Shown here in pieces: positions 1 through 64,000 of a stretch of DNA of 64,000 bases; positions within the stretch are counted from its first letter, which is position 1, and every line of letters starts with the position of its first letter. Made by a program: the position numbers and the translations under genes. Under the pieces are notes generated by a model. The model worked only from the letters and a program-made list of their open reading frames with translations. It ran no database searches and was not told the origin of the DNA. Origin of the DNA: a virus; IMG/VR virus record IMGVR_UViG_3300045988_159113, one strand, 5' to 3'.

Positions 1-2058
1 ATCGCTATCAATACGGAGACGCTCTTTTTCAAGCTGCATCTTTTCTTGGTCGTACTTCTCGATTTGCTTCTGGGCTTGCTACAACTGCTTTTGCATCTGC
101 TGTAGCTGCTGCTGTGATTCTTGCAGCTTCTGTTGTAATTGTTGGATTTGGTTATTTTCCGCCTTCTACTTCTCCATAGCCTACTTTACTTTAATCTTCA
201 AATCCGTCAAACTCTTACTAGTCAACGCTTCAAAAATGATATCCGGCGCTAGGGTCTATGATTGGATAAAGTTCGGAATTACTTGCATCAGCTTCGCCAT
301 ATCTTGCATGACATCTGTGCTGCTGCTTATATGTATATCGTAATCGCTAAGTGTGAAATGTTCAGGGAGAGCAGTGAATACTTTCTGGAATTTATCACCT
401 AGGATAATTGTCCCAGTTAGTCCGTTCTTGTATACTATCTTTGCCTCATTCAGAGCATCTAACAACATCTCGCAAGTCACGAGGTCCATTTGCTGATAGT
501 ACTGTTTGGTTATAGTGAATGAATTGTTTGCACTCAATTTTACATTACTCACTGCGTCCTTCTATTCGATACCGTTCAGTCGCTCCTGGAATACTCCGGT
601 GATACTGGACGCTGTCTCTTCTATGGACTACAAAGCAACCTAGATAGCTTGAATAGCCCCAACTTTTACGGTATCATCAAATCCATTGAAAATTGTATTG
701 ATAGGTGCCTGACCAGCAGCTGCTCGTCCTTCCTGTGAGGTGTCGATCAAGCCAAGGCCTCCCTTCTTATATGCTAGCCATTTCTGTATTCTCTCCGGCC
801 AGTTAACGCCAAGGTTGGTAGGGATAAGGCTTTCATCTATCCAATCACCAACTGTTCCACTGTTGGCAATGATGTTGTCTCTGTAATAATGTAAAAGATT
901 ATATCGATCTTGTAAAGGAACACAAGCCAGAACCAGAGAGTACGGCTGACTCCCTCGGTTTGTGAAATAGACCCCGTTGACTGTCAAGCCACAATAGCTT
1001 GGGTTGTCAATAGAACGCACAGCAGAATCATCTTTGCCTGTTAGGATATAGATGTCATCATTGATTCTAACTGTGCGATATCTGTTCATCACGAAATTCT
1101 TATCGGTTTCTATCCATTCAACCTCATATACAGGGAGCAACTTGTTGTATCTGTTGTTTTGCTCATCTGTTGGATAGCCTGGGATGATAGCCTCCTCTCC
1201 TGCTCTCAATCCTTGAGTAGCTGGAACTCCGTTATGCTCAAAGGTCCTAATGTAAGAGTACGAATAATCAGACGCTGCATCTTCCCATTCCTTTTCTATC
1301 TTCTCAACATCTTCACGCGATAAATCCTGACCGTATTGCATCAAGATCTGTGATTTGGAAAGCCATTTCCTGACAACTACACGGTACGAATCCTTGACAT
1401 ATGGAGATTCCGGATTTCGATCTATAAAGGTGTTTAGAGGATTCAATACTTCTATCTATACATTATTCCTGTTTACGCTCGGCTTTACCCTGTAAAAGCA
1501 ATAGCCAGTGATCAATATATCTAGCAATAACTCGCGGAGCTTTCTCATGATGTCGGTACTTCTCGACTGCATTAAATACTCGATGACATTCTGCGCTGCT
1601 ATCTCGTACTGGCTGGTGAAGTTTGTCTTCACGTCCTATATGATCTTCTGAAGCGCAGTCTCTATATTATGGTCGACAGTATCCTTGCCGTCTATAAATG
1701 AGAGGATATCATTCTTGAGTTTTTTCTGCATGAACTTGTAGACCTACTCGTGAATCTGAATCTATTTCTCCCTTTCCATCGCGCTGATAGTCTTGGAATC
1801 CTTGCAGGAAACCTTCGGCAATACCGGAGTACCAAGATACTCTCCGATCAATACGTCCACGTGTTTCTTAATAAGCGGTATGAATTCAACGGAAGTAGGG
1901 CTTCCTATTCCGAAGTTCTCCTCAAGGTATCTGTACTATTCGGAGTTCATCTTTCCGTTATAGTAGTTATACGCCTTTTGCAAGTCTGTCTTCTCGTACA
2001 CTAGCTCCGTGATGGCGTTGTCTGTACATTCCTGCAAGCGTTCCTGCTCTTTTGTCAT
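1..2058 (-). CDS. portal protein (3' end outside window); TAG read as sense
   Basis: ATG at 2058. Track ORFs 640..1446 and 256..552 are in the same frame and separated only by TAG (in-frame TAG at 1936,1762,1744,1636,1456,640,628,562,256,181). AYNYYNGK near the N-terminus and LQDRYNLLHYYRDNIIANSG are portal-like. Lies downstream of terL. Confidence 0.7.
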
Positions 2059-2084
2059 TATTATAAACTTTTAATATTTATGTC

Positions 2085-2831
2085 CTACTCTCCAACCATC
2101 CGTATTTTAGAATGGTAAGCATTAGGAAATTTCTTTCGTCTCACAAGATCCCACAAGTATTCACTGATAAAACCTTCCAGACGACGCTGCCATTTGATGT
2201 TTCCCTTGAACCAGTTGCCTTTTTTGAATTGTTCATTCATGAAATCCTCAACCTGTTTGTTTCCATCTATTCCAAAATAAGAATCAAACCGTTTGAGAAC
2301 ATCAAAAACAAAATGTGCACCTTCCATGAAATCATCGTGTTTCATAATGAACATGTTGCAATATGAGCATTGCGCATCTTCCAGAAAATCATCATAAACC
2401 GGCAAGTATGACCTGTCCGCTTCTCTTATTGCCAACCTTAAAGGATTAATGAAAATCGAGCTATGATAAACAGATATATTGACCTTGTTCATAAGCCCGG
2501 AGGACCAGGTTTTCGTATACACTGCGCCGTGCTTGTCAACTATATCACGCGCTTTTCCTAGATCTTCCATAAAGTCATCAAAAAACCTTCTGTAATGGCA
2601 GAAGCCGATATATTCAGGTATTAACTCCTCGTGCTCCATGACGTGTTTGATCTGGCAAGCTTCACCATAGCATATATTGTGCTTTTCCGTGAACTCATCA
2701 TTCATATATATAACAGGAGACAAATCATCAAAAACATTCTCATTTTGCGCAGCGATAAAATAGCCATCACTGTGTGGGTGATCTCCTGTTATTGTATTAT
2801 GCGCGCATATGTACATCCTCAAATCATCCAT
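2085..2831 (-). CDS. DUF4422-like glycosyltransferase-family protein
   Basis: Intact 248-aa ORF. Motifs YIGFCHYRRFF, CNMFIMKHDDF and RRLEGFISEYLW match my recollection of the DUF4422 family. No internal TAG. Ends at TAG 2085 with an in-frame TAA 8 codons later (2061). Confidence 0.65.
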   Translation of the reverse strand: MDDLRMYICAHNTITGDHPHSDGYFIAAQNENVFDDLSPVIYMNDEFTEKHNICYGEACQIKHVMEHEELIPEYIGFCHYRRFFDDFMEDLGKARDIVDKHGAVYTKTWSSGLMNKVNISVYHSSIFINPLRLAIREADRSYLPVYDDFLEDAQCSYCNMFIMKHDDFMEGAHFVFDVLKRFDSYFGIDGNKQVEDFMNEQFKKGNWFKGNIKWQRRLEGFISEYLWDLVRRKKFPNAYHSKIRMVGE

Positions 2832-3165
2832 TACTTACTAGATCTTTCTGTCCTATATGGTGTGTGCTGTGGTCTATCGGGCATGGCATATGACGCTCGA
2901 ACATATCGGTCTTGTATCCTGTGTAGAATTTCGTATCAGTCAACCGGCGACCATGAAGCTCTTTTTCTAGATATTCGAGAAACTTATCATCGTCTAGCTG
3001 CGCGCATATATGGAGAGGGTGCTCTGGATCATTCAATCCAAGCACAAGATCAATAGCTCCACCTGGTAATCTGTGAATATTCAAAAGGCCAACATAACAC
3101 TTGCCGTATACTTTAAAAATAGTTTCTAGGATCGCTTGAGCGAACTTGTCCGTAGCTGTAGTCAT
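2824..3165 (-). CDS. hypothetical protein
   Basis: Intact 113-aa ORF with ATG start and TGA stop. No TAG. 8-nt overlap with the downstream gene. Confidence 0.5.
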   Translation of the reverse strand: MTTATDKFAQAILETIFKVYGKCYVGLLNIHRLPGGAIDLVLGLNDPEHPLHICAQLDDDKFLEYLEKELHGRRLTDTKFYTGYKTDMFERHMPCPIDHSTHHIGQKDLVSNG

Positions 3166-4411
3166 TGGTTTGCAAATACATGTTAAAATTAGCCGTCATC
3201 TAGTTATTCTTTTTGATAGGTCCGAAATGTTTGATCCCTCGTTCGTCATAATAATATCCAAAATCAACAAACTCATCGTCTGCTTTTTTCTATGCCTACG
3301 GCGTGATTCCGGACAGCTCTTCATCTGCAAGCTCACATTCTCCCATAGCAGCCACGATATCAAACTTACGTTTGTTTTCGTCAGAGTATCTTGATAACTC
3401 ATCAAGCATTTCCTCAAACCATATATCGTAGCCATAATCAAGGACGAAATCCTTAATCAGGTCTGTCTAATGATCGATAACAGCAGGAGATGCTGGGGAT
3501 CCGTATTGCTACGTTTTACGTCTTGCTATATCTGGATATGTTGCAGATGGGCGTTTCATGAAGTAATTCAAGAGATGCCTATCACGTGCCCATGTCACCA
3601 TGGACATCCTCGTTGCCTCGATGTTAATCTGGCAGTTGTAATACATAGCAAGACCAATAGCTACCTCATAAGCTTCTCGTATATCATCCGGTCTATCTTT
3701 ATATATGGCAACGTATCTAGGCGTGCGATTGCCAAACGTGCGACGCTTGACAACCATACAGAAATCAGACGGATCTTTGTATGTTGATGATGTCTGCAAC
3801 ATACCGATATCAATTCCGTCAATACCGGCGACATATAGGTTGTTTGTTTTCTCTATCAGACCTTGAGACTCACCGTCTCGCTCTTTATCTTCTACCCATA
3901 GTGGATGCTCTAAAATCTTGATCTTGCCATCTTTGCAAGCATTCCATATAACGCTCTAAACATGGGCTCTATCAACCTTGCGCTCTGTATTCTTATACTG
4001 GAAACGTATGGTGCCAATATCAATAGGCGGACATTCATGCATTGCGCGGATGCGTGTGAGCTATTCGGCAATAGTTGCCCTGTTGAATTTATTCTGAACT
4101 CCAGAAGAAAAAGCCTCTGTATCATTGAACGGATACTCTGCACAGTGATCAATGAGTGCAGCAGGATCAGAAGCCATAGCTGCACGAATCTCATTTTGCC
4201 ATTCTACAACAGCGTCAGGATCAACAAATCCTCTATGCGAAAGAAACCGCTTTCTATCTTTTGGTATCTTGGTGCAAGGTATGAAAAAAGAAGTCAACAC
4301 CTCTGCACCGTTTTGCGTGTATCTGTGCCGATGTGGGAGAATACCGTAAACCTCAGGATGGTAAAACATACGCTGTAATCCATCGAGTGATTCCTTGGTG
4401 TCTCCAGATGT
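3113..4411 (-). CDS. terL: terminase large subunit, C-terminal (nuclease) segment
   Basis: Track ORFs 4061..4441 and 3509..3802 share one frame and are joined by TAG codons. Sequence TSGDTKESLDGLQRMFYHPE... through ...YVAGIDGIDIG is terminase-like. The last in-frame TAG is at 3200; the first TAA is at 3113. Confidence 0.65.
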
Positions 4412-4608
4412 CATAATATTTTCGTCAATGCTTTTTATCATTGCTCCTTACGCTTTCACGTAAGATTGGCGTACATTTTCCAGTATTAACTGGTCGGGCA
4501 CTCTTGGAGATATTATTTCAATCTCTACGCTCTACATTTAACAACTCGGTGTCGGCAGTTAAGCGTTCACCGATTTTGCCCGATTTTATACGGGGGCCAT
4601 CTTGGTTA
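4412..4608 (-). other. 197-nt intervening sequence splitting terL (candidate group I intron, or a gap between two terL polypeptides)
   Basis: The upstream terL frame closes at TAA 4606-4608 directly after ...VCGG. Deleting exactly 4412..4608 joins GGT (4609-4611) to ACA (4409-4411) in frame, giving VCGG-TSGDT. The segment starts after a U and ends in G. It contains several short hairpins plus AAGGAG 5 nt before an internal ATG (4441). Confidence 0.4.
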
Positions 4609-5592
4609 ACCTCCGCACACACGTATTCCCCATGACGCATTCATGGGACCAACAAGCGCCGTTGCCTGGATGTATGCCTTAGCAAAATTCTTCCATGAAC
4701 CTACCTCGTCCATGGCAAGAATATCCAAACGGAATCCACGCAACTTGCTTGGGTTATCTGCGACAATGCCGATAATCTAAGACATCCATCCTACCTCGAT
4801 TTTTTGTCCGTTGATTATCTTATAATGAGAGGATCTTTTCCAATCAGTGGAATCTTTCACCTATCGTAATTTAAAAAATCCGCCATCAGTGTTGTCGTTT
4901 AAAAAAGCCAAACAGTTCCAGATCTTACCGATAGTGTTGTCTAAATAGTCAGATCTATGAGTGGCTAACATGTTTATGGAATTTTTGATGCAATTATAGC
5001 TGTTGGCTAGAATTGCTGAAAGCATCTCAGAATAACCTACCTCTCGTGCTTTCATTATCACGGCATTCCTTCTGAGTCTTTTACACATCTCATAATAATG
5101 AAAAAACTCATATTGCCCAGCATAAAAAGCCGGGAAAATAAAAAGACGACCACCACCTGACTTTTCAGTGTTGTCAAGGTCCATAAGCTGGAAATAATTC
5201 AAGAAAAAATAATTGTCACCAGTTATGGTGTAGCCGTTCACGGTCATCCCGTGCTTGCATCGCTTATATTCCTCAAGCCAAAAATCCTGGAATGCTTTCG
5301 TCCCTTTATGGAACTACGTATAGTGTCCAGTTCGCAAGAAAGAATCCCTCGCCTCAGTGAACCAGTCAGGATCGAAATCTAGCCCAGATGTTTTGTTTAT
5401 CGGAATGTATCCAGTAAGCTCATAAGATAGATCAGTATCAAAAAATACGATCTCTTGATCAATAGGTATATCCCACTAGCCTTTGTGCTCGCTTTTTACC
5501 TATTCAACAATTGCATCTTCATCATGAATATCCTTGAGCATTACCTCGTCAACAATTTTCTGTATCTCCTCAGGATATTGTACATTTTTCAT
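4609..5592 (-). CDS. terL: terminase large subunit, N-terminal ATPase segment
   Basis: ATG at 5592. Includes track ORF 4861..5247 extended through in-frame TAGs. Walker-B-like RLDILAMDEVG. The frame differs from the C-terminal segment. Confidence 0.7.
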
Positions 5593-5595
5593 AAA

Positions 5596-6186
5596 TCAAA
5601 AATCACCTTCGGGCATAAACCCGTCTTCTGCTCCTCCTCGTATGGACGAACGTTCCGCCAGCTCCTTCTTTACCTGACTCTCTAATGTTGTCAGAGAATC
5701 ATGAAGCTTGTTCAATGAGTTGATCTCCTGAATCAAATTCTTCACCTAAAACATCGGCTTTCCTGTCAGTTCATCACGCTCCTCAGGATCTATATTGACA
5801 AAATAGTTTGCTATCTTATCAATCGCAAAACGCGCTGACTCTAAGAGTCTAATGCTCCGGTCCTAGTTCTACATCTCCTAAAACTTACGACATGCTTCCC
5901 TAAACACCGGGTCATTAAACTCTTCATCCGTCAGTTGCGAATCTTTGAGCGCCGCCTCATGGCGTTCTCCCTGAGATATGTCGCTATACAAAGAATGCCA
6001 ATGTAAAGCAAGGTAAATATAAGTAAGCTCGCGAAACATACGTAGTCCATATTCACCAGTTGGATCTTCCTTGCACTTATTCCGCTCTGGATCAGCAAGA
6101 TCAGCAAACTCCTTGATCAATAAGATCTCAGGACGGTTGATCTCAATACGATTGTGAGCAGAATCATATACAAAGAAATTGTTCAT
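5596..6186 (-). CDS. hypothetical protein upstream of terL
   Basis: ATG at 6186; track ORF 5878..6186 extended through TAG codons to TGA at 5596 (591 nt, in frame). The position would fit a small terminase subunit, but no motif was seen. Confidence 0.45.
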
Positions 6187-6535
6187 AAATTATTTATATT
6201 TTAGTAGCCTTGTGCTTTTAATCTTCACTGTGCTAAACGAGCTGCAATTTCCTAATTGTACAAGTCATTCAATCTTTAATAGTTGCCGTTTCCGAAAGAC
6301 TTAATTCCGGAGTTAACCTCATATGTATTTTTATCAATAGGTATAGATTTATTGGTTCCGGTCTATTCAAGAGAGTATATTGTATCAGGTACAGTCTCTG
6401 GCACTATTTTCAAATATTCTTTTGATGGATACTTTATTTCTCTCACAAGATTAACTCCTTCATAATAATCTGGGAATAAATCATCTGCATTTTTATTCAA
6501 CGCATTTGCAACATCGTTTCTATGTACATCTTTAA

Positions 6536-7099
6536 TTACTTGCTTCTTAGAAACTGCCTCCTTGTCTGATATATCTCAGCACGGATTCCGTTCATTGCGC
6601 GGGTAACAGCACCCTTCCTCATCTTCTTGCCGCATTTTGCCTTCTGAACTGCCTTCTGCTCTTTCTGCTTACATACGGGACACATAGAACCACCGGCTGC
6701 ATAATATGTCTTGTAATATCCTTCGGGGCATTCACCTTTGAGACTGCGAATAAAATTCAACTTTGCCCCACGACGTGCAGACTGTACTGATGCCTAATCA
6801 ACAACTGCCTGAATCAACTGAGTAGCTGCGCCAGGCTGAGATAACTGAGCAAATGCTTCGGGATTATCATTCTCCAACTCCTCAGCTCCTGCCTCAACGA
6901 GCTCATCACTTGCAGCTATCTACTCCAGAGTCTCTGGTTGTTTGGATATAAGCTGAGCAACCTAACTGACAACGTCCTATATGCTGGTGTCGTTGCCCTA
7001 CTGCTTCTGATATCCATAGAAACCAATGATAGCCTTCTGAAGCATGGCGTCCTGCTGATCTTCCTAAGCAGCGCCGCCTTGTTCGTAATAGTTAATCAT
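6536..7099 (-). CDS. hypothetical protein with C-terminal cysteine cluster
   Basis: ATG at 7099. The N-terminal part is interrupted only by TAG (about 6). The C-terminal part is track ORF 6536..6760 (GECPEG...CPVCKQ). Confidence 0.45.
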
Positions 7100-7118
7100 A
7101 TATTAGTGTTTTATTTTA

Positions 7119-8435
7119 TTAGTTAAAAATTGCATCTCTCCCACTATTTGTTATATTGTAATTTTTGTAGAATTGATTATAGTTTCGTTGTAGTGCATTA
7201 TTATACTCTTCAGTGTCAAGCTTATCTTTACCGAATTGTTTGATAAATGCATCACGGAACTTTGCTGAGTATAATCTGTGCAATTTCATTGAACTTATGC
7301 TTCCTTTAGCATGATATCTCTATCCTTCATCTATTATTGGCTATGCTACCTATTTGCCTACATTAGCCCAGAAATTACTAATGGTTATTTGTGGCTATGG
7401 TTTAGCGTCAGCTTGCATAGACCCATCAGTTCTCCACCATCCCATGTTTCCGTTTTTGTCAAGGTATCTTCCGGTATTATAATATTTTGTGCCATCTTTA
7501 GCAGTTATTTCAGAAGTACCGTCTCCTAGAATTCTTTGACTCCATCCTTGGCCAAATATTCCGTTAAATTTTCGCATAGTCTCATTGCCAAATTTACCAT
7601 CAGCACCAGTTCCTACTAGACCTTGCCATGTAGTCAAATCATTGCCTTGCCAGTTGTATGATGGAGTCCATGCGGATCTCCGACGTGACGCATTACTCTA
7701 TGGCGCTGGCTATGCATTTACCTATGTGTTAGCCGTTTGCTGTTTCCAAGTCGGCTGCAACTTCTGAGCATATGCTGTCATAGCGCCAGGCGTATATCCT
7801 CCCTGATACTATTGAAGCATATTCTAAAAACTCTAAGAGATAGGTGTTTCTGTAGGTTTCTGCCAATTTCCATGGTCCCAATTTGCGCGAGATGCATTTT
7901 GATGTTCTGAAAAATATTCATGAACACGTCTGTTTGCATCGGCTTCAATAGTTCCAGCTTTAAAATTGTTATCACTATACATCCCAGCATTTTGTCGGCC
8001 ATTACGAATCATATCCATAGCATTGCGTCTATTAAACTGCTAGCCGCCAGAGAAATTGCTGGCCATCTGCATATTCGCGCCATTCCAAACAACAGCATCC
8101 TATCCAAGAGCACGTAAATCATTTTTAAGTCTACGCCTCTTACCAAGACCTCTATAACGGCTGCTGTTCAGATTTATAATTTTCTGATTGTTATAGAAAT
8201 CAGGATTCCTATTCTATGACTACTGATCAGCTTGCTGCTCATGGTCGTTTACTGTCCCTTGCTGCTATCCAATAGGCTTGTATGTTTCTGAACCTGTATG
8301 TTCTGGTTTCTATACTGCAGCAGGCTGCCTAGTAAACGACAAAGAAGATGGGTCAACTGTAGACCAATCAGGCATAGTATAGTTTAATGTAGTTCCGTCA
8401 TCACGATACGGTACACCCTTAAAATCTTCAGCCAT
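7119..8435 (-). CDS. hypothetical virion protein with peptidoglycan-binding-like motif
   Basis: ATG at 8435, TAA at 7119 (1317 nt). Joins track ORFs 7833..8018 and 7395..7637 through TAG codons. GADGKFGNETMRKF resembles a PG-binding repeat. Confidence 0.5.
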
Positions 8436-8436
8436 A

Positions 8437-8667
8437 TCACTTTACAAGTTCAAGGTCCTTTGTACTAAACACGCCTTCCTGCAGCTCCTGCTATGTATTG
8501 AACCATATGCACTTGATGCCCTTCAGGCTGTTTCCCTTATCTACGTTTCTTTTGAAAACATTTGTAACCTTTCCGATCACGATCATATCAGGACGATTTT
8601 GAATGTCCTATTTGACCCTTACAACCTGACCAGGAAGGAAATAAATCTTATCTTCCTCATTTAACAT
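8437..8667 (-). CDS. small protein, DUF2158-like
   Basis: ATG at 8667, TGA at 8437, 2 in-frame TAG. FLPGQVVRVK...IKCIWFN...FSTKDLELV resembles the small YodC/DUF2158 pattern. Confidence 0.4.
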
Positions 8668-8673
8668 AATTTT

Positions 8674-9267
8674 TCACTTCTTTTTATTGGACCCATTAAA
8701 ACGTTCAGTGAGTCCTGAGTTTATAACTACCAAAGCGCGTGTCTCATTTACAAGTACGAGTCCCTGCTTGAAGAATGGAACGGGCACCTCGCTGACAACC
8801 GTCCAATAGATAACGTCCCCATCCTTCACATACTTACACTCCGGACCTGCATCGACAACCTCTCCAACATGAATCATAGACTTCTCTTCCTCATATTCTC
8901 CGGTCTCATTCGATTTGTAAGTTGGAGCATATCCGCCAGTGTCAAGAATGATGCCACTGTCGGTCTTCGTGATCCTCTGGAAAGGATTCTGCGAATAAGG
9001 CTTCACCAAAACATAGTTGTAGATTGCCTTGATCTCCATCTTATCAAATTCCTCATTGAACTTTTCCGCGTATTTGCCGACTGCCTTCTCATGGTCCTCG
9101 AGCTTCTTCTGCATGTCGTCAATCTTCTGATTGATCCTTGTAGCAGCTTCTCTTTCCATAATACGATCAGCGTTCTTTCCATTTAACACAAAATGCTTGG
9201 CTGTCTCAATATTTGTAGCCACGCGTGCAAGCTTCTCATTACTATTCATTCCAATTCTCTCGTCCAT
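8674..9267 (-). CDS. GroES/Cpn10-like co-chaperonin domain protein
   Basis: Intact 197-aa ORF. The C-terminal half (YVLVKP...TDSGIILD...GEVVDAGP...VKDGDVIYW) follows the Cpn10 pattern. Confidence 0.5.
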   Translation of the reverse strand: MDERIGMNSNEKLARVATNIETAKHFVLNGKNADRIMEREAATRINQKIDDMQKKLEDHEKAVGKYAEKFNEEFDKMEIKAIYNYVLVKPYSQNPFQRITKTDSGIILDTGGYAPTYKSNETGEYEEEKSMIHVGEVVDAGPECKYVKDGDVIYWTVVSEVPVPFFKQGLVLVNETRALVVINSGLTERFNGSNKKK

Positions 9268-9287
9268 AATTCAAAAATTTTAAAACA

Positions 9288-9521
9288 TTACCATTTATTT
9301 AATTTACATTTCTCATCTTTTACTGTTATCTTACTCTCTATTATACAGCCACACTTTTTGCAAATAAATCCAAAAAGTGGTATATATAGTTTTTGATCGC
9401 ACGAACGGCAAGCCGCGTATCTCTTCCTGGAAAACTCAGGATAAATATGGAATAAGTTCTTGAAATTCCCTTCGAGAATATTCCACATTTTATGAGCGAT
9501 CATCAAAATCATATTCACCAT
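9288..9521 (-). CDS. Cys-rich small protein (paralog of 9515..9778)
   Basis: ATG at 9521 overlaps the upstream stop. CRSC...CKKCGC...C..NKW C-terminus is shared with its neighbour. Confidence 0.4.
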   Translation of the reverse strand: MVNMILMIAHKMWNILEGNFKNLFHIYPEFSRKRYAACRSCDQKLYIPLFGFICKKCGCIIESKITVKDEKCKLNKW

Positions 9522-9778
9522 TTTCCTGCAACACATTCCGCTGTCGAATTACTCCATTTAAATTTTAACATACAACCGCAACCTCTAACAAATCCTTTGC
9601 GTGCTTCAAAAGCAATATCATCATTTTCTGGATTTATCCATAGATTGCTATTACATATTCCTCCATGACTTGAGGAAAATATTGGGCACTTCTCACATAT
9701 CTGTTGCCTAATTTCGATGTAATCTTTGTCTAGTCCAAGCTTCTTACTTACATCTTCATCAAGAAATTTCTCTATCAT
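9515..9778 (-). CDS. Cys-rich small protein
   Basis: Intact 87-aa ORF. CEKCP...C...GCGC...C..GKW. Confidence 0.5.
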   Translation of the reverse strand: MIEKFLDEDVSKKLGLDKDYIEIRQQICEKCPIFSSSHGGICNSNLWINPENDDIAFEARKGFVRGCGCMLKFKWSNSTAECVAGKW

Positions 9779-9781
9779 AAA

Positions 9782-10609
9782 TCAAAAAATTAAAGGTTTC
9801 ATTTTCTGCATAGTGTCTTCATGTTTTAGCTTCTTCTGATAATATGAAATCATATTCTCCACTTCATCCTTCAGATAGTCACACTTGTACATAGTACCAG
9901 CACCTGTTGTTGGATCAATGTGATAGATTATGAGTTCCTTGACTTTTAGCTCTGGTTTTATTTTTGTCAACATCCAGGCATAAGTAGACACTTGTAGTTG
10001 GTACTCGTTAAAATTACAATTGTCAAATTTGTTTAATGGATACAGCATCCGTTGTGTTGTCCTTGTCTGCTGATTATAGGACGCAGCTTTTTTGTTAATC
10101 TTACTGTTAGTTTTGAAGTCAATGACAATGATATCATTGAGATCTTTAACTAGAAGGTCAACTTTACCATTTAGTCGAAAATCACCGTCCTCGTACCTGA
10201 TAGAAAATTCAGAATACGCGCCGCGAGGTAAGTCCAAATCTGAGTAGTCATTCATAAATTCAAACTTACCTCCCAGCCCGAATCGTTCCAGGGTCTGTTT
10301 GCCGCCCTTGAAGGAATCCTCCAGCTGTTTGTGGATGATAGTTCCACGGTCACAGGCGTCTTGTTTGCTTTTCTGCCACTGATCAAGTATATTCTGCTTT
10401 TCCCGATTGAAGTCTGTTTCATTTATATCATACAACATCAACAGGTCCGTGTCTATCTTATGTTTAGAAAGTACCGATTTTTTTTCAACCTACCATCTGT
10501 CTTTTGGTATCAATCTCTCGAGTGCTTTTACTCCACTCCAAAACTCCTTATCGAAGGGCGCTACAAATGAGTGAATTAAATCGGTTACATTTATATTATG
10601 TGTAGACAT
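9782..10609 (-). CDS. PD-(D/E)XK (Cas4/RecB-like) nuclease
   Basis: ATG at 10609, one in-frame TAG, then track ORF 9782..10441. Motifs GTIIHKQLE, GKVDLLV...IVIDFKT and LQVSTYAWML. Confidence 0.55.
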
Positions 10610-10645
10610 TTTTCCGTTCTCCATTTAAACATTCAACATTATAAT

Positions 10646-10879
10646 TTAATCTTTGGATGACTTACTCTGAAACTCTAACAGTTTAGATTTGTATGAGTAA
10701 TCCATACCAATTAAGGAACCAGCGAAAGTACACGTTTCACCAAATGCTATAAGTACCGAAGAGTGAATCACGCCCATTGGTGGAACTGTAAATCCAGCGA
10801 CAAGAAGCAACAGTCCAGCGGTCAATATTACAGAAGCCATGCGGAGCTGAAATCTTAGCTTCCTTTCTTTCTGATTCAT
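10646..10879 (-). CDS. small membrane protein (two hydrophobic helices)
   Basis: Intact 77-aa ORF with two hydrophobic stretches. Confidence 0.45.
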   Translation of the reverse strand: MNQKERKLRFQLRMASVILTAGLLLLVAGFTVPPMGVIHSSVLIAFGETCTFAGSLIGMDYSYKSKLLEFQSKSSKD

Positions 10880-10935
10880 ATGAAACTTAATTTTTAAAAA
10901 TTGACATATATCTTGATTGGTTTATATTCTACGCA

Positions 10936-10956
10936 ATAATACTATTATTGTTACAT
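10936..10956. promoter_or_regulatory. near-palindromic divergent late promoter box
   Basis: CAATAATACTATTATTGTTAC reads TAnTATTATTG on both strands. It lies between divergent genes starting at 10879 (-) and 10972 (+). Confidence 0.45.
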
Positions 10957-10971
10957 AAAATAGCAGCAATT

Positions 10972-11610
10972 ATGGTACATCTCTTAAAAAAGGGATCCGG
11001 CATTCATATAAAAAAATCACATGAGGGAAGATTTACGGAATATTGCGGAGGCAATGTGACAGAAGAATGCATACGGAGAGGGAAAAACTCCCCGGATCCA
11101 AAAATACGAAAACAGGCAGTCTTTGCATAGAATGCCAGAAAATTCAAACACCAAGACGGCGGCTCCATTTATGGAGCACCTTAGATATAGACAAATGGAA
11201 ATCTCTCGCAGCAATGGAAATAGCAGCAAGAGATGGCTGCGCAAAATTTCAACCAAAGCATGGAGTGGGAAAAACAGCTTGATGAAATGAAGCGCATGCA
11301 AGAATCACAGGCTCTTGGTAAAAGCATAGGAAATACTGTTGGCTCTTTAGTTGGTACCGGTATGCAAGCAATTGCACAAAATATCAGAGAAAGAAGAGCT
11401 GGTAGCGAAGAAGGAGAAGTGAAAGGAAATTCTCAACAGCCAACAGTACCATAGGCTACGACATCATATCAAATGCCATAGCTTCCAACATCATTGCAAG
11501 GAATTAACAACATGATGAGAAATCCTTTCGCAATTCCACAACAAATGCCTACTATGATGAACGGTGGCAATATAGAACGCTTAATCAGAAAAATAGACAG
11601 ACATGGATGA
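10972..11610 (+). CDS. hypothetical Q-rich protein
   Basis: ATG at 10972. Track ORFs 10948..11130 and 11233..11454 are in the same frame, joined by TAG. Ends at TGA 11608-11610. Confidence 0.5.
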
Positions 11611-12868
11611 ATTGTTCTCTACATATAAGGCCGTTGAGCCGATGCTAGTATAGGAAGAAATAGAAATCCCAGATTTAAATACAACATCAAGATATGATAC
11701 TTTTCTTGAAACATTAAATAGGTACAGAGAAGCATAGGGTCAAAAATAGCCAGAAGCATAGAAACAAGATGATAACCAAAACTGGTTCACTAATACAAAA
11801 ATAAGACAGACGACACCTTCTGTCTCAAACCTCGCAACAGCTATTGACTATACAACAAAAGACCTATAGACGATGTTGAATGAATAGGGGCTTGATAAAT
11901 ATATAAGAATAACAAGTGGATTCCGAGATCATAATGTAGGAAAAGCTGGCAACAGATCAAATCATAGAAAGAAAAACAAACACGGACATTCTATGGCTTA
12001 TGATATAGCTCCAGCATAGGGAGAAACTTTTGATTCTATATATTAGAAAATGAAGGAGAACCCTGCAATGTAGCAATGGTTATCTCAAAATGGTTTTAAT
12101 ATAAACGACGAAACAGATGCTGCAACATTAAGACGGACAGGAGGAACTGGTGCTCATTTTCATATTGGACCTGATAAGTTTAATATTAGAAAAGGATAGT
12201 CTGGTTTTGATACGTCAAATTTGTTTTCGGCATATAAAGCTGTAGAGTTACCTATTAAGCCAATCATTAAACCGGTAATTCCAAACATTGAATATAATAG
12301 TACAGGTATGCCAGATATATATATTGGTAGCAACACGCCAACTTAGCAAAGCGAATAGAAAGCTGATGATGACCAGTCGTGGTTCTCAAATACAAAACTA
12401 AGAAAAACGCCAACTGCTCCTGTAGTATTACCAAAGTAGAAAGAGAATGAGGCTGCAATAAATAGTCCAACTTTTGATTCTGATTTTCAAAAATTCGGAA
12501 CGTCAAAAATATTCTCTGATCACAAGAATTTCTGGAAACGTCTTGCATTTTCCGAATCAAGCCTAAATTCATAGGCTTCAAATAAAAGCGGAGCTTTCGG
12601 ATATTTTCAGATAATGCCACAGTCTAGAACTGGGGTTGACGTAGCATCTCAATTTAAAGATGCGGAAAAATTAATGACATCACACATGTCATTAATAAAC
12701 GACGAAGATCGCAAACTAGCACAACAAAAAGGAATAACAGAAGAAGGACTGATGGCTGGCGTTTGGCTAGGAGGTCCTGGAGGAGTAAAAAAAGCACTGA
12801 GAAGTCAGGGAAACGCAAAAGACTCGAATGGTACATCAGTGATGAGTTACATGAAAAAGTTTTCGTAA
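11603..12868 (+). CDS. cell-wall hydrolase: LAS-type zinc peptidase domain plus lytic transglycosylase domain
   Basis: ATG at 11603 (ATGGATGA overlap), TAA at 12868, 1266 nt with 14 in-frame TAG. SGFRDHN...HGHSMAYD...AHFHIG (H-x6-D ... H-x-H). ESSLNS[TAG]ASNKSGAFGYFQIMPQS is an SLT-like signature with a TAG inside it. Confidence 0.6.
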
Positions 12869-12939
12869 TAATAGATAAAACGTTTTATGAAATTTCTGAG
12901 ACAAACCCAGGAAGAAGCTTATAAATAAAATAAAAAAAA

Positions 12940-12972
12940 GTCCGAGAAATAAAACTCTCGGACTTTTTTTTT
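12940..12972. terminator. bidirectional intrinsic terminator
   Basis: GTCCGAGA / TCTCGGAC stem with an A-run before and a T9 run after, between convergent genes. Confidence 0.7.
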
Positions 12973-12992
12973 ATGTGGCAAATCTACAATCA

Positions 12993-14045
12993 TTATTTTA
13001 CATACTATCTTTCCAACGTTTTACCAGCATCAATTCTTGGTTTCTATAATACCGGAATACTGATCTCATTTCCTTTTGTATCATGAACGACTTTCTCACC
13101 AACTTGCTTCCATCCATATTCTGTTTTGAATCTATTAAGTCCATGAACTCCTCCGGGGCTTAGATTTCCATATGTAGATAAAAATTCACCTTCCGGAAAA
13201 TCTGCAGCATAGGTATCAAAAAGAAACTTCTTCTCATTTGGGCTTAACATCTGTCTCCCATCTACTCCGTGGAATGTATCAGCTGTCTTAAAATGAACGC
13301 TATGATATCCTGGCTCAAGATCATCAACCCTTTCGAAGAATGAAGGTTTTCCTTCTAGCCTGTAACGAGTCGCAGGATTCCATCCTTGATAATTACGCCA
13401 TACCTTAACCTCTGGTCCCTCTTTTATTACTCTCGTTGCTTCATATGGATACAAGGCTTGACTTACGCTTTCTGTAGTCTGTGCTCCATGCTATATTCCA
13501 GTCTCTGCTGCTTTAGCTTCTGCTTCTAAAACTTTAGAATTTATTTTTATTGCCCCATCAGCAGCTCTAACAACAGGAGCAGCTACCATAGCAACATCAA
13601 CTGCAGACTTTAATATTAGAGGATATGTGACTTTTGCAAGATCACTAGCTGATGAGTTCGGATCGTCCCATACCGCGTTTGCATGATCAACTAAACCATC
13701 AGCTCCTGAAAAAGTGTTGTATAATCCAGTCGCACCACTAGCAAATGCCATAGGACCAGGTGCAAAAGTCCAACCAAGCATATTGGCAATACCGACAAAT
13801 GGCTTGCTTCCTCTCTCCATAGCAGCGTTGAAATAACGAGCACCACGCGCCGCTTCAATCTTACGCCTCTCAGCATCAGATAACTCAGCACCCTACGGTA
13901 TCATATCACTCGATGTAGCTGGTGCTCCTATACCTGCACCTTCAGGTGTCACGGTTATCCATTCGAAATTCCCAACTCTTCCAAGTGGATTATCTGGCGT
14001 ACGTTCAACCTACTCGTATTTTATAGATTCCTTTTTCTTACTCAT
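12993..14045 (-). CDS. hypothetical structural protein
   Basis: ATG at 14045. Track ORFs 13491..13820 and 13044..13454 are in the same frame. Continues through TAG 13044 and 13005 to TAA 12993, about 20 nt before the terminator. Confidence 0.5.
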
Positions 14046-14061
14046 TGCAAAAATATTTATT

Positions 14062-14080
14062 TTGCAATTATAATATAAAA
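14062..14080 (-). promoter_or_regulatory. late promoter box
   Basis: Minus strand reads TATATTATAATTGCAAA about 17 nt upstream of ATG 14045. Same box as at 15526, 32577 and 33218. Confidence 0.45.
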
Positions 14081-14184
14081 ACCCGATGCTCTTTTCTAAG
14101 AAAGAACACCGGGCCGAATTAATTATTTAATCGTGAATGAGTTTCTGTTTTAAAGCCCGATGCTTTTTTCTAAAAACACCAGGC
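14077..14184 (-). terminator. two tandem intrinsic terminator hairpins (related sequences)
   Basis: Hairpins at 14082..14113 and 14155..14184. Mismatches on the plus strand (A-C, C-A) become G-U wobbles on the minus-strand RNA. The first is followed by U5 on the minus strand. Confidence 0.55.
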
Positions 14185-14208
14185 CGAAAGTTTTCATTAT
14201 CAATTTTT

Positions 14209-14400
14209 TCACTTATAGTATAAAACCTCATGTCCTGTAAGGCTCAGGGTTTCATATATCAACTTGATCGTTTCGGCATTATCATCCTTGGAGATCAATA
14301 TATCCTTTGGAATCATTATCCTATCGTAATGATTCAGAAACTCAACATCTGGCTACTTAGCCTGTTCAATGTCAAGTGTTACAGTTCTGATGTTTCCCAT
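14209..14400 (-). CDS. small hypothetical protein (63 aa)
   Basis: ATG at 14400 (TAATG overlap), one in-frame TAG, TGA at 14209. Confidence 0.35.
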
Positions 14401-14567
14401 TATCGTACACTTAAAGCGTTCAGATCATCTTGATAGTCAAGCCACCACTGTCTGTTTGTCCAGCCATTAGCGCGAGCCATCTCGTCAATCTCGGTTGCAC
14501 GATCAATAACACGACGCGCCTATCTCTTCAGCAACCACTCAATAAACATATAGATTTTACCTTTCAT
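14400..14567 (-). CDS. small hypothetical protein (55 aa)
   Basis: ATG at 14567 (ATGA overlap), one in-frame TAG, TAA at 14400. Confidence 0.35.
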
Positions 14568-14713
14568 GATACAATCATTGTGTTCGATTCGTACTTTCCA
14601 CTATTTACAAACTTCGTGGCCTCATCTTCCGTGTCAAATATTCTGACTTGTGTTACAAAATTCTCACCATCGAAAATCTTGCGATACACCTTGTTCTTGT
14701 CCTGGGTATACAT
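14564..14713 (-). CDS. small hypothetical protein (49 aa)
   Basis: ATG at 14713 (TAATG overlap), TGA at 14564. Confidence 0.35.
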   Translation of the reverse strand: MYTQDKNKVYRKIFDGENFVTQVRIFDTEDEATKFVNSGKYESNTMIVS

Positions 14714-15027
14714 TAACATTCACATTTTATACATTTAACAAACTTGAAATCATCATGAGAACCAGGAAGATGGCTCAGATCAGGGCGAGTAGATACAATC
14801 GTATATACCCCATTAAAAAAATAGTATAACTCAACCGTCCTCCCTACAACGTCCTCCTTACGTTGCCCGTTTGAGTTAAGCTCACAAAAAGCCTTCTCTA
14901 AGTCATCTTCCTTTATGTTGTCTCTTATGATTTCTATATCATTCTCATCAAGCTTTAATTTCTTCAGCTTCTTTTTCAAATCGCGACACTGAAACAATTT
15001 CTCGCGATATTTGAATATAGTTCCCAT
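14713..15027 (-). CDS. hypothetical protein
   Basis: Intact 104-aa ORF ending in TAA. Confidence 0.5.
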   Translation of the reverse strand: MGTIFKYREKLFQCRDLKKKLKKLKLDENDIEIIRDNIKEDDLEKAFCELNSNGQRKEDVVGRTVELYYFFNGVYTIVSTRPDLSHLPGSHDDFKFVKCIKCEC

Positions 15028-15045
15028 TCATTCGCTCATTACTAG

Positions 15046-15121
15046 TAGGGACGCCAGGATTCGAACCCGGTCCAAGAGGGTTAGAGCCTCCTGTGCAATG
15101 AACCACATACACCACATCCCT
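15046..15121 (-). tRNA. amber suppressor tRNA, anticodon CUA (reads UAG)
   Basis: Minus strand folds as a cloverleaf: acceptor AGGGATG/CGTCCCT, D stem GTGT/GCAC, anticodon stem GGAGG/CCTCT with loop CT-CTA-AC, T arm CCGGG-TTCGAAT-CCTGG, discriminator A. Confidence 0.85.
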
Positions 15122-15130
15122 ATTTAGTAA

Positions 15131-15502
15131 TCACATTCTCATATTTTCAAGATTATGAATTTTCTTTCCTATCACCGCATTCACACACTGCTTGAACTCA
15201 TTGATGCCATGACGAACGGCACCATAGTCTTCAGTAGAATCACAAAGCTCTGCAAGCTTTCTAACACCTCCATCAGTCGTCTTGTTCATAAGATCACAAG
15301 CCTCAACAAAAACATCATCATCAAGTCTTGCTATCTGCTCACGAAATTCACTGATGAACTCAGGAACACTTGGCTCCTCGGTGATCTTTACCATGTAGCT
15401 GTTGTCATCAAAATCATACTCAACAACACGATCACCACTTCTAAACTTTCCCTTCGGGTTCTTCTACGCCGCACTAAGCAGCTAACTTATCATATCCTGC
15501 AT
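15131..15502 (-). CDS. hypothetical protein
   Basis: ATG at 15502, two in-frame TAG, then track ORF 15131..15394 (372 nt). Confidence 0.45.
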
Positions 15503-15525
15503 ATTGTCATTGTTTATTGGTTACA

Positions 15526-15545
15526 TTGCAATCATAATATAAAAA
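15526..15545 (-). promoter_or_regulatory. late promoter box
   Basis: Minus strand reads TATATTATGATTGCAAT upstream of ATG 15502. Confidence 0.4.
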
Positions 15546-15601
15546 ATGCCAAAACCCAAATTTTTTGTGTTAATTTAGGTTAAGGCATATGTTAAAAAGT
15601 G

Positions 15602-15904
15602 TCACAGCGAATAAAGTATCGCTCCGATCATCATAACTACGGAATTCAAAACTCCACCTAGCGTTGTAAACAATACGTCGATCTTATCTGCTCGATAGTC
15701 TACCGCTTCTTTCACAATACCAGCAACAGCAGCAACAACAACTCCACCAAGGGAGACAGCAACGACAAGCCAACCAGTCAACCCTTCCTACATGGATAGG
15801 ATGTTTGTTATAATCGATGCTATCACGTAACCAAGAGATACATGTTCCAAAAGGTTTGTGTGCTCTTCAAAGAAAGAGCGCAACCTTTTCTTTAACTTAC
15901 TCAT
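15602..15904 (-). CDS. membrane protein (about 100 aa)
   Basis: ATG at 15904, one in-frame TAG, TGA at 15602. Hydrophobic stretches LGYVIASIITNIL, WLVVAVSLGGVVVAAVAGIV and LGGVLNSVVMMIGAILY. Confidence 0.45.
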
Positions 15905-15910
15905 TATTTA

Positions 15911-17710
15911 TTAAATTATAGTCCAACCTTTCGCGAGAGCTGCGGCTTTCTATTCGTCGCTAATCGCCCACATCGCGTTTTTCTTTAATGTTGCAGATCT
16001 TACAAGGCTTGTGCTCGCATCATCATCGCCTTTTTCTATGGTCAGATCTGTCAAGTTATCAATCAAATATGCTATACTGTCAGCATCCAAAGCTGGAAGC
16101 CAAGACGAGAAATCCCAATTGCCATGATTCAATCGCTAGATTCTTACATCTGTCAGCTTATCGCAACCATTGAATGCATTTTTTATGTTAATCCCCTCGG
16201 GCTTGACATATCGCATATCAAGCACAGGACCTATCTTGACAAGGTTATTGCAAGACTCAAAAGCCTATGGCATAAATTCTACAATAAGCAAATTATCATC
16301 AGCAAATCTATCCGTGCCATATTGCGGTATCTCTGTGATCTTGAAGCAATAATCACAGAACCACCCGATGTTCGTACTCCTGTATGCTCGCGTTTCATCA
16401 TTCACATACGCAGCGCTCCAATGAATACTCGGAAGCTCCAAGAGATTATTGCACTGTTCAAAAGCTGCTGATAGATCTCTTGCCCATGCTACCTTGTTCA
16501 TATGGATATGGCGCACCTCATGCATCCCTCCAAACATTCTATGCATAGATGATACTGCAGAAGTGTTGTTGAATGTTAATTCGTCAATATTGGTGCCACT
16601 CCAAGCATAACCGCCAGCCATGAATTCGATATCAAAATTGAAGGTCCAGTGGCCTTTCATGTCTGTATTATCCTTAAACCACGCATCGTCTGGATTCGCA
16701 TCTCCGGTAGTAAAAACTGCATAATTACTGAATACCTTAGTCTTACAATACTCTTTGAGCTACTACACAAATGCATCATTCCACATTCTGCCGGTAAACT
16801 GGACATATTCGACAGTCTCTACCTTACTCTCCGTATTATAGGAATACTTAACCAATCCATCCATGTTATCCAAAACGGGCATATAGGATCCGTTGCATTT
16901 GTGGATGATACTCTTGACGCCAGTGGACCAATCTCTAACTACAGTATCAACGATACCGTGATAGATAAGATTATCAAGATCCTTGACTCTATGATATACA
17001 AGATTCTCACCGATGTATGCATTATAGCACTCGCTCTTCGTTTTGTCAATAGGCGGTGTGAATTGCTTAGTGTGATAATCTAACCCGTCAACACTAACGA
17101 GCACATTTTGCATTTCAAGTCTCACCTAGTCTATGGTTCTTATCTTTGGCTTTATAACAACTGCTATATGATTACTGCCTACTCTATGTATAGTGACCGT
17201 GCGCTTGTCCTGGCTTATATCTGCAATACTTCCATGGCTCGTATCAACAATAAACTCAGAATCATCAAAGCGGCCATCTAAGAAATTTATAATGATGGGA
17301 TGATCACCGAAATCAAGGCATGCGTTGTCTTTATCGTCCTTAAAGTTGCTATCATTACCCCATAAGGTGATAGCTTCACACCATGGCTCATTTTTCCAGC
17401 CATTAGCCGCGAAGTTCTTGGTCATCCCTTTTGTTATATTCTTATTGCGACCGTCTTGAATATAACCCCAATAATGTGCTCCATTATTGAGATCTTTAAG
17501 AGCACCACCAGGAACACCTAAATCCCAAGGCCACCAGTAAATCCAATCGTTATTATAACAAGGAGCAAACCATAAACCGCGAACGTAATATCCGCCAGCA
17601 TCAGATGCGTATTTATACCAACTCCATAACGCATCACCCTTAGGTTTAGGTTCTGGATAAGAGAATCTCAAATGAACGACATCCTGGTTTCCTATTTTTA
17701 ACCCACTCAT
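15911..17710 (-). CDS. tail fiber / receptor-binding candidate with BspA-like leucine-rich repeats
   Basis: Track ORFs 17126..17710, 16763..17125, 16265..16660 and 15950..16132 share one frame and are joined only by TAG, including tandem TAG-TAG at 16760-16765. Repeats FEQCNNLLELPSI, FESCNNLVKIGPV and FNGCDKLTDVRI. Runs through TAG 15950 to TAA 15911. Confidence 0.55.
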
Positions 17711-17850
17711 TTGATAGCATATAAAACATTATCACTTTTTGGATCTAGTGCATCATACTCATCCTAAGAAAGTATTTGCACCTTGTCGCGGGCTGTCTAA
17801 TCACAAAGATCGTATACCTAGCCCTTTATGGTTATTTTGCTTATTTCCAT
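17707..17850 (-). CDS. small protein (47 aa) with fiber-N-terminus-like EYDAL...LYAI motif
   Basis: ATG at 17850, 3 in-frame TAG, TGA at 17707 overlapping the next ATG (ATGA). Confidence 0.35.
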
Positions 17851-17870
17851 AATGTAAAAAATTAATTCAG

Positions 17871-17894
17871 CAACAATTATAGTATTATTGTGTA
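17871..17894. promoter_or_regulatory. near-palindromic divergent late promoter box
   Basis: CAACAATTATAGTATTATTGTGTA gives TAGTATTATTG on plus and TACTATAATTG on minus. It lies between starts 17850 (-) and 17919 (+). Confidence 0.45.
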
Positions 17895-17918
17895 TAATTT
17901 TATAAATTTATATTAAAT

Positions 17919-19601
17919 ATGGCAAACGAATATAGAGCGAAATCATTCGCAGATGCTTTCAGACAAGCACGGAGAGATATCGGTAGTGGGGGGCAAGCGG
18001 TTTGGATCCGACCAAACGGCACACGCATGGTATTCAACACAAACCTCAAAGAAGAGATACCTGTAAATCAAACCGTTTATTCTCCTCTTCTTTCTAGCGA
18101 AGATGAAAGATTGGCGGAAAGAAGGTACAAAGAAGCTTTGGAATCATCAAGAAGAGCTTTGGCTTCAGAAATCGGTATTAATTTAGTACAAGGCAAAAAA
18201 GTGCCAACAAAAATGATACCATAGCTTGATGTACAAAACAAAGAGGTTGGAATATACCAAATTAATCCAAACGCAAGCTCCGAGGAAACAAGATGGATCA
18301 AAACACTTCCATAGATAGATGTGATTGCACAACGTACACATCACAAAATGAGAAAAAATTCCCAAACAGGAGAGCTTGAGTCTGCATAGGAGAATTTTTA
18401 CCCAGTTAAACCTGATTATGAAATTGGAAAAGGAAATAGTGTTCATTATAATTTCAACACAGGTGAATATGAGATGATAGATAAAAACGGAGAAATTCTC
18501 GCAACATCACCAGATGGTTCTGTTCTATCTGATCCTTCACTCTGGACTCAATCTCATAATGGAAGAAATGGAGACATCGAATAGTCAAAATAGACATTCG
18601 AATAGCAGAAAGCAGCAGAATAGATGGCCAACATGAGAAGAGACGAAGAAAATCACACAATCAATAGCCCATTACATATTCTTACAGATGAAAACGGGAA
18701 TATAGTTGTAGATAAAAATGGCAAACCTATATATAACGGATAGCTTACTACAGATCAAGTAGTAGATGGAATGAATTATGGCAAACAAATTTTCGTAGAT
18801 GCTGTTTAGAATTTTGGGCTCGATGGAGTCAATCACGCCATATTAGGCGGACTCAAAATGGCAACAGATGGAGATTATACATCAGACGATTATCTGAACG
18901 GATTCTTAGCATCCAAAGATCATGTAGGAGGAGCAGGAGACTTTTTCGAGGTAGAAGGACCAAAATCAAGATTCGCTTTGAATCTTATAAACCCAACATC
19001 ATTATTCACACTCGGGGCTACAACAAAGTTCAAATTGCCAGAGATGACTGTCGTAACAACTAAAGGATAGCCAATTCGCCTCAGTGTTCCAAATGCGCCG
19101 GCATCAATGTATAGAAGAGGAATGCAAGCGAATGAAGGAATGGGAACAATAACAAGAAATGTTGGACGAGGAGGACAAAAGTCTTGGGTCTAGCATGGAG
19201 GCAAACATGTTGCTGGTACAGGTTCACATATCGAGGTAATACCAACATAGAGTACAGGATTAATGTACACTCCTGGCGAAATTAGTATGCGACCACTCAC
19301 AACAATGACATATGATCTCTATCCAAAGAGGATATGGGAAACAAAACCAATCATACCAGCACTTAACGTGGAATATGAAGGTGGGCCAGAATCAACAGGC
19401 TATCAGTATGAAAGAATGTTAGGCAATCCTGATGAAGTAAACTCTTCGGCAGCACCAGATGTAGCAATGCCAGGAAATGTTACTGTAAACGGATCAAATG
19501 ACAAGATAAACAGAGGAAGATCAAACGGAAGAAGACTCCTCAAGAGAACAAAAGCAAGAAAATCAAGATAGGAAACAGGAAATATCGACATAAGTAATTA
19601 A
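17919..19601 (+). CDS. hypothetical virion protein (560 aa)
   Basis: Track ORFs 17919..18224, 18858..19070 and 19263..19571 share one frame. About 13 in-frame TAG. TAA at 19599-19601. Confidence 0.5.
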
Positions 19602-19603
19602 TT

Positions 19604-20131
19604 ATGTTATCAGTAGAAGAAAGATTGAGACGAAAAGACGAGCTCATCAAAAATGGCTATAAAGTAGAACGAAACGCTAGCTGGGGACCAAACCTCAATA
19701 AGATGTATATGTCTATGAAAGCCAAAACTCCAAAAAAGAAATCCTGGGCACAAAGCGTAAAAGATGAAGGTCTAATCTCTGGAACGATGGATAAAATGGG
19801 AATAACAAATCCATACGCAAAGGTAGCAGCAGAATTTACTCCGTTAATACCAGGAATCGGAAACTATATCTCAGCAGCAAATGCAATTACTGATTTAGGA
19901 CGCGGACATTTCAAAGATGCTGCGTGGAATGCATTGTATGCACTACCTGTAGCAGGAAATGTAATGAAAGGATTAGGAATGGGAGCAAAAGCTCTGAAAG
20001 GCTTGAACGCAGTTGGAAGAGTAGGCGGCATAGCACAATGGGGAGATGTAATCGGACAGACAGCAGCACCAACAATCAAAACAATAAGGGACGCATGGAA
20101 CGACCCACAAACGGAAGAATATTATGGCTAA
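19604..20131 (+). CDS. hypothetical protein, Gly/Ala-rich C-terminal half
   Basis: Intact 175-aa ORF with no TAG. Confidence 0.55.
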   Translation: MLSVEERLRRKDELIKNGYKVERNASWGPNLNKMYMSMKAKTPKKKSWAQSVKDEGLISGTMDKMGITNPYAKVAAEFTPLIPGIGNYISAANAITDLGRGHFKDAAWNALYALPVAGNVMKGLGMGAKALKGLNAVGRVGGIAQWGDVIGQTAAPTIKTIRDAWNDPQTEEYYG

Positions 20132-21026
20132 TAAAGCACAGACAACAAAAAAACTGCTTACATCAAAAGCAGGAAAGAAAGGAATCCAATGGACAGTTGG
20201 ATAGGTGAAGAAAGGAATCACCTGGCTTGGAGGAGGACAAGGTAAAGTAAATCGGAAAGCAGAATAGTATGTCGAAAAACAAGCTGAATCACTAAAGAAA
20301 GCAAAATCAGCATAGAGTAAGGCAACACGCAATCTGAATAAATCAATAGAAAGCGTGACTGGAACAAAATGGTCAAGCCGAAATGGATATCCTCAAATGA
20401 CAGGAGAATTGGCAGAAATGAAAGCTGCAAGAGATTTGCTTGCTAGAAATACAGCAAGAGAAGCAAAAGCATTCAAGAAAATGTCCGGTCTTGCAAGACA
20501 AAAAGCAGAAGACGAAGTACTTAGATCTGGACTCACACGTGCAGGGATCGGAGGCGCAGCACTACTTGCCGGTATACCTGTATATAACGCTCTGACAGAT
20601 GAACCAGAAATGTATGATGCTAGTAATCTGCAAGCAATTGAACCAGAAGTGATTGAACCCGAAACATTACCTGGATCAGGAGTAGAAAGCCTCAGATATT
20701 ACGCAAGAGATACAGACCCATACTGGAATAATGGGAACCCTATCATACAAAATTCAGATGGCACACTCTTCATAAATGGACAACAGTTCGACGATAGAGA
20801 TAAAGCCGCAGCAGCTGCAGCAGGATTCGATAATGTGTTCGATTATAAAGCGGCAAGAGCAGGACTGAGCAGCAGAGAAGAAGTTGCGGAATTACAACGG
20901 CAACTAGGATTGAAACCCGATGGACTGTTTGGAATAAATACAGAAAAAGCATACTACGATTATATGAGATCAAATCCACAAGAAGTGGCAGATCGATATA
21001 TATCTGACGGATGGATACAAGTGTAA
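20124..21026 (+). CDS. hypothetical protein with C-terminal peptidoglycan-binding-like motif
   Basis: ATG at 20124 overlaps the previous stop. 3 in-frame TAG, then track ORF 20355..21026. LQRQLGLKPDGLFGINTEKAY resembles PG_binding_1. Confidence 0.5.
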
Positions 21027-21030
21027 AAAT

Positions 21031-21060
21031 AAAAGGAGACCAGAAATGGCCTCCTTTTTT
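21031..21060. terminator. intrinsic terminator between convergent genes
   Basis: AAAAGGAGACC-AGAAA-TGGCCTCCTTTTTTT. Confidence 0.6.
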
Positions 21061-21079
21061 TATGCCCCCCCCCTGGGGT

Positions 21080-22021
21080 TTATTTACGAAAAATATTTCC
21101 TCCCCTCTTCTAATATAAAACAAACGGCTGTAAAAATTCGACTTGACCAGACTATCCAATTCTAGCACTTCCAGGATAAATCCGCTTGTTCCAAACATCT
21201 ACAAACGCAGCCTTCTACTAAGGACTAACAGCAGCCTTCCACATGTCATATAAATCCTTATTATGAACAGCCGTATTGTTTAGCTCAGTGAAAGCATTTC
21301 TCGAAAATCTTAGTGCATTACCATCTCTAGCACCCTGTCTGACAATAGCAGCATAACTGTCAGGGCTTAAACCAGATTTGTGAAGACCCTTGTCCGCCAC
21401 ATCTTCCAATAAGACTTTCACAGCACCACGATGAGAACCCTGGTTCTTCATGAAACTACCCAATGGAGCAGATGCAAAATCTCCGGATAAATAAGTACCA
21501 GGACGTACAATCTCACGAATAGTAGACCAAAAAGTACGCATGTCTTCCTTCGGAATGACATTCCCCAACTCATCTAAAACCTTACCAGTGTCCTGCTTAT
21601 ACTCAACACCAGGAGGAGTCAAAATGACATTCATCGTACCGTTCTCATATGGAGTAGCTGATAAAGTGCCCCAACCAGCCTTTCCACCATTAGATGGAGT
21701 AACACCATAACCAGGTAATACCTTACCACTAGAAGGAAGAAATACTTTCTTCCCATCCGGCATTGTTATCAAACCATCAAGAGTACGCTTCGGGCCAGAT
21801 TGAATCATATGCCTAACACCAGGAATATCACCAGGCTTCGCAATATCACGCCAAACATAACGCTTGCCATCAAATAAAAACTTGTCTGCCTTAGACTAAG
21901 TAGAAACCCATTTCTCATAATCCTGCAAAGCAGCACGCTGAAATTTGTTTAAAGAGCCATAAGCTCCCTTAGATAAACCCAAAATCTCACGAAGAGAGCG
22001 AGAAACTATTTTCGAATTCAT
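21080..22021 (-). CDS. hypothetical protein
   Basis: ATG at 22021, one TAG, then track ORF 21218..21808. The standard-code stop is a tandem TAG-TAG (21215-21220). The frame stays open to TAA 21080, next to the terminator. Confidence 0.45.
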
Positions 22022-22028
22022 TTTTTTT

Positions 22029-22048
22029 CGCAATTTTAGTATTTATTT
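22029..22048 (-). promoter_or_regulatory. late promoter box (degenerate)
   Basis: Minus strand reads AAATACTAAAATTGCGAAAA just upstream of ATG 22021. Confidence 0.3.
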
Positions 22049-22094
22049 CGAACACGAGTGGAGACCATATGTGTCCACCCCCGGGGGTGTCCAC

Positions 22095-22127
22095 AAAAAA
22101 AAATAGTCTTTCAAGTCGTATGTAAGT
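22095..22127 (+). promoter_or_regulatory. early promoter-like motif, copy 1 (partial)
   Basis: AAAAAAAAATAGTCTTTCAAGTCGTATGTAAGT. Confidence 0.4.
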
Positions 22128-22289
22128 TTCTGACGAAACGTGAACGTTCATGGTTTCGGTCGGTGCGACTTGAAGTTGGTTCAGCACCTAAAATAAGAAA
22201 CTGACATTTTAACCTTACGGCTCACTTTGCACTGCAAGGAGTGAGACCGATAACTATTGCAGAGGGTGGGTGAAAGACCCACTAAAAAG

Positions 22290-22685
22290 ATGAAAACAGG
22301 ATTTATCAATGCAACAATAAAGATTTTATGGCCTGAGACTGAAGAGGCCACAAAATCTTTCATCTTCGGGGTTTACGACTTCGAAGAGGAAAAGGCAATG
22401 GACTTTATGGCAAGGCAAATAACCTATGCCATGAAGTCCATTGACCACGAGTTCCTTTTGAGGAATGCGGCTGATTGGCTGCTCGGACCCGATGAGATTG
22501 GGTCCGATGACCCTATTTTTTTACGCCCAGAAAAAGGGCATAAGAAGATGGTGGCATCTGGCCCTGGCTGTGTTCAAAACAAGGCTTATTGCCTTGTAAT
22601 TGAATATGGAATGAACGAGAACGAAACTGCGGATGAATTTGACCCACAGATGTTCGCGAAAATGGTTGATGAATTTCTCAAATAA
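22290..22685 (+). CDS. early hypothetical protein
   Basis: ATG at 22290 inside track ORF 22257..22685. FGVYDFEEE is shared with 23905..24210. Confidence 0.55.
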   Translation: MKTGFINATIKILWPETEEATKSFIFGVYDFEEEKAMDFMARQITYAMKSIDHEFLLRNAADWLLGPDEIGSDDPIFLRPEKGHKKMVASGPGCVQNKAYCLVIEYGMNENETADEFDPQMFAKMVDEFLK

Positions 22686-22703
22686 CATCAACCAACGACA
22701 ACC

Positions 22704-22747
22704 AGCACAGCAGGCATCCTACTTTTGGGGTGCTTGCTGTGCTTTTA
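22704..22747 (+). terminator. intrinsic terminator
   Basis: AGCACAGCAGGCATCC / GGGGTGCTTGCTGTGCT stem followed by TTTT. Confidence 0.6.
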
Positions 22748-22751
22748 ATTT

Positions 22752-22792
22752 TAAACGTCTCAAAATAGTCTTTGTATACGTTAGTATATACC
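22752..22792 (+). promoter_or_regulatory. early promoter-like motif, copy 2
   Basis: TAAACGTCTCAAAATAGTCTTTGTATACGTTAGTATATACC. Confidence 0.5.
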
Positions 22793-22911
22793 TGACGGTA
22801 TAAGCACGTCATTCGGTTCATTCCCGAATTAAAACAATAGAATGGCGCACTTTGAGTGGTTCAACGCAACAAGGCAACCACACAAGTTTAACCTTGTAAA
22901 AACAAAGAAAC

Positions 22912-23196
22912 ATGAAACAAGGACAGACTTTTGAGGTGGTTGGCGTCATAAAAAATGCCAGCCAACCTTATCTTGTGCTCTCTCTTGCCATAGGCAATGG
23001 AGAAACGCATGAAGTGGCATGCGTGCCATTCAACAAGTTTCTCCAATGTGAGAGACTTGGAGAGATTATTTCTAACGTTGATGGTCAGTGTACCATTGAT
23101 GAAATAGAAAAACTGATTGATAATGTGAGAGGTGAAAAACCTTTCACTCTTGCCGTAGCAATATACGGTGAAGTTGAGCATTACATTGGCTTCTAA
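22912..23196 (+). CDS. early hypothetical protein
   Basis: Intact 94-aa ORF in its own promoter-terminator cassette. Confidence 0.55.
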   Translation: MKQGQTFEVVGVIKNASQPYLVLSLAIGNGETHEVACVPFNKFLQCERLGEIISNVDGQCTIDEIEKLIDNVRGEKPFTLAVAIYGEVEHYIGF

Positions 23197-23216
23197 ATAA
23201 AGCAGTTAATGCTCAA

Positions 23217-23251
23217 GCCTACCCGCTACACTTCGTGTGTGGCGGGCAGGC
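23217..23251 (+). terminator. hairpin terminator
   Basis: GCCTACCCGCTACAC-TTCG-TGTGTGGCGGGCAGGC. Confidence 0.55.
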
Positions 23252-23262
23252 ATTCTTAAAAC

Positions 23263-23299
23263 TAAAACGTCAAACTAGTCTGCAAAACGTTTGTATCTC
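23263..23299 (+). promoter_or_regulatory. early promoter-like motif, copy 3
   Basis: TAAAACGTCAAACTAGTCTGCAAAACGTTTGTATCTC. Confidence 0.5.
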
Positions 23300-23420
23300 T
23301 AAGACGTGAGAACGTCACGGCTATCATCCTTGCATTTCCGTACTTTTGTTGTGTTTCTGAAAGCAAGGGCAGAAATACATGGGATATTTAAGTTTCACCC
23401 AATAAAGAAAAAGAAGAGAC

Positions 23421-23732
23421 ATGAAAGAAAACAAGAAAGATTGGACTTGGGCAACCAAGTCTAATGAGGTCGAGTCGCTTGTTCCAGACCTCGAGATTGG
23501 GCGTACTTATACAGTGCAGCCCATGGGAGCTGAAAAGCTCCCTAATGGCAGACATGCCGTAATGGTTTACGTCTGCGAACTGGGAGAGTTCAGAACTTTC
23601 CCAATAGGTTGCTTTGGGAAACACATTTTCACACTTGGTGAAGAGTTTTCCAAAGCAAAGTTCCATGTCGTTGTCTCTAAAGCAGAGATAAACGGCAAAA
23701 TGACTAAATCTTGGAAAGTTGAGTTGGCATGA
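23421..23732 (+). CDS. early hypothetical protein
   Basis: Intact 103-aa ORF. Confidence 0.55.
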   Translation: MKENKKDWTWATKSNEVESLVPDLEIGRTYTVQPMGAEKLPNGRHAVMVYVCELGEFRTFPIGCFGKHIFTLGEEFSKAKFHVVVSKAEINGKMTKSWKVELA

Positions 23733-23755
23733 GCCAACTCTTCTTTTCTTTTATC

Positions 23756-23789
23756 GCATCGCTCCTTGGCATATAGGGAGCGGTGCTTT
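23756..23789 (+). terminator. intrinsic terminator
   Basis: GCATCGCTCC...GGAGCGGTGC followed by TTT. A second small hairpin (GTTGGC/GCCAAC) spans the stop codon. Confidence 0.55.
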
Positions 23790-23794
23790 GAAAC

Positions 23795-23833
23795 TTAAAC
23801 GTCAAAAATAGTCTACTATCGTATGTAAGTACG
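23795..23833 (+). promoter_or_regulatory. early promoter-like motif, copy 4
   Basis: TTAAACGTCAAAAATAGTCTACTATCGTATGTAAGTACG. Confidence 0.5.
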
Positions 23834-23904
23834 TGAGCGTACAAACGTACAATCCTGCGGTTGCCATTGCGCAGTTTATCAGTGGCGAACTTAATTTCCT
23901 ACAT

Positions 23905-24210
23905 ATGGAAAATTTTAAGGAGACAAACCCCAAGGAATATTTGAGATTTGGGGTTTATGACTTGGACAGCAAGGACTTGTTGTTCATTGCCATCCAAGGT
24001 TTCTTTGCATCAACAGCGTGGTGCAAAGGAGATAAAGAATATAACGCTGTAATGGGCCAAAAGTTTGAGGCTATTACCTCTGACGACGGCAAAAGTTGGA
24101 GTTTAGACCGCGCTAACATTAGGCGCGTGTCCAACAAGGAGCAGTTTGATAGACTCCTCAAGGACTCCTGCAAGGAATTCAAAGACATTGCTGCAAAATA
24201 TATGCAGTGA
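23905..24210 (+). CDS. early hypothetical protein (paralog of 22290..22685)
   Basis: First ATG of track ORF 23833..24210, which otherwise begins inside the promoter motif. FGVYDLDSK. Confidence 0.5.
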   Translation: MENFKETNPKEYLRFGVYDLDSKDLLFIAIQGFFASTAWCKGDKEYNAVMGQKFEAITSDDGKSWSLDRANIRRVSNKEQFDRLLKDSCKEFKDIAAKYMQ

Positions 24211-24215
24211 TGAAT

Positions 24216-24250
24216 GCGCGAGTAACCATACAAGGTTGCTCGCGCTTTTT
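24216..24250 (+). terminator. intrinsic terminator
   Basis: GCGCGAGTAACC-ATACAA-GGTTGCTCGCGC followed by TTTTT. Confidence 0.7.
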
Positions 24251-24255
24251 AATTT

Positions 24256-24296
24256 CTAAAACGTAAAAGTAGTCGTCCGTATACGTCTGTATATGC
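24256..24296 (+). promoter_or_regulatory. early promoter-like motif, copy 5
   Basis: CTAAAACGTAAAAGTAGTCGTCCGTATACGTCTGTATATGC. Confidence 0.5.
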
Positions 24297-24410
24297 TTGC
24301 GCATAAACGTCCACCCTTTGGACTGATTGCGTACTATCCCACAAAACTTTGCTGACTGAGTGCAAGGTGGGCAGGGGATAGTTTTTGTTGTTCTTCTAAA
24401 AACAAGAAAC

Positions 24411-24914
24411 ATGGAAGAAAAGACAACAAAGCGCCCAAGGCGCGTAATGGTCAGTGAGGGCAAGCTGCTCATCATGACCGAACTCCCTTTTATAGAGGGA
24501 GAACCAAGACCATGCACTAACTTCTTTAAGGCTTATAATGGCAAGGCAGCAGCACTTGCCATAGAAGCATTAAAGGAGCGTGTAAACGTGTGCATTTCAA
24601 CCTTACAACACAACTTGAATAAAGTTTCACGTGTTGGCGTTCAAGGGGCAGAATGGGGCACAGGGCACTTTTCAATGGCAGCATACGAAGCCATGGAGGA
24701 AAGCATAGAGCGCCTAATAGATGGACAACTCCCAACTCGTTTGGGCGCTATCCAAACGCTTAAAGCCATGAGGGAGGTGACCTATGCTTGTAATACCTAT
24801 AGGGTAATTACAGAGAGAGCGAGCAATCTAAAGATGAATTATCCAGAATTTTCTGACGTTAAAACTTTCATCTTTAACGTTATGTGTGAGGTGGCGATAA
24901 TGGGAGAGGATTAA
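24411..24914 (+). CDS. early hypothetical protein
   Basis: ATG at 24411 within track ORF 24360..24914. Confidence 0.55.
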   Translation: MEEKTTKRPRRVMVSEGKLLIMTELPFIEGEPRPCTNFFKAYNGKAAALAIEALKERVNVCISTLQHNLNKVSRVGVQGAEWGTGHFSMAAYEAMEESIERLIDGQLPTRLGAIQTLKAMREVTYACNTYRVITERASNLKMNYPEFSDVKTFIFNVMCEVAIMGED

Positions 24915-24934
24915 GCACCATCTCATATCCCCAA

Positions 24935-24980
24935 GTGGGGAGCGGTACAATGTGCCGTTCCCCACGATATTGGGCTTTTT
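24935..24980 (+). terminator. terminator-like hairpin
   Basis: GTGGGGAGCGGTACA / TGTGCCGTTCCCCAC. The T5 run lies 10 nt downstream. Confidence 0.4.
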
Positions 24981-24987
24981 GTAAAAT

Positions 24988-25023
24988 TCAAAACGTCAAA
25001 AGAGTCATCTGTATAGTATATTC
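24988..25023 (+). promoter_or_regulatory. early promoter-like motif, copy 6
   Basis: TCAAAACGTCAAAAGAGTCATCTGTATAGTATATTC. Confidence 0.45.
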
Positions 25024-25064
25024 TAAAACGTTAAAATAGTCCTAAAATCGTCTGTATTTTATTG
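25023..25064 (+). promoter_or_regulatory. early promoter-like motif, copy 7 (tandem with copy 6)
   Basis: CTAAAACGTTAAAATAGTCCTAAAATCGTCTGTATTTTATTG. Confidence 0.45.
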
Positions 25065-25160
25065 ACTTCGTCAATAAGCGTCCTGCCCTTTCGGGGTAGC
25101 CCTCAGGATTGCTTAATGTTGTACACCAATTAGGGGCTATTGGTAAAAATTCCTAACAAT

Positions 25161-25775
25161 ATGATACAAGGAGTTTTTGAAGGCGATGCCTTCGCAGCAG
25201 TGCTCAATGCTACGTTTGCGTTGAGCGCAACACGGCTTCCTGTCAACAAGCCGTTTTTCGTGGTTGGTAGTTCTATCGTTTCGCTCAAAAACGACAAGGG
25301 CGAGATGATAATGAACAGGGACGGAAACCCCATGCCGTTCCCCGTTCTCCTTATTCGCTTTGCGAAGAAAGGAGATAGCGCACCAACAAAATGCGCAGCC
25401 AACAAGACCCCAACAAAGGTACAACGCTTCCCCGCTGAGGTAGTTACCGCAACCATTCCCGCAGGGGAGGGAGTGGTCAACGAGACCTTGTTTCTGTCAA
25501 CCATTACGCGTGACGTGAGAGATGCGGTTGACGAGGCAAACCAGTTTGTGCGCATACAGCACACTGGTGTGGCTGCTGATGCGGCACGTGCAGCGCAGGC
25601 TGCTAACGACACGAACGAGAAGGCTCTTGTGCGCGTCTGCAAGGCTATTTATGCCATGCAAGACGAAGGCAAGTGTTGGGTGTTGAAACCCAACGACTGC
25701 GCCAAGTTGACAAGAGATGGCAGACGTTACCCTGCCATCTATGTCAACTTGGAGTCGGCAGCAATACCGACATAA
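25161..25775 (+). CDS. early hypothetical protein, G+C-rich gene
   Basis: ATG at 25161 within track ORF 25140..25775. Cassette context supports the plus strand over antisense ORF 25130..25642. Confidence 0.55.
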   Translation: MIQGVFEGDAFAAVLNATFALSATRLPVNKPFFVVGSSIVSLKNDKGEMIMNRDGNPMPFPVLLIRFAKKGDSAPTKCAANKTPTKVQRFPAEVVTATIPAGEGVVNETLFLSTITRDVRDAVDEANQFVRIQHTGVAADAARAAQAANDTNEKALVRVCKAIYAMQDEGKCWVLKPNDCAKLTRDGRRYPAIYVNLESAAIPT

Positions 25776-25797
25776 GCCGTACCTTTTCCCTATACTC

Positions 25798-25830
25798 GCA
25801 CCCCTTTGCTCCTATGTGGGCAAGGGGTGC
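25798..25830 (+). terminator. hairpin terminator
   Basis: GCACCCCTTTGC...GCAAGGGGTGC. Confidence 0.5.
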
Positions 25831-25880
25831 TTGCCTATCACACACACACACACCACGCGAAACTAACATGTCTCCGACAT

Positions 25881-25910
25881 GTAAACGTCAAAATAGTCAA
25901 GTGTATTCGG
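25881..25910 (+). promoter_or_regulatory. early promoter-like motif, copy 8
   Basis: GTAAACGTCAAAATAGTCAAGTGTATTCGG. Confidence 0.5.
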
Positions 25911-26026
25911 CTGCCTGTCCTTGACGGTATCTGGTGCTCCGTCGTTAAATGTATTAGCACCACAAAGACGGTATATGGCGTTCCGTCTATAAATGTATTA
26001 ACGCCACAAATTAAAAGATTACGATC

Positions 26027-26584
26027 ATGATCGATCCAGAAGTCGAGCTCACTAGAGCTCTTGAGAACCCTGACAATGTGAAGGGTTCCTCTTTCACCGG
26101 CGCAATGCGCAGCGGTGAGATGTTAAACACCGTAGATGGCGATGTCATCATTATGCCTGCTTCTCTCGAGGAGCTTGATGGCAAGATCATCACGCACAAG
26201 AACTTGCGCAATGCGCAGAGTATCATGTGCCGTGCCATCAACAACGGTGTTGAGAAAGTTGTGGAATTTTGGCCTAACTCTTTGTGCCGTGTTGGCCAGG
26301 AGTATACCAAGGCTGACTTCGAGGGTGCTATTGCTCACCGCACTGGCAACACATTCCCCAACGAGGGCGAAGTAGTGGATACAGTCAAGAACTGTCCCAC
26401 TGTTGCTAAGGCTATGGAGCAGCTGTATGGTAAGGCCATCAAATTCACCAAGCTCAAGGACTACACAACAGTCCGTTTCGGTACAAACGACCTTCGTGAT
26501 ACCAACAGTTGGACCATTGAGTTTGTTCCGGTGCCTGGTGCTGCTCCTACTCGTCCATCAGGTGGTAGTCGTTCACGCCGTTGA
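26027..26584 (+). CDS. early hypothetical protein, G+C-rich, basic Gly/Ser/Arg tail
   Basis: Intact 185-aa ORF starting at ATG 26027. Confidence 0.6.
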   Translation: MIDPEVELTRALENPDNVKGSSFTGAMRSGEMLNTVDGDVIIMPASLEELDGKIITHKNLRNAQSIMCRAINNGVEKVVEFWPNSLCRVGQEYTKADFEGAIAHRTGNTFPNEGEVVDTVKNCPTVAKAMEQLYGKAIKFTKLKDYTTVRFGTNDLRDTNSWTIEFVPVPGAAPTRPSGGSRSRR

Positions 26585-26597
26585 GAACTGTATTCGG

Positions 26598-26632
26598 GAG
26601 GCTATGCAGTGAGAACTGCATAGTCCTCTTTG
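26598..26632 (+). terminator. intrinsic terminator
   Basis: GAGGCTATGCAGT-GAGA-ACTGCATAGTCCTC followed by TTT. Confidence 0.6.
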
Positions 26633-26656
26633 ATGGTACAAAAATCCCTGTCAGGC

Positions 26657-26682
26657 AGAATAGCTGTCCCGTAAATGTATAC
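26657..26682 (+). promoter_or_regulatory. degenerate ninth copy of the early motif
   Basis: CAGAATAGCTGTCCCGTAAATGTATA. Nested in the inverted repeat TCCCTGTCA...TGACAGGGA. Upstream of tRNA-like cluster 1. Confidence 0.3.
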
Positions 26683-26907
26683 GGGTGGTTTCTACTTGAC
26701 AGGGATTGTATTCTCAAATTCGTACGTCGCCATGGTTGAGTATCAGCACTTTAGTAACGGTGGAATAATTTATTGCACTGGTTCTGGTCTCGAATGTAAT
26801 GATGCGGAGTTGGTGCGTGTTGCCTTACGTCGTGAATACGACAGTACAGGTTTAGCGTACCAACTTCGTATTTTGGAAATTGCGTCCCAACTTGGGATAC
26901 ACTTATA

Positions 26908-26951
26908 GCCTGTGTTATGGAAAACGACATGTTCGAGTCATGTCACAGGCA
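26908..26951 (+). ncRNA. tRNA-like minihelix (acceptor stem plus T arm only), unit 0
   Basis: GCCTGT-gttatggaaaac-GACATG TTCGAGT CATGTC-ACAGGC-A. No D stem or anticodon arm. Confidence 0.5.
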
Positions 26952-26972
26952 CTTTTGTATCATATTGTCATA

Positions 26973-27049
26973 ATCACACGGTCTGTGAAGATAGTGTGGT
27001 TTTAATTCCCTGAGTGGTATAACCAGGTTCGAATCCTGGCAGGGGAACG
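26973..27049 (+). ncRNA. GNRA-capped hairpin plus tRNA-like minihelix, unit A
   Basis: Hairpin ATCACAC-GG-TCT-GTGA-AGA-TA-GTGTGGT, then TTTTAA linker. Minihelix TCCCTG-AGTGGTATAA-CCAGG TTCGAAT CCTGG-CAGGGG-AACG. Confidence 0.55.
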
Positions 27050-27075
27050 AATTTTAAAAAATTCAAAATAAAGTA

Positions 27076-27240
27076 ATGCAATACATCGCTTACCTCTGGA
27101 ACGGTAGGACTCATGACAAGTATGCCATGTTGTCTTACGTTGGAGAGGAAGAGTTGGATGCTTTCAAAAAGAGAGTGAAGTCATGCTATCCCTATACTCA
27201 GGGATGGTATGCTGAATTCTCTGTTTTTGAGAGAATCTAA
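27076..27240 (+). CDS. small hypothetical protein (54 aa)
   Basis: ATG to TAA ORF (MQYIAYLWNGRTHDKY...) below the track length cutoff. Confidence 0.3.
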   Translation: MQYIAYLWNGRTHDKYAMLSYVGEEELDAFKKRVKSCYPYTQGWYAEFSVFERI

Positions 27241-27318
27241 CTCGACTTGGGTTATGCTTCCCAAGGTGTAGACAAAAAGCAACCTTTCAACAAAAAATAA
27301 ACAAAAAAAACAAAGAAG

Positions 27319-27699
27319 ATGAAAAATTCGAAAATTCATGATTGCAAGATTGTTGATGATGTATCTATACACAACTCTATTCTTAGAGAGTCTCGTATAG
27401 GAGGCATTTCCAACATCGTTAATTCGACAGTCTGCAATTGTATTATTAACGATTGTGTGATTAGAAATTGTACTGTGAAGGCTTCTGTCCTTCGCAATGC
27501 AATAATAAATGGCAAAGAATGCTGTGTTAGCTTGAAATTAGGCCAAATGGCATGTGTGCCAAAAGCATACAAGAGTTATGCAGTAACGATAGACAACGAC
27601 CGTATAAACATGCTCTTTATTTCCGACAAGAACGTGTGGGAATTTGATGTGTGTTCACCAGAAGAGCTGCTAATTGCGCTCAAATTCCATCGTGTATGA
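27319..27699 (+). CDS. beta-helix-repeat protein, family A member 1
   Basis: Intact ORF with short hydrophobic/polar repeats (NSILRESRIGGISNIVNSTVCNCIINDCVIRNCTV). Related to 29688.. and 32094... Confidence 0.55.
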   Translation: MKNSKIHDCKIVDDVSIHNSILRESRIGGISNIVNSTVCNCIINDCVIRNCTVKASVLRNAIINGKECCVSLKLGQMACVPKAYKSYAVTIDNDRINMLFISDKNVWEFDVCSPEELLIALKFHRV

Positions 27700-27923
27700 T
27701 ATGGTCCACTTCCGATGACTCCAAACTCCTCGAGTTGTGGAGTCATCACTACACTGTCAATGCTATCTGCTCAATATTGGGCAGAAGCAAAAGCAGCGTA
27801 TATAAACGCATAGAGAGGTTAAAAACAAACAAAAAAAACAAAGATGAACACAAACGAATTTCTTGGCAAAGTGCTTCCAAGAACTGCTATGTCCAAAGAG
27901 GAGATGGCAAAGACCGTCTCTGA
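27696..27923 (+). CDS. small putative HTH protein
   Basis: ATG at 27696 (ATGA overlap). W..SDD.KLLELW......ICSILGRSKSSVYKRIERL resembles a Myb / sigma region 4-like HTH. Confidence 0.35.
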   Translation: MIWSTSDDSKLLELWSHHYTVNAICSILGRSKSSVYKRIERLKTNKKNKDEHKRISWQSASKNCYVQRGDGKDRL

Positions 27924-28047
27924 TGCGAGTGAAGACTCGCTATTCCGCGATGTCGAGAAGTCAGCCAGAATGATGGGTGACAACTCCGGCATCTGTGGAA
28001 TGTTGAGCTCTGAGGAGGTTTCCGAAACTGCTTCGCGCCTCTTCTAA
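27844..28047 (+). CDS. hypothetical protein
   Basis: ATG preceded by AAAAAACAAAG, the start context recurring in this arm. Overlaps the previous ORF by 80 nt. Confidence 0.4.
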   Translation: MNTNEFLGKVLPRTAMSKEEMAKTVSDASEDSLFRDVEKSARMMGDNSGICGMLSSEEVSETASRLF

Positions 28048-28100
28048 TCCTATAAGCCCTGCCGTGTATTACGGCGGGGCAACCTTTAACATTAAGAAAC

Positions 28101-28319
28101 ATGAATAAGATCAAAAAGGCCATCAGGAGCCTTAATCCTGTTATTCGCACCGCCATAATTTTGGTGGTAGCGTTTATTGCCGCTATGCTTAGTGGCTTCT
28201 TCTTTGGGCACTATCTAGGTAACTCGTCGCCCATCAACTTCTTTGTATTGGTTGTATTTGCAACCTTTGTAATAGTTGGTGTTTATGTTCACCTTATTGA
28301 AGATAGCGATGATGAGTAA
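28101..28319 (+). CDS. small membrane protein with acidic C-terminus
   Basis: 72 aa, two hydrophobic helices, ends EDSDDE. Confidence 0.5.
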   Translation: MNKIKKAIRSLNPVIRTAIILVVAFIAAMLSGFFFGHYLGNSSPINFFVLVVFATFVIVGVYVHLIEDSDDE

Positions 28320-28500
28320 AACATACCAAGCCCTGATCAAAATGATCATCGAGGGCAAGACTGGCGAGGAGTATAAAAAGCTACTCGCTGGTTTAGATGA
28401 GAGCGAGAGAAAAGAGATAAAGGAGTATGAGAAGAAGTTCAAGGAGACTAAACTTGCACAAAAGGCTGCCGAGAATTTCTTTAATGTATTCGGAGTATAA
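28309..28500 (+). CDS. small hypothetical protein
   Basis: ATG at 28309 within track ORF 28276..28500. Overlaps the upstream stop. Confidence 0.45.
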   Translation: MMSKTYQALIKMIIEGKTGEEYKKLLAGLDESERKEIKEYEKKFKETKLAQKAAENFFNVFGV

Positions 28501-28513
28501 AAAAGATAGAGAT

Positions 28514-28750
28514 ATGAAAAGTAAGATAATAACCTGGTGGCATCAGTGTGGTGCCTTCATTACCATCCTGCTTGCTTACGCCGTAGCAACAGGGTCTGCG
28601 ATATACGGCGTAGAGATAGCCAGAAAGTACAATGATATCTTCTGGTTGGTGTTCGCCATTATGGTTGGGCTCTTGATTTCCCTGTTTATAGGGATTGTAT
28701 ACCAAGAGTTCACTATTGAGGAACTTTTAAAGGATGATGACAATGACTAA
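28514..28750 (+). CDS. small membrane protein with acidic C-terminus
   Basis: ATG at 28514 within track ORF 28427..28750. Two hydrophobic helices. Ends KDDDND. Confidence 0.5.
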   Translation: MKSKIITWWHQCGAFITILLAYAVATGSAIYGVEIARKYNDIFWLVFAIMVGLLISLFIGIVYQEFTIEELLKDDDND

Positions 28751-29096
28751 TAAGGAAATAGCCGACCGTATCAATTCGGCGATGCTCCCAGACGTGGAGT
28801 TGTCTCCGAGTTCTTTTCGGGCTACACTCATTGAGTGTGGCCTGAAATATAGCAACATGACCGCGTACATTATCCGCCAGTGTTCAACTTGTTTTGAGGA
28901 AAGACAGGTCGGAAATAACAACAAGCGGATTCGTCGAGTTCGACCTGTGACAGCTGAGGTCATCAAGAAAACCTACGAGCTGAAATCATGTCACCGTACA
29001 AAAGCGGTGAAACTTGAAGAAAAGGAGCTTCTCGAAGATCAGCGAGCAATCGCTCGTTTGAAAAAGAGAGGCTATCTCGTTTTTAAACAACTTTGA
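28734..29096 (+). CDS. hypothetical protein
   Basis: Intact 120-aa ORF. Confidence 0.5.
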   Translation: MMTMTNKEIADRINSAMLPDVELSPSSFRATLIECGLKYSNMTAYIIRQCSTCFEERQVGNNNKRIRRVRPVTAEVIKKTYELKSCHRTKAVKLEEKELLEDQRAIARLKKRGYLVFKQL

Positions 29097-29134
29097 CACT
29101 TTGTCGTTTTTAGTTATATTTTGTTGAAAGGATA

Positions 29135-36191: not shown

Positions 36192-37060
36192 TAGAGAGCG
36201 CCGTGCATAACGGTCACCTACTCCACAGAATAGAAGCCATGAGTACCATGTGTTTTGGTAATTTTATTATCAAACCTGGTACCAAGGGTGGTTGGATTGA
36301 GAGTGAAAGCAACCTGGGCGAAACTGCCTGGGTTGCTGACAATGCCATGGTTTACGATGACGCTGTTGTTAGTGATCATGCTGTGATCTACGGCAATGCT
36401 GTTGTCAAAGACTGCGCAAAGGTGTATGGTTATGCGAAAATAGGCGATAAGGCCATCGTTCGTGATCACGCTAAGGTTTTCGGGAATGCGAGAGTTATAG
36501 GCGAAGCTATCGTTAGTGATGAAGCTGTTATCTCTGACTCTGCCACTATTATGGAATCTGCTATTGTTAGTGATAAGGCAAAAGTGTTGTGCCATGCTGT
36601 CATCACTGATGAAACCACCATTTGTGGTGAGGCTGTTATTGGTGGAAATACCAACATTAGCGATAGTGCTACTGTTTACGGTAAGGTTATGGGTTATGCC
36701 ATGGTATATGGTAATGCTCGTGTTAACAAGAATGCGAGGATTAGTAATCATGCTATAATCTATAACAACGCTTGTATAAATGGTAAAGTAGGCGGCAGTG
36801 CTGTTGTAGCTGGTGTTGTCTACGGATCCGTGAAAGGCAGCTGTACTCTTGGTCCCGATGTCATTATTGGCGAAAACGTGGATTTTGACTGTAGTGTCAG
36901 CATCTCTGAAAAACTAGCACTGGAAAGCAACGATGATTTCGTATATGTTCGTTGTGGTTCTGGCAAGTTCTTGTATGTTAAATCAAAAGACCGGTTTTTC
37001 GGGGAATTCCCAAATAGGGATGAATCTGAGAGAATTAAAAAGATAATAAAAACGATATGA
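36179..37060 (+). CDS. left-handed beta-helix (hexapeptide-repeat) protein, family C member 2
   Basis: HLLHRIEA...GGWIESESNLGETAWV followed by hexapeptide-type repeats. Confidence 0.6.
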   Translation: MYRIIESAVHNGHLLHRIEAMSTMCFGNFIIKPGTKGGWIESESNLGETAWVADNAMVYDDAVVSDHAVIYGNAVVKDCAKVYGYAKIGDKAIVRDHAKVFGNARVIGEAIVSDEAVISDSATIMESAIVSDKAKVLCHAVITDETTICGEAVIGGNTNISDSATVYGKVMGYAMVYGNARVNKNARISNHAIIYNNACINGKVGGSAVVAGVVYGSVKGSCTLGPDVIIGENVDFDCSVSISEKLALESNDDFVYVRCGSGKFLYVKSKDRFFGEFPNRDESERIKKIIKTI

Positions 37061-37368
37061 AGGCTTTAAGAAATTCAGGTTATAGATACCTGAAGTATAG
37101 AGTCTATGGTAAACCGTTGGGTTATGGTATATTGGGCGCTCATGTATCCGATAATACCATAACCCTTTCGCTTATTATAAAGGATAACAACAGGGAAAAT
37201 ATAATCTGGAAGAGTGCAGAACGAGAGTTTCACGATTATCAATCTTGTGTTGATGCCATCAAGGATTGCGAAGCTGAGATTTTTGATAAGTCTCCTATCG
37301 CTTTTCAGATGAACAAAGACGTGAGATATGATTTCGAGGAAAATCCAGATGTTAATTGTGAAATATGA
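37057..37368 (+). CDS. hypothetical protein
   Basis: Intact 103-aa ORF with ATGA overlaps at both ends. Confidence 0.5.
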   Translation: MKALRNSGYRYLKYRVYGKPLGYGILGAHVSDNTITLSLIIKDNNRENIIWKSAEREFHDYQSCVDAIKDCEAEIFDKSPIAFQMNKDVRYDFEENPDVNCEI

Positions 37369-37937
37369 AAAGATTCATTATAAAAAACGCAGACGGGACT
37401 CAGCAGTATGTGATGCCTGCTGTACATGATACAAGAAAAAAAGCTGAGGAAACTTTGATGGGTTACATCCATAGCCGCAACAAATTTACTGAGGAATATT
37501 TGTCTTTGTTTGACTTCATTATTGAAGTGGAAAAATGTGATGAACCAAGTAAAATCATTCCAGACTTTGAACAAGCAAAACAGGTCATAGGCTCTGCCGA
37601 ATTTGTTCTTGCAAAAGAGTCTTTTTGTTTTCGCGATGTTGAGATTAATTACAAACACCTGACGTCTTTGATTGCCATAAACCAATTATTTAACATTGCT
37701 GAAGCATGGAATAAGTTAGATGAGTTCGTGCCTAATCTCTCGAATAGTTCTCAAAAGAAATGGTTTCCATGGTTCAAATATAGCAAGAATACCGAAAGAT
37801 TTGTGTATGCTGGCGTAAGTTGTTCGCCAGTAAGTATTACTGCAGATTTTGGTGTTCATGTCTGTTTTAAATCACGTGAACGCGCACAACAATTTGGAAT
37901 GCAATTTGTTGATTTATTCGACAAAGCGTTCCAGTAA
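37365..37937 (+). CDS. hypothetical protein, family D member 1
   Basis: MKRFIIKNADGTQQYVMPAVHDTRKKA...ERAQQFGMQFVDLF. Confidence 0.6.
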   Translation: MKRFIIKNADGTQQYVMPAVHDTRKKAEETLMGYIHSRNKFTEEYLSLFDFIIEVEKCDEPSKIIPDFEQAKQVIGSAEFVLAKESFCFRDVEINYKHLTSLIAINQLFNIAEAWNKLDEFVPNLSNSSQKKWFPWFKYSKNTERFVYAGVSCSPVSITADFGVHVCFKSRERAQQFGMQFVDLFDKAFQ

Positions 37938-37949
37938 CAAGAATAAGTT

Positions 37950-38534
37950 ATGAAAAGATATATTATCAAGAACGAGGATGGTACTACACAAACAGTAATG
38001 CCTGCAATTCATAATACTCGCAAGGAAGCATTGCTGACTATCTTGCAATATGCAACTGAAGTTGTAAAACGTGATAAGGATGATAGTCGCATTGAAATTC
38101 CTGTGGACTATATGGTTGATGAAATTGATGAGGTGGATGCGAATGATTGTATACCAAATTTCAAAGCTGCAAAACAGCTTATAGGATCATCAAAATTTAT
38201 TCTCGCAGAAGATTCATATTGTTTTTCAGGTATTGAATTTAACATTGTACATACTAGAGCACTAGTTGCATTAAATAAGTTGTTTACTATTGCGCAAGCA
38301 TGGAATATGTTAGATAATTTTGTGCCGAATTTTTCAAATTACGAACAATGCAAGTGGTTTCCTTGTTTCGAGTATAATAAGGATACTAAAGAGTTTGTTT
38401 TTGATAAAGCGCGTTATGCACTTTCATATACTAATGCGCCTACTCAACTTCGCCTTTGCTTCAGAACAGAAAAACGTGCGGAGCAGTTCGGAAGACAATT
38501 TGTTGATCTTTACAACCAAGTATTTTTGTTATGA
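37950..38534 (+). CDS. hypothetical protein, family D member 2
   Basis: MKRYIIKNEDGTTQTVMPAIHNTRKEA...KRAEQFGRQFVDLY. Confidence 0.6.
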   Translation: MKRYIIKNEDGTTQTVMPAIHNTRKEALLTILQYATEVVKRDKDDSRIEIPVDYMVDEIDEVDANDCIPNFKAAKQLIGSSKFILAEDSYCFSGIEFNIVHTRALVALNKLFTIAQAWNMLDNFVPNFSNYEQCKWFPCFEYNKDTKEFVFDKARYALSYTNAPTQLRLCFRTEKRAEQFGRQFVDLYNQVFLL

Positions 38535-39121
38535 AAAAATATATTATCAAAAATAAAGACGGTAGTGAGCAGACAGGAATGCCTGAATTTTATGACACTC
38601 GTAAGAAAGCATGGTTGGCTATCTTGGACTATGTGGAAGACGATAGTCATATTGAAGACTATATAGTCGAAGAGGTAGATATGAAAGATGTGAACGAGTA
38701 CATAACAGATTTTGAAAAAGCAAGACAAGTACTTGAACTTAAACCAAACATTAGTTTTAGTGTTATTAATGATTTAAGAAGAGATAGTGCTGTATTGCAT
38801 GAAAAGATTTCAAGATTTGCAAAAGAGATAAACCCAAAGTATCTTGATGCACTGATTGCTTTGAATAAGCTATTCACTATTGCTGAAGCGTGGAACAAAT
38901 TAGATGGCTTTGTGCCTGATTTCTCTAATTGGTCACAAAACAAATGGACTCCATTGTTTGGACAGACAACTTCAACTAAGAGATTAAAGCTCTCTACAAC
39001 TTGTATGTTTACTGAGGTGAATGAAAGTTTCGGTCCTCGACTTTGCTTCAAAACACGTGAACGTGCATGGCAGTTTGGAACTCAGTTCTTAGATTTATAT
39101 AATCAAGTATTTTTGTCATGA
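38531..39121 (+). CDS. hypothetical protein, family D member 3
   Basis: MKKYIIKNKDGSEQTGMPEFYDTRKKA...ERAWQFGTQFLDLY. Confidence 0.6.
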   Translation: MKKYIIKNKDGSEQTGMPEFYDTRKKAWLAILDYVEDDSHIEDYIVEEVDMKDVNEYITDFEKARQVLELKPNISFSVINDLRRDSAVLHEKISRFAKEINPKYLDALIALNKLFTIAEAWNKLDGFVPDFSNWSQNKWTPLFGQTTSTKRLKLSTTCMFTEVNESFGPRLCFKTRERAWQFGTQFLDLYNQVFLS

Positions 39122-39975
39122 GATACAAGATAACTGATGAGACCCTCAAGATGGGTGATCTCACATTGCATAGGATCGAAGCCACCGAACGCTTCAGTGT
39201 TGGCGATCATTTCGTCATACCTGGAGACAAAGGTGGCTGGATTGAGAAGGAATCAAACCTTCAAGAGAACGCATGGGTAGATGGTGATGGCCTGGTCTAT
39301 GGCGATGCTGTCGTTACTGGCAATGCTAGGATATTTGACAACGGCACTATTCGTGATAATGCTAAGGTCTATGGCAACGCTATTGTCAGGGGTTGTTCCA
39401 AGGTTATGGATAATGCCTGCATATGCCAAAATGCCCAGGTTTCTGGCTATACTATCATAAGAAATGACGCTATGATATCTGGCAATGCCAAGGTCATAAA
39501 CTGCGCTGAAGTTTCTAACAGTGCGCGTGTGTGTGGTCATGCTCTCGTCAGTTCAAACGCCAAAGTCAGTGATAGTGCCATTGTATGTGGTAATGCCATG
39601 GTTCGTGGTCATGCTAAGGTTAGAGGATATGCTGAAGTAAGTGGTGATGCTCTTGTTCACAGCTATGCAACAATCAGTGATCATGCTATCGTTACTGATT
39701 CTGCTAAGATCGGACAGAATTGCACCATTATGGACTATGCTTTTATTGGCGGCTCTGCCGAGTTGGAAGAAGTAACTGTCAAAGGATTTGTGAGGTTTGA
39801 CCTGCCTGTCACTATTAATAGGCATGTAACCTTGTTTGATTCTATAACCTTGTTTGATTCTAATGATTTCGTAAGTGTAATCTTACAAGGTAAGGCTTAC
39901 GTTTACATTAAATCAATTGACACCTGGTTCTCGACTCCGCCTTTGAATATTAAAGATTCAATCGAAAAATTATGA
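39118..39975 (+). CDS. left-handed beta-helix (hexapeptide-repeat) protein, family C member 3
   Basis: LTLHRIEA...GGWIEKESNLQENAWV followed by hexapeptide-type repeats. Confidence 0.6.
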   Translation: MRYKITDETLKMGDLTLHRIEATERFSVGDHFVIPGDKGGWIEKESNLQENAWVDGDGLVYGDAVVTGNARIFDNGTIRDNAKVYGNAIVRGCSKVMDNACICQNAQVSGYTIIRNDAMISGNAKVINCAEVSNSARVCGHALVSSNAKVSDSAIVCGNAMVRGHAKVRGYAEVSGDALVHSYATISDHAIVTDSAKIGQNCTIMDYAFIGGSAELEEVTVKGFVRFDLPVTINRHVTLFDSITLFDSNDFVSVILQGKAYVYIKSIDTWFSTPPLNIKDSIEKL

Positions 39976-40019
39976 AGTACAAGTATACGTCTTGATGATC
40001 GGTTTAGGAAATAGAAGAT

Positions 40020-40100
40020 ATGATCGTTTTATTTGTTATAGCAATTATTTTGCTGGAGTTCTACCTATTGATTAATATGGAGGACGAATTGAGGAAATGA
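40020..40100 (+). CDS. small hydrophobic peptide (26 aa) with acidic end
   Basis: MIVLFVIAIILLEFYLLINMEDELRK. ATGA overlap with the sigma gene start. Confidence 0.3.
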   Translation: MIVLFVIAIILLEFYLLINMEDELRK

Positions 40101-40774
40101 GAAAGTTAAAGATCGGGAACATGCGTTCCTTTGCTCGTGACGATTGGTGGCTTCATGAGTCTAACAAATACAAACCAGTTTCTGCGGAGGAAGAGGCAAG
40201 CCTCAGTAGGGATAAGTTGATAGAGCACAACCTCCGCTTCGCTATTAGCGTTGCCAAGCAGTATGCCTATACCAACATCCCTATCGAGGACCTCATCCAA
40301 TACGCGAATATTGGTCTTGTCAAGGCTGCTGATCTATGGGATCCCACGCGTGGATTCAAGTTCATCAGCTATGCTGTCTGGTGGATCAGGCAAACTATCA
40401 TGGCGAATGTCAAAAATTCTATCGTTAGTATGCCTATCAACCAGTGGCGAGCTCTTAACACAGAACATAGAGAGCTCGAAAAGAAAAGTCAGGAGGATGA
40501 ATTCCTTTATGACTCTTGTGTCCCAAGAAAGGTTGGCTTTGAGGATTGGATGGTTGGTTCTTATGAAGAAGAAAAAGGGACTATGTACACCTTCGAGCAG
40601 CTGATTTCCAAGCTCACGAAAAGAGAGCAGGATATCATCAGGAAAAGGTATGTAGATAACCGGACCCAATGCGACATTGCCGAGAGTATGGGATGCACAC
40701 GTGAGAATGTGCGAAGTATTGAGTCAAAAGCTTTAAGAAAGCTAAGGCGAATGTTAAAACATCGAGATTTATGA
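40097..40774 (+). CDS. sigma-70 family RNA polymerase sigma factor
   Basis: Region 2: LIEHNLRFAISVAKQY...DLIQYANIGLVKAADLWDPTRGFKFISYAVWWIRQTI. Region 4: LTKREQDIIRKRY...DIAESMGCTRENVRSIESKALRKLRRML. Confidence 0.85.
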   Translation: MRKLKIGNMRSFARDDWWLHESNKYKPVSAEEEASLSRDKLIEHNLRFAISVAKQYAYTNIPIEDLIQYANIGLVKAADLWDPTRGFKFISYAVWWIRQTIMANVKNSIVSMPINQWRALNTEHRELEKKSQEDEFLYDSCVPRKVGFEDWMVGSYEEEKGTMYTFEQLISKLTKREQDIIRKRYVDNRTQCDIAESMGCTRENVRSIESKALRKLRRMLKHRDL

Positions 40775-41307
40775 AAGTCAAAGAATTAAGACCTATATTG
40801 GAGCATCTTGATGGCGATATCGAGGTTGAATTCGCAATCGCATACCAACAAGAAGCTCCCAAAAATCAAGAGACTCACAAAAACGAGTTCCGTGATAACT
40901 ACCGAACTTGTGGAAGCTACACTTTTGGTCATGCAAAATTCATAACAGATCCTCAAGGTTTGAGTGTTGAGTGTTGGCCAATCTATAATTCAAAAGGGCT
41001 CCTTGGTTACCTTCGCAAAACAAATATCATATCGATATGTGACCAGAACCAAGCGAGGATAAAAGGTTTTAAATATTGGAAACGAGTTTCTCGTCATGAG
41101 GATCAGCTCCTCCAAGCAATCGTTGATTTTGTTTGTGTAGAATATGACAGCTACAGGAAAGAGTTTCAGACTCTATTCACTTTAGAGGATGACTGGTACT
41201 TTGCTATAGATGACTATCCAGAATTCGATGATGAAGAAGAAGAGGAGGATTATTGGAATACTTATCACGACAAAGGTATTGTTCCCCTTGTTTATTTCGT
41301 AAAGTAA
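40771..41307 (+). CDS. hypothetical protein, family E member 1
   Basis: MKVKELRPILEHLDGDIEVEF...CWPIYNSKGLLGYLRK. Acidic C-terminal stretch. Confidence 0.55.
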   Translation: MKVKELRPILEHLDGDIEVEFAIAYQQEAPKNQETHKNEFRDNYRTCGSYTFGHAKFITDPQGLSVECWPIYNSKGLLGYLRKTNIISICDQNQARIKGFKYWKRVSRHEDQLLQAIVDFVCVEYDSYRKEFQTLFTLEDDWYFAIDDYPEFDDEEEEEDYWNTYHDKGIVPLVYFVK

Positions 41308-41387
41308 AAATCGGCAAACTGCCGTTTTCATATTTTCATTCATTTCATTTCATTCATTTATTCATTAATTTCAAAAACATTACTAAA

Positions 41388-41984
41388 ATGAAAGTAAGAG
41401 ATTTGAAGAGCCTGCTGGCAGGCGTAGACGAGAACCTTGAGGTTGGTATCAGCTACTGGGACTTTACCCTTTTCTTGAAGGGCGCCGGAGTCAAGAATGA
41501 CATGTTCCATCTTGAGTTTGGCGATACAAGACCAGAGGCAGGACCAACTCCTGGACATGAAATTTCGACCGCTACGACCAACATCAACAGCAACGAGACA
41601 GAGGACGATGCGCCCGTTCCAGAGGATGAAGAACAGCCTATTTCTGATTCTGCAGAGTACACTATCGGTGCTTTGACTACTGTATCAGACCCCAATGGCA
41701 ATGAGATCAAGTGCTGGCCAATCAGCAACTCCGCAGGCCTGGTTGGCTACCTTCGCAAGAAGGATCTGCTCCAGGAGCGCACATCTAGTGAGGCAGCATC
41801 TCGCAATACAGCATTCAGATACTGGAAGCTGGTGAGCAACCACGAGATTGCTTTGCTCAGAACTATCAGGAATTTCATCGCTGATGAGCTCAGTATGAGC
41901 GCCCGCCTGTGGACTACTGAAGGTACACTGTACGGTGAGGCCGGAACAAGCGTCGCACCTTTGGTTTATTTTCCTGAGGTATAA
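41388..41984 (+). CDS. hypothetical protein, family E member 2
   Basis: ATG at 41388 (MKVRDLKSLLAGVDENLEV) in track ORF 41253..41984. CWPISNSAGLVGYLRK. Confidence 0.55.
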   Translation: MKVRDLKSLLAGVDENLEVGISYWDFTLFLKGAGVKNDMFHLEFGDTRPEAGPTPGHEISTATTNINSNETEDDAPVPEDEEQPISDSAEYTIGALTTVSDPNGNEIKCWPISNSAGLVGYLRKKDLLQERTSSEAASRNTAFRYWKLVSNHEIALLRTIRNFIADELSMSARLWTTEGTLYGEAGTSVAPLVYFPEV

Positions 41985-42032
41985 CTAAGGATGCCCTCCT
42001 TCGGGAGGGCTCCTTTTTAAAAAAAAAGAAAG

Positions 42033-42290
42033 ATGATTCACACTGCAGAAATAAAACGTGGCGATGATGTTCTTGACACAATCCACGTATTAGATACTCC
42101 TATAGCGGATGTTATAATCTGCCAGGAAGCGAGCCATTTTTTCGCAGGATTTACAGCTCTACCTTGGGAGGAATACATCGAAAAAATCGATGGTATTATC
42201 GTGACAGTAGATGGTGAGTTCTTCGGAGACTCTGGGCCTTTCTTTGTTGCGAAAGAGCAATATGAAGATTTCAAAAAGAAAATAAGATGA
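42033..42290 (+). CDS. hypothetical protein
   Basis: Intact 85-aa ORF. Confidence 0.5.
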   Translation: MIHTAEIKRGDDVLDTIHVLDTPIADVIICQEASHFFAGFTALPWEEYIEKIDGIIVTVDGEFFGDSGPFFVAKEQYEDFKKKIR

Positions 42291-42499
42291 TCACAGTTTT
42301 AAGTTTCCGAAAAAGTGATGGTCGCACTGAAACCATCAGTATTCAGTCTAACGGGATCAACCTGGCAACTATGATTCAGGATGCCGTGACAAGACTGGTA
42401 GACTTCAAGATGCTAAACAAGAAGTCAGAAGTGAAAGCAGGAGACCATGGGCACTTGACCTATGAGTCTGAGGAGTTTATCGTAAATGCCACGTACTGA
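42287..42499 (+). CDS. hypothetical protein
   Basis: Intact 70-aa ORF with ATGA overlap. Confidence 0.5.
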   Translation: MITVLSFRKSDGRTETISIQSNGINLATMIQDAVTRLVDFKMLNKKSEVKAGDHGHLTYESEEFIVNATY

Positions 42500-42642
42500 T
42501 GTATTACATACTAGCAACGGGTAATGACAATAAAGTCTACGAGGATCCCCACGCAGTCAATGCTATGTATAATAGAGCAGAATCTGCTACATTGTACAAA
42601 GTAAGCGATCAGGGAGATATGGAAGTTGTAAAAAGTAAATAA
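42499..42642 (+). CDS. small hypothetical protein (47 aa)
   Basis: ATG overlaps the upstream TGA. MYYILATGNDNKVYEDPHAV... Confidence 0.3.
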   Translation: MYYILATGNDNKVYEDPHAVNAMYNRAESATLYKVSDQGDMEVVKSK

Positions 42643-42661
42643 CCACAAAAATTAAAAAACG

Positions 42662-43021
42662 ATGTTAAAAGGTTTAGAACGTATGAAGTTGAGGTGCAAC
42701 GGGTTGCGCTTCACCGTAAAGGAAGAGGCCAAGATCGTGGTTTGCTCTGGTGATTTTGTATGCCGGCAGACTGGCAAGAACTACCACGTCCACGCAGTGG
42801 CAAAAACAGATGATGTTGATGCTTTTGACGAGACAGTAGGTAAGCGCCTGGCTCGTGCTCGTTGTGAGCACAAGGCATATATGCGGTTCAGAAATGATAT
42901 CCGCAACATGCAGAGAGAAGCCAAGCGGCATTTGGAGATTATCACAAACACGTTGGACATGGTATGCCTACATCGGCTGCCAGTTCAAAGGGGATATATC
43001 AAGTCTTTGACCAGACGATGA
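42662..43021 (+). CDS. hypothetical protein
   Basis: Intact 119-aa ORF. Confidence 0.5.
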   Translation: MLKGLERMKLRCNGLRFTVKEEAKIVVCSGDFVCRQTGKNYHVHAVAKTDDVDAFDETVGKRLARARCEHKAYMRFRNDIRNMQREAKRHLEIITNTLDMVCLHRLPVQRGYIKSLTRR

Positions 43022-43088
43022 TCTATTTTTTCGGCTTAGCGCTATTATTCTTAATGATGGCGATGGATTCAAATGATGACGACTGGGT

Positions 43089-43544
43089 ATGAATAAAGGC
43101 GAGATTTATCAGAATGGCTTCTACCTGATGGTGGGGGCCATTCTCGGTATTATTGGGACCTGTACTTTCAACTCTGTGGCTACACAGCAAGAGGTCCTGA
43201 TAAAAACCGAGGTGAAAAGGGACACGATCGTTGCCATGAGGCCAGAGCTTAATGAGCAGAACCTGAAAGAGAAGCTCGCAAGATTGCCGCACCATGACGT
43301 GGTGTTTAAACAGGCAAAGCTTGAGTCGAGACTTGGCAAGTCAAAAGTATATAAGAGAACAAACAACCTATTTGGCTTGAGAAAAAACGGAGCCTATCGA
43401 TCTTATGATCACTGGACGGAGTGCGTGGATGATTACGAACGCCTTATCTCGTCCAGATATAAAGGCGGGTGTTATTACACCTTTCTCGAGAGAATAGGCT
43501 ATGCAGAAGATCCAAATTACATTTCTAAATTAAAAATGATATGA
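43089..43544 (+). CDS. membrane-anchored glucosaminidase-like cell-wall hydrolase
   Basis: N-terminal hydrophobic helix (FYLMVGAILGIIGTCTF). FKQAKLESRLGKSKVYKRTNNLFGLRK...YDHWTECVDDYERLISSRY follows the glucosaminidase (FlgJ-type) pattern. Confidence 0.5.
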   Translation: MNKGEIYQNGFYLMVGAILGIIGTCTFNSVATQQEVLIKTEVKRDTIVAMRPELNEQNLKEKLARLPHHDVVFKQAKLESRLGKSKVYKRTNNLFGLRKNGAYRSYDHWTECVDDYERLISSRYKGGCYYTFLERIGYAEDPNYISKLKMI

Positions 43545-43557
43545 GTAAGTATAAGAA

Positions 43558-44373
43558 ATGTTTAGCAAAACGCTGGTGGGACAAATTGCCCGAATCAGAA
43601 AAGGCTGCTCTCACTCGTCTGGGATCAGTCAAGCAGCGGACAATATGATAACGTACCTGTTATTATCTAAGGATAGCAAGAGTTGCTACGCTTTAGATAT
43701 AACATGGGAAAATGGGAAGACTTGTTGCCGGATGAATGTCGACACCATCGCAACAGATATGACAATAAATGAGGTAAGAGCTATCAACTCAATGATACGA
43801 GAGTGCGTTGAGGGTATGCTTTGTCCTGTTTCTGTTATAGAAACCACAATATATTTTGGAGGTCATGCTTATTTCATTCAGGACGGCATCATCTATCAGG
43901 ATGATAAACAGTTTGTAGGTCCTTGGTTCAAGTTAGGTGATATGCTGAATGATTGGATGGAAAAGCGACCGTTCACTATTACTCCAAACGGCAACATGTT
44001 TCAACTTGTAGTTGGTGACACTTCGGAAGTCAAGGCGGCGAATAAGGTATGCATAAACGGATCGTTTTATAAAACCATCAACTTTGACCTTGCCAAGTCT
44101 CTCCCATGTTATACTAAGTTTATGACATTCCAGATTCCGGAAAATGACGGTCGGTTTATTCCATATTGCCACAATAAGGTTGAACTCTTGCGTGTATTGC
44201 ACAACATCAATAACTACGAAGACGTAGATATGCGAGATTACAAATTCGAGAATGGCAAATGGGAGATAACAGAACGCGTGCTTTCGCGACTGTATGAAAG
44301 AGTCATCGGTTCTTCGGAAGTGTCAAATGTTGAAGACATCAAAAAAGTCATAAGATTTTTAGATAATGTTTAA
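43558..44373 (+). CDS. family F, divergent member F1
   Basis: Similar to F2. FENGKWEIT...VSNVEDIKKVIRFL tail. Confidence 0.5.
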   Translation: MFSKTLVGQIARIRKGCSHSSGISQAADNMITYLLLSKDSKSCYALDITWENGKTCCRMNVDTIATDMTINEVRAINSMIRECVEGMLCPVSVIETTIYFGGHAYFIQDGIIYQDDKQFVGPWFKLGDMLNDWMEKRPFTITPNGNMFQLVVGDTSEVKAANKVCINGSFYKTINFDLAKSLPCYTKFMTFQIPENDGRFIPYCHNKVELLRVLHNINNYEDVDMRDYKFENGKWEITERVLSRLYERVIGSSEVSNVEDIKKVIRFLDNV

Positions 44374-45193
44374 GCTGTATCTATTATCTCAGGATAATAC
44401 CGAGATGTACAATGCATACGTAACCTTCAACAATGACAGAACTGACGTTAGAATTTATAGGTGTCAGAATGTGTTAAGCTTCGCCGAAGTTTTACAACAC
44501 AATATAGAAGTCAAATGTCTTGAAAGGATACTGTGCCCTATTTACTTCTATGCCAATCATTGGATTTTTGGGGGCTATAATTATGAAATTTTACATGGTA
44601 ATACTTATAAAGATAGAATCACTGGACCTCCCTGTTGGATGGCTGCACAGAACATAGCGACAGAAGCTTCTAAGTTTCTCGCCTCTCTCCCGATTCGCAT
44701 AACAGCACAGAAGGTAGACTGGCCAGATGAACGCACTTTCTACTGCTTGAATATGATAGGGGCAGACGGGCGTGCAATAACTAGGACGTCATTTCCTGTT
44801 AAGTTAGCGAATGGTTATCTCACTCTGGATTTTAAAATCCCAGGAGGATACGATGACCTTATCGAACTCTTCGATCTTAAACCTATGGATGACGGGATTA
44901 TTCCAGCGTGCAAAGGAAAGGATAAGCTCCACGCTCTGCTCAAAATATTAAACTCAAGAACTGAGCAAGATATTAAATGTTACCGTAAAGTGCTGACTAA
45001 ACAGTTGAAGAATGGCAAGTGGATCATTACCTCGCCAAATCCGCGTGATCTGATCGCTAGCGATATCTATAAACTGTATAGTGAGATTGTCGGCTATCCT
45101 GTGAAGAGGGGAATATCTCCTGAAGTAAACACCAAAGAAGATTTAGATAAAATTATCACATATTTAAAAGATGCCAAAATATTATCCCGGTAA
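44366..45193 (+). CDS. family F, divergent member F2
   Basis: LKNGKWIIT...VGYPVKRGISPEVNTKEDLDKIITYLKD. Same tail type as F5. Confidence 0.55.
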   Translation: MFKLYLLSQDNTEMYNAYVTFNNDRTDVRIYRCQNVLSFAEVLQHNIEVKCLERILCPIYFYANHWIFGGYNYEILHGNTYKDRITGPPCWMAAQNIATEASKFLASLPIRITAQKVDWPDERTFYCLNMIGADGRAITRTSFPVKLANGYLTLDFKIPGGYDDLIELFDLKPMDDGIIPACKGKDKLHALLKILNSRTEQDIKCYRKVLTKQLKNGKWIITSPNPRDLIASDIYKLYSEIVGYPVKRGISPEVNTKEDLDKIITYLKDAKILSR

Positions 45194-45560
45194 GTATTCG
45201 ACCGACTTATCTAACCATATCATAGACTACCTAGGGTATCAGGCGGATAAGGAACTCGAATACGCCAAACCTGAACAGTTGGAGGTTGTCAAAAAGGCAG
45301 CCGACATACTTAAAGAGATCGCACTCCAGTGTCGAGACATCAATCCTATCGTCTTCGCTATAGCGAGGATGAAAAGGAAGGATAAAATCCTAAGGATTGA
45401 CAAGGAGACAGGAGAGAAAAAATACATCAAAGTTTGGAAGAAGGAGATTTTCCCACCCGGAAACTCCGGACGCCTTACTCTTCTTGATAAGGGCAGGATT
45501 GCCTGGACCAAAGATGAAATCATCCAGGAGAACAATCATGAGTATTTTTATAAGCCATAA
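45171..45560 (+). CDS. hypothetical protein, family G member 1
   Basis: 129 aa, collinear with 45573..45962 along its whole length. Confidence 0.55.
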   Translation: MPKYYPGKYSTDLSNHIIDYLGYQADKELEYAKPEQLEVVKKAADILKEIALQCRDINPIVFAIARMKRKDKILRIDKETGEKKYIKVWKKEIFPPGNSGRLTLLDKGRIAWTKDEIIQENNHEYFYKP

Positions 45561-45572
45561 AGTCAGATAATT

Positions 45573-45962
45573 ATGTCGAAATGTTATCCAGGTAAATATT
45601 CAAGAATTTTGGCTGACCGTATCATGGGTTATCTAAGGTTTCAGTCAGACCAAGAACTTGAATGTGCCAAACCAGAGCAAATCGAACTTATCAAATGCGT
45701 CATGAGTACTCTCAGGCAAATTGCTGATCAGTGTCGATATATTGATCCTGTTATCTTTGCTATTGCGAGGATGAAAAGGAAAGGAAAAATTCTCAGGATT
45801 AACAAAGCTACTGGAGAAAGAAGGTATATCAAAATTTTGGAAAAAGAAATCTTCCCTCCTGGTGATTCTGGGAGAATCACTCTTTCTGATAAAGGTAAAA
45901 TTGCCTGGACAAAAGATGAGATTATCCAAGAAAATAATCATGAATACCTTTACAAGCCGTGA
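45573..45962 (+). CDS. hypothetical protein, family G member 2
   Basis: 129 aa tandem duplicate. Confidence 0.55.
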   Translation: MSKCYPGKYSRILADRIMGYLRFQSDQELECAKPEQIELIKCVMSTLRQIADQCRYIDPVIFAIARMKRKGKILRINKATGERRYIKILEKEIFPPGDSGRITLSDKGKIAWTKDEIIQENNHEYLYKP

Positions 45963-46174
45963 AGTATTACGCAGGAGATAGAGTCTCGCAAACTTGGTTT
46001 GAGTGGTGTGTCCGCAGTTTGAGATTTGGGTCTTGTAAACCTGAGTCTTGCCCAAACTGCAAGACATACCATGCAGCCAATGAGAAAGTCAAAAAATTGT
46101 TAAAAAGTTATATCAAAAGACAGTATGCAGGAAATGATTGTTTTGAACGGGAAGATGTTGAAAGAGGAAGCTGA
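45959..46174 (+). CDS. hypothetical Cys-containing protein
   Basis: Track ORF with a GTG start overlapping the upstream TGA. Confidence 0.3.
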   Translation: MKYYAGDRVSQTWFEWCVRSLRFGSCKPESCPNCKTYHAANEKVKKLLKSYIKRQYAGNDCFEREDVERGS

Positions 46175-46305
46175 AGAGCTTAACAGATACACTTCTCGTT
46201 TTGGCGCGTTCTGAGCGCGTTAAATTCTTCTGGTGAACAATTACACCAGAAAGACGAGATCTTCGCTCTACGAGCCAGCAAATGGCAAAAATCAGGTATT
46301 GAGAG

Positions 46306-46545
46306 ATGAAAAACGTATACGAGATTAAAGGTAAGGGGTTCATCGTTGGTGATTACCCTGCCTGTAACAGTGACAAATGGCTGATGATTGACGCCACAGC
46401 TTTCAATGATACCAACATTAGGAAAACGTTGGTATACGGAGAGGTTGCCGTGTATCTTGGCAGTGTTAAAGAGGTAATCGGAAGACACAAACGGCAGATG
46501 CACGAGATAAGGCGATACACAAAGGCCATATTGAGAAGATCATAG
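46306..46545 (+). CDS. hypothetical protein
   Basis: Intact 79-aa ORF ending in TAG. Confidence 0.45.
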   Translation: MKNVYEIKGKGFIVGDYPACNSDKWLMIDATAFNDTNIRKTLVYGEVAVYLGSVKEVIGRHKRQMHEIRRYTKAILRRS

Positions 46546-46586
46546 ACTAACGAGATCATATTTTGTTAATATGAAATTCTTAGGAT

Positions 46587-46880
46587 ATGACGGACAATTA
46601 CCCTATGGGTACTGCAGACGATCCCAAGGCTCCATGGAACCAGAAAGAGGAACCTTTTAAAAGTGTAGATGTGGCAGTGGTTGCTGTAATGACTAAATAC
46701 TGCACACTATGGAACAGAGGCGAGAGTCTGGAAGAAAGCTATTCAAATTCCGAGTATTCGATACAGGATATGTTGGATATGCTCAAGGTCTACGTTGAAA
46801 AAGACGTGGATAATAAAAACAGAAGTGCTATCCTTTCATCTATCGATGGATGGTACACGGAAACAATAACGATAGAATAA
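46587..46880 (+). CDS. hypothetical protein
   Basis: Intact 97-aa ORF. Confidence 0.5.
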   Translation: MTDNYPMGTADDPKAPWNQKEEPFKSVDVAVVAVMTKYCTLWNRGESLEESYSNSEYSIQDMLDMLKVYVEKDVDNKNRSAILSSIDGWYTETITIE

Positions 46881-46892
46881 AAAAAACAAGAA

Positions 46893-47207
46893 ATGGAAAG
46901 ATTCAATGGAAAGCTTGTGAGACTTTATGAAGTCCACGGAGAATTCGCAGAGCTTCTGTGTTATATGCGCGTAAAGCGTGCGTTTAATAAAGAAGACAAG
47001 TCCGATGATGTCGTCCTCGATGGAATCATTGTCTCATTCGAGCTTAACAAAAACACCGGGCGATTGGTTCTCGATACAAAGAAAGCGTCGACATGTAAAA
47101 CCTTCGCTGAGTACGAAGAGCTGCAAGTGATCAGTGAGTCAGAACTTGCTGGTATAGCTCAGGCTTGCTTTGATGTTGCACTGTATAAAGCTGGTGTCAT
47201 ATCATGA
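46893..47207 (+). CDS. hypothetical protein
   Basis: Intact 104-aa ORF. Confidence 0.5.
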   Translation: MERFNGKLVRLYEVHGEFAELLCYMRVKRAFNKEDKSDDVVLDGIIVSFELNKNTGRLVLDTKKASTCKTFAEYEELQVISESELAGIAQACFDVALYKAGVIS

Positions 47208-47584
47208 GCAGCTATTTTACGATCTCTCTCAGGCCAAAAAGGTCTGAGGGGGACCTGTCGCTTGTTTCTTATTCAAGAGTGTCGGAAGTCTATGATGAAC
47301 TTTACGAGGGAACCACAGACAGTCAGGGCGAATTGACTAAGGAAAAGATCGATGGGATTGTGGGCAATCTGGAGGCCAAAATATCCAGAGATAAAGACCA
47401 ACTGCATAAGTATCACGAACTGGCAAAAATCAACACAGAATATGTCGAGGATTATATTTCTTTTGGCGAGTATGTCGATAATGAAATCGAGACACTCAAC
47501 AAAATCAAGACAATCCAGGACATAGTGCATGATACCTATGACGGTTATAATAGTTTCGAATCTGTTAATTGGAAAATAGAATGA
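47204..47584 (+). CDS. hypothetical protein
   Basis: Intact 126-aa ORF with ATGA overlap. Confidence 0.5.
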   Translation: MSSYFTISLRPKRSEGDLSLVSYSRVSEVYDELYEGTTDSQGELTKEKIDGIVGNLEAKISRDKDQLHKYHELAKINTEYVEDYISFGEYVDNEIETLNKIKTIQDIVHDTYDGYNSFESVNWKIE

Positions 47585-47940
47585 AAGCAAAATATAAATA
47601 TGGAGACATTGTTTCCTTTGAACTTAATGGTGAAAAGATGCAGGGCATCGTGTACATAGTGGACCACAATGGCACGTTTGAACAAAGCACCTATCCATCT
47701 TATGACATTATGGTGAACCACATGCTGTACAAGCACATCACGGAACCGTGTGTGTCTCTTGTTCTTGCTTCACCATTTCATAATGCCAGGTATGTGTTTG
47801 ATGAGGATTTCGCTAATCGTCTCCTCTGTCTGGCTGAGAATGCTAAGGATAACTCAGTCTCAGGATTTGCTGACGAGATGATAGAAAAGGCAAAAGTCTT
47901 GATCGAGTACCAAAAACTCGCAAAGTATGGTGACCTGTAA
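47581..47940 (+). CDS. hypothetical protein
   Basis: ATG at 47581 (ATGA overlap) in track ORF 47569..47940. Confidence 0.5.
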   Translation: MKAKYKYGDIVSFELNGEKMQGIVYIVDHNGTFEQSTYPSYDIMVNHMLYKHITEPCVSLVLASPFHNARYVFDEDFANRLLCLAENAKDNSVSGFADEMIEKAKVLIEYQKLAKYGDL

Positions 47941-48787
47941 TTTTTATATCCCACTATCTGATACAAATAAATACCTCAGAATTGACTATCTCAATGCTCG
48001 TTATAGCGTAGTAGCCGGCACTATTAATTTTGATCTTTTTAGTGCTATAAACAGGATAAATTTTACAAGTTATCAACATGACTATGGCATAGCTCCTATT
48101 ATCTCCATAAACAAAAACGGAGACGTTAAGATAGGCAACGAGATATTCAACAGTATCTGGCACAATGTGCCTGGCTCTGCCCGTCAGCTTTTTGGTTGGG
48201 AGTGGACAGATGAAAGGTTCGGTGAGTATATAGTGGAGAGAATACGTCAGCTAATTTTTATACCGGCTGGTTCTCGTGATGATTTCAGACTTTGGATTGG
48301 TGATAACAGTGGACGCGTGCGCATTACTCATTTCATGGATAAGGTGACATTGATATCTATGGATGATGTTTATCTTTCTTGCATATGGAATCATTATCAT
48401 ATAGCACGGAAGGAGATATCGCGGATTATTGGCCATACATTTTCAGGCTATGTGTTTCCATTTTGTCCTTATGAAGAGACAGTCTACAAAATCATCAACT
48501 ACATAAACGAGAACTATAAGTCAGGGACTACAATCTCTGCCTCTATTGATACAGTCACGATTGGCTGCAAACAGTACGAGATAAAGCAGACAAAGAAAGG
48601 TATGTATTACCTGGCGGATTTCCCTGCTGCCGAGCATCGCGTTCTTCTCAAGTCCTATATCATCGCCCTTTTTCCTGGAAAAAGATTCGTGGGAGTATTC
48701 CCAGAATTTGAGACAAAAACAGAATTGTTAAAATTTATTAGCAGAATAAAAGATGATAGAAGATTTTCTGAAAAAAAAGATAGGTGA
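47927..48787 (+). CDS. family F member F3
   Basis: VYKIINYINENY...YEIKQTKKGMYY...GVFPEFETKTELLKFI. Confidence 0.6.
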   Translation: MVTCNFYIPLSDTNKYLRIDYLNARYSVVAGTINFDLFSAINRINFTSYQHDYGIAPIISINKNGDVKIGNEIFNSIWHNVPGSARQLFGWEWTDERFGEYIVERIRQLIFIPAGSRDDFRLWIGDNSGRVRITHFMDKVTLISMDDVYLSCIWNHYHIARKEISRIIGHTFSGYVFPFCPYEETVYKIINYINENYKSGTTISASIDTVTIGCKQYEIKQTKKGMYYLADFPAAEHRVLLKSYIIALFPGKRFVGVFPEFETKTELLKFISRIKDDRRFSEKKDR

Positions 48788-49640
48788 CATAACCGGCTTC
48801 GAGATATTCTTCAGATTTGGAGCCAGACTTTGGTTTCGATTTAATCTTATAACTGGGGAACATGAACTAGTCAATCGCGCTGATCATTGGGAAGATGCAA
48901 ATGATTTTGCTATGCGATATTACAAATATCGGTTCCTAGTAGATCCACCTATCCGCATCATTGGTGACAACAAGATACTGATGCCAAATTTCGAATACGA
49001 CACAGAAAGGAAAAAGTACAAGATAACACTGTACGATTGTGAAGAGCGAAGTTTTACAATCTATGGATTACTTGAACATCTACGTCGTCGTGTAAAGCGT
49101 CTTGTCTTTGTTCCTGTTCAATATTGCCAGTTTATCATGAACTTTGGAAATCTTCATGTGATGGCTGAGATCACGGAAACTCCACGATGGTTTCAAATAG
49201 TGTGTGATAACGACATGATACCTAAGATGTTGGAATATTACAGGATAAGAGAAACACCGCCTAATGTTCAAATCGTGGATGGATCAATGATCATAGGCGA
49301 GACTCTAGAGGATATCCTGGAATTTATTAATCAGGTAAACGCTAAGTGTTATAACATCGTAGATGTTGACATTCCAAATAAGGGCTTAACTTTCTCAATT
49401 GAAGACGATAACATTATCATCAACGGAGAGAAGTTTGAGATCAGAAAAAGCAGGATGTCAAAGTTCTATGTGCGTGGATTTGATGAAAACACCAGTCATA
49501 AGATTGCGGAGTTTTTCAAGCAACAATATCCAGACAAACGCACAACGGGAGTATTCCCGGAGTTTAAAACAAAAGAGGATTTAATAGATTTTATTTTGAA
49601 ATTAAAAGATGACTCAAATATATTTGAAAACATATCGTAG
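48753..49640 (+). CDS. family F member F4
   Basis: FEIRKSRMSKFYVRG...GVFPEFKTKEDLIDFI. Ends in TAG. Confidence 0.6.
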   Translation: MIEDFLKKKIGDITGFEIFFRFGARLWFRFNLITGEHELVNRADHWEDANDFAMRYYKYRFLVDPPIRIIGDNKILMPNFEYDTERKKYKITLYDCEERSFTIYGLLEHLRRRVKRLVFVPVQYCQFIMNFGNLHVMAEITETPRWFQIVCDNDMIPKMLEYYRIRETPPNVQIVDGSMIIGETLEDILEFINQVNAKCYNIVDVDIPNKGLTFSIEDDNIIINGEKFEIRKSRMSKFYVRGFDENTSHKIAEFFKQQYPDKRTTGVFPEFKTKEDLIDFILKLKDDSNIFENIS

Positions 49641-50394
49641 ATTACATGTCTATGATATAGAAACTGAAAAAGTCGAAATCTTCACTGGAAGGTTATCAGA
49701 CGAGGTAACAATCCGAGAGGACGAAAACAGACTTGCACCAATCAGTCCCTATATTGAGAATGTTATATCTATCTTTGGTGTAAAGTGCGCCCTTGCTGTG
49801 AGTTATAGAACAAAGGACGGAATGCGGATCAATGTACCTAGATCAAGTGCTCCGATCCGGTATCTATTCAATAAAACAGACGGCGATCCGTACATTAACA
49901 CTATCGACTTTATCCGTAAGCTTCAGAGTATTTTAAAGTATTCGTCGAAGTATTACAAATTCATTGGCTCAACTTCCATGGTAGGAAATGGCCAGCAATT
50001 CTTCAATTTGGCTAACAAAGAAGATATCAGATCAGCCAACATTAGGTACAACTATGACCAAATAAAAAATCCGTTCTGCAATTATATGCGGAAGAATTTG
50101 GTGAATGTATGGCTCGAGAGTATATCGGGTGCAATAGACAATCTTCATTTTAGGAATTTCATGACATGGTATATTCTGGAAGGAAATGTTCCTGAAGATC
50201 TGGAAATTGTCAAAACATGCCTCGGTATGTATTACATAAAATCACAGCGAGGAGTTGACCCATTCCAAGGCATACAAAACAAGTATGATTTTGTATCTGC
50301 AATTGTAGGATACAAAGTAAGAAAAGGCATCTCTCCAGAAGTGAGAACTGAAGAAGATGCCAAAGCAGTCATCGAACGTTTAAATTGTAGATAA
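49609..50394 (+). CDS. family F member F5
   Basis: IVGYKVRKGISPEVRTEEDAKAVIERL tail. Confidence 0.55.
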   Translation: MTQIYLKTYRRLHVYDIETEKVEIFTGRLSDEVTIREDENRLAPISPYIENVISIFGVKCALAVSYRTKDGMRINVPRSSAPIRYLFNKTDGDPYINTIDFIRKLQSILKYSSKYYKFIGSTSMVGNGQQFFNLANKEDIRSANIRYNYDQIKNPFCNYMRKNLVNVWLESISGAIDNLHFRNFMTWYILEGNVPEDLEIVKTCLGMYYIKSQRGVDPFQGIQNKYDFVSAIVGYKVRKGISPEVRTEEDAKAVIERLNCR

Positions 50395-51326
50395 TGGGAT
50401 TTTTTATAGCTTATAATAAAATTTACCTCGCAGAGAGTAACGGAAGGATTACCTCCCTCTTGAATATCGACGAGATAGATTTTCCGTGTACGTTCATAAA
50501 TAACGAAGTGAATTCCTATGATGAACTCAAACAGGTATTGATAGATGAGAACACAAGCCGGTTCTTTCAATATCAGCGAACGATGGGACATAAGCCAGTT
50601 TTGGAAATTGCGACCACCAAAAAGCGTAGTAGGTTTACGATTTCGTTTTATGATCAAGTGATCTATGAGGAGTTTGAAGATGGAACTATTGCGGTTGCAA
50701 ATAATCTAAGCAAGGCCGTTAGGGAAGTTTTGAATTCTTCAGATTCTATTTTCACAAAGTATCAAATACTCCTTGAGTTGTTGCCTATCAAAACGATAGG
50801 GAAATATATGTTCAGGATTGGGCGAAATGAAAATCTTAATCGTTCTATGAATGGTATGATTTACAGATACGGTGAAGCATTCTATCTTGTAGGCAGCAGG
50901 CTGACAGATTTTTTTGATGAGGCCGTTATCGCTCAGCTGCTTCTCAGAAATCAGCTCAACTATATTGACGACGGTATCTTTAAGTCCAAAATAGCCAGCG
51001 TCTACACCACAATATCTTTTATGGATTTTATCCGGGAACTCAATTCATCTATCTATCTTACCAATAGAGAAAAGATTGAATTGAACGGAGATCAAATCAT
51101 ATATGGAGACAATAAGCTTTCAATTAAGCAATCCCCGACAAACAACAAGTGGTTCATCGCTGGTCCTTTTGATCTTATCCTTAACATGTTCGGAGCAGAA
51201 ACTCGAGCTGAACTCGATGAATATATCTCAAAACAGATAGGAAAGAAAAGAAGGAATGGTGTATTTCCAAATTGTGACTCAAGGGATGAAATAATAAAAC
51301 TTGTAGAGTCATTACAAAATGAGTAA
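50394..51326 (+). CDS. family F member F6
   Basis: SIKQSPTNNKWFIAG...GVFPNCDSRDEIIKLV. Confidence 0.6.
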   Translation: MGFFIAYNKIYLAESNGRITSLLNIDEIDFPCTFINNEVNSYDELKQVLIDENTSRFFQYQRTMGHKPVLEIATTKKRSRFTISFYDQVIYEEFEDGTIAVANNLSKAVREVLNSSDSIFTKYQILLELLPIKTIGKYMFRIGRNENLNRSMNGMIYRYGEAFYLVGSRLTDFFDEAVIAQLLLRNQLNYIDDGIFKSKIASVYTTISFMDFIRELNSSIYLTNREKIELNGDQIIYGDNKLSIKQSPTNNKWFIAGPFDLILNMFGAETRAELDEYISKQIGKKRRNGVFPNCDSRDEIIKLVESLQNE

Positions 51327-52332
51327 ATACAAATATTACATTTACGAAAATCTTTCAAGTAGACTTGTATGTCTTGATCTTATCATAGGAGCTTTCGTGT
51401 CTGATTTCGTTAATGTGTATAGCATGCAAACTTGTCAGTACGAATTCAAAGATAAGAAATTTGAGACAGCTTATGAATTCCTATCTTATTTAAGACTTTT
51501 GAATTCTTCGACTGCTATGAATTATGAGAATGATTTTGGAATCAGACCTCCGTATAAAGTAGATCAAAAAATCATCGGACCAAGACTTTATACATATTTT
51601 GAATTCAAAAGTTCGGCTGTAAGTTTTACACCATCTATAGTTCCAAATTTGCATCTAAATAAACCGATTGACAAATTCTTTGCAAATACAAAAGGCCAGC
51701 GTTTTGACATAGAGTATATGATAAAGTTGCATAACTTTCTCATTAACTCGATGGTTATAAGTCCATTGCTCAAAAGTGGCACCAACCAAGTTGGCACCTA
51801 TCAATTTCTGATTAGGTATGCTGATGGAAAAACTACGACTGCTATAATTAATCGCGGCGCATGCGAAAATCGTTGTTATCTTTACGCACATTGTATGGCT
51901 AATGAAGAGATTTTCAACTCTTACAATATTCCAAAAAGAGAGATCTTAAAGATCTTAGAAGATGCCGGGTTTGAATGGCACGGAAGATGGCCTGAAACGA
52001 ATATGCAAACCGTCTATAAGATCATCGACTACATCAATCAGCACTACTATGCTTTTTGTTCATCTGTAGACGACGATTTTGTAGTTTCTGATTCTGGCAT
52101 TTCATATTGCGGAATTATCTTCAAAATCAAGCAACATAGAAATGGTAAGTGGTATATCGACGGAGATATCACGAAAATCATTTCTATGTTTAAGATGCCA
52201 GACATAACAGAATTTAGGAATTTTATTAACAAAGTTCTTGGAAGAAAATTCAGAAAAGGAGTTTTTCCTGAATGCGACTCAAAGGAAGAAATTATAAAAC
52301 TTTTAAATGAAATAACAAAATGTCCAACTTAA
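51319..52332 (+). CDS. family F member F7
   Basis: WPETNMQTVYKIIDYINQHYYAF...KIKQHRNGKWYIDGD...GVFPECDSKEEIIKLL. Confidence 0.65.
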   Translation: MSKYKYYIYENLSSRLVCLDLIIGAFVSDFVNVYSMQTCQYEFKDKKFETAYEFLSYLRLLNSSTAMNYENDFGIRPPYKVDQKIIGPRLYTYFEFKSSAVSFTPSIVPNLHLNKPIDKFFANTKGQRFDIEYMIKLHNFLINSMVISPLLKSGTNQVGTYQFLIRYADGKTTTAIINRGACENRCYLYAHCMANEEIFNSYNIPKREILKILEDAGFEWHGRWPETNMQTVYKIIDYINQHYYAFCSSVDDDFVVSDSGISYCGIIFKIKQHRNGKWYIDGDITKIISMFKMPDITEFRNFINKVLGRKFRKGVFPECDSKEEIIKLLNEITKCPT

Positions 52333-53333
52333 TACCCGACTTAAAATACTGGTATTATTCCAAGAAATCTAAGCATCTCATCAAACTTGGGTTCTCGTCT
52401 ACCGATGATTGGGCTATTACTCTTGTAAGTTTTCCGTTTACTTATTCAACACCTTGTGAGTTTTATAAGTTCGAAAATGAACGAGACCTTGTCTTCTTCT
52501 GCAACGGACACAACCGCGAAGTGGAGAAAAAGTACAATGAAATCTACAAGATCAAACCGCCATATAATCTTCGGACATTCCTGGATTATACGGGAGAGAA
52601 TGTGGCATGCTTGTTCATTTATAAAGGGCGCGCGCTCGCGTTCAAGGATATGCAGTCTATACCAGATTTGAATAGGGCGTTTTGGAATCCAAAAGATGAT
52701 GCACTTGTTTATGACTTCTTTAAAGAATGCGACGGCGAATTGTTTGATGTCGCTTTTCTCTTGAAGCTCCACAAATTCGCTTTGGAAAATATGATCTTTA
52801 CACCCGAGATAACACTCAATGGCAAAGTAGATTTCAATGTCAAGGTTAAAAACCAAGTGTACCACGCAAGAGTTCAAGGTGGTTATTATCCAGGAAAGTC
52901 ATATTTTCTTCACTTTTATAAGATAAGTAATGATGTAGTCTTTAAGTATTATAAAATACCAGAAAAGACTATTTCAGACTTATTTTCTGTTAGAGAAGGA
53001 TTATGGCCATACTCCGACGAGAAGACGCTTTACGCTATTATTGATTTCGTAAATGAATCAAGATACGCGAACTTTTTATCTCAGAAAATAAGCATCAAGG
53101 ATAACGTCATCACTTGCCAGTTTGGAATGTTTACCATAGAACAGAACAAAAAGGGGAAGTGGTATCTCAAAGGAGACATCGATGGTATACTCCACATGTT
53201 CAATCTCGGCACTGCTGCTGAGTTAAAAGTATATGTGAACAATATTCTTGGTGTAAAAAGAAGAGCTGGCGTCTTCCCTGAGTGTGAGACGAAGGAGGAA
53301 GTTATAAAGCTTTTAAACAAGGTAACAGAATGA
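52320..53333 (+). CDS. family F member F8
   Basis: LKYWYYSKK...KIKPPY...LHKFALEN...IIDFVNESRYANF...NKKGKWYLKGD...GVFPECETKEEVIKLL. Confidence 0.65.
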   Translation: MSNLIPDLKYWYYSKKSKHLIKLGFSSTDDWAITLVSFPFTYSTPCEFYKFENERDLVFFCNGHNREVEKKYNEIYKIKPPYNLRTFLDYTGENVACLFIYKGRALAFKDMQSIPDLNRAFWNPKDDALVYDFFKECDGELFDVAFLLKLHKFALENMIFTPEITLNGKVDFNVKVKNQVYHARVQGGYYPGKSYFLHFYKISNDVVFKYYKIPEKTISDLFSVREGLWPYSDEKTLYAIIDFVNESRYANFLSQKISIKDNVITCQFGMFTIEQNKKGKWYLKGDIDGILHMFNLGTAAELKVYVNNILGVKRRAGVFPECETKEEVIKLLNKVTE

Positions 53334-54340
53334 ATACATTAAAATACTGGTATTATTCCAAGAAGCAAAAGACATTTGCTTTTCTTGGATTCCCGTCTAT
53401 TGATGATTCACATATCTCACGTGTACAATTTCCAATTACTATTTCTGATTCTTCTGGGCCTCACAGGTTCACTAACGAGAATGCACTTGTTTCTTATTGT
53501 GCTGAGCACAACCGACAAGTAGAGAAAGAGTACGAGGAAACATTCAAAATAGAACCTCCATATCTCTTACAGCCATATATTGATTACGATGGCAGTATGA
53601 CGTATTATGTTTATTACAGAGATCGTGAGCTTGTATTTGAAGATATGCATGTCATTCCTAAGCTTAACAAAGACATTTGGAATACTGTGGAAGATGCTCC
53701 TATTTACGAATTTCTTAGAAGGCATCGCGGTCAACTGTTTGATTCTGCGATGATGACACAGTTTCACAAGTTCGCGCTGGCGAATGAAGTGTTCTCTCCA
53801 TGTCATGCGACCTTTGGACGTGTTAGGTTTGCAGTGAAGCTAGGGGATCGCATAAGTATTGCAGAAGTTTGTGGACGTCTTAGCAGAGAAGACCCTTGCT
53901 TCTTGAACTTTGACAGCAAAGCAGAGTCAAACAAAGAGGTTTTCGAGTATTACAACATATCACGAGAATATCTTTCCAATCTCTTCCACATCGATACAAC
54001 AGGAGATTGGCCGTACTCTGCAAAACAAACAGTGTATGACATCATCAATTACATAAACAGTACAAAATACGCGAACTGTTCGATACCTCAGGGAATAATT
54101 ATTCAAGGCAATGTTGTCAAGTATCAATCTGCAACATTTACCATAGAGCAAACTAAAAACTCAAAGTGGTATTTGTGCGGTGATATTAATAGCATCCTTG
54201 AAATGTTCGGGCTCGATAGCAAAGATAAGCTAAGAACATATGTGAATAGTATTCTCGGAGAGAAGAAAAGATCCGGAATCTTTCCTGAATGTGAAACAAG
54301 AGAGGAAATCAAGAAACTCATAACATCAATAACAACATGA
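53330..54340 (+). CDS. family F member F9
   Basis: LKYWYYSKK...FHKFALAN...IINYINSTKYAN...TKNSKWYLCGD...GIFPECETREEIKKLI. Confidence 0.65.
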   Translation: MNTLKYWYYSKKQKTFAFLGFPSIDDSHISRVQFPITISDSSGPHRFTNENALVSYCAEHNRQVEKEYEETFKIEPPYLLQPYIDYDGSMTYYVYYRDRELVFEDMHVIPKLNKDIWNTVEDAPIYEFLRRHRGQLFDSAMMTQFHKFALANEVFSPCHATFGRVRFAVKLGDRISIAEVCGRLSREDPCFLNFDSKAESNKEVFEYYNISREYLSNLFHIDTTGDWPYSAKQTVYDIINYINSTKYANCSIPQGIIIQGNVVKYQSATFTIEQTKNSKWYLCGDINSILEMFGLDSKDKLRTYVNSILGEKKRSGIFPECETREEIKKLITSITT

Positions 54341-55347
54341 ACAATTTTGCATATTATGTATATAACGACATCAATAATTGTGTTTATAGTCTTGATCTTT
54401 TAAGTGAGACAGTAACCAAGTCGCTTGATTTTTGGATTAATACTCATACTGGATATCATTTTTTCCATGAAATATTTAATTCAAAACCCGAGCTTTTGAG
54501 ATGTCTGAATGATATGAATCAGGCAACGGCTAATTCATACACTAGGACATTTTTGATAGATCCGCCGTATTACGTAAAGCAGTCATGGCAGCCAGTAACG
54601 AACATATTGTCAACTCGTATAACAGCCTATAATATGACCTGTACATTCATTGCAGAAGGAGGAGGTCCTACTGGTTGTGAAAATGGCACGGAGTTCGAGA
54701 AGTTTCTTTTTATGAATAGAGAAAAGCGTTTCGATATTTATTATCTTGCACGCATTCATAAGTTTCTTATCAAATCTAAAATTGTTAGACCAGTTGTGAA
54801 TGATGGGAGAGCCTTGCCTAGGTTAATTGACGATATACTGTTCAATGTTGCCCTTGGTACTGGTGATACAACAACAGCAAAGATTGATAAATTCAGTGGG
54901 TTTTTCCTCAACCTCAAAGGTTGTACTAATGACCAGATCTTCAAGACTTACGGAATAGAAAAAGCAAGTCTTCAAAGATTCCTGACTAAGCCAATGGTCG
55001 CTACTCAGTATTGGCCAGAGGACACGCTGGATTCATTGGCTAAGATTATCAACTATATCAACAACAACTTCTACGCTTTTTGCGGTCCGAAAACAACATT
55101 GTCAATTTCTGGTAATGAAATTATGTTTTTCGGAACTTCTCTTTTCGTTTCACAATTGAAGAATGGGAAGTGGTACATCAAAGGTGATATGGAAAAGATA
55201 TGTCAGCTGTTTGGTGTATCCACTTGTGTAGAGCTTAGGCGTTTTGTTGATAGAACACTTGGGGAGAAAATACGCCATGGTATATTTCCCGAGTGTGATT
55301 CGAGAGATGAGATTTTTAAATTACTAGATAAAGTGAAAAATGTCTGA
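54337..55347 (+). CDS. family F member F10
   Basis: IHKFLIKS...IINYINNNFYAF...LKNGKWYIKGD...GIFPECDSRDEIFKLL. Confidence 0.65.
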   Translation: MNNFAYYVYNDINNCVYSLDLLSETVTKSLDFWINTHTGYHFFHEIFNSKPELLRCLNDMNQATANSYTRTFLIDPPYYVKQSWQPVTNILSTRITAYNMTCTFIAEGGGPTGCENGTEFEKFLFMNREKRFDIYYLARIHKFLIKSKIVRPVVNDGRALPRLIDDILFNVALGTGDTTTAKIDKFSGFFLNLKGCTNDQIFKTYGIEKASLQRFLTKPMVATQYWPEDTLDSLAKIINYINNNFYAFCGPKTTLSISGNEIMFFGTSLFVSQLKNGKWYIKGDMEKICQLFGVSTCVELRRFVDRTLGEKIRHGIFPECDSRDEIFKLLDKVKNV

Positions 55348-56323
55348 TTTAAAATATCTATATTATTCAATTAAACAAGGGAAGCTTCTAGCTCTTTATC
55401 TTGAAGATGGAAAGTTTGACCTTTACCCTGTAAGATTTCCGTTTGAATTTGAATCGAAAACTTTTTCTGGTCCAACTGGACTTGTTCTTTTTTGTGAAAG
55501 TTATAACAAAACAACAGCGAAGAAGTACAGGAAGCTTTACGGAATCAAACCACCATATGTTCTTCATACTTATATTGGTATCGGAGGAGAAGTTGTGTGT
55601 TTATTTACTTTTCACGGGAACAAATTGTCTGTTACTGATGGATTGGACTTTCCAAAATTAAACACTACAATTTGGAATCAGGAAATTGATGCGCCACTTG
55701 ATAACTTCTGCAAACAACACCAAGACAAAATGTTCAACTTGTCGGCAGTGATTGCATTTCACAGGTTCTTCATTGATAGCATGGTTATCGCACCGATAGG
55801 TCCCGGCTATTTTAATGCAAAACTTGACGGGATTATTTATCATACTGAGATAAGAGCAGATTCAGATTTTTGGTATCTGTATTTTTCAAATTCTCTATCA
55901 AACGATCATATCTTTGAGTATTATAATATACCAAAAGATGAAGTTTTGGAAGTGATAAACCAAAAGCATTGGGCTGGGGCTTGGCCAGAGTCAAGTAAAG
56001 AAAACCTGTTCAAACTTATTGATTATATCAACAGAAGGTACTATGCAAATTTTGTATACGAGAGTTTTAAGATCACGGAAAATTCTATCGTGTCCAATTT
56101 TGGATGTTTGGATTTCAAGCAGAACAAGAAGAGTGGCGGCTGGTTCCTATCCGGGAATATGAATGTCATTCTCGCTTTGTTCAAACTTGAATCTATAGGA
56201 GATTTGAAAGCTCGTGCGAATGAAATTCTCGGAAAACAAAAACGAAGTGGTATTTTCCCAGAATGTGATTCGAAAACAGAACTCATTGCACTCATAAAAA
56301 CAATTAAAGATGAACGCAGATAA
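55340..56323 (+). CDS. family F member F11
   Basis: GIKPPY...LIDYINRRYYANF...GIFPECDSKTELIALI. Confidence 0.65.
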   Translation: MSDLKYLYYSIKQGKLLALYLEDGKFDLYPVRFPFEFESKTFSGPTGLVLFCESYNKTTAKKYRKLYGIKPPYVLHTYIGIGGEVVCLFTFHGNKLSVTDGLDFPKLNTTIWNQEIDAPLDNFCKQHQDKMFNLSAVIAFHRFFIDSMVIAPIGPGYFNAKLDGIIYHTEIRADSDFWYLYFSNSLSNDHIFEYYNIPKDEVLEVINQKHWAGAWPESSKENLFKLIDYINRRYYANFVYESFKITENSIVSNFGCLDFKQNKKSGGWFLSGNMNVILALFKLESIGDLKARANEILGKQKRSGIFPECDSKTELIALIKTIKDERR

Positions 56324-57287
56324 TGTATATTATCTTTTCTATGATCAGGTAAATCAAGAATTGATAAAGCTGGATCTGTTGGAACTTTCTGACTTACCAA
56401 ACAAAACATGTTTCGTAACTTTCCCGTTTGTGCTCAATGGTAAATATGCGCACAATGGTCATGACTTGGTTAACTTAATTAACGAGTATAACGGAAGAGT
56501 CTATAACAGGTATCAGGATGAGTACAAGATCAAACCGCCGTATTTCATAAAATGTGCATATAATCAAATCGGACGTGTTGATGTTTCCATATTCTACAAG
56601 AAAAAACATTTCTTGTTTTATGATAATAAGATAAGCAATCCTGACGATTATCCTATTATTGATTCTTTCGTTTCCAAGCATAAGTCTCTACCATTCTGCG
56701 GTGTCTATATGAAGAAACTTCATGAGTTCATTATGGATAACCAAATCGTGCGCCCAAATCCAAAACCAGGAGGCATTTATTTCAATGTTGTGATAAAGGG
56801 CAAGATTTACAAGGCTTATATTTGTAAAGAAAGTACCGATCATTGTTTTCTCTCTTTCCCATTAACAGGAAACAGATATGCCTTTGATTGTTATAATATA
56901 AGCGAGGAAGAAGTGTTGAATGTTCTTGGTATCAATGAGTGGCAAGGTGATTGGCCTGAAACACCAGAAAGAAAAGTGTATGTTCTGCTTGATTATATCA
57001 ACGAGAACCGTATGGCTGGACCTGTTATCGACAGGTTAAAGATAGACGGCAATAAGATCATCACATCTTTTGCTGAGTTCGAGATAAAGCAAACGAAGAC
57101 TGGCAAGTGGTATATTCGGGGAAATATTGAGCAGATATGCTTGTTGTTTAAAGTTCCTAATATTACGGAACTCAAACATCTTGTCAACAAGATAATTGGC
57201 AACAAGATACGGCACGGTGTCTTTCCGGAATGTGATTCGAGAGAAGAGGTCACGAAACTTTTAAAATCAATTAGAGATGACAGATAA
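56310..57287 (+). CDS. family F member F12
   Basis: KIKPPY...LLDYINENR...EIKQTKTGKWYIRGN...GVFPECDSREEVTKLL. Confidence 0.65.
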   Translation: MNADNVYYLFYDQVNQELIKLDLLELSDLPNKTCFVTFPFVLNGKYAHNGHDLVNLINEYNGRVYNRYQDEYKIKPPYFIKCAYNQIGRVDVSIFYKKKHFLFYDNKISNPDDYPIIDSFVSKHKSLPFCGVYMKKLHEFIMDNQIVRPNPKPGGIYFNVVIKGKIYKAYICKESTDHCFLSFPLTGNRYAFDCYNISEEEVLNVLGINEWQGDWPETPERKVYVLLDYINENRMAGPVIDRLKIDGNKIITSFAEFEIKQTKTGKWYIRGNIEQICLLFKVPNITELKHLVNKIIGNKIRHGVFPECDSREEVTKLLKSIRDDR

Positions 57288-58236
57288 GTTTTATTATCTT
57301 TTTTATGACCGTATAAACGGAAAGATAATCAGATTAGATTTGTTTAACGCTAACCTATCAATAGGCGAAGCCGTTTCTGTGATGTTTCCATGGGCAATTG
57401 ATGGGAGGCTTACACATAATGATGGCGAAGTAGTGATGGCGATCAACAAACACAACCAAAGAACATATAAACGATATATTGAGAAGTTTAAAATCAGACC
57501 TCCGTACTATATCGAAAATGTGCTCGGCGTTCGTGGTATGATCAATGCTATTGTTACTTACAAAAGTAGGTCACTTTTGCTTAAAGAGTACATGCTTGTC
57601 GACAAGTATAATGATGTCGCTCCATTCTTTGCTAAATATGACTATGCGAAGTTTAACATCTGTTATATGATAGGGCTTCACAAGTATATCTTGGACAATC
57701 AGATCATACGTCCTAGCAAACATAATAGCGGAATGTTTAGCGTCATGATACTTGGTAAAAGCTATATCGCGAATGTTGTAGTTTCACTAGATCATTGCTT
57801 CCTTAACATAGAAGGTATATCAAACGGAGCAGTCTTCAATCATTATAAAATAGGTAAATCAAAAGTCCTTGAAGTACTCAGGATAGACAAATGGTACGGA
57901 GACTGGCCAGAGACTACCGAAGACAAGGTGTACGAGTTAATCAACTATATCAACGAGTGCAGAAGCTCAAGCACTAATCCTGATAAAGTTGAGATAAGCG
58001 GAAATGAAATCATCACAGATTTTGCTAGACTTGAAATAAAGCAAAGCAAAAATGGTAAATGGTATATCAGTGGCTCGCTCGAGAATATATTGAAATTGTT
58101 TCATATTGACGACCAAGTCGAGTTGAAGCAAATGGTCAATAACCTTTTCGGATCTAAGCGACGCGCTGGTGTATTCCCTGAACTTGATTCTCGTGATGAT
58201 GTTATTAAACTAATCAAAGTAACGCAACATGAATAG
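57277..58236 (+). CDS. family F member F13
   Basis: KIRPPY...LINYINECR...EIKQSKNGKWYISGS...GVFPELDSRDDVIKLI. Ends in TAG. Confidence 0.65.
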   Translation: MTDKFYYLFYDRINGKIIRLDLFNANLSIGEAVSVMFPWAIDGRLTHNDGEVVMAINKHNQRTYKRYIEKFKIRPPYYIENVLGVRGMINAIVTYKSRSLLLKEYMLVDKYNDVAPFFAKYDYAKFNICYMIGLHKYILDNQIIRPSKHNSGMFSVMILGKSYIANVVVSLDHCFLNIEGISNGAVFNHYKIGKSKVLEVLRIDKWYGDWPETTEDKVYELINYINECRSSSTNPDKVEISGNEIITDFARLEIKQSKNGKWYISGSLENILKLFHIDDQVELKQMVNNLFGSKRRAGVFPELDSRDDVIKLIKVTQHE

Positions 58237-59281
58237 AGAAACTGATTTCTTTTATCTATTTTACAATAGAACCAACAAATACTTGGTACAGTTGGATCTG
58301 TTGAGTAATTACTCGGAGAATATATCTTGTCGAACAGTAGATGGCGATAAGTACAAGCTGTATGGCAAGTATTTCAAAGCAGAGGATGAGTTTATCCAAG
58401 CTGTTAATGATTTCAATGTGTCGATGGCTCAAAAGTATTTTAGCAAGTTCAAGATTCTTGCACCGTATAGATTAGAGTGTCAGCTCTTATTCTATATAGA
58501 CGGAGGGGCAGACTACAACATATACATCTCAACACATGACAGATGCTATCGTTTCATTTATGGCAAGGAAACGCCTGCAAACTTTATAGAATTTGCACGT
58601 ATCCGCAATATAGAGCCGGGGACTTTCAATCTTCGCTATATGCTGAACCTACATACTGCACTTTTGAACTCTGCAGTGTTCAGGGCTGGATATGACAGGG
58701 GCAAGTTCTGTTATACTGTAAACTGTGGAGAAAATTCTTTCTGTGCTCATATCGCGAAGTCAAGAGTAAGAGCTGGCTGTTATTTCCTAGCCTTTAGTCC
58801 TAATATTCCGAATGACTACGTCTTCGCGTATTACAACGTCAATAGGCAAAACATCAAGGATCTCTTGACTGTAGACTCCTGGACCGGAAAGTGGCCCGAG
58901 GATGTCGAGTCGACAATCTACGCGATCATGCAGTATATGAACAGAACATATATCGCAAATGCCAATTTTAGTTTTGTAATAGATGATGATGCTGTCATGT
59001 TCAACGGTACCAGATACCCATTCAAACAAGCAAAGAAGGGAGGCTGGTTCTTGTCTGGCAATATTGAGAAGATACTTCAGATGTTCGGTCTTGATAGTGT
59101 CGACTCATTACGTAAGACAGCGAACCTATATCTTGGAGCAAAGAACAGACCGGGAGTTTTCCCAGAATGCGACACAAAAGAAGAGTTGATAAACTTGATT
59201 AAAATGTTCAAAGATGGAGAGCGAAAAATCAAAATTTCCGGTTCTTCTGTACTTCGATCCATGCAGCCGGATGATCTATAA
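58229..59281 (+). CDS. family F member F14
   Basis: IMQYMNRTYIAN...KQAKKGGWFLSGN...GVFPECDTKEELINLI. A 19-aa tail overlaps the F15 start. Confidence 0.65.
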   Translation: MNRETDFFYLFYNRTNKYLVQLDLLSNYSENISCRTVDGDKYKLYGKYFKAEDEFIQAVNDFNVSMAQKYFSKFKILAPYRLECQLLFYIDGGADYNIYISTHDRCYRFIYGKETPANFIEFARIRNIEPGTFNLRYMLNLHTALLNSAVFRAGYDRGKFCYTVNCGENSFCAHIAKSRVRAGCYFLAFSPNIPNDYVFAYYNVNRQNIKDLLTVDSWTGKWPEDVESTIYAIMQYMNRTYIANANFSFVIDDDAVMFNGTRYPFKQAKKGGWFLSGNIEKILQMFGLDSVDSLRKTANLYLGAKNRPGVFPECDTKEELINLIKMFKDGERKIKISGSSVLRSMQPDDL

Positions 59282-60233
59282 GTTCCCGCTTATCTGGACA
59301 ACGGACATAGAACACTTGAAGTTCGAGATACTTATTGAAGAACTCGGATCAAGTACTGTATGGTTTCGTGGTATGAAATATGAGAACACGGAGGAACTCC
59401 TGCGTTTTATATCCAAAGAGAACGAGAAGACGCGTAAAAAGTATAAAGAGAAATATGGCATTTTTCCGCCATATGTTATTACTCAATGTACTTTTAACAC
59501 GACTTATTCAATTTGTATTAGAACGCACAATTGCGAAAACTATGCTGTGTTTTTATTTGAAGATGGGGAAAAGCTTCCTGAGTGTATTGCAAATGGAGAA
59601 GTTCCTGTTTTTCGCAATGCAGAAATTAAAGCTAGCGATAGGTTTAATATTAAAACACTCATCAAGTTGCATAACTCCATCGTCTCAAATTATGTAGTAC
59701 GTCCTGCGATTTATTTGGATTGTTGTGATAGGTATGTTGCAAAAATAAACGGCACGCTTTATGATGCTAGGATTGTTAGAGTTGCTGATAATACTTTCTA
59801 TTTACAGTTTTTCACGATTCCCAGCATAAAACTTTTTAAGTATTATGACATAAAGTTTACAGAATACGAGCCTATCATATCTCATGACTTCCGTTTGATG
59901 GATGGCTATATCCCTGTGGATAATAAAGAGCACATCCTAAAAATTCTTGACTTCATCAATAGTAAGCGCTGTGCTATGGAGTATGCATCGTTTACTATCA
60001 AAAGCGATACTATCCTAAGTAATGGATGTATGTTCAAGATAGTCCAAACGCCAACTGGCAAGTGGTACATAAAGGGTAAGAGTGACGACTTCCCTAAGGT
60101 GTTCAAGTGCTCAAGTATGGAGGAGATCAGAGAGTTTGCGATCAAGCTATTCGGGCGAAGGATTACTGGAGTATTCCCAGAGTGCAACACCAGGGAAGAG
60201 TTGTTAACTTTAATCGAGAAGATGAAGAAATGA
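59214..60233 (+). CDS. family F member F15
   Basis: GIFPPY...ILDFINSKR...VQTPTGKWYIKGK...GVFPECNTREELLTLI. Confidence 0.65.
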   Translation: MESEKSKFPVLLYFDPCSRMIYKFPLIWTTDIEHLKFEILIEELGSSTVWFRGMKYENTEELLRFISKENEKTRKKYKEKYGIFPPYVITQCTFNTTYSICIRTHNCENYAVFLFEDGEKLPECIANGEVPVFRNAEIKASDRFNIKTLIKLHNSIVSNYVVRPAIYLDCCDRYVAKINGTLYDARIVRVADNTFYLQFFTIPSIKLFKYYDIKFTEYEPIISHDFRLMDGYIPVDNKEHILKILDFINSKRCAMEYASFTIKSDTILSNGCMFKIVQTPTGKWYIKGKSDDFPKVFKCSSMEEIREFAIKLFGRRITGVFPECNTREELLTLIEKMKK

Positions 60234-61255
60234 TAATCCAACTTTTAGAAGAACCGACTTATCTATACTTTGACCAGATGGTGATGAAAGTCTACCAGCT
60301 GCCAATAATGCATACGATACAGTTGTCGGCTGTTGAAGTTTACAACGTACGACATCCTCAAGGCATCATGTCAATGCGCGAACGAGAAGTTGACCTATGG
60401 TTTCGAGATGCGCATTACAACACGATCGGTGATCTCTTGAAGTATATAAACAAGAGAAACGAGAGAATGTTCAAATATTACGTTGAGAAATTCGGAATTT
60501 CTCCTGCTTACTTTTTGGACCAAGAAGCTGATGCGGATAATGTAGTCATTACCACTATTGTAACACATCTCGATTCTTACCGTTTTGAATGTGATGGTCG
60601 GATAGATTATGAAATAATAGAGAAGACTATTCCCGTTTTCAGTTATGCAGACATCAAAGAAGATGACCGTTTTGGCGCAGAAGTTCTGGTGAAGATGCAC
60701 AACTCCATCATCAAAAACCAGGTGATAAAACCCACCATATACAAGAACGTTTACACCGTAAGAATGGGCGATTTGTTTGCAAAAGCAAAAATCGATACGA
60801 TGGATATAGGTAGGGTGCCTGGCTATCATTTGCATTTTCTATCTTATCATGATAGGATTGTTTTTGATTATTACCACATACGATATTCTGACTTTGCTTA
60901 TGTGATCCCTGATACCGAATTGAGTAACGGGATACCTGTTGGCCCAGAAGAAGATATCAGAAAGCTCATCAACTATATCAATATGACATATTGCGTTTGT
61001 GAGGGCTCAAAGTTTAGTGTGAATGATAATATTATCATCTGCAATAAGCACAAGCTTGAAATTACACAAACGCGAAACGGCAAATGGTATATCAAGGGTG
61101 ATGTTTTACTCGCTTTTGGGTTGGATAGTATGGAGGCAATCAGAAAGGCTGCGTCTGATCTCTTCGGTAAAAAGAGGATGAACGGAGTATTCCCGGAATG
61201 CGATTCCAAGGAAGACCTCCTGCGACTCGTTGAAGTTCTTAGAAAATACAGGTGA
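60230..61255 (+). CDS. family F member F16
   Basis: ATG at 60230 (ATGA overlap) in track ORF 60107..61255. LINYINMTY...TQTRNGKWYIKGD...GVFPECDSKEDLLRLV. Confidence 0.6.
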   Translation: MIIQLLEEPTYLYFDQMVMKVYQLPIMHTIQLSAVEVYNVRHPQGIMSMREREVDLWFRDAHYNTIGDLLKYINKRNERMFKYYVEKFGISPAYFLDQEADADNVVITTIVTHLDSYRFECDGRIDYEIIEKTIPVFSYADIKEDDRFGAEVLVKMHNSIIKNQVIKPTIYKNVYTVRMGDLFAKAKIDTMDIGRVPGYHLHFLSYHDRIVFDYYHIRYSDFAYVIPDTELSNGIPVGPEEDIRKLINYINMTYCVCEGSKFSVNDNIIICNKHKLEITQTRNGKWYIKGDVLLAFGLDSMEAIRKAASDLFGKKRMNGVFPECDSKEDLLRLVEVLRKYR

Positions 61256-61328
61256 GATTTCGGGTTTTAACAAACCGATTTATTGATTTATGTCAAGAAA
61301 TTTTCAAGCGATTTGCTTTTTAGGATTT

Positions 61329-61346
61329 TAAATAGTATTATTGAAA
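61329..61346 (+). promoter_or_regulatory. late-type promoter box
   Basis: AAATAGTATTATTGAAAC. Same TAGTATTATTG core as at 10941 and 17881. First intergenic gap after the family F array. Confidence 0.45.
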
Positions 61347-61482
61347 CGCTAACAAAAAAGTAATGCTATGAGAAAAATTAAAAATGCTATCAAATGGGTT
61401 TCTAGGCGTATGTCTACGAATTCCTACTGGCTTCCAACGGGAACCTTCCCGTGCTGAAGCCAGCAGCAAAGATTAATTTTTA

Positions 61483-62160
61483 ATGGTACGAGACATTTTT
61501 ATCAAAACATGTGAGGATGGTATCGATGATTTGATATCAATCCCCGATACAGCGGAAATATATGAACAGTTCCAATATGCCGATGGATCCTTTGAGTATA
61601 TAATCGTTGACGATTACAACAGCGAGAATATATCCCAAATGATGAAATACCGCAACGATTATGATGTTATATCTTACAATAACACATACGTCATGATCAT
61701 TGTTAACGCCATCGATATCACAGGGTGCGATATAAAGAAGGAACAGTTCAAATTTCCAACTGCCTATGTTCGGTTTTATAAAGAGAATCCGCACATATGG
61801 GAACTAGCAAAAGGGCGGTTTGGTGTTGACCTGTCAGGGATGGATGAGTACACGGACGATCAGCTGGAGTTTCTAAAAGACAACGTTACATTTAATATTG
61901 CCTTTATGAAAATCAGGAAATCTTCCGATGTGCATTTCCTCGTTGATAAGGTACACATAAAAACAAAAAGCGGATCTCCAAAGTTCGCTGTAGAGTATAA
62001 GAAGATTGGGTTTTGTTCCGCTTTCGATACTCAGTACGATCTGACCGGGGTTTCAAATAAGGCTGACACTGTCTATTCTGAATTTTGCACAAAAGAAGAA
62101 TATGATGATGCGCTATGCCGAGTGTTAACAGTCTTGGGAGTTAAGAAGTTTGAGGTATGA
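61483..62160 (+). CDS. hypothetical protein
   Basis: Intact 225-aa ORF. Confidence 0.55.
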   Translation: MVRDIFIKTCEDGIDDLISIPDTAEIYEQFQYADGSFEYIIVDDYNSENISQMMKYRNDYDVISYNNTYVMIIVNAIDITGCDIKKEQFKFPTAYVRFYKENPHIWELAKGRFGVDLSGMDEYTDDQLEFLKDNVTFNIAFMKIRKSSDVHFLVDKVHIKTKSGSPKFAVEYKKIGFCSAFDTQYDLTGVSNKADTVYSEFCTKEEYDDALCRVLTVLGVKKFEV

Positions 62161-62525
62161 TGAAATTGATATGCCATGGTTATTCACGTAACGCGTTGGT
62201 TATCTCTTTCTACCTAGACGGAAAACGAATTATGGACGGAATCTATATCTTCGAAATGGAAGCTTTCAAGGTTCTCCGGATGTCAGACGTATGCGTTGAG
62301 GTGTATAAAGAGATCATGGATGCTTTAGTGAAAGATGGCTTTTTCGAAAATAGGTTCCGGATATTGTGCAAAGATAGAACTTTAAAACAAAAAATCAGGG
62401 AGTATGAGCGAGAAAAATCTGATAGAGCAAAGGCAAGAGGCAAACTTGCGCTTGCTGGAGATTATTCAGGATTATTTGGAGAAGTACCCAAGCTTACGCT
62501 TCGGCCAGGCATTGATCAACCTTAA
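62157..62525 (+). CDS. hypothetical protein (3' end uncertain)
   Basis: Intact 122-aa ORF. Its last 122 nt overlap the next ORF in another frame. Confidence 0.4.
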   Translation: MMKLICHGYSRNALVISFYLDGKRIMDGIYIFEMEAFKVLRMSDVCVEVYKEIMDALVKDGFFENRFRILCKDRTLKQKIREYEREKSDRAKARGKLALAGDYSGLFGEVPKLTLRPGIDQP

Positions 62526-62616
62526 CATACTTGAACCAACAGACAACACGGCCGTTGTAAAAGATCCATATTACGACGAACCGATGGCAATGTTGGATAG
62601 AATAAAACAAGAATGA
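62404..62616 (+). CDS. hypothetical protein
   Basis: Intact 70-aa ORF. ...LRFGQALINL...DPYYDEP... looks like a small conserved phage protein. Confidence 0.45.
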   Translation: MSEKNLIEQRQEANLRLLEIIQDYLEKYPSLRFGQALINLNILEPTDNTAVVKDPYYDEPMAMLDRIKQE

Positions 62617-63227
62617 AAGTATATCGAATACAACAGAAGAATTTTAATTCCATAACGCAGTCAACACTTAGTGTAGAAGATGGGACGAAGTTTCAATTTA
62701 TACCAACAGGAAAAGAGGACATGTACAATGTCGCCTATATCACTGATGGCAGTAAAGAGAACGTCATAAGGTGTAAAAGATTAGTGAACTCTTTTCAGTT
62801 TCTACTTCCTTATGATAAGCTCCTTATCATTCTCAAGGACTTCATGGGCAAGCCGTTCGAGGAATCGACGGAGATAAAGATCAATGATTTCTATCTCTCT
62901 TGTTTCCCAAAGGGGCATCCAGAAAGACCGCTTGAGTTCTATCATGTGCTTGACTTTACAGGAACCGCGTTCAAGGTAATACGTGTAAGGATAACGGATC
63001 CATTAAACAAGATATATAATCCTCGGATTGAGTACACAACAATCGCACCGCTTACTTTGTTCAGAAGCCAGACGGGAATAGCTAGAGGTCCAGAGACTGC
63101 GCTGTTTACTGACTTCATGAAAAAAGAAGATTTCGAGCGTTATATGGATATCATAACTCTTACACTGAAAGGAGACACCAATCGTTTAATGACAAATGAA
63201 ATACTTTACAATTCAGGAGCTGACTAA
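62613..63227 (+). CDS. hypothetical protein
   Basis: Intact 204-aa ORF. Confidence 0.55.
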   Translation: MKVYRIQQKNFNSITQSTLSVEDGTKFQFIPTGKEDMYNVAYITDGSKENVIRCKRLVNSFQFLLPYDKLLIILKDFMGKPFEESTEIKINDFYLSCFPKGHPERPLEFYHVLDFTGTAFKVIRVRITDPLNKIYNPRIEYTTIAPLTLFRSQTGIARGPETALFTDFMKKEDFERYMDIITLTLKGDTNRLMTNEILYNSGAD

Positions 63228-63651
63228 TTCATAGACAGCTAAAGCAAAGGGTCTTGATAATACTCCGGACCCACAACAGGAGCACAATCTCCGCAGGCTT
63301 ATCGAGGAGCTGCTCGATCCATTACGTGAAGCTTGGGGTAAACCGATAAAGGTAACCTCCGGGTTCCGTGGTTTCGCACTTAATAAATGCGTTAAAGGAT
63401 CAAAAAGTTCGGCTCATTGTATAGGAGCAGCTGCGGATCTTGTACCTGTAGATGGGAAGATGCCACAATTCAAAAGATTCGTGAGAGACTGGTTGACTGA
63501 AAACAATATCAAGTTTGACCAGTATATAGATGAGAGAAGTGGAAACAGTGAGTGGGTACATCTGGGACTTATCAACCAGTCAGGAAGACAGAGGAGACAA
63601 TTTCTGATGTATCGCAACAAGACGTATGTATCATTGAAGGATATATGTTAA
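63196..63651 (+). CDS. endolysin, peptidase M15 (zinc DD-/LD-peptidase fold) with one in-frame TAG
   Basis: ATG at 63196. MKYFTIQELTNS[TAG 63232]TAKAKGLDNTP...SGFRG...SSAHCIGAAADL...EWVHLG. The track shows only the part after an internal Met (63460..63651). Confidence 0.75.
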
Positions 63652-64000
63652 AAATCGGAACGCATGATTCAGCGACAGGCGAGAAAGCCATGTCGTGGTG
63701 GATGAAGCTCTTGACTCCTTTTTGGAAGACACAGAGCAAGACAATCAAAGAGCAGTATGAGGCAGGCTGCCGTATGTTTGACATTAGAGTCAAGAAGGTA
63801 GGCCGCGAGTATTACTGCGCTCATGGTTTGTTTGTAACAGAGAAGACAGCGCACGAGATCTTCACAGAGCTTGACAATCTCGGGGGATGCTATGTTGCTG
63901 TCACTTGGGAAGGAAAAATGACAACGGACGAGGAGAAGGCTTGTTTCAAAAGTTGGTATCAGAGAGTAAGGAAGAAATACAAAAACACATTCTGGGGGCC
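63645..64000 (+). CDS. PI-PLC X-domain-like phosphodiesterase (partial, runs off window)
   Basis: ATG at 63645 (ATGTTAA overlap). Open to the window end. MLKIGTHDSATG...GCRMFDIRV resembles the GTHDS / R.FD.R signature. Confidence 0.4.
   Translation, partial: MLKIGTHDSATGEKAMSWWMKLLTPFWKTQSKTIKEQYEAGCRMFDIRVKKVGREYYCAHGLFVTEKTAHEIFTELDNLGGCYVAVTWEGKMTTDEEKACFKSWYQRVRKKYKNTFWG

What the first reader, a model, noticed from the sequence alone, without database searches (positions are those of the whole stretch)
63196..63651. Endolysin gated by a single TAG at codon 13
The M15 peptidase gene (SAHCIGAAADL and WVHLG zinc-site motifs) begins at ATG 63196, and its 13th codon is TAG (63232). Without suppression only a 12-residue peptide would be made. 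The supplied track therefore shows only a C-terminal fragment starting at an internal Met, downstream of the SAHCIGAAAD motif. The gene lies outside the main recoded block, downstream of a late-type promoter box at 61329. A single early TAG in the lysis enzyme would tie cell-wall degradation to accumulation of the suppressor tRNA, a mechanism already proposed for recoded phages.
Basis: partly seen in the sequence, partly recalled or inferred. Interest (0 to 1): 0.7.

Follow-up and report, generated by a model that had tools for sequence, protein, structure and literature searches.

The report
Phage cell-wall enzyme locked by one amber codon
A gut phage that reads the stop codon TAG as glutamine in its late genes keeps a single TAG at codon 13 of a cell-wall-cutting enzyme that sits among normally coded genes, so the enzyme can only be made once the phage's own suppressor tRNA is present; this is a clean example of a mechanism already proposed for such phages.

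Summary
An ORF from ATG 63196 to TAA 63651 encodes a 151-residue M15/LAS zinc peptidase of the phage endolysin family, and its 13th codon is TAG (63232-63234). TAG is a sense codon in this phage. The window carries a tRNA with a CUA anticodon (15045-15121, minus strand). The late block (1-22 kb: portal, terminase, transglycosylase) holds 104 in-frame TAGs, and relatives mostly have CAA/CAG where these TAGs lie.

The peptidase is the only one of 55 plus-strand genes between 22 and 64 kb with a TAG inside conserved sequence. The next 6 kb in sister contigs is also TAG-free.

The TAG is present in at least 10 independent assemblies of the phage. Three diverged orthologs (69-78% identity) keep it at the same codon, although synonymous sites are saturated and the residue at that position varies across the family. 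Two other lysin lineages carry TAGs at different codons.

The most likely role is a translational lock that depends on the suppressor tRNA. This matches Borges et al. (2021/22), so it is a new member of a known kind.

Caveats:
- A second candidate lysin without TAG lies at 43089-43544.
- No holin is adjacent.
- Timing was not measured.

The parts
63196..63651 (+). Full-length M15/LAS zinc peptidase (endolysin-family) gene, 151 codons plus TAA. Predicted zinc ligands are His74 (63415-17), Asp81 (63436-38) and His122 (63559-61).
63232..63234 (+). In-frame TAG at codon 13, read as a sense codon (probably Gln).
63460..63651 (+). Standard-code ORF fragment (63 aa, starting at Met89). It is an annotation artefact and lacks two of the three zinc ligands.
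15045..15121 (-). Phage tRNA with anticodon CUA (amber suppressor). It lies inside a minus-strand late operon, 14 nt after the preceding ORF.
1..22042 (.). Recoded late block: portal, split terminase large subunit, M15-like plus SLT protein and others. It holds 104 in-frame TAGs in 5939 codons.
61332..61343 (+). Promoter-like motif ATAGTATTATTG at the head of the gene cluster that contains the peptidase. It is identical to motifs at 10934-10945 (-) and 17879-17890 (+), which lie in front of TAG-rich operons.
61368..61457 (+). Conserved 29-codon small ORF, 25 nt after the motif. It is the first ORF of the presumed transcription unit.
61483..63227 (+). TAG-free genes upstream in the same cluster (61483-62160, 62157-62525 and/or 62404-62616, 62613-63227). 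Functions are unknown. The last one overlaps the peptidase start by 32 nt.
63645..64000 (+). Start of the downstream TAG-free gene (189 aa in L003; no family match). It overlaps the peptidase stop by 7 nt and is syntenic in the diverged relative L037.
40097..40774 (+). Phage sigma-70 family factor in standard code. It may read the promoter motif, but this is inference only.
43089..43544 (+). Second candidate lysin: an N-terminal hydrophobic segment followed by a glucosaminidase domain, with no TAG. It weakens the claim that the TAG alone gates lysis.

Best explanation
The gene at 63196-63651 encodes a functional 151-residue LAS-type zinc peptidase of the phage endolysin family.

Its 13th codon, UAG, is terminated by host release factor 1 in a cell that lacks the phage suppressor, which leaves a 12-residue peptide. 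Once the phage tRNA-CUA (15045-15121) has been made, UAG is decoded as an amino acid, most likely Gln.

The neighbouring genes use standard code, so this one codon makes synthesis of the enzyme conditional on the switch of code. It acts as a translational lock in addition to any transcriptional control. It would block enzyme made from leaky or read-through transcripts of the long co-directional gene array.

Shown here:
- The TAG is real and fixed in the sampled population.
- Both sides of it evolve as protein-coding sequence in one frame.
- TAG is a sense codon in this genome and a suppressor tRNA is present.
- The TAG is isolated among TAG-free genes and is conserved at the same codon in diverged orthologs.

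Inferred:
- That the inserted residue is Gln.
- That the tRNA appears late.
- That selection acts on the TAG itself.
- That the effect is on the timing or safety of cell-wall degradation.
For: 1. Suppressor and recoding. A tRNA-CUA is found by ARAGORN and by Rfam (47 bits). TAG makes up 31.5% of Gln-like codons in the late block but occurs once internally among 285 such codons in the plus-strand block (Fisher p = 6e-31).

2. TAG most likely means Gln. In portal alignments with relatives, two of which have no TAG in their portal, the codons opposite a TAG are CAA/CAG in 34 of 98 cases. The background Gln frequency is 6%. Standard-code lysin relatives have CAG at position 13.

3. Isolation. The peptidase is the only one of 55 plus-strand genes (11,345 codons) with a TAG inside conserved sequence. 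The next 6 kb in L003 and L004 is TAG-free. The same holds for 10.8 kb around the ortholog in L037.

4. Conservation.
- TAG is at codon 13 in L033 (78% identity), L037 (73%) and L039/L040 (69%).
- Among 88 columns with the same degenerate residue in all four sequences, only 6 keep the same codon, and codon 13 is one of them.
- The flanking Ser12 and Thr14 codons vary synonymously.
- Synonymous sites are saturated, while pN is 0.0-0.27 upstream of the TAG (codons 2-12) and 0.10-0.22 downstream of it.
- Position 13 takes at least 10 different residues across the family, most often Asp.

5. Recurrence. Other lysin lineages carry TAG at codons 64, 76 and 143 (L035) and at codon 78 (L048 and L058).

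6. No local recoding signal. No RNA structure around the TAG is conserved, which points to a global suppressor rather than context-specific read-through.

7. Efficiency. A late protein with 16 TAGs (7119-8441) implies efficient suppression late in infection. A single TAG would then act as an on/off condition rather than a strong attenuator (inference).

8. Precedent. Borges et al. found lysis genes preferentially recoded in crAss-like and Agate phages and proposed control of lysis timing.
Against: - Endolysins without an export signal are normally harmless in the cytoplasm until a holin acts. Locking the endolysin is therefore not obviously needed to time lysis.
- No holin or spanin lies near the gene.
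- A second muralytic candidate with a membrane-anchor-like N-terminus and no TAG lies at 43089-43544. Small membrane proteins that could be holins are TAG-free or unverified.
- The cluster carries the same promoter-like motif as the late operons, so transcription alone might already restrict expression.
- The conservation argument rests on four lineages. The empirical chance of full codon conservation is about 0.07. The lineages share ancestry.
- No expression, proteomic or activity data exist for this uncultured phage.
Confidence: 0.6

Rival explanations
1. Neutral by-product. In a phage with an efficient amber suppressor, TAG is simply a third Gln codon. One CAG-to-TAG change drifted to fixation in a late-transcribed gene. 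It has no regulatory role and persists through shared ancestry.
For: The cluster has the same promoter-like motif as the recoded operons. One TAG among 9 Gln-like codons is not unusual at the late-block rate (P of at most 1 TAG = 0.17). Position 13 tolerates many residues. The conservation statistic is only about 0.07.
Against: The other genes of the same cluster have 0 TAG among 14 Gln-like codons (P = 0.005 at the late-block rate), and the next 6 kb is TAG-free. Synonymous sites are saturated, yet four lineages keep TAG at a site where the residue is free to vary. Two other lysin lineages carry TAGs at different codons.
Confidence: 0.27
2. Dose control rather than timing. Incomplete suppression at UAG lowers the yield of the enzyme to a tolerable level throughout late infection.
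For: Suppressor tRNAs compete with release factor 1 (general knowledge). An early TAG wastes little translation when termination wins.
Against: Late structural proteins carry up to 16 TAGs, so suppression per codon must be efficient and a single TAG would reduce yield only slightly (inference). Nothing was measured.
Confidence: 0.1
3. The TAG is a true stop, so the gene is a pseudogene or only the 63-residue C-terminal fragment is made. Alternatively, the TAG is an assembly error.
For: Standard-code gene callers report only the fragment or truncated proteins (P0006 and P0102).
Against: The TAG is identical in at least 10 assemblies. Purifying selection acts on both sides of the TAG in one frame across four lineages. 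The fragment lacks His74 and Asp81 and matches no family. A suppressor tRNA and 104 TAGs in essential late genes are present.
Confidence: 0.02

Closest known systems
Preferentially recoded lysis genes of TAG-recoded crAss-like phages and TGA-recoded Agate phages (Borges et al., bioRxiv 10.1101/2021.08.26.457843; read)
   Same: A phage suppressor tRNA is present. Early genes use standard code. In-frame reassigned stops occur in late and lysis genes. The proposed role is to block premature production of lytic proteins.
   Different: In those crAss-like phages the lysis genes (a lysozyme-type amidase and a spanin) lie inside the recoded structural block and carry a statistical excess of TAGs. Here the enzyme is an M15 peptidase with a single, position-conserved TAG. 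It is embedded among standard-code genes about 41 kb from the recoded block, with no lysis cassette around it.
Code-15 (TAG to Gln) crAss-like phages, including the large Zeta group (Yutin et al. 2021, PMC7886860; Peters et al. 2022, PMC9523058, abstract)
   Same: Human-gut source. Contigs of 175-197 kb. TAG reassignment confined to late genes. A suppressor tRNA is present. The terminase is split, which may reflect an intron. The portal is distantly similar to crAss-like portals (about 23% identity).
   Different: Membership of the Zeta group was not tested by phylogeny. In the parts read here, those papers do not single out one-codon locks in isolated genes.
M15/LAS phage endolysins such as the Bacteroides phage B124-14 endolysin, LysB4 and LysECD7, and the Streptomyces albus zinc DD-peptidase 1LBU
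   Same: Same family match, the His/Asp/His zinc site and the same fold.
   Different: None of the standard-code homologs examined has an in-frame stop. Substrate specificity and activity were not tested.
Laboratory amber mutants in phage lysis genes, such as lambda Sam7, which lyse only in suppressor hosts (own knowledge, not checked here)
   Same: An amber codon in a lysis-pathway gene makes its function conditional on a suppressor tRNA.
   Different: Here the amber codon is natural and conserved, and the phage supplies the suppressor itself.

Membership tests
Peptidase M15 / LAS zinc metallopeptidase (Pfam PF08291; PHROG 894 endolysin) | Profile match above the curated threshold that covers the domain from its N-terminus | tested here: met
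   PF08291: 58.4 bits against a cut-off of 23.2, residues 2-99 on profile positions 1-91. phrog_894: E = 3.7e-36, residues 1-143.
Peptidase M15 / LAS zinc metallopeptidase (Pfam PF08291; PHROG 894 endolysin) | His-x6-Asp ... His zinc-binding residues | tested here: met
   His74 and Asp81 align with the SRHMYGHAADL motif of 1LBU. His74 and Asp81 are invariant and His122 nearly invariant in 66 homologs.
Peptidase M15 / LAS zinc metallopeptidase (Pfam PF08291; PHROG 894 endolysin) | LAS fold | tested here: met
   AlphaFold2 model of P0002 (98% identical to the window's enzyme) with pLDDT 93.7. Foldseek best hits are 1LBU (E = 2e-5), LdcB, LysB4, LysECD7, VanY and hedgehog N-terminal domains.
Peptidase M15 / LAS zinc metallopeptidase (Pfam PF08291; PHROG 894 endolysin) | Peptidoglycan-cleaving activity and a role as the lysis enzyme (a holin partner or lysis cassette) | tested here: not met
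   Activity cannot be tested here. No holin or spanin was recognised within the cluster or 6 kb downstream. A second candidate lysin exists at 43089-43544.
Stop-codon-recoded (code 15) phage with recoded late and lysis genes | In-frame TAGs in conserved late genes, with early genes in standard code | tested here: met
   Portal has 12 TAGs and terminase 12, giving 104 TAGs in the late block, against 1 internal TAG in 55 plus-strand genes.
Stop-codon-recoded (code 15) phage with recoded late and lysis genes | Phage-encoded suppressor tRNA with anticodon CUA | tested here: met
   15045-15121 (-), found by ARAGORN and Rfam tRNA at 47 bits.
Stop-codon-recoded (code 15) phage with recoded late and lysis genes | TAG decoded as glutamine | tested here: met
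   This is comparative evidence only. CAA/CAG lie opposite TAG in 34 of 98 aligned codons against 6% background. CAG is at lysin position 13 in standard-code relatives. The charging identity of the tRNA was not determined, and alignment to the phage tRNA-Gln(UUG) was uninformative.
Stop-codon-recoded (code 15) phage with recoded late and lysis genes | Temporal switch: the suppressor appears after early genes and recoded proteins only late | not testable with these tools
   Only indirect evidence. The tRNA lies in a minus-strand operon downstream of a promoter-like motif shared with late operons and with the lysin cluster.
Crassvirales-like phages, Zeta group | Portal and terminase phylogeny within the group, plus the signature gene set | tested here: inconclusive
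   The portal is about 23% identical to crAss-like portals, and phrog_6547 and phrog_6681 match. Contig sizes are 175-197 kb. No tree was built and signature genes were not checked.
Context-dependent read-through (pyrrolysine- or selenocysteine-like recoding) | A conserved RNA element next to the stop codon | tested here: not met
   RNAalifold on four orthologs predicts 0 pairs around the TAG. ARAGORN's 'Pyl' label reflects only the anticodon.

The most novel reading that the evidence does not exclude
Selection maintains the amber codon itself, not the residue it encodes, at one site of a muralytic enzyme that sits among standard-code genes. This would be a one-codon translational AND-gate, preserved through saturation of synonymous sites. 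Two other lineages of the same enzyme family also carry TAGs, at different codons. If true, it would be the simplest natural case of code reassignment used as a single-gene switch, and a single TAG-to-CAG change could test it.
Probability: 0.45. Interest if true: 0.6.

Novelty: new member of a known kind. Interest (0 to 1): 0.45.

Why it matters
The idea that phages use stop-codon reassignment to hold back lytic functions rests mainly on statistical enrichment of recoded stops in lysis genes. This locus reduces the idea to one codon in one small, well-understood enzyme. The standard-code neighbours serve as internal controls, and diverged orthologs keep the same codon. A direct test is therefore possible: compare TAG with CAG, with and without the tRNA-CUA.

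There is also a practical point. Standard-code gene callers truncate this enzyme or miss its active site. Several database entries for its orthologs are truncated in this way.

Tried and rejected
- Megablast of 52-64 kb against GenBank phages found no match.
- The sigma-70 promoter and terminator scan of 60.5-64 kb gave no more hits than shuffled sequence. A TAGACA-18-GATAAT match that overlaps the TAG is judged to be chance.
- The base after the TAG does not differ between TAG and CAA/CAG codons in late genes.
- A test for enrichment of Gln codons next to TAG was not discriminating.
- Aligning the suppressor tRNA with the phage tRNA-Gln(UUG) did not reveal its identity.
- No RNA structure around the TAG is conserved.
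- Holin candidates have no family support: 10646-10879, 15602-15904, 28101-28319 and 28427-28750.
- Two related partial genomes, MT835470.1 and MT835539.1, contain no ortholog of the lysin, the glucosaminidase or the sigma factor. No standard-code sister lysin could therefore be compared.
- A fusion with the upstream ORF by frameshift was rejected. The product starts exactly like free-standing homologs.
- TAGs in two other plus-strand ORFs were rejected as internal. In 25035-25775 the TAG precedes the likely start. In 26675-27013 the TAG is the likely stop.

Full report
**Observation.** ATG lies at 63196, the 13th codon is TAG at 63232-63234, and the frame stays open to TAA at 63649-63651. No in-frame ATG, GTG or TTG occurs after the TAG until Met89 at 63460, so standard-code ORF finding yields only a 63-residue fragment. 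With Gln at position 13 the 151-residue product matches Pfam Peptidase_M15_3 from residue 2 (58.4 bits against a cut-off of 23.2). The fragment matches nothing. PHROG 894, annotated endolysin, matches from residue 1 (E = 4e-36). At this composition the chance of 151 random codons without TAA or TGA is about 0.002.

**The enzyme.**
- tblastn finds 279 phage records. Most are Bacteroides and Prevotella phages and crAss-like phages, they are often annotated as endolysin, and the listed best hits align from residue 1.
- In an alignment of 66 homologs E8, S12, A15, H74 and D81 are invariant, and Y3, F4, T14 and H122 are nearly so.
- The only solved structure found by sequence is the Streptomyces zinc DD-peptidase 1LBU. 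Its SRHMYGHAADL zinc motif aligns with SAHCIGAAADL.
- An AlphaFold2 model has mean pLDDT 93.7, with 94-96 over residues 1-20. It was built on P0002, which is 98% identical to the window's enzyme.
- Foldseek returns LAS-fold enzymes: 1LBU, LdcB, LysB4, LysECD7 and VanY.
- The N-terminal 12 residues and position 13 are therefore part of the domain. A product starting at Met89 would lack two of the three zinc ligands.

**The genome reads TAG as a sense codon in late genes.**
- ARAGORN finds a tRNA with anticodon CUA at 15045-15121 on the minus strand, and Rfam confirms a tRNA there.
- Long ORFs between 1 and 22 kb contain 5-16 in-frame TAGs each.
- These ORFs include the portal, a terminase large subunit split into two ORFs, and a transglycosylase-containing protein.
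- In 17 late genes TAG occurs 104 times in 5939 codons, which is 31.5% of Gln-like codons.
- I aligned the portal gene with three relatives at the DNA level. Two of them have no TAG in their portal. Opposite a TAG, the other sequences have CAA or CAG in 34 of 98 cases, against a background Gln frequency of 6%. This supports TAG = Gln, as published for crAss-like phages.
- The portal is about 23% identical to crAss-like portals, and sister contigs are 117-197 kb from human gut. This fits a large crAss-like phage, possibly of the Zeta group, but I did not test membership.

**The peptidase is an isolated TAG-bearing gene.**
- From 22 to 64 kb almost all genes are on the plus strand.
- Of 55 genes (11,345 codons) five ORFs contain a TAG.
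- Two TAGs lie 3-5 codons before the next stop and are probably the real stops. One precedes the likely start codon, and one is the likely stop of a 77-residue protein. Only the peptidase has a TAG inside conserved sequence.
- The contrast with the late block is extreme (Fisher p = 6e-31).
- The other genes of the same cluster have no TAG among 14 Gln-like codons (P = 0.005 at the late-block rate).
- The 6 kb downstream is also TAG-free in the sister contigs L003 and L004. That stretch encodes ATP-grasp, Peptidase_C26 and COOH-NH2 ligase proteins.

**The TAG is fixed and conserved.**
- Five IMG/VR contigs and six metagenome contigs of the same phage carry it; one contig appears in both sets. 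A pattern search that allowed TAG, CAA or CAG found no near-identical copy with CAA or CAG.
- Three diverged orthologs keep TAG at exactly codon 13: L033 (78% identity), L037 (73%) and L039/L040 (69%). Gene callers had truncated two of them.
- Only 6 of the 88 columns that share a degenerate residue in all four sequences keep the same codon. Codon 13 is one of them, while the neighbouring Ser12 and Thr14 codons vary synonymously.
- Synonymous sites are saturated. pN is 0.0-0.27 for codons 2-12 and 0.10-0.22 for codons 14-88 and 89-151, so both sides of the TAG are translated in one frame.
- Position 13 is variable across the family (Asp, Glu, Ala, Gln, Thr, Ser and others). The conservation is therefore not explained by a need for Gln.
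- In L037 the ortholog is again the only TAG-bearing gene in 10.8 kb. Its neighbour is only 25% identical to the window's.
- Other lysin lineages have TAGs elsewhere: codons 64, 76 and 143 in L035 and codon 78 in L048 and L058, which come from 126-156 kb contigs.
- No RNA structure around the TAG is conserved.

**Transcription context.**
- At up to one mismatch it occurs seven times against 0.63 expected.
- Exact or palindromic copies lie in the divergent region at 10.9 kb and at 17879-17890, 29 nt before the ATG of a gene with 13 TAGs.
- One-mismatch copies lie 8 nt before tRNA-Lys (32581) and at 33221.
- The copy at 61332 lies 25 nt before a conserved 29-codon ORF that heads the cluster.
- The suppressor tRNA lies in the minus-strand operon that starts at the 17.9 kb divergent region.
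- A phage sigma-70 family factor is encoded in standard code at 40097-40774.
- One model consistent with these facts is that early standard-code genes include the sigma factor. The sigma factor would switch on motif-bearing promoters, which yield the suppressor tRNA, the late mRNAs and the lysin-cluster mRNA. The TAG would then add a second, translational condition. This chain is inference, because no expression data exist.

**Caveats.**
- The enzyme has no export signal, and such endolysins normally wait for a holin.
- No holin or spanin is adjacent.
- A second candidate lysin lies at 43089-43544. It has an N-terminal hydrophobic segment and a glucosaminidase domain (58 bits against a cut-off of 30), and it has no TAG.
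- Small membrane proteins that could be holins have no family support. One of them, at 15602-15904, carries one TAG.
- The claim that this TAG ties cell-wall degradation to the suppressor is therefore plausible but unproven.

**Comparison and verdict.** Borges et al. reported that lysis genes are preferentially recoded in crAss-like and Agate phages and proposed that recoding prevents premature lytic gene expression. This locus fits that proposal. It differs in three ways: there is a single position-conserved TAG, the enzyme family is different, and the gene lies among standard-code genes far from the structural block. I rate it a new member of a known kind. The structural reading, in which the full-length enzyme requires amber suppression, is very likely right. 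The regulatory reading gets about 0.6.

Noticed in passing
window 47903-61255 (+): Tandem array of at least 13 paralogous genes of about 290-350 aa each, 25-46% identical to one another and with overlapping ends. They share a C-terminal motif (...GKWYIKGD...G.K.R.GVFPECDSKEE...). There is no Pfam match for the one tested, and none has an internal TAG.
   Followed up: partly
window 43089-43544 (+): Second stand-alone muralytic candidate: an N-terminal Gly/Ala/Thr-rich hydrophobic segment (signal-anchor-like) followed by a glucosaminidase domain (PF01832, 58 bits). It has no in-frame TAG.
   Followed up: partly
window 40097-40774 (+): Phage-encoded sigma-70 family factor (Sigma70_r2 59 bits, Sigma70_r4 62.5 bits) in the standard-code block.
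   Followed up: partly
window 61368-61457 (+); L037 about 811-900: Conserved 29-residue small ORF (MRKIKNAIKWVSRRMSTNSYWLPTGTFPC in the window, MRTIKNALVRFSKRLSTNNFWLPTCTFPC in L037). It overlaps a conserved hairpin (CTGGCTTC...GAAGCCAG) and heads a cluster that continues into ATP-grasp, Peptidase_C26 and COOH-NH2 ligase genes. The neighbouring protein compared (62613-63227 against its L037 counterpart) is only about 25% identical.
   Followed up: partly
window 3113-4447 and 4606-5595 (-): The terminase large subunit is split into two ORFs that match phrog_6681 positions 332-734 and 49-308, with a 158-nt gap between them. This could be an intron or a split gene.
   Followed up: no
window 11603-12868 (+): Late protein with 14 in-frame TAGs. 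It combines an M15-like motif (ITSGFR...H...D) with a C-terminal SLT transglycosylase domain, and is probably a virion-associated cell-wall hydrolase.
   Followed up: partly
window 26906-26908, about 49638-49640, about 58234-58236 (+): Three standard-code genes appear to end at TAG, each with another in-frame stop 2-35 codons later. These would act as back-up stops once the suppressor is active.
   Followed up: partly
window 15602-15904 (-): 100-residue protein with three predicted membrane segments and one TAG (codon 39). It lies two genes upstream of the suppressor tRNA in the same operon. It resembles a holin in size and topology only and has no family match.
   Followed up: partly
window 35373-39975 (+): Several paralogous hexapeptide-repeat (left-handed beta-helix) proteins that produce 18-nt periodic DNA repeats. 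Further tandem paralog sets lie at 33.5-35 kb and 37.4-39.1 kb.
   Followed up: no
L062, L064 versus L063 (GenBank MT838543.1, MT835470.1, MT835539.1): Portal genes 55-66% identical to the window's have 0, 0 and 28 in-frame TAGs respectively, so the code differs among relatives. MT835539.1 also carries a tRNA with anticodon UUA.
   Followed up: partly
protein P0001 (99% identical to the window's enzyme): This variant has Asp instead of the zinc-ligand His122 (WVDLG). It is either an inactive allele or a sequencing error.
   Followed up: no
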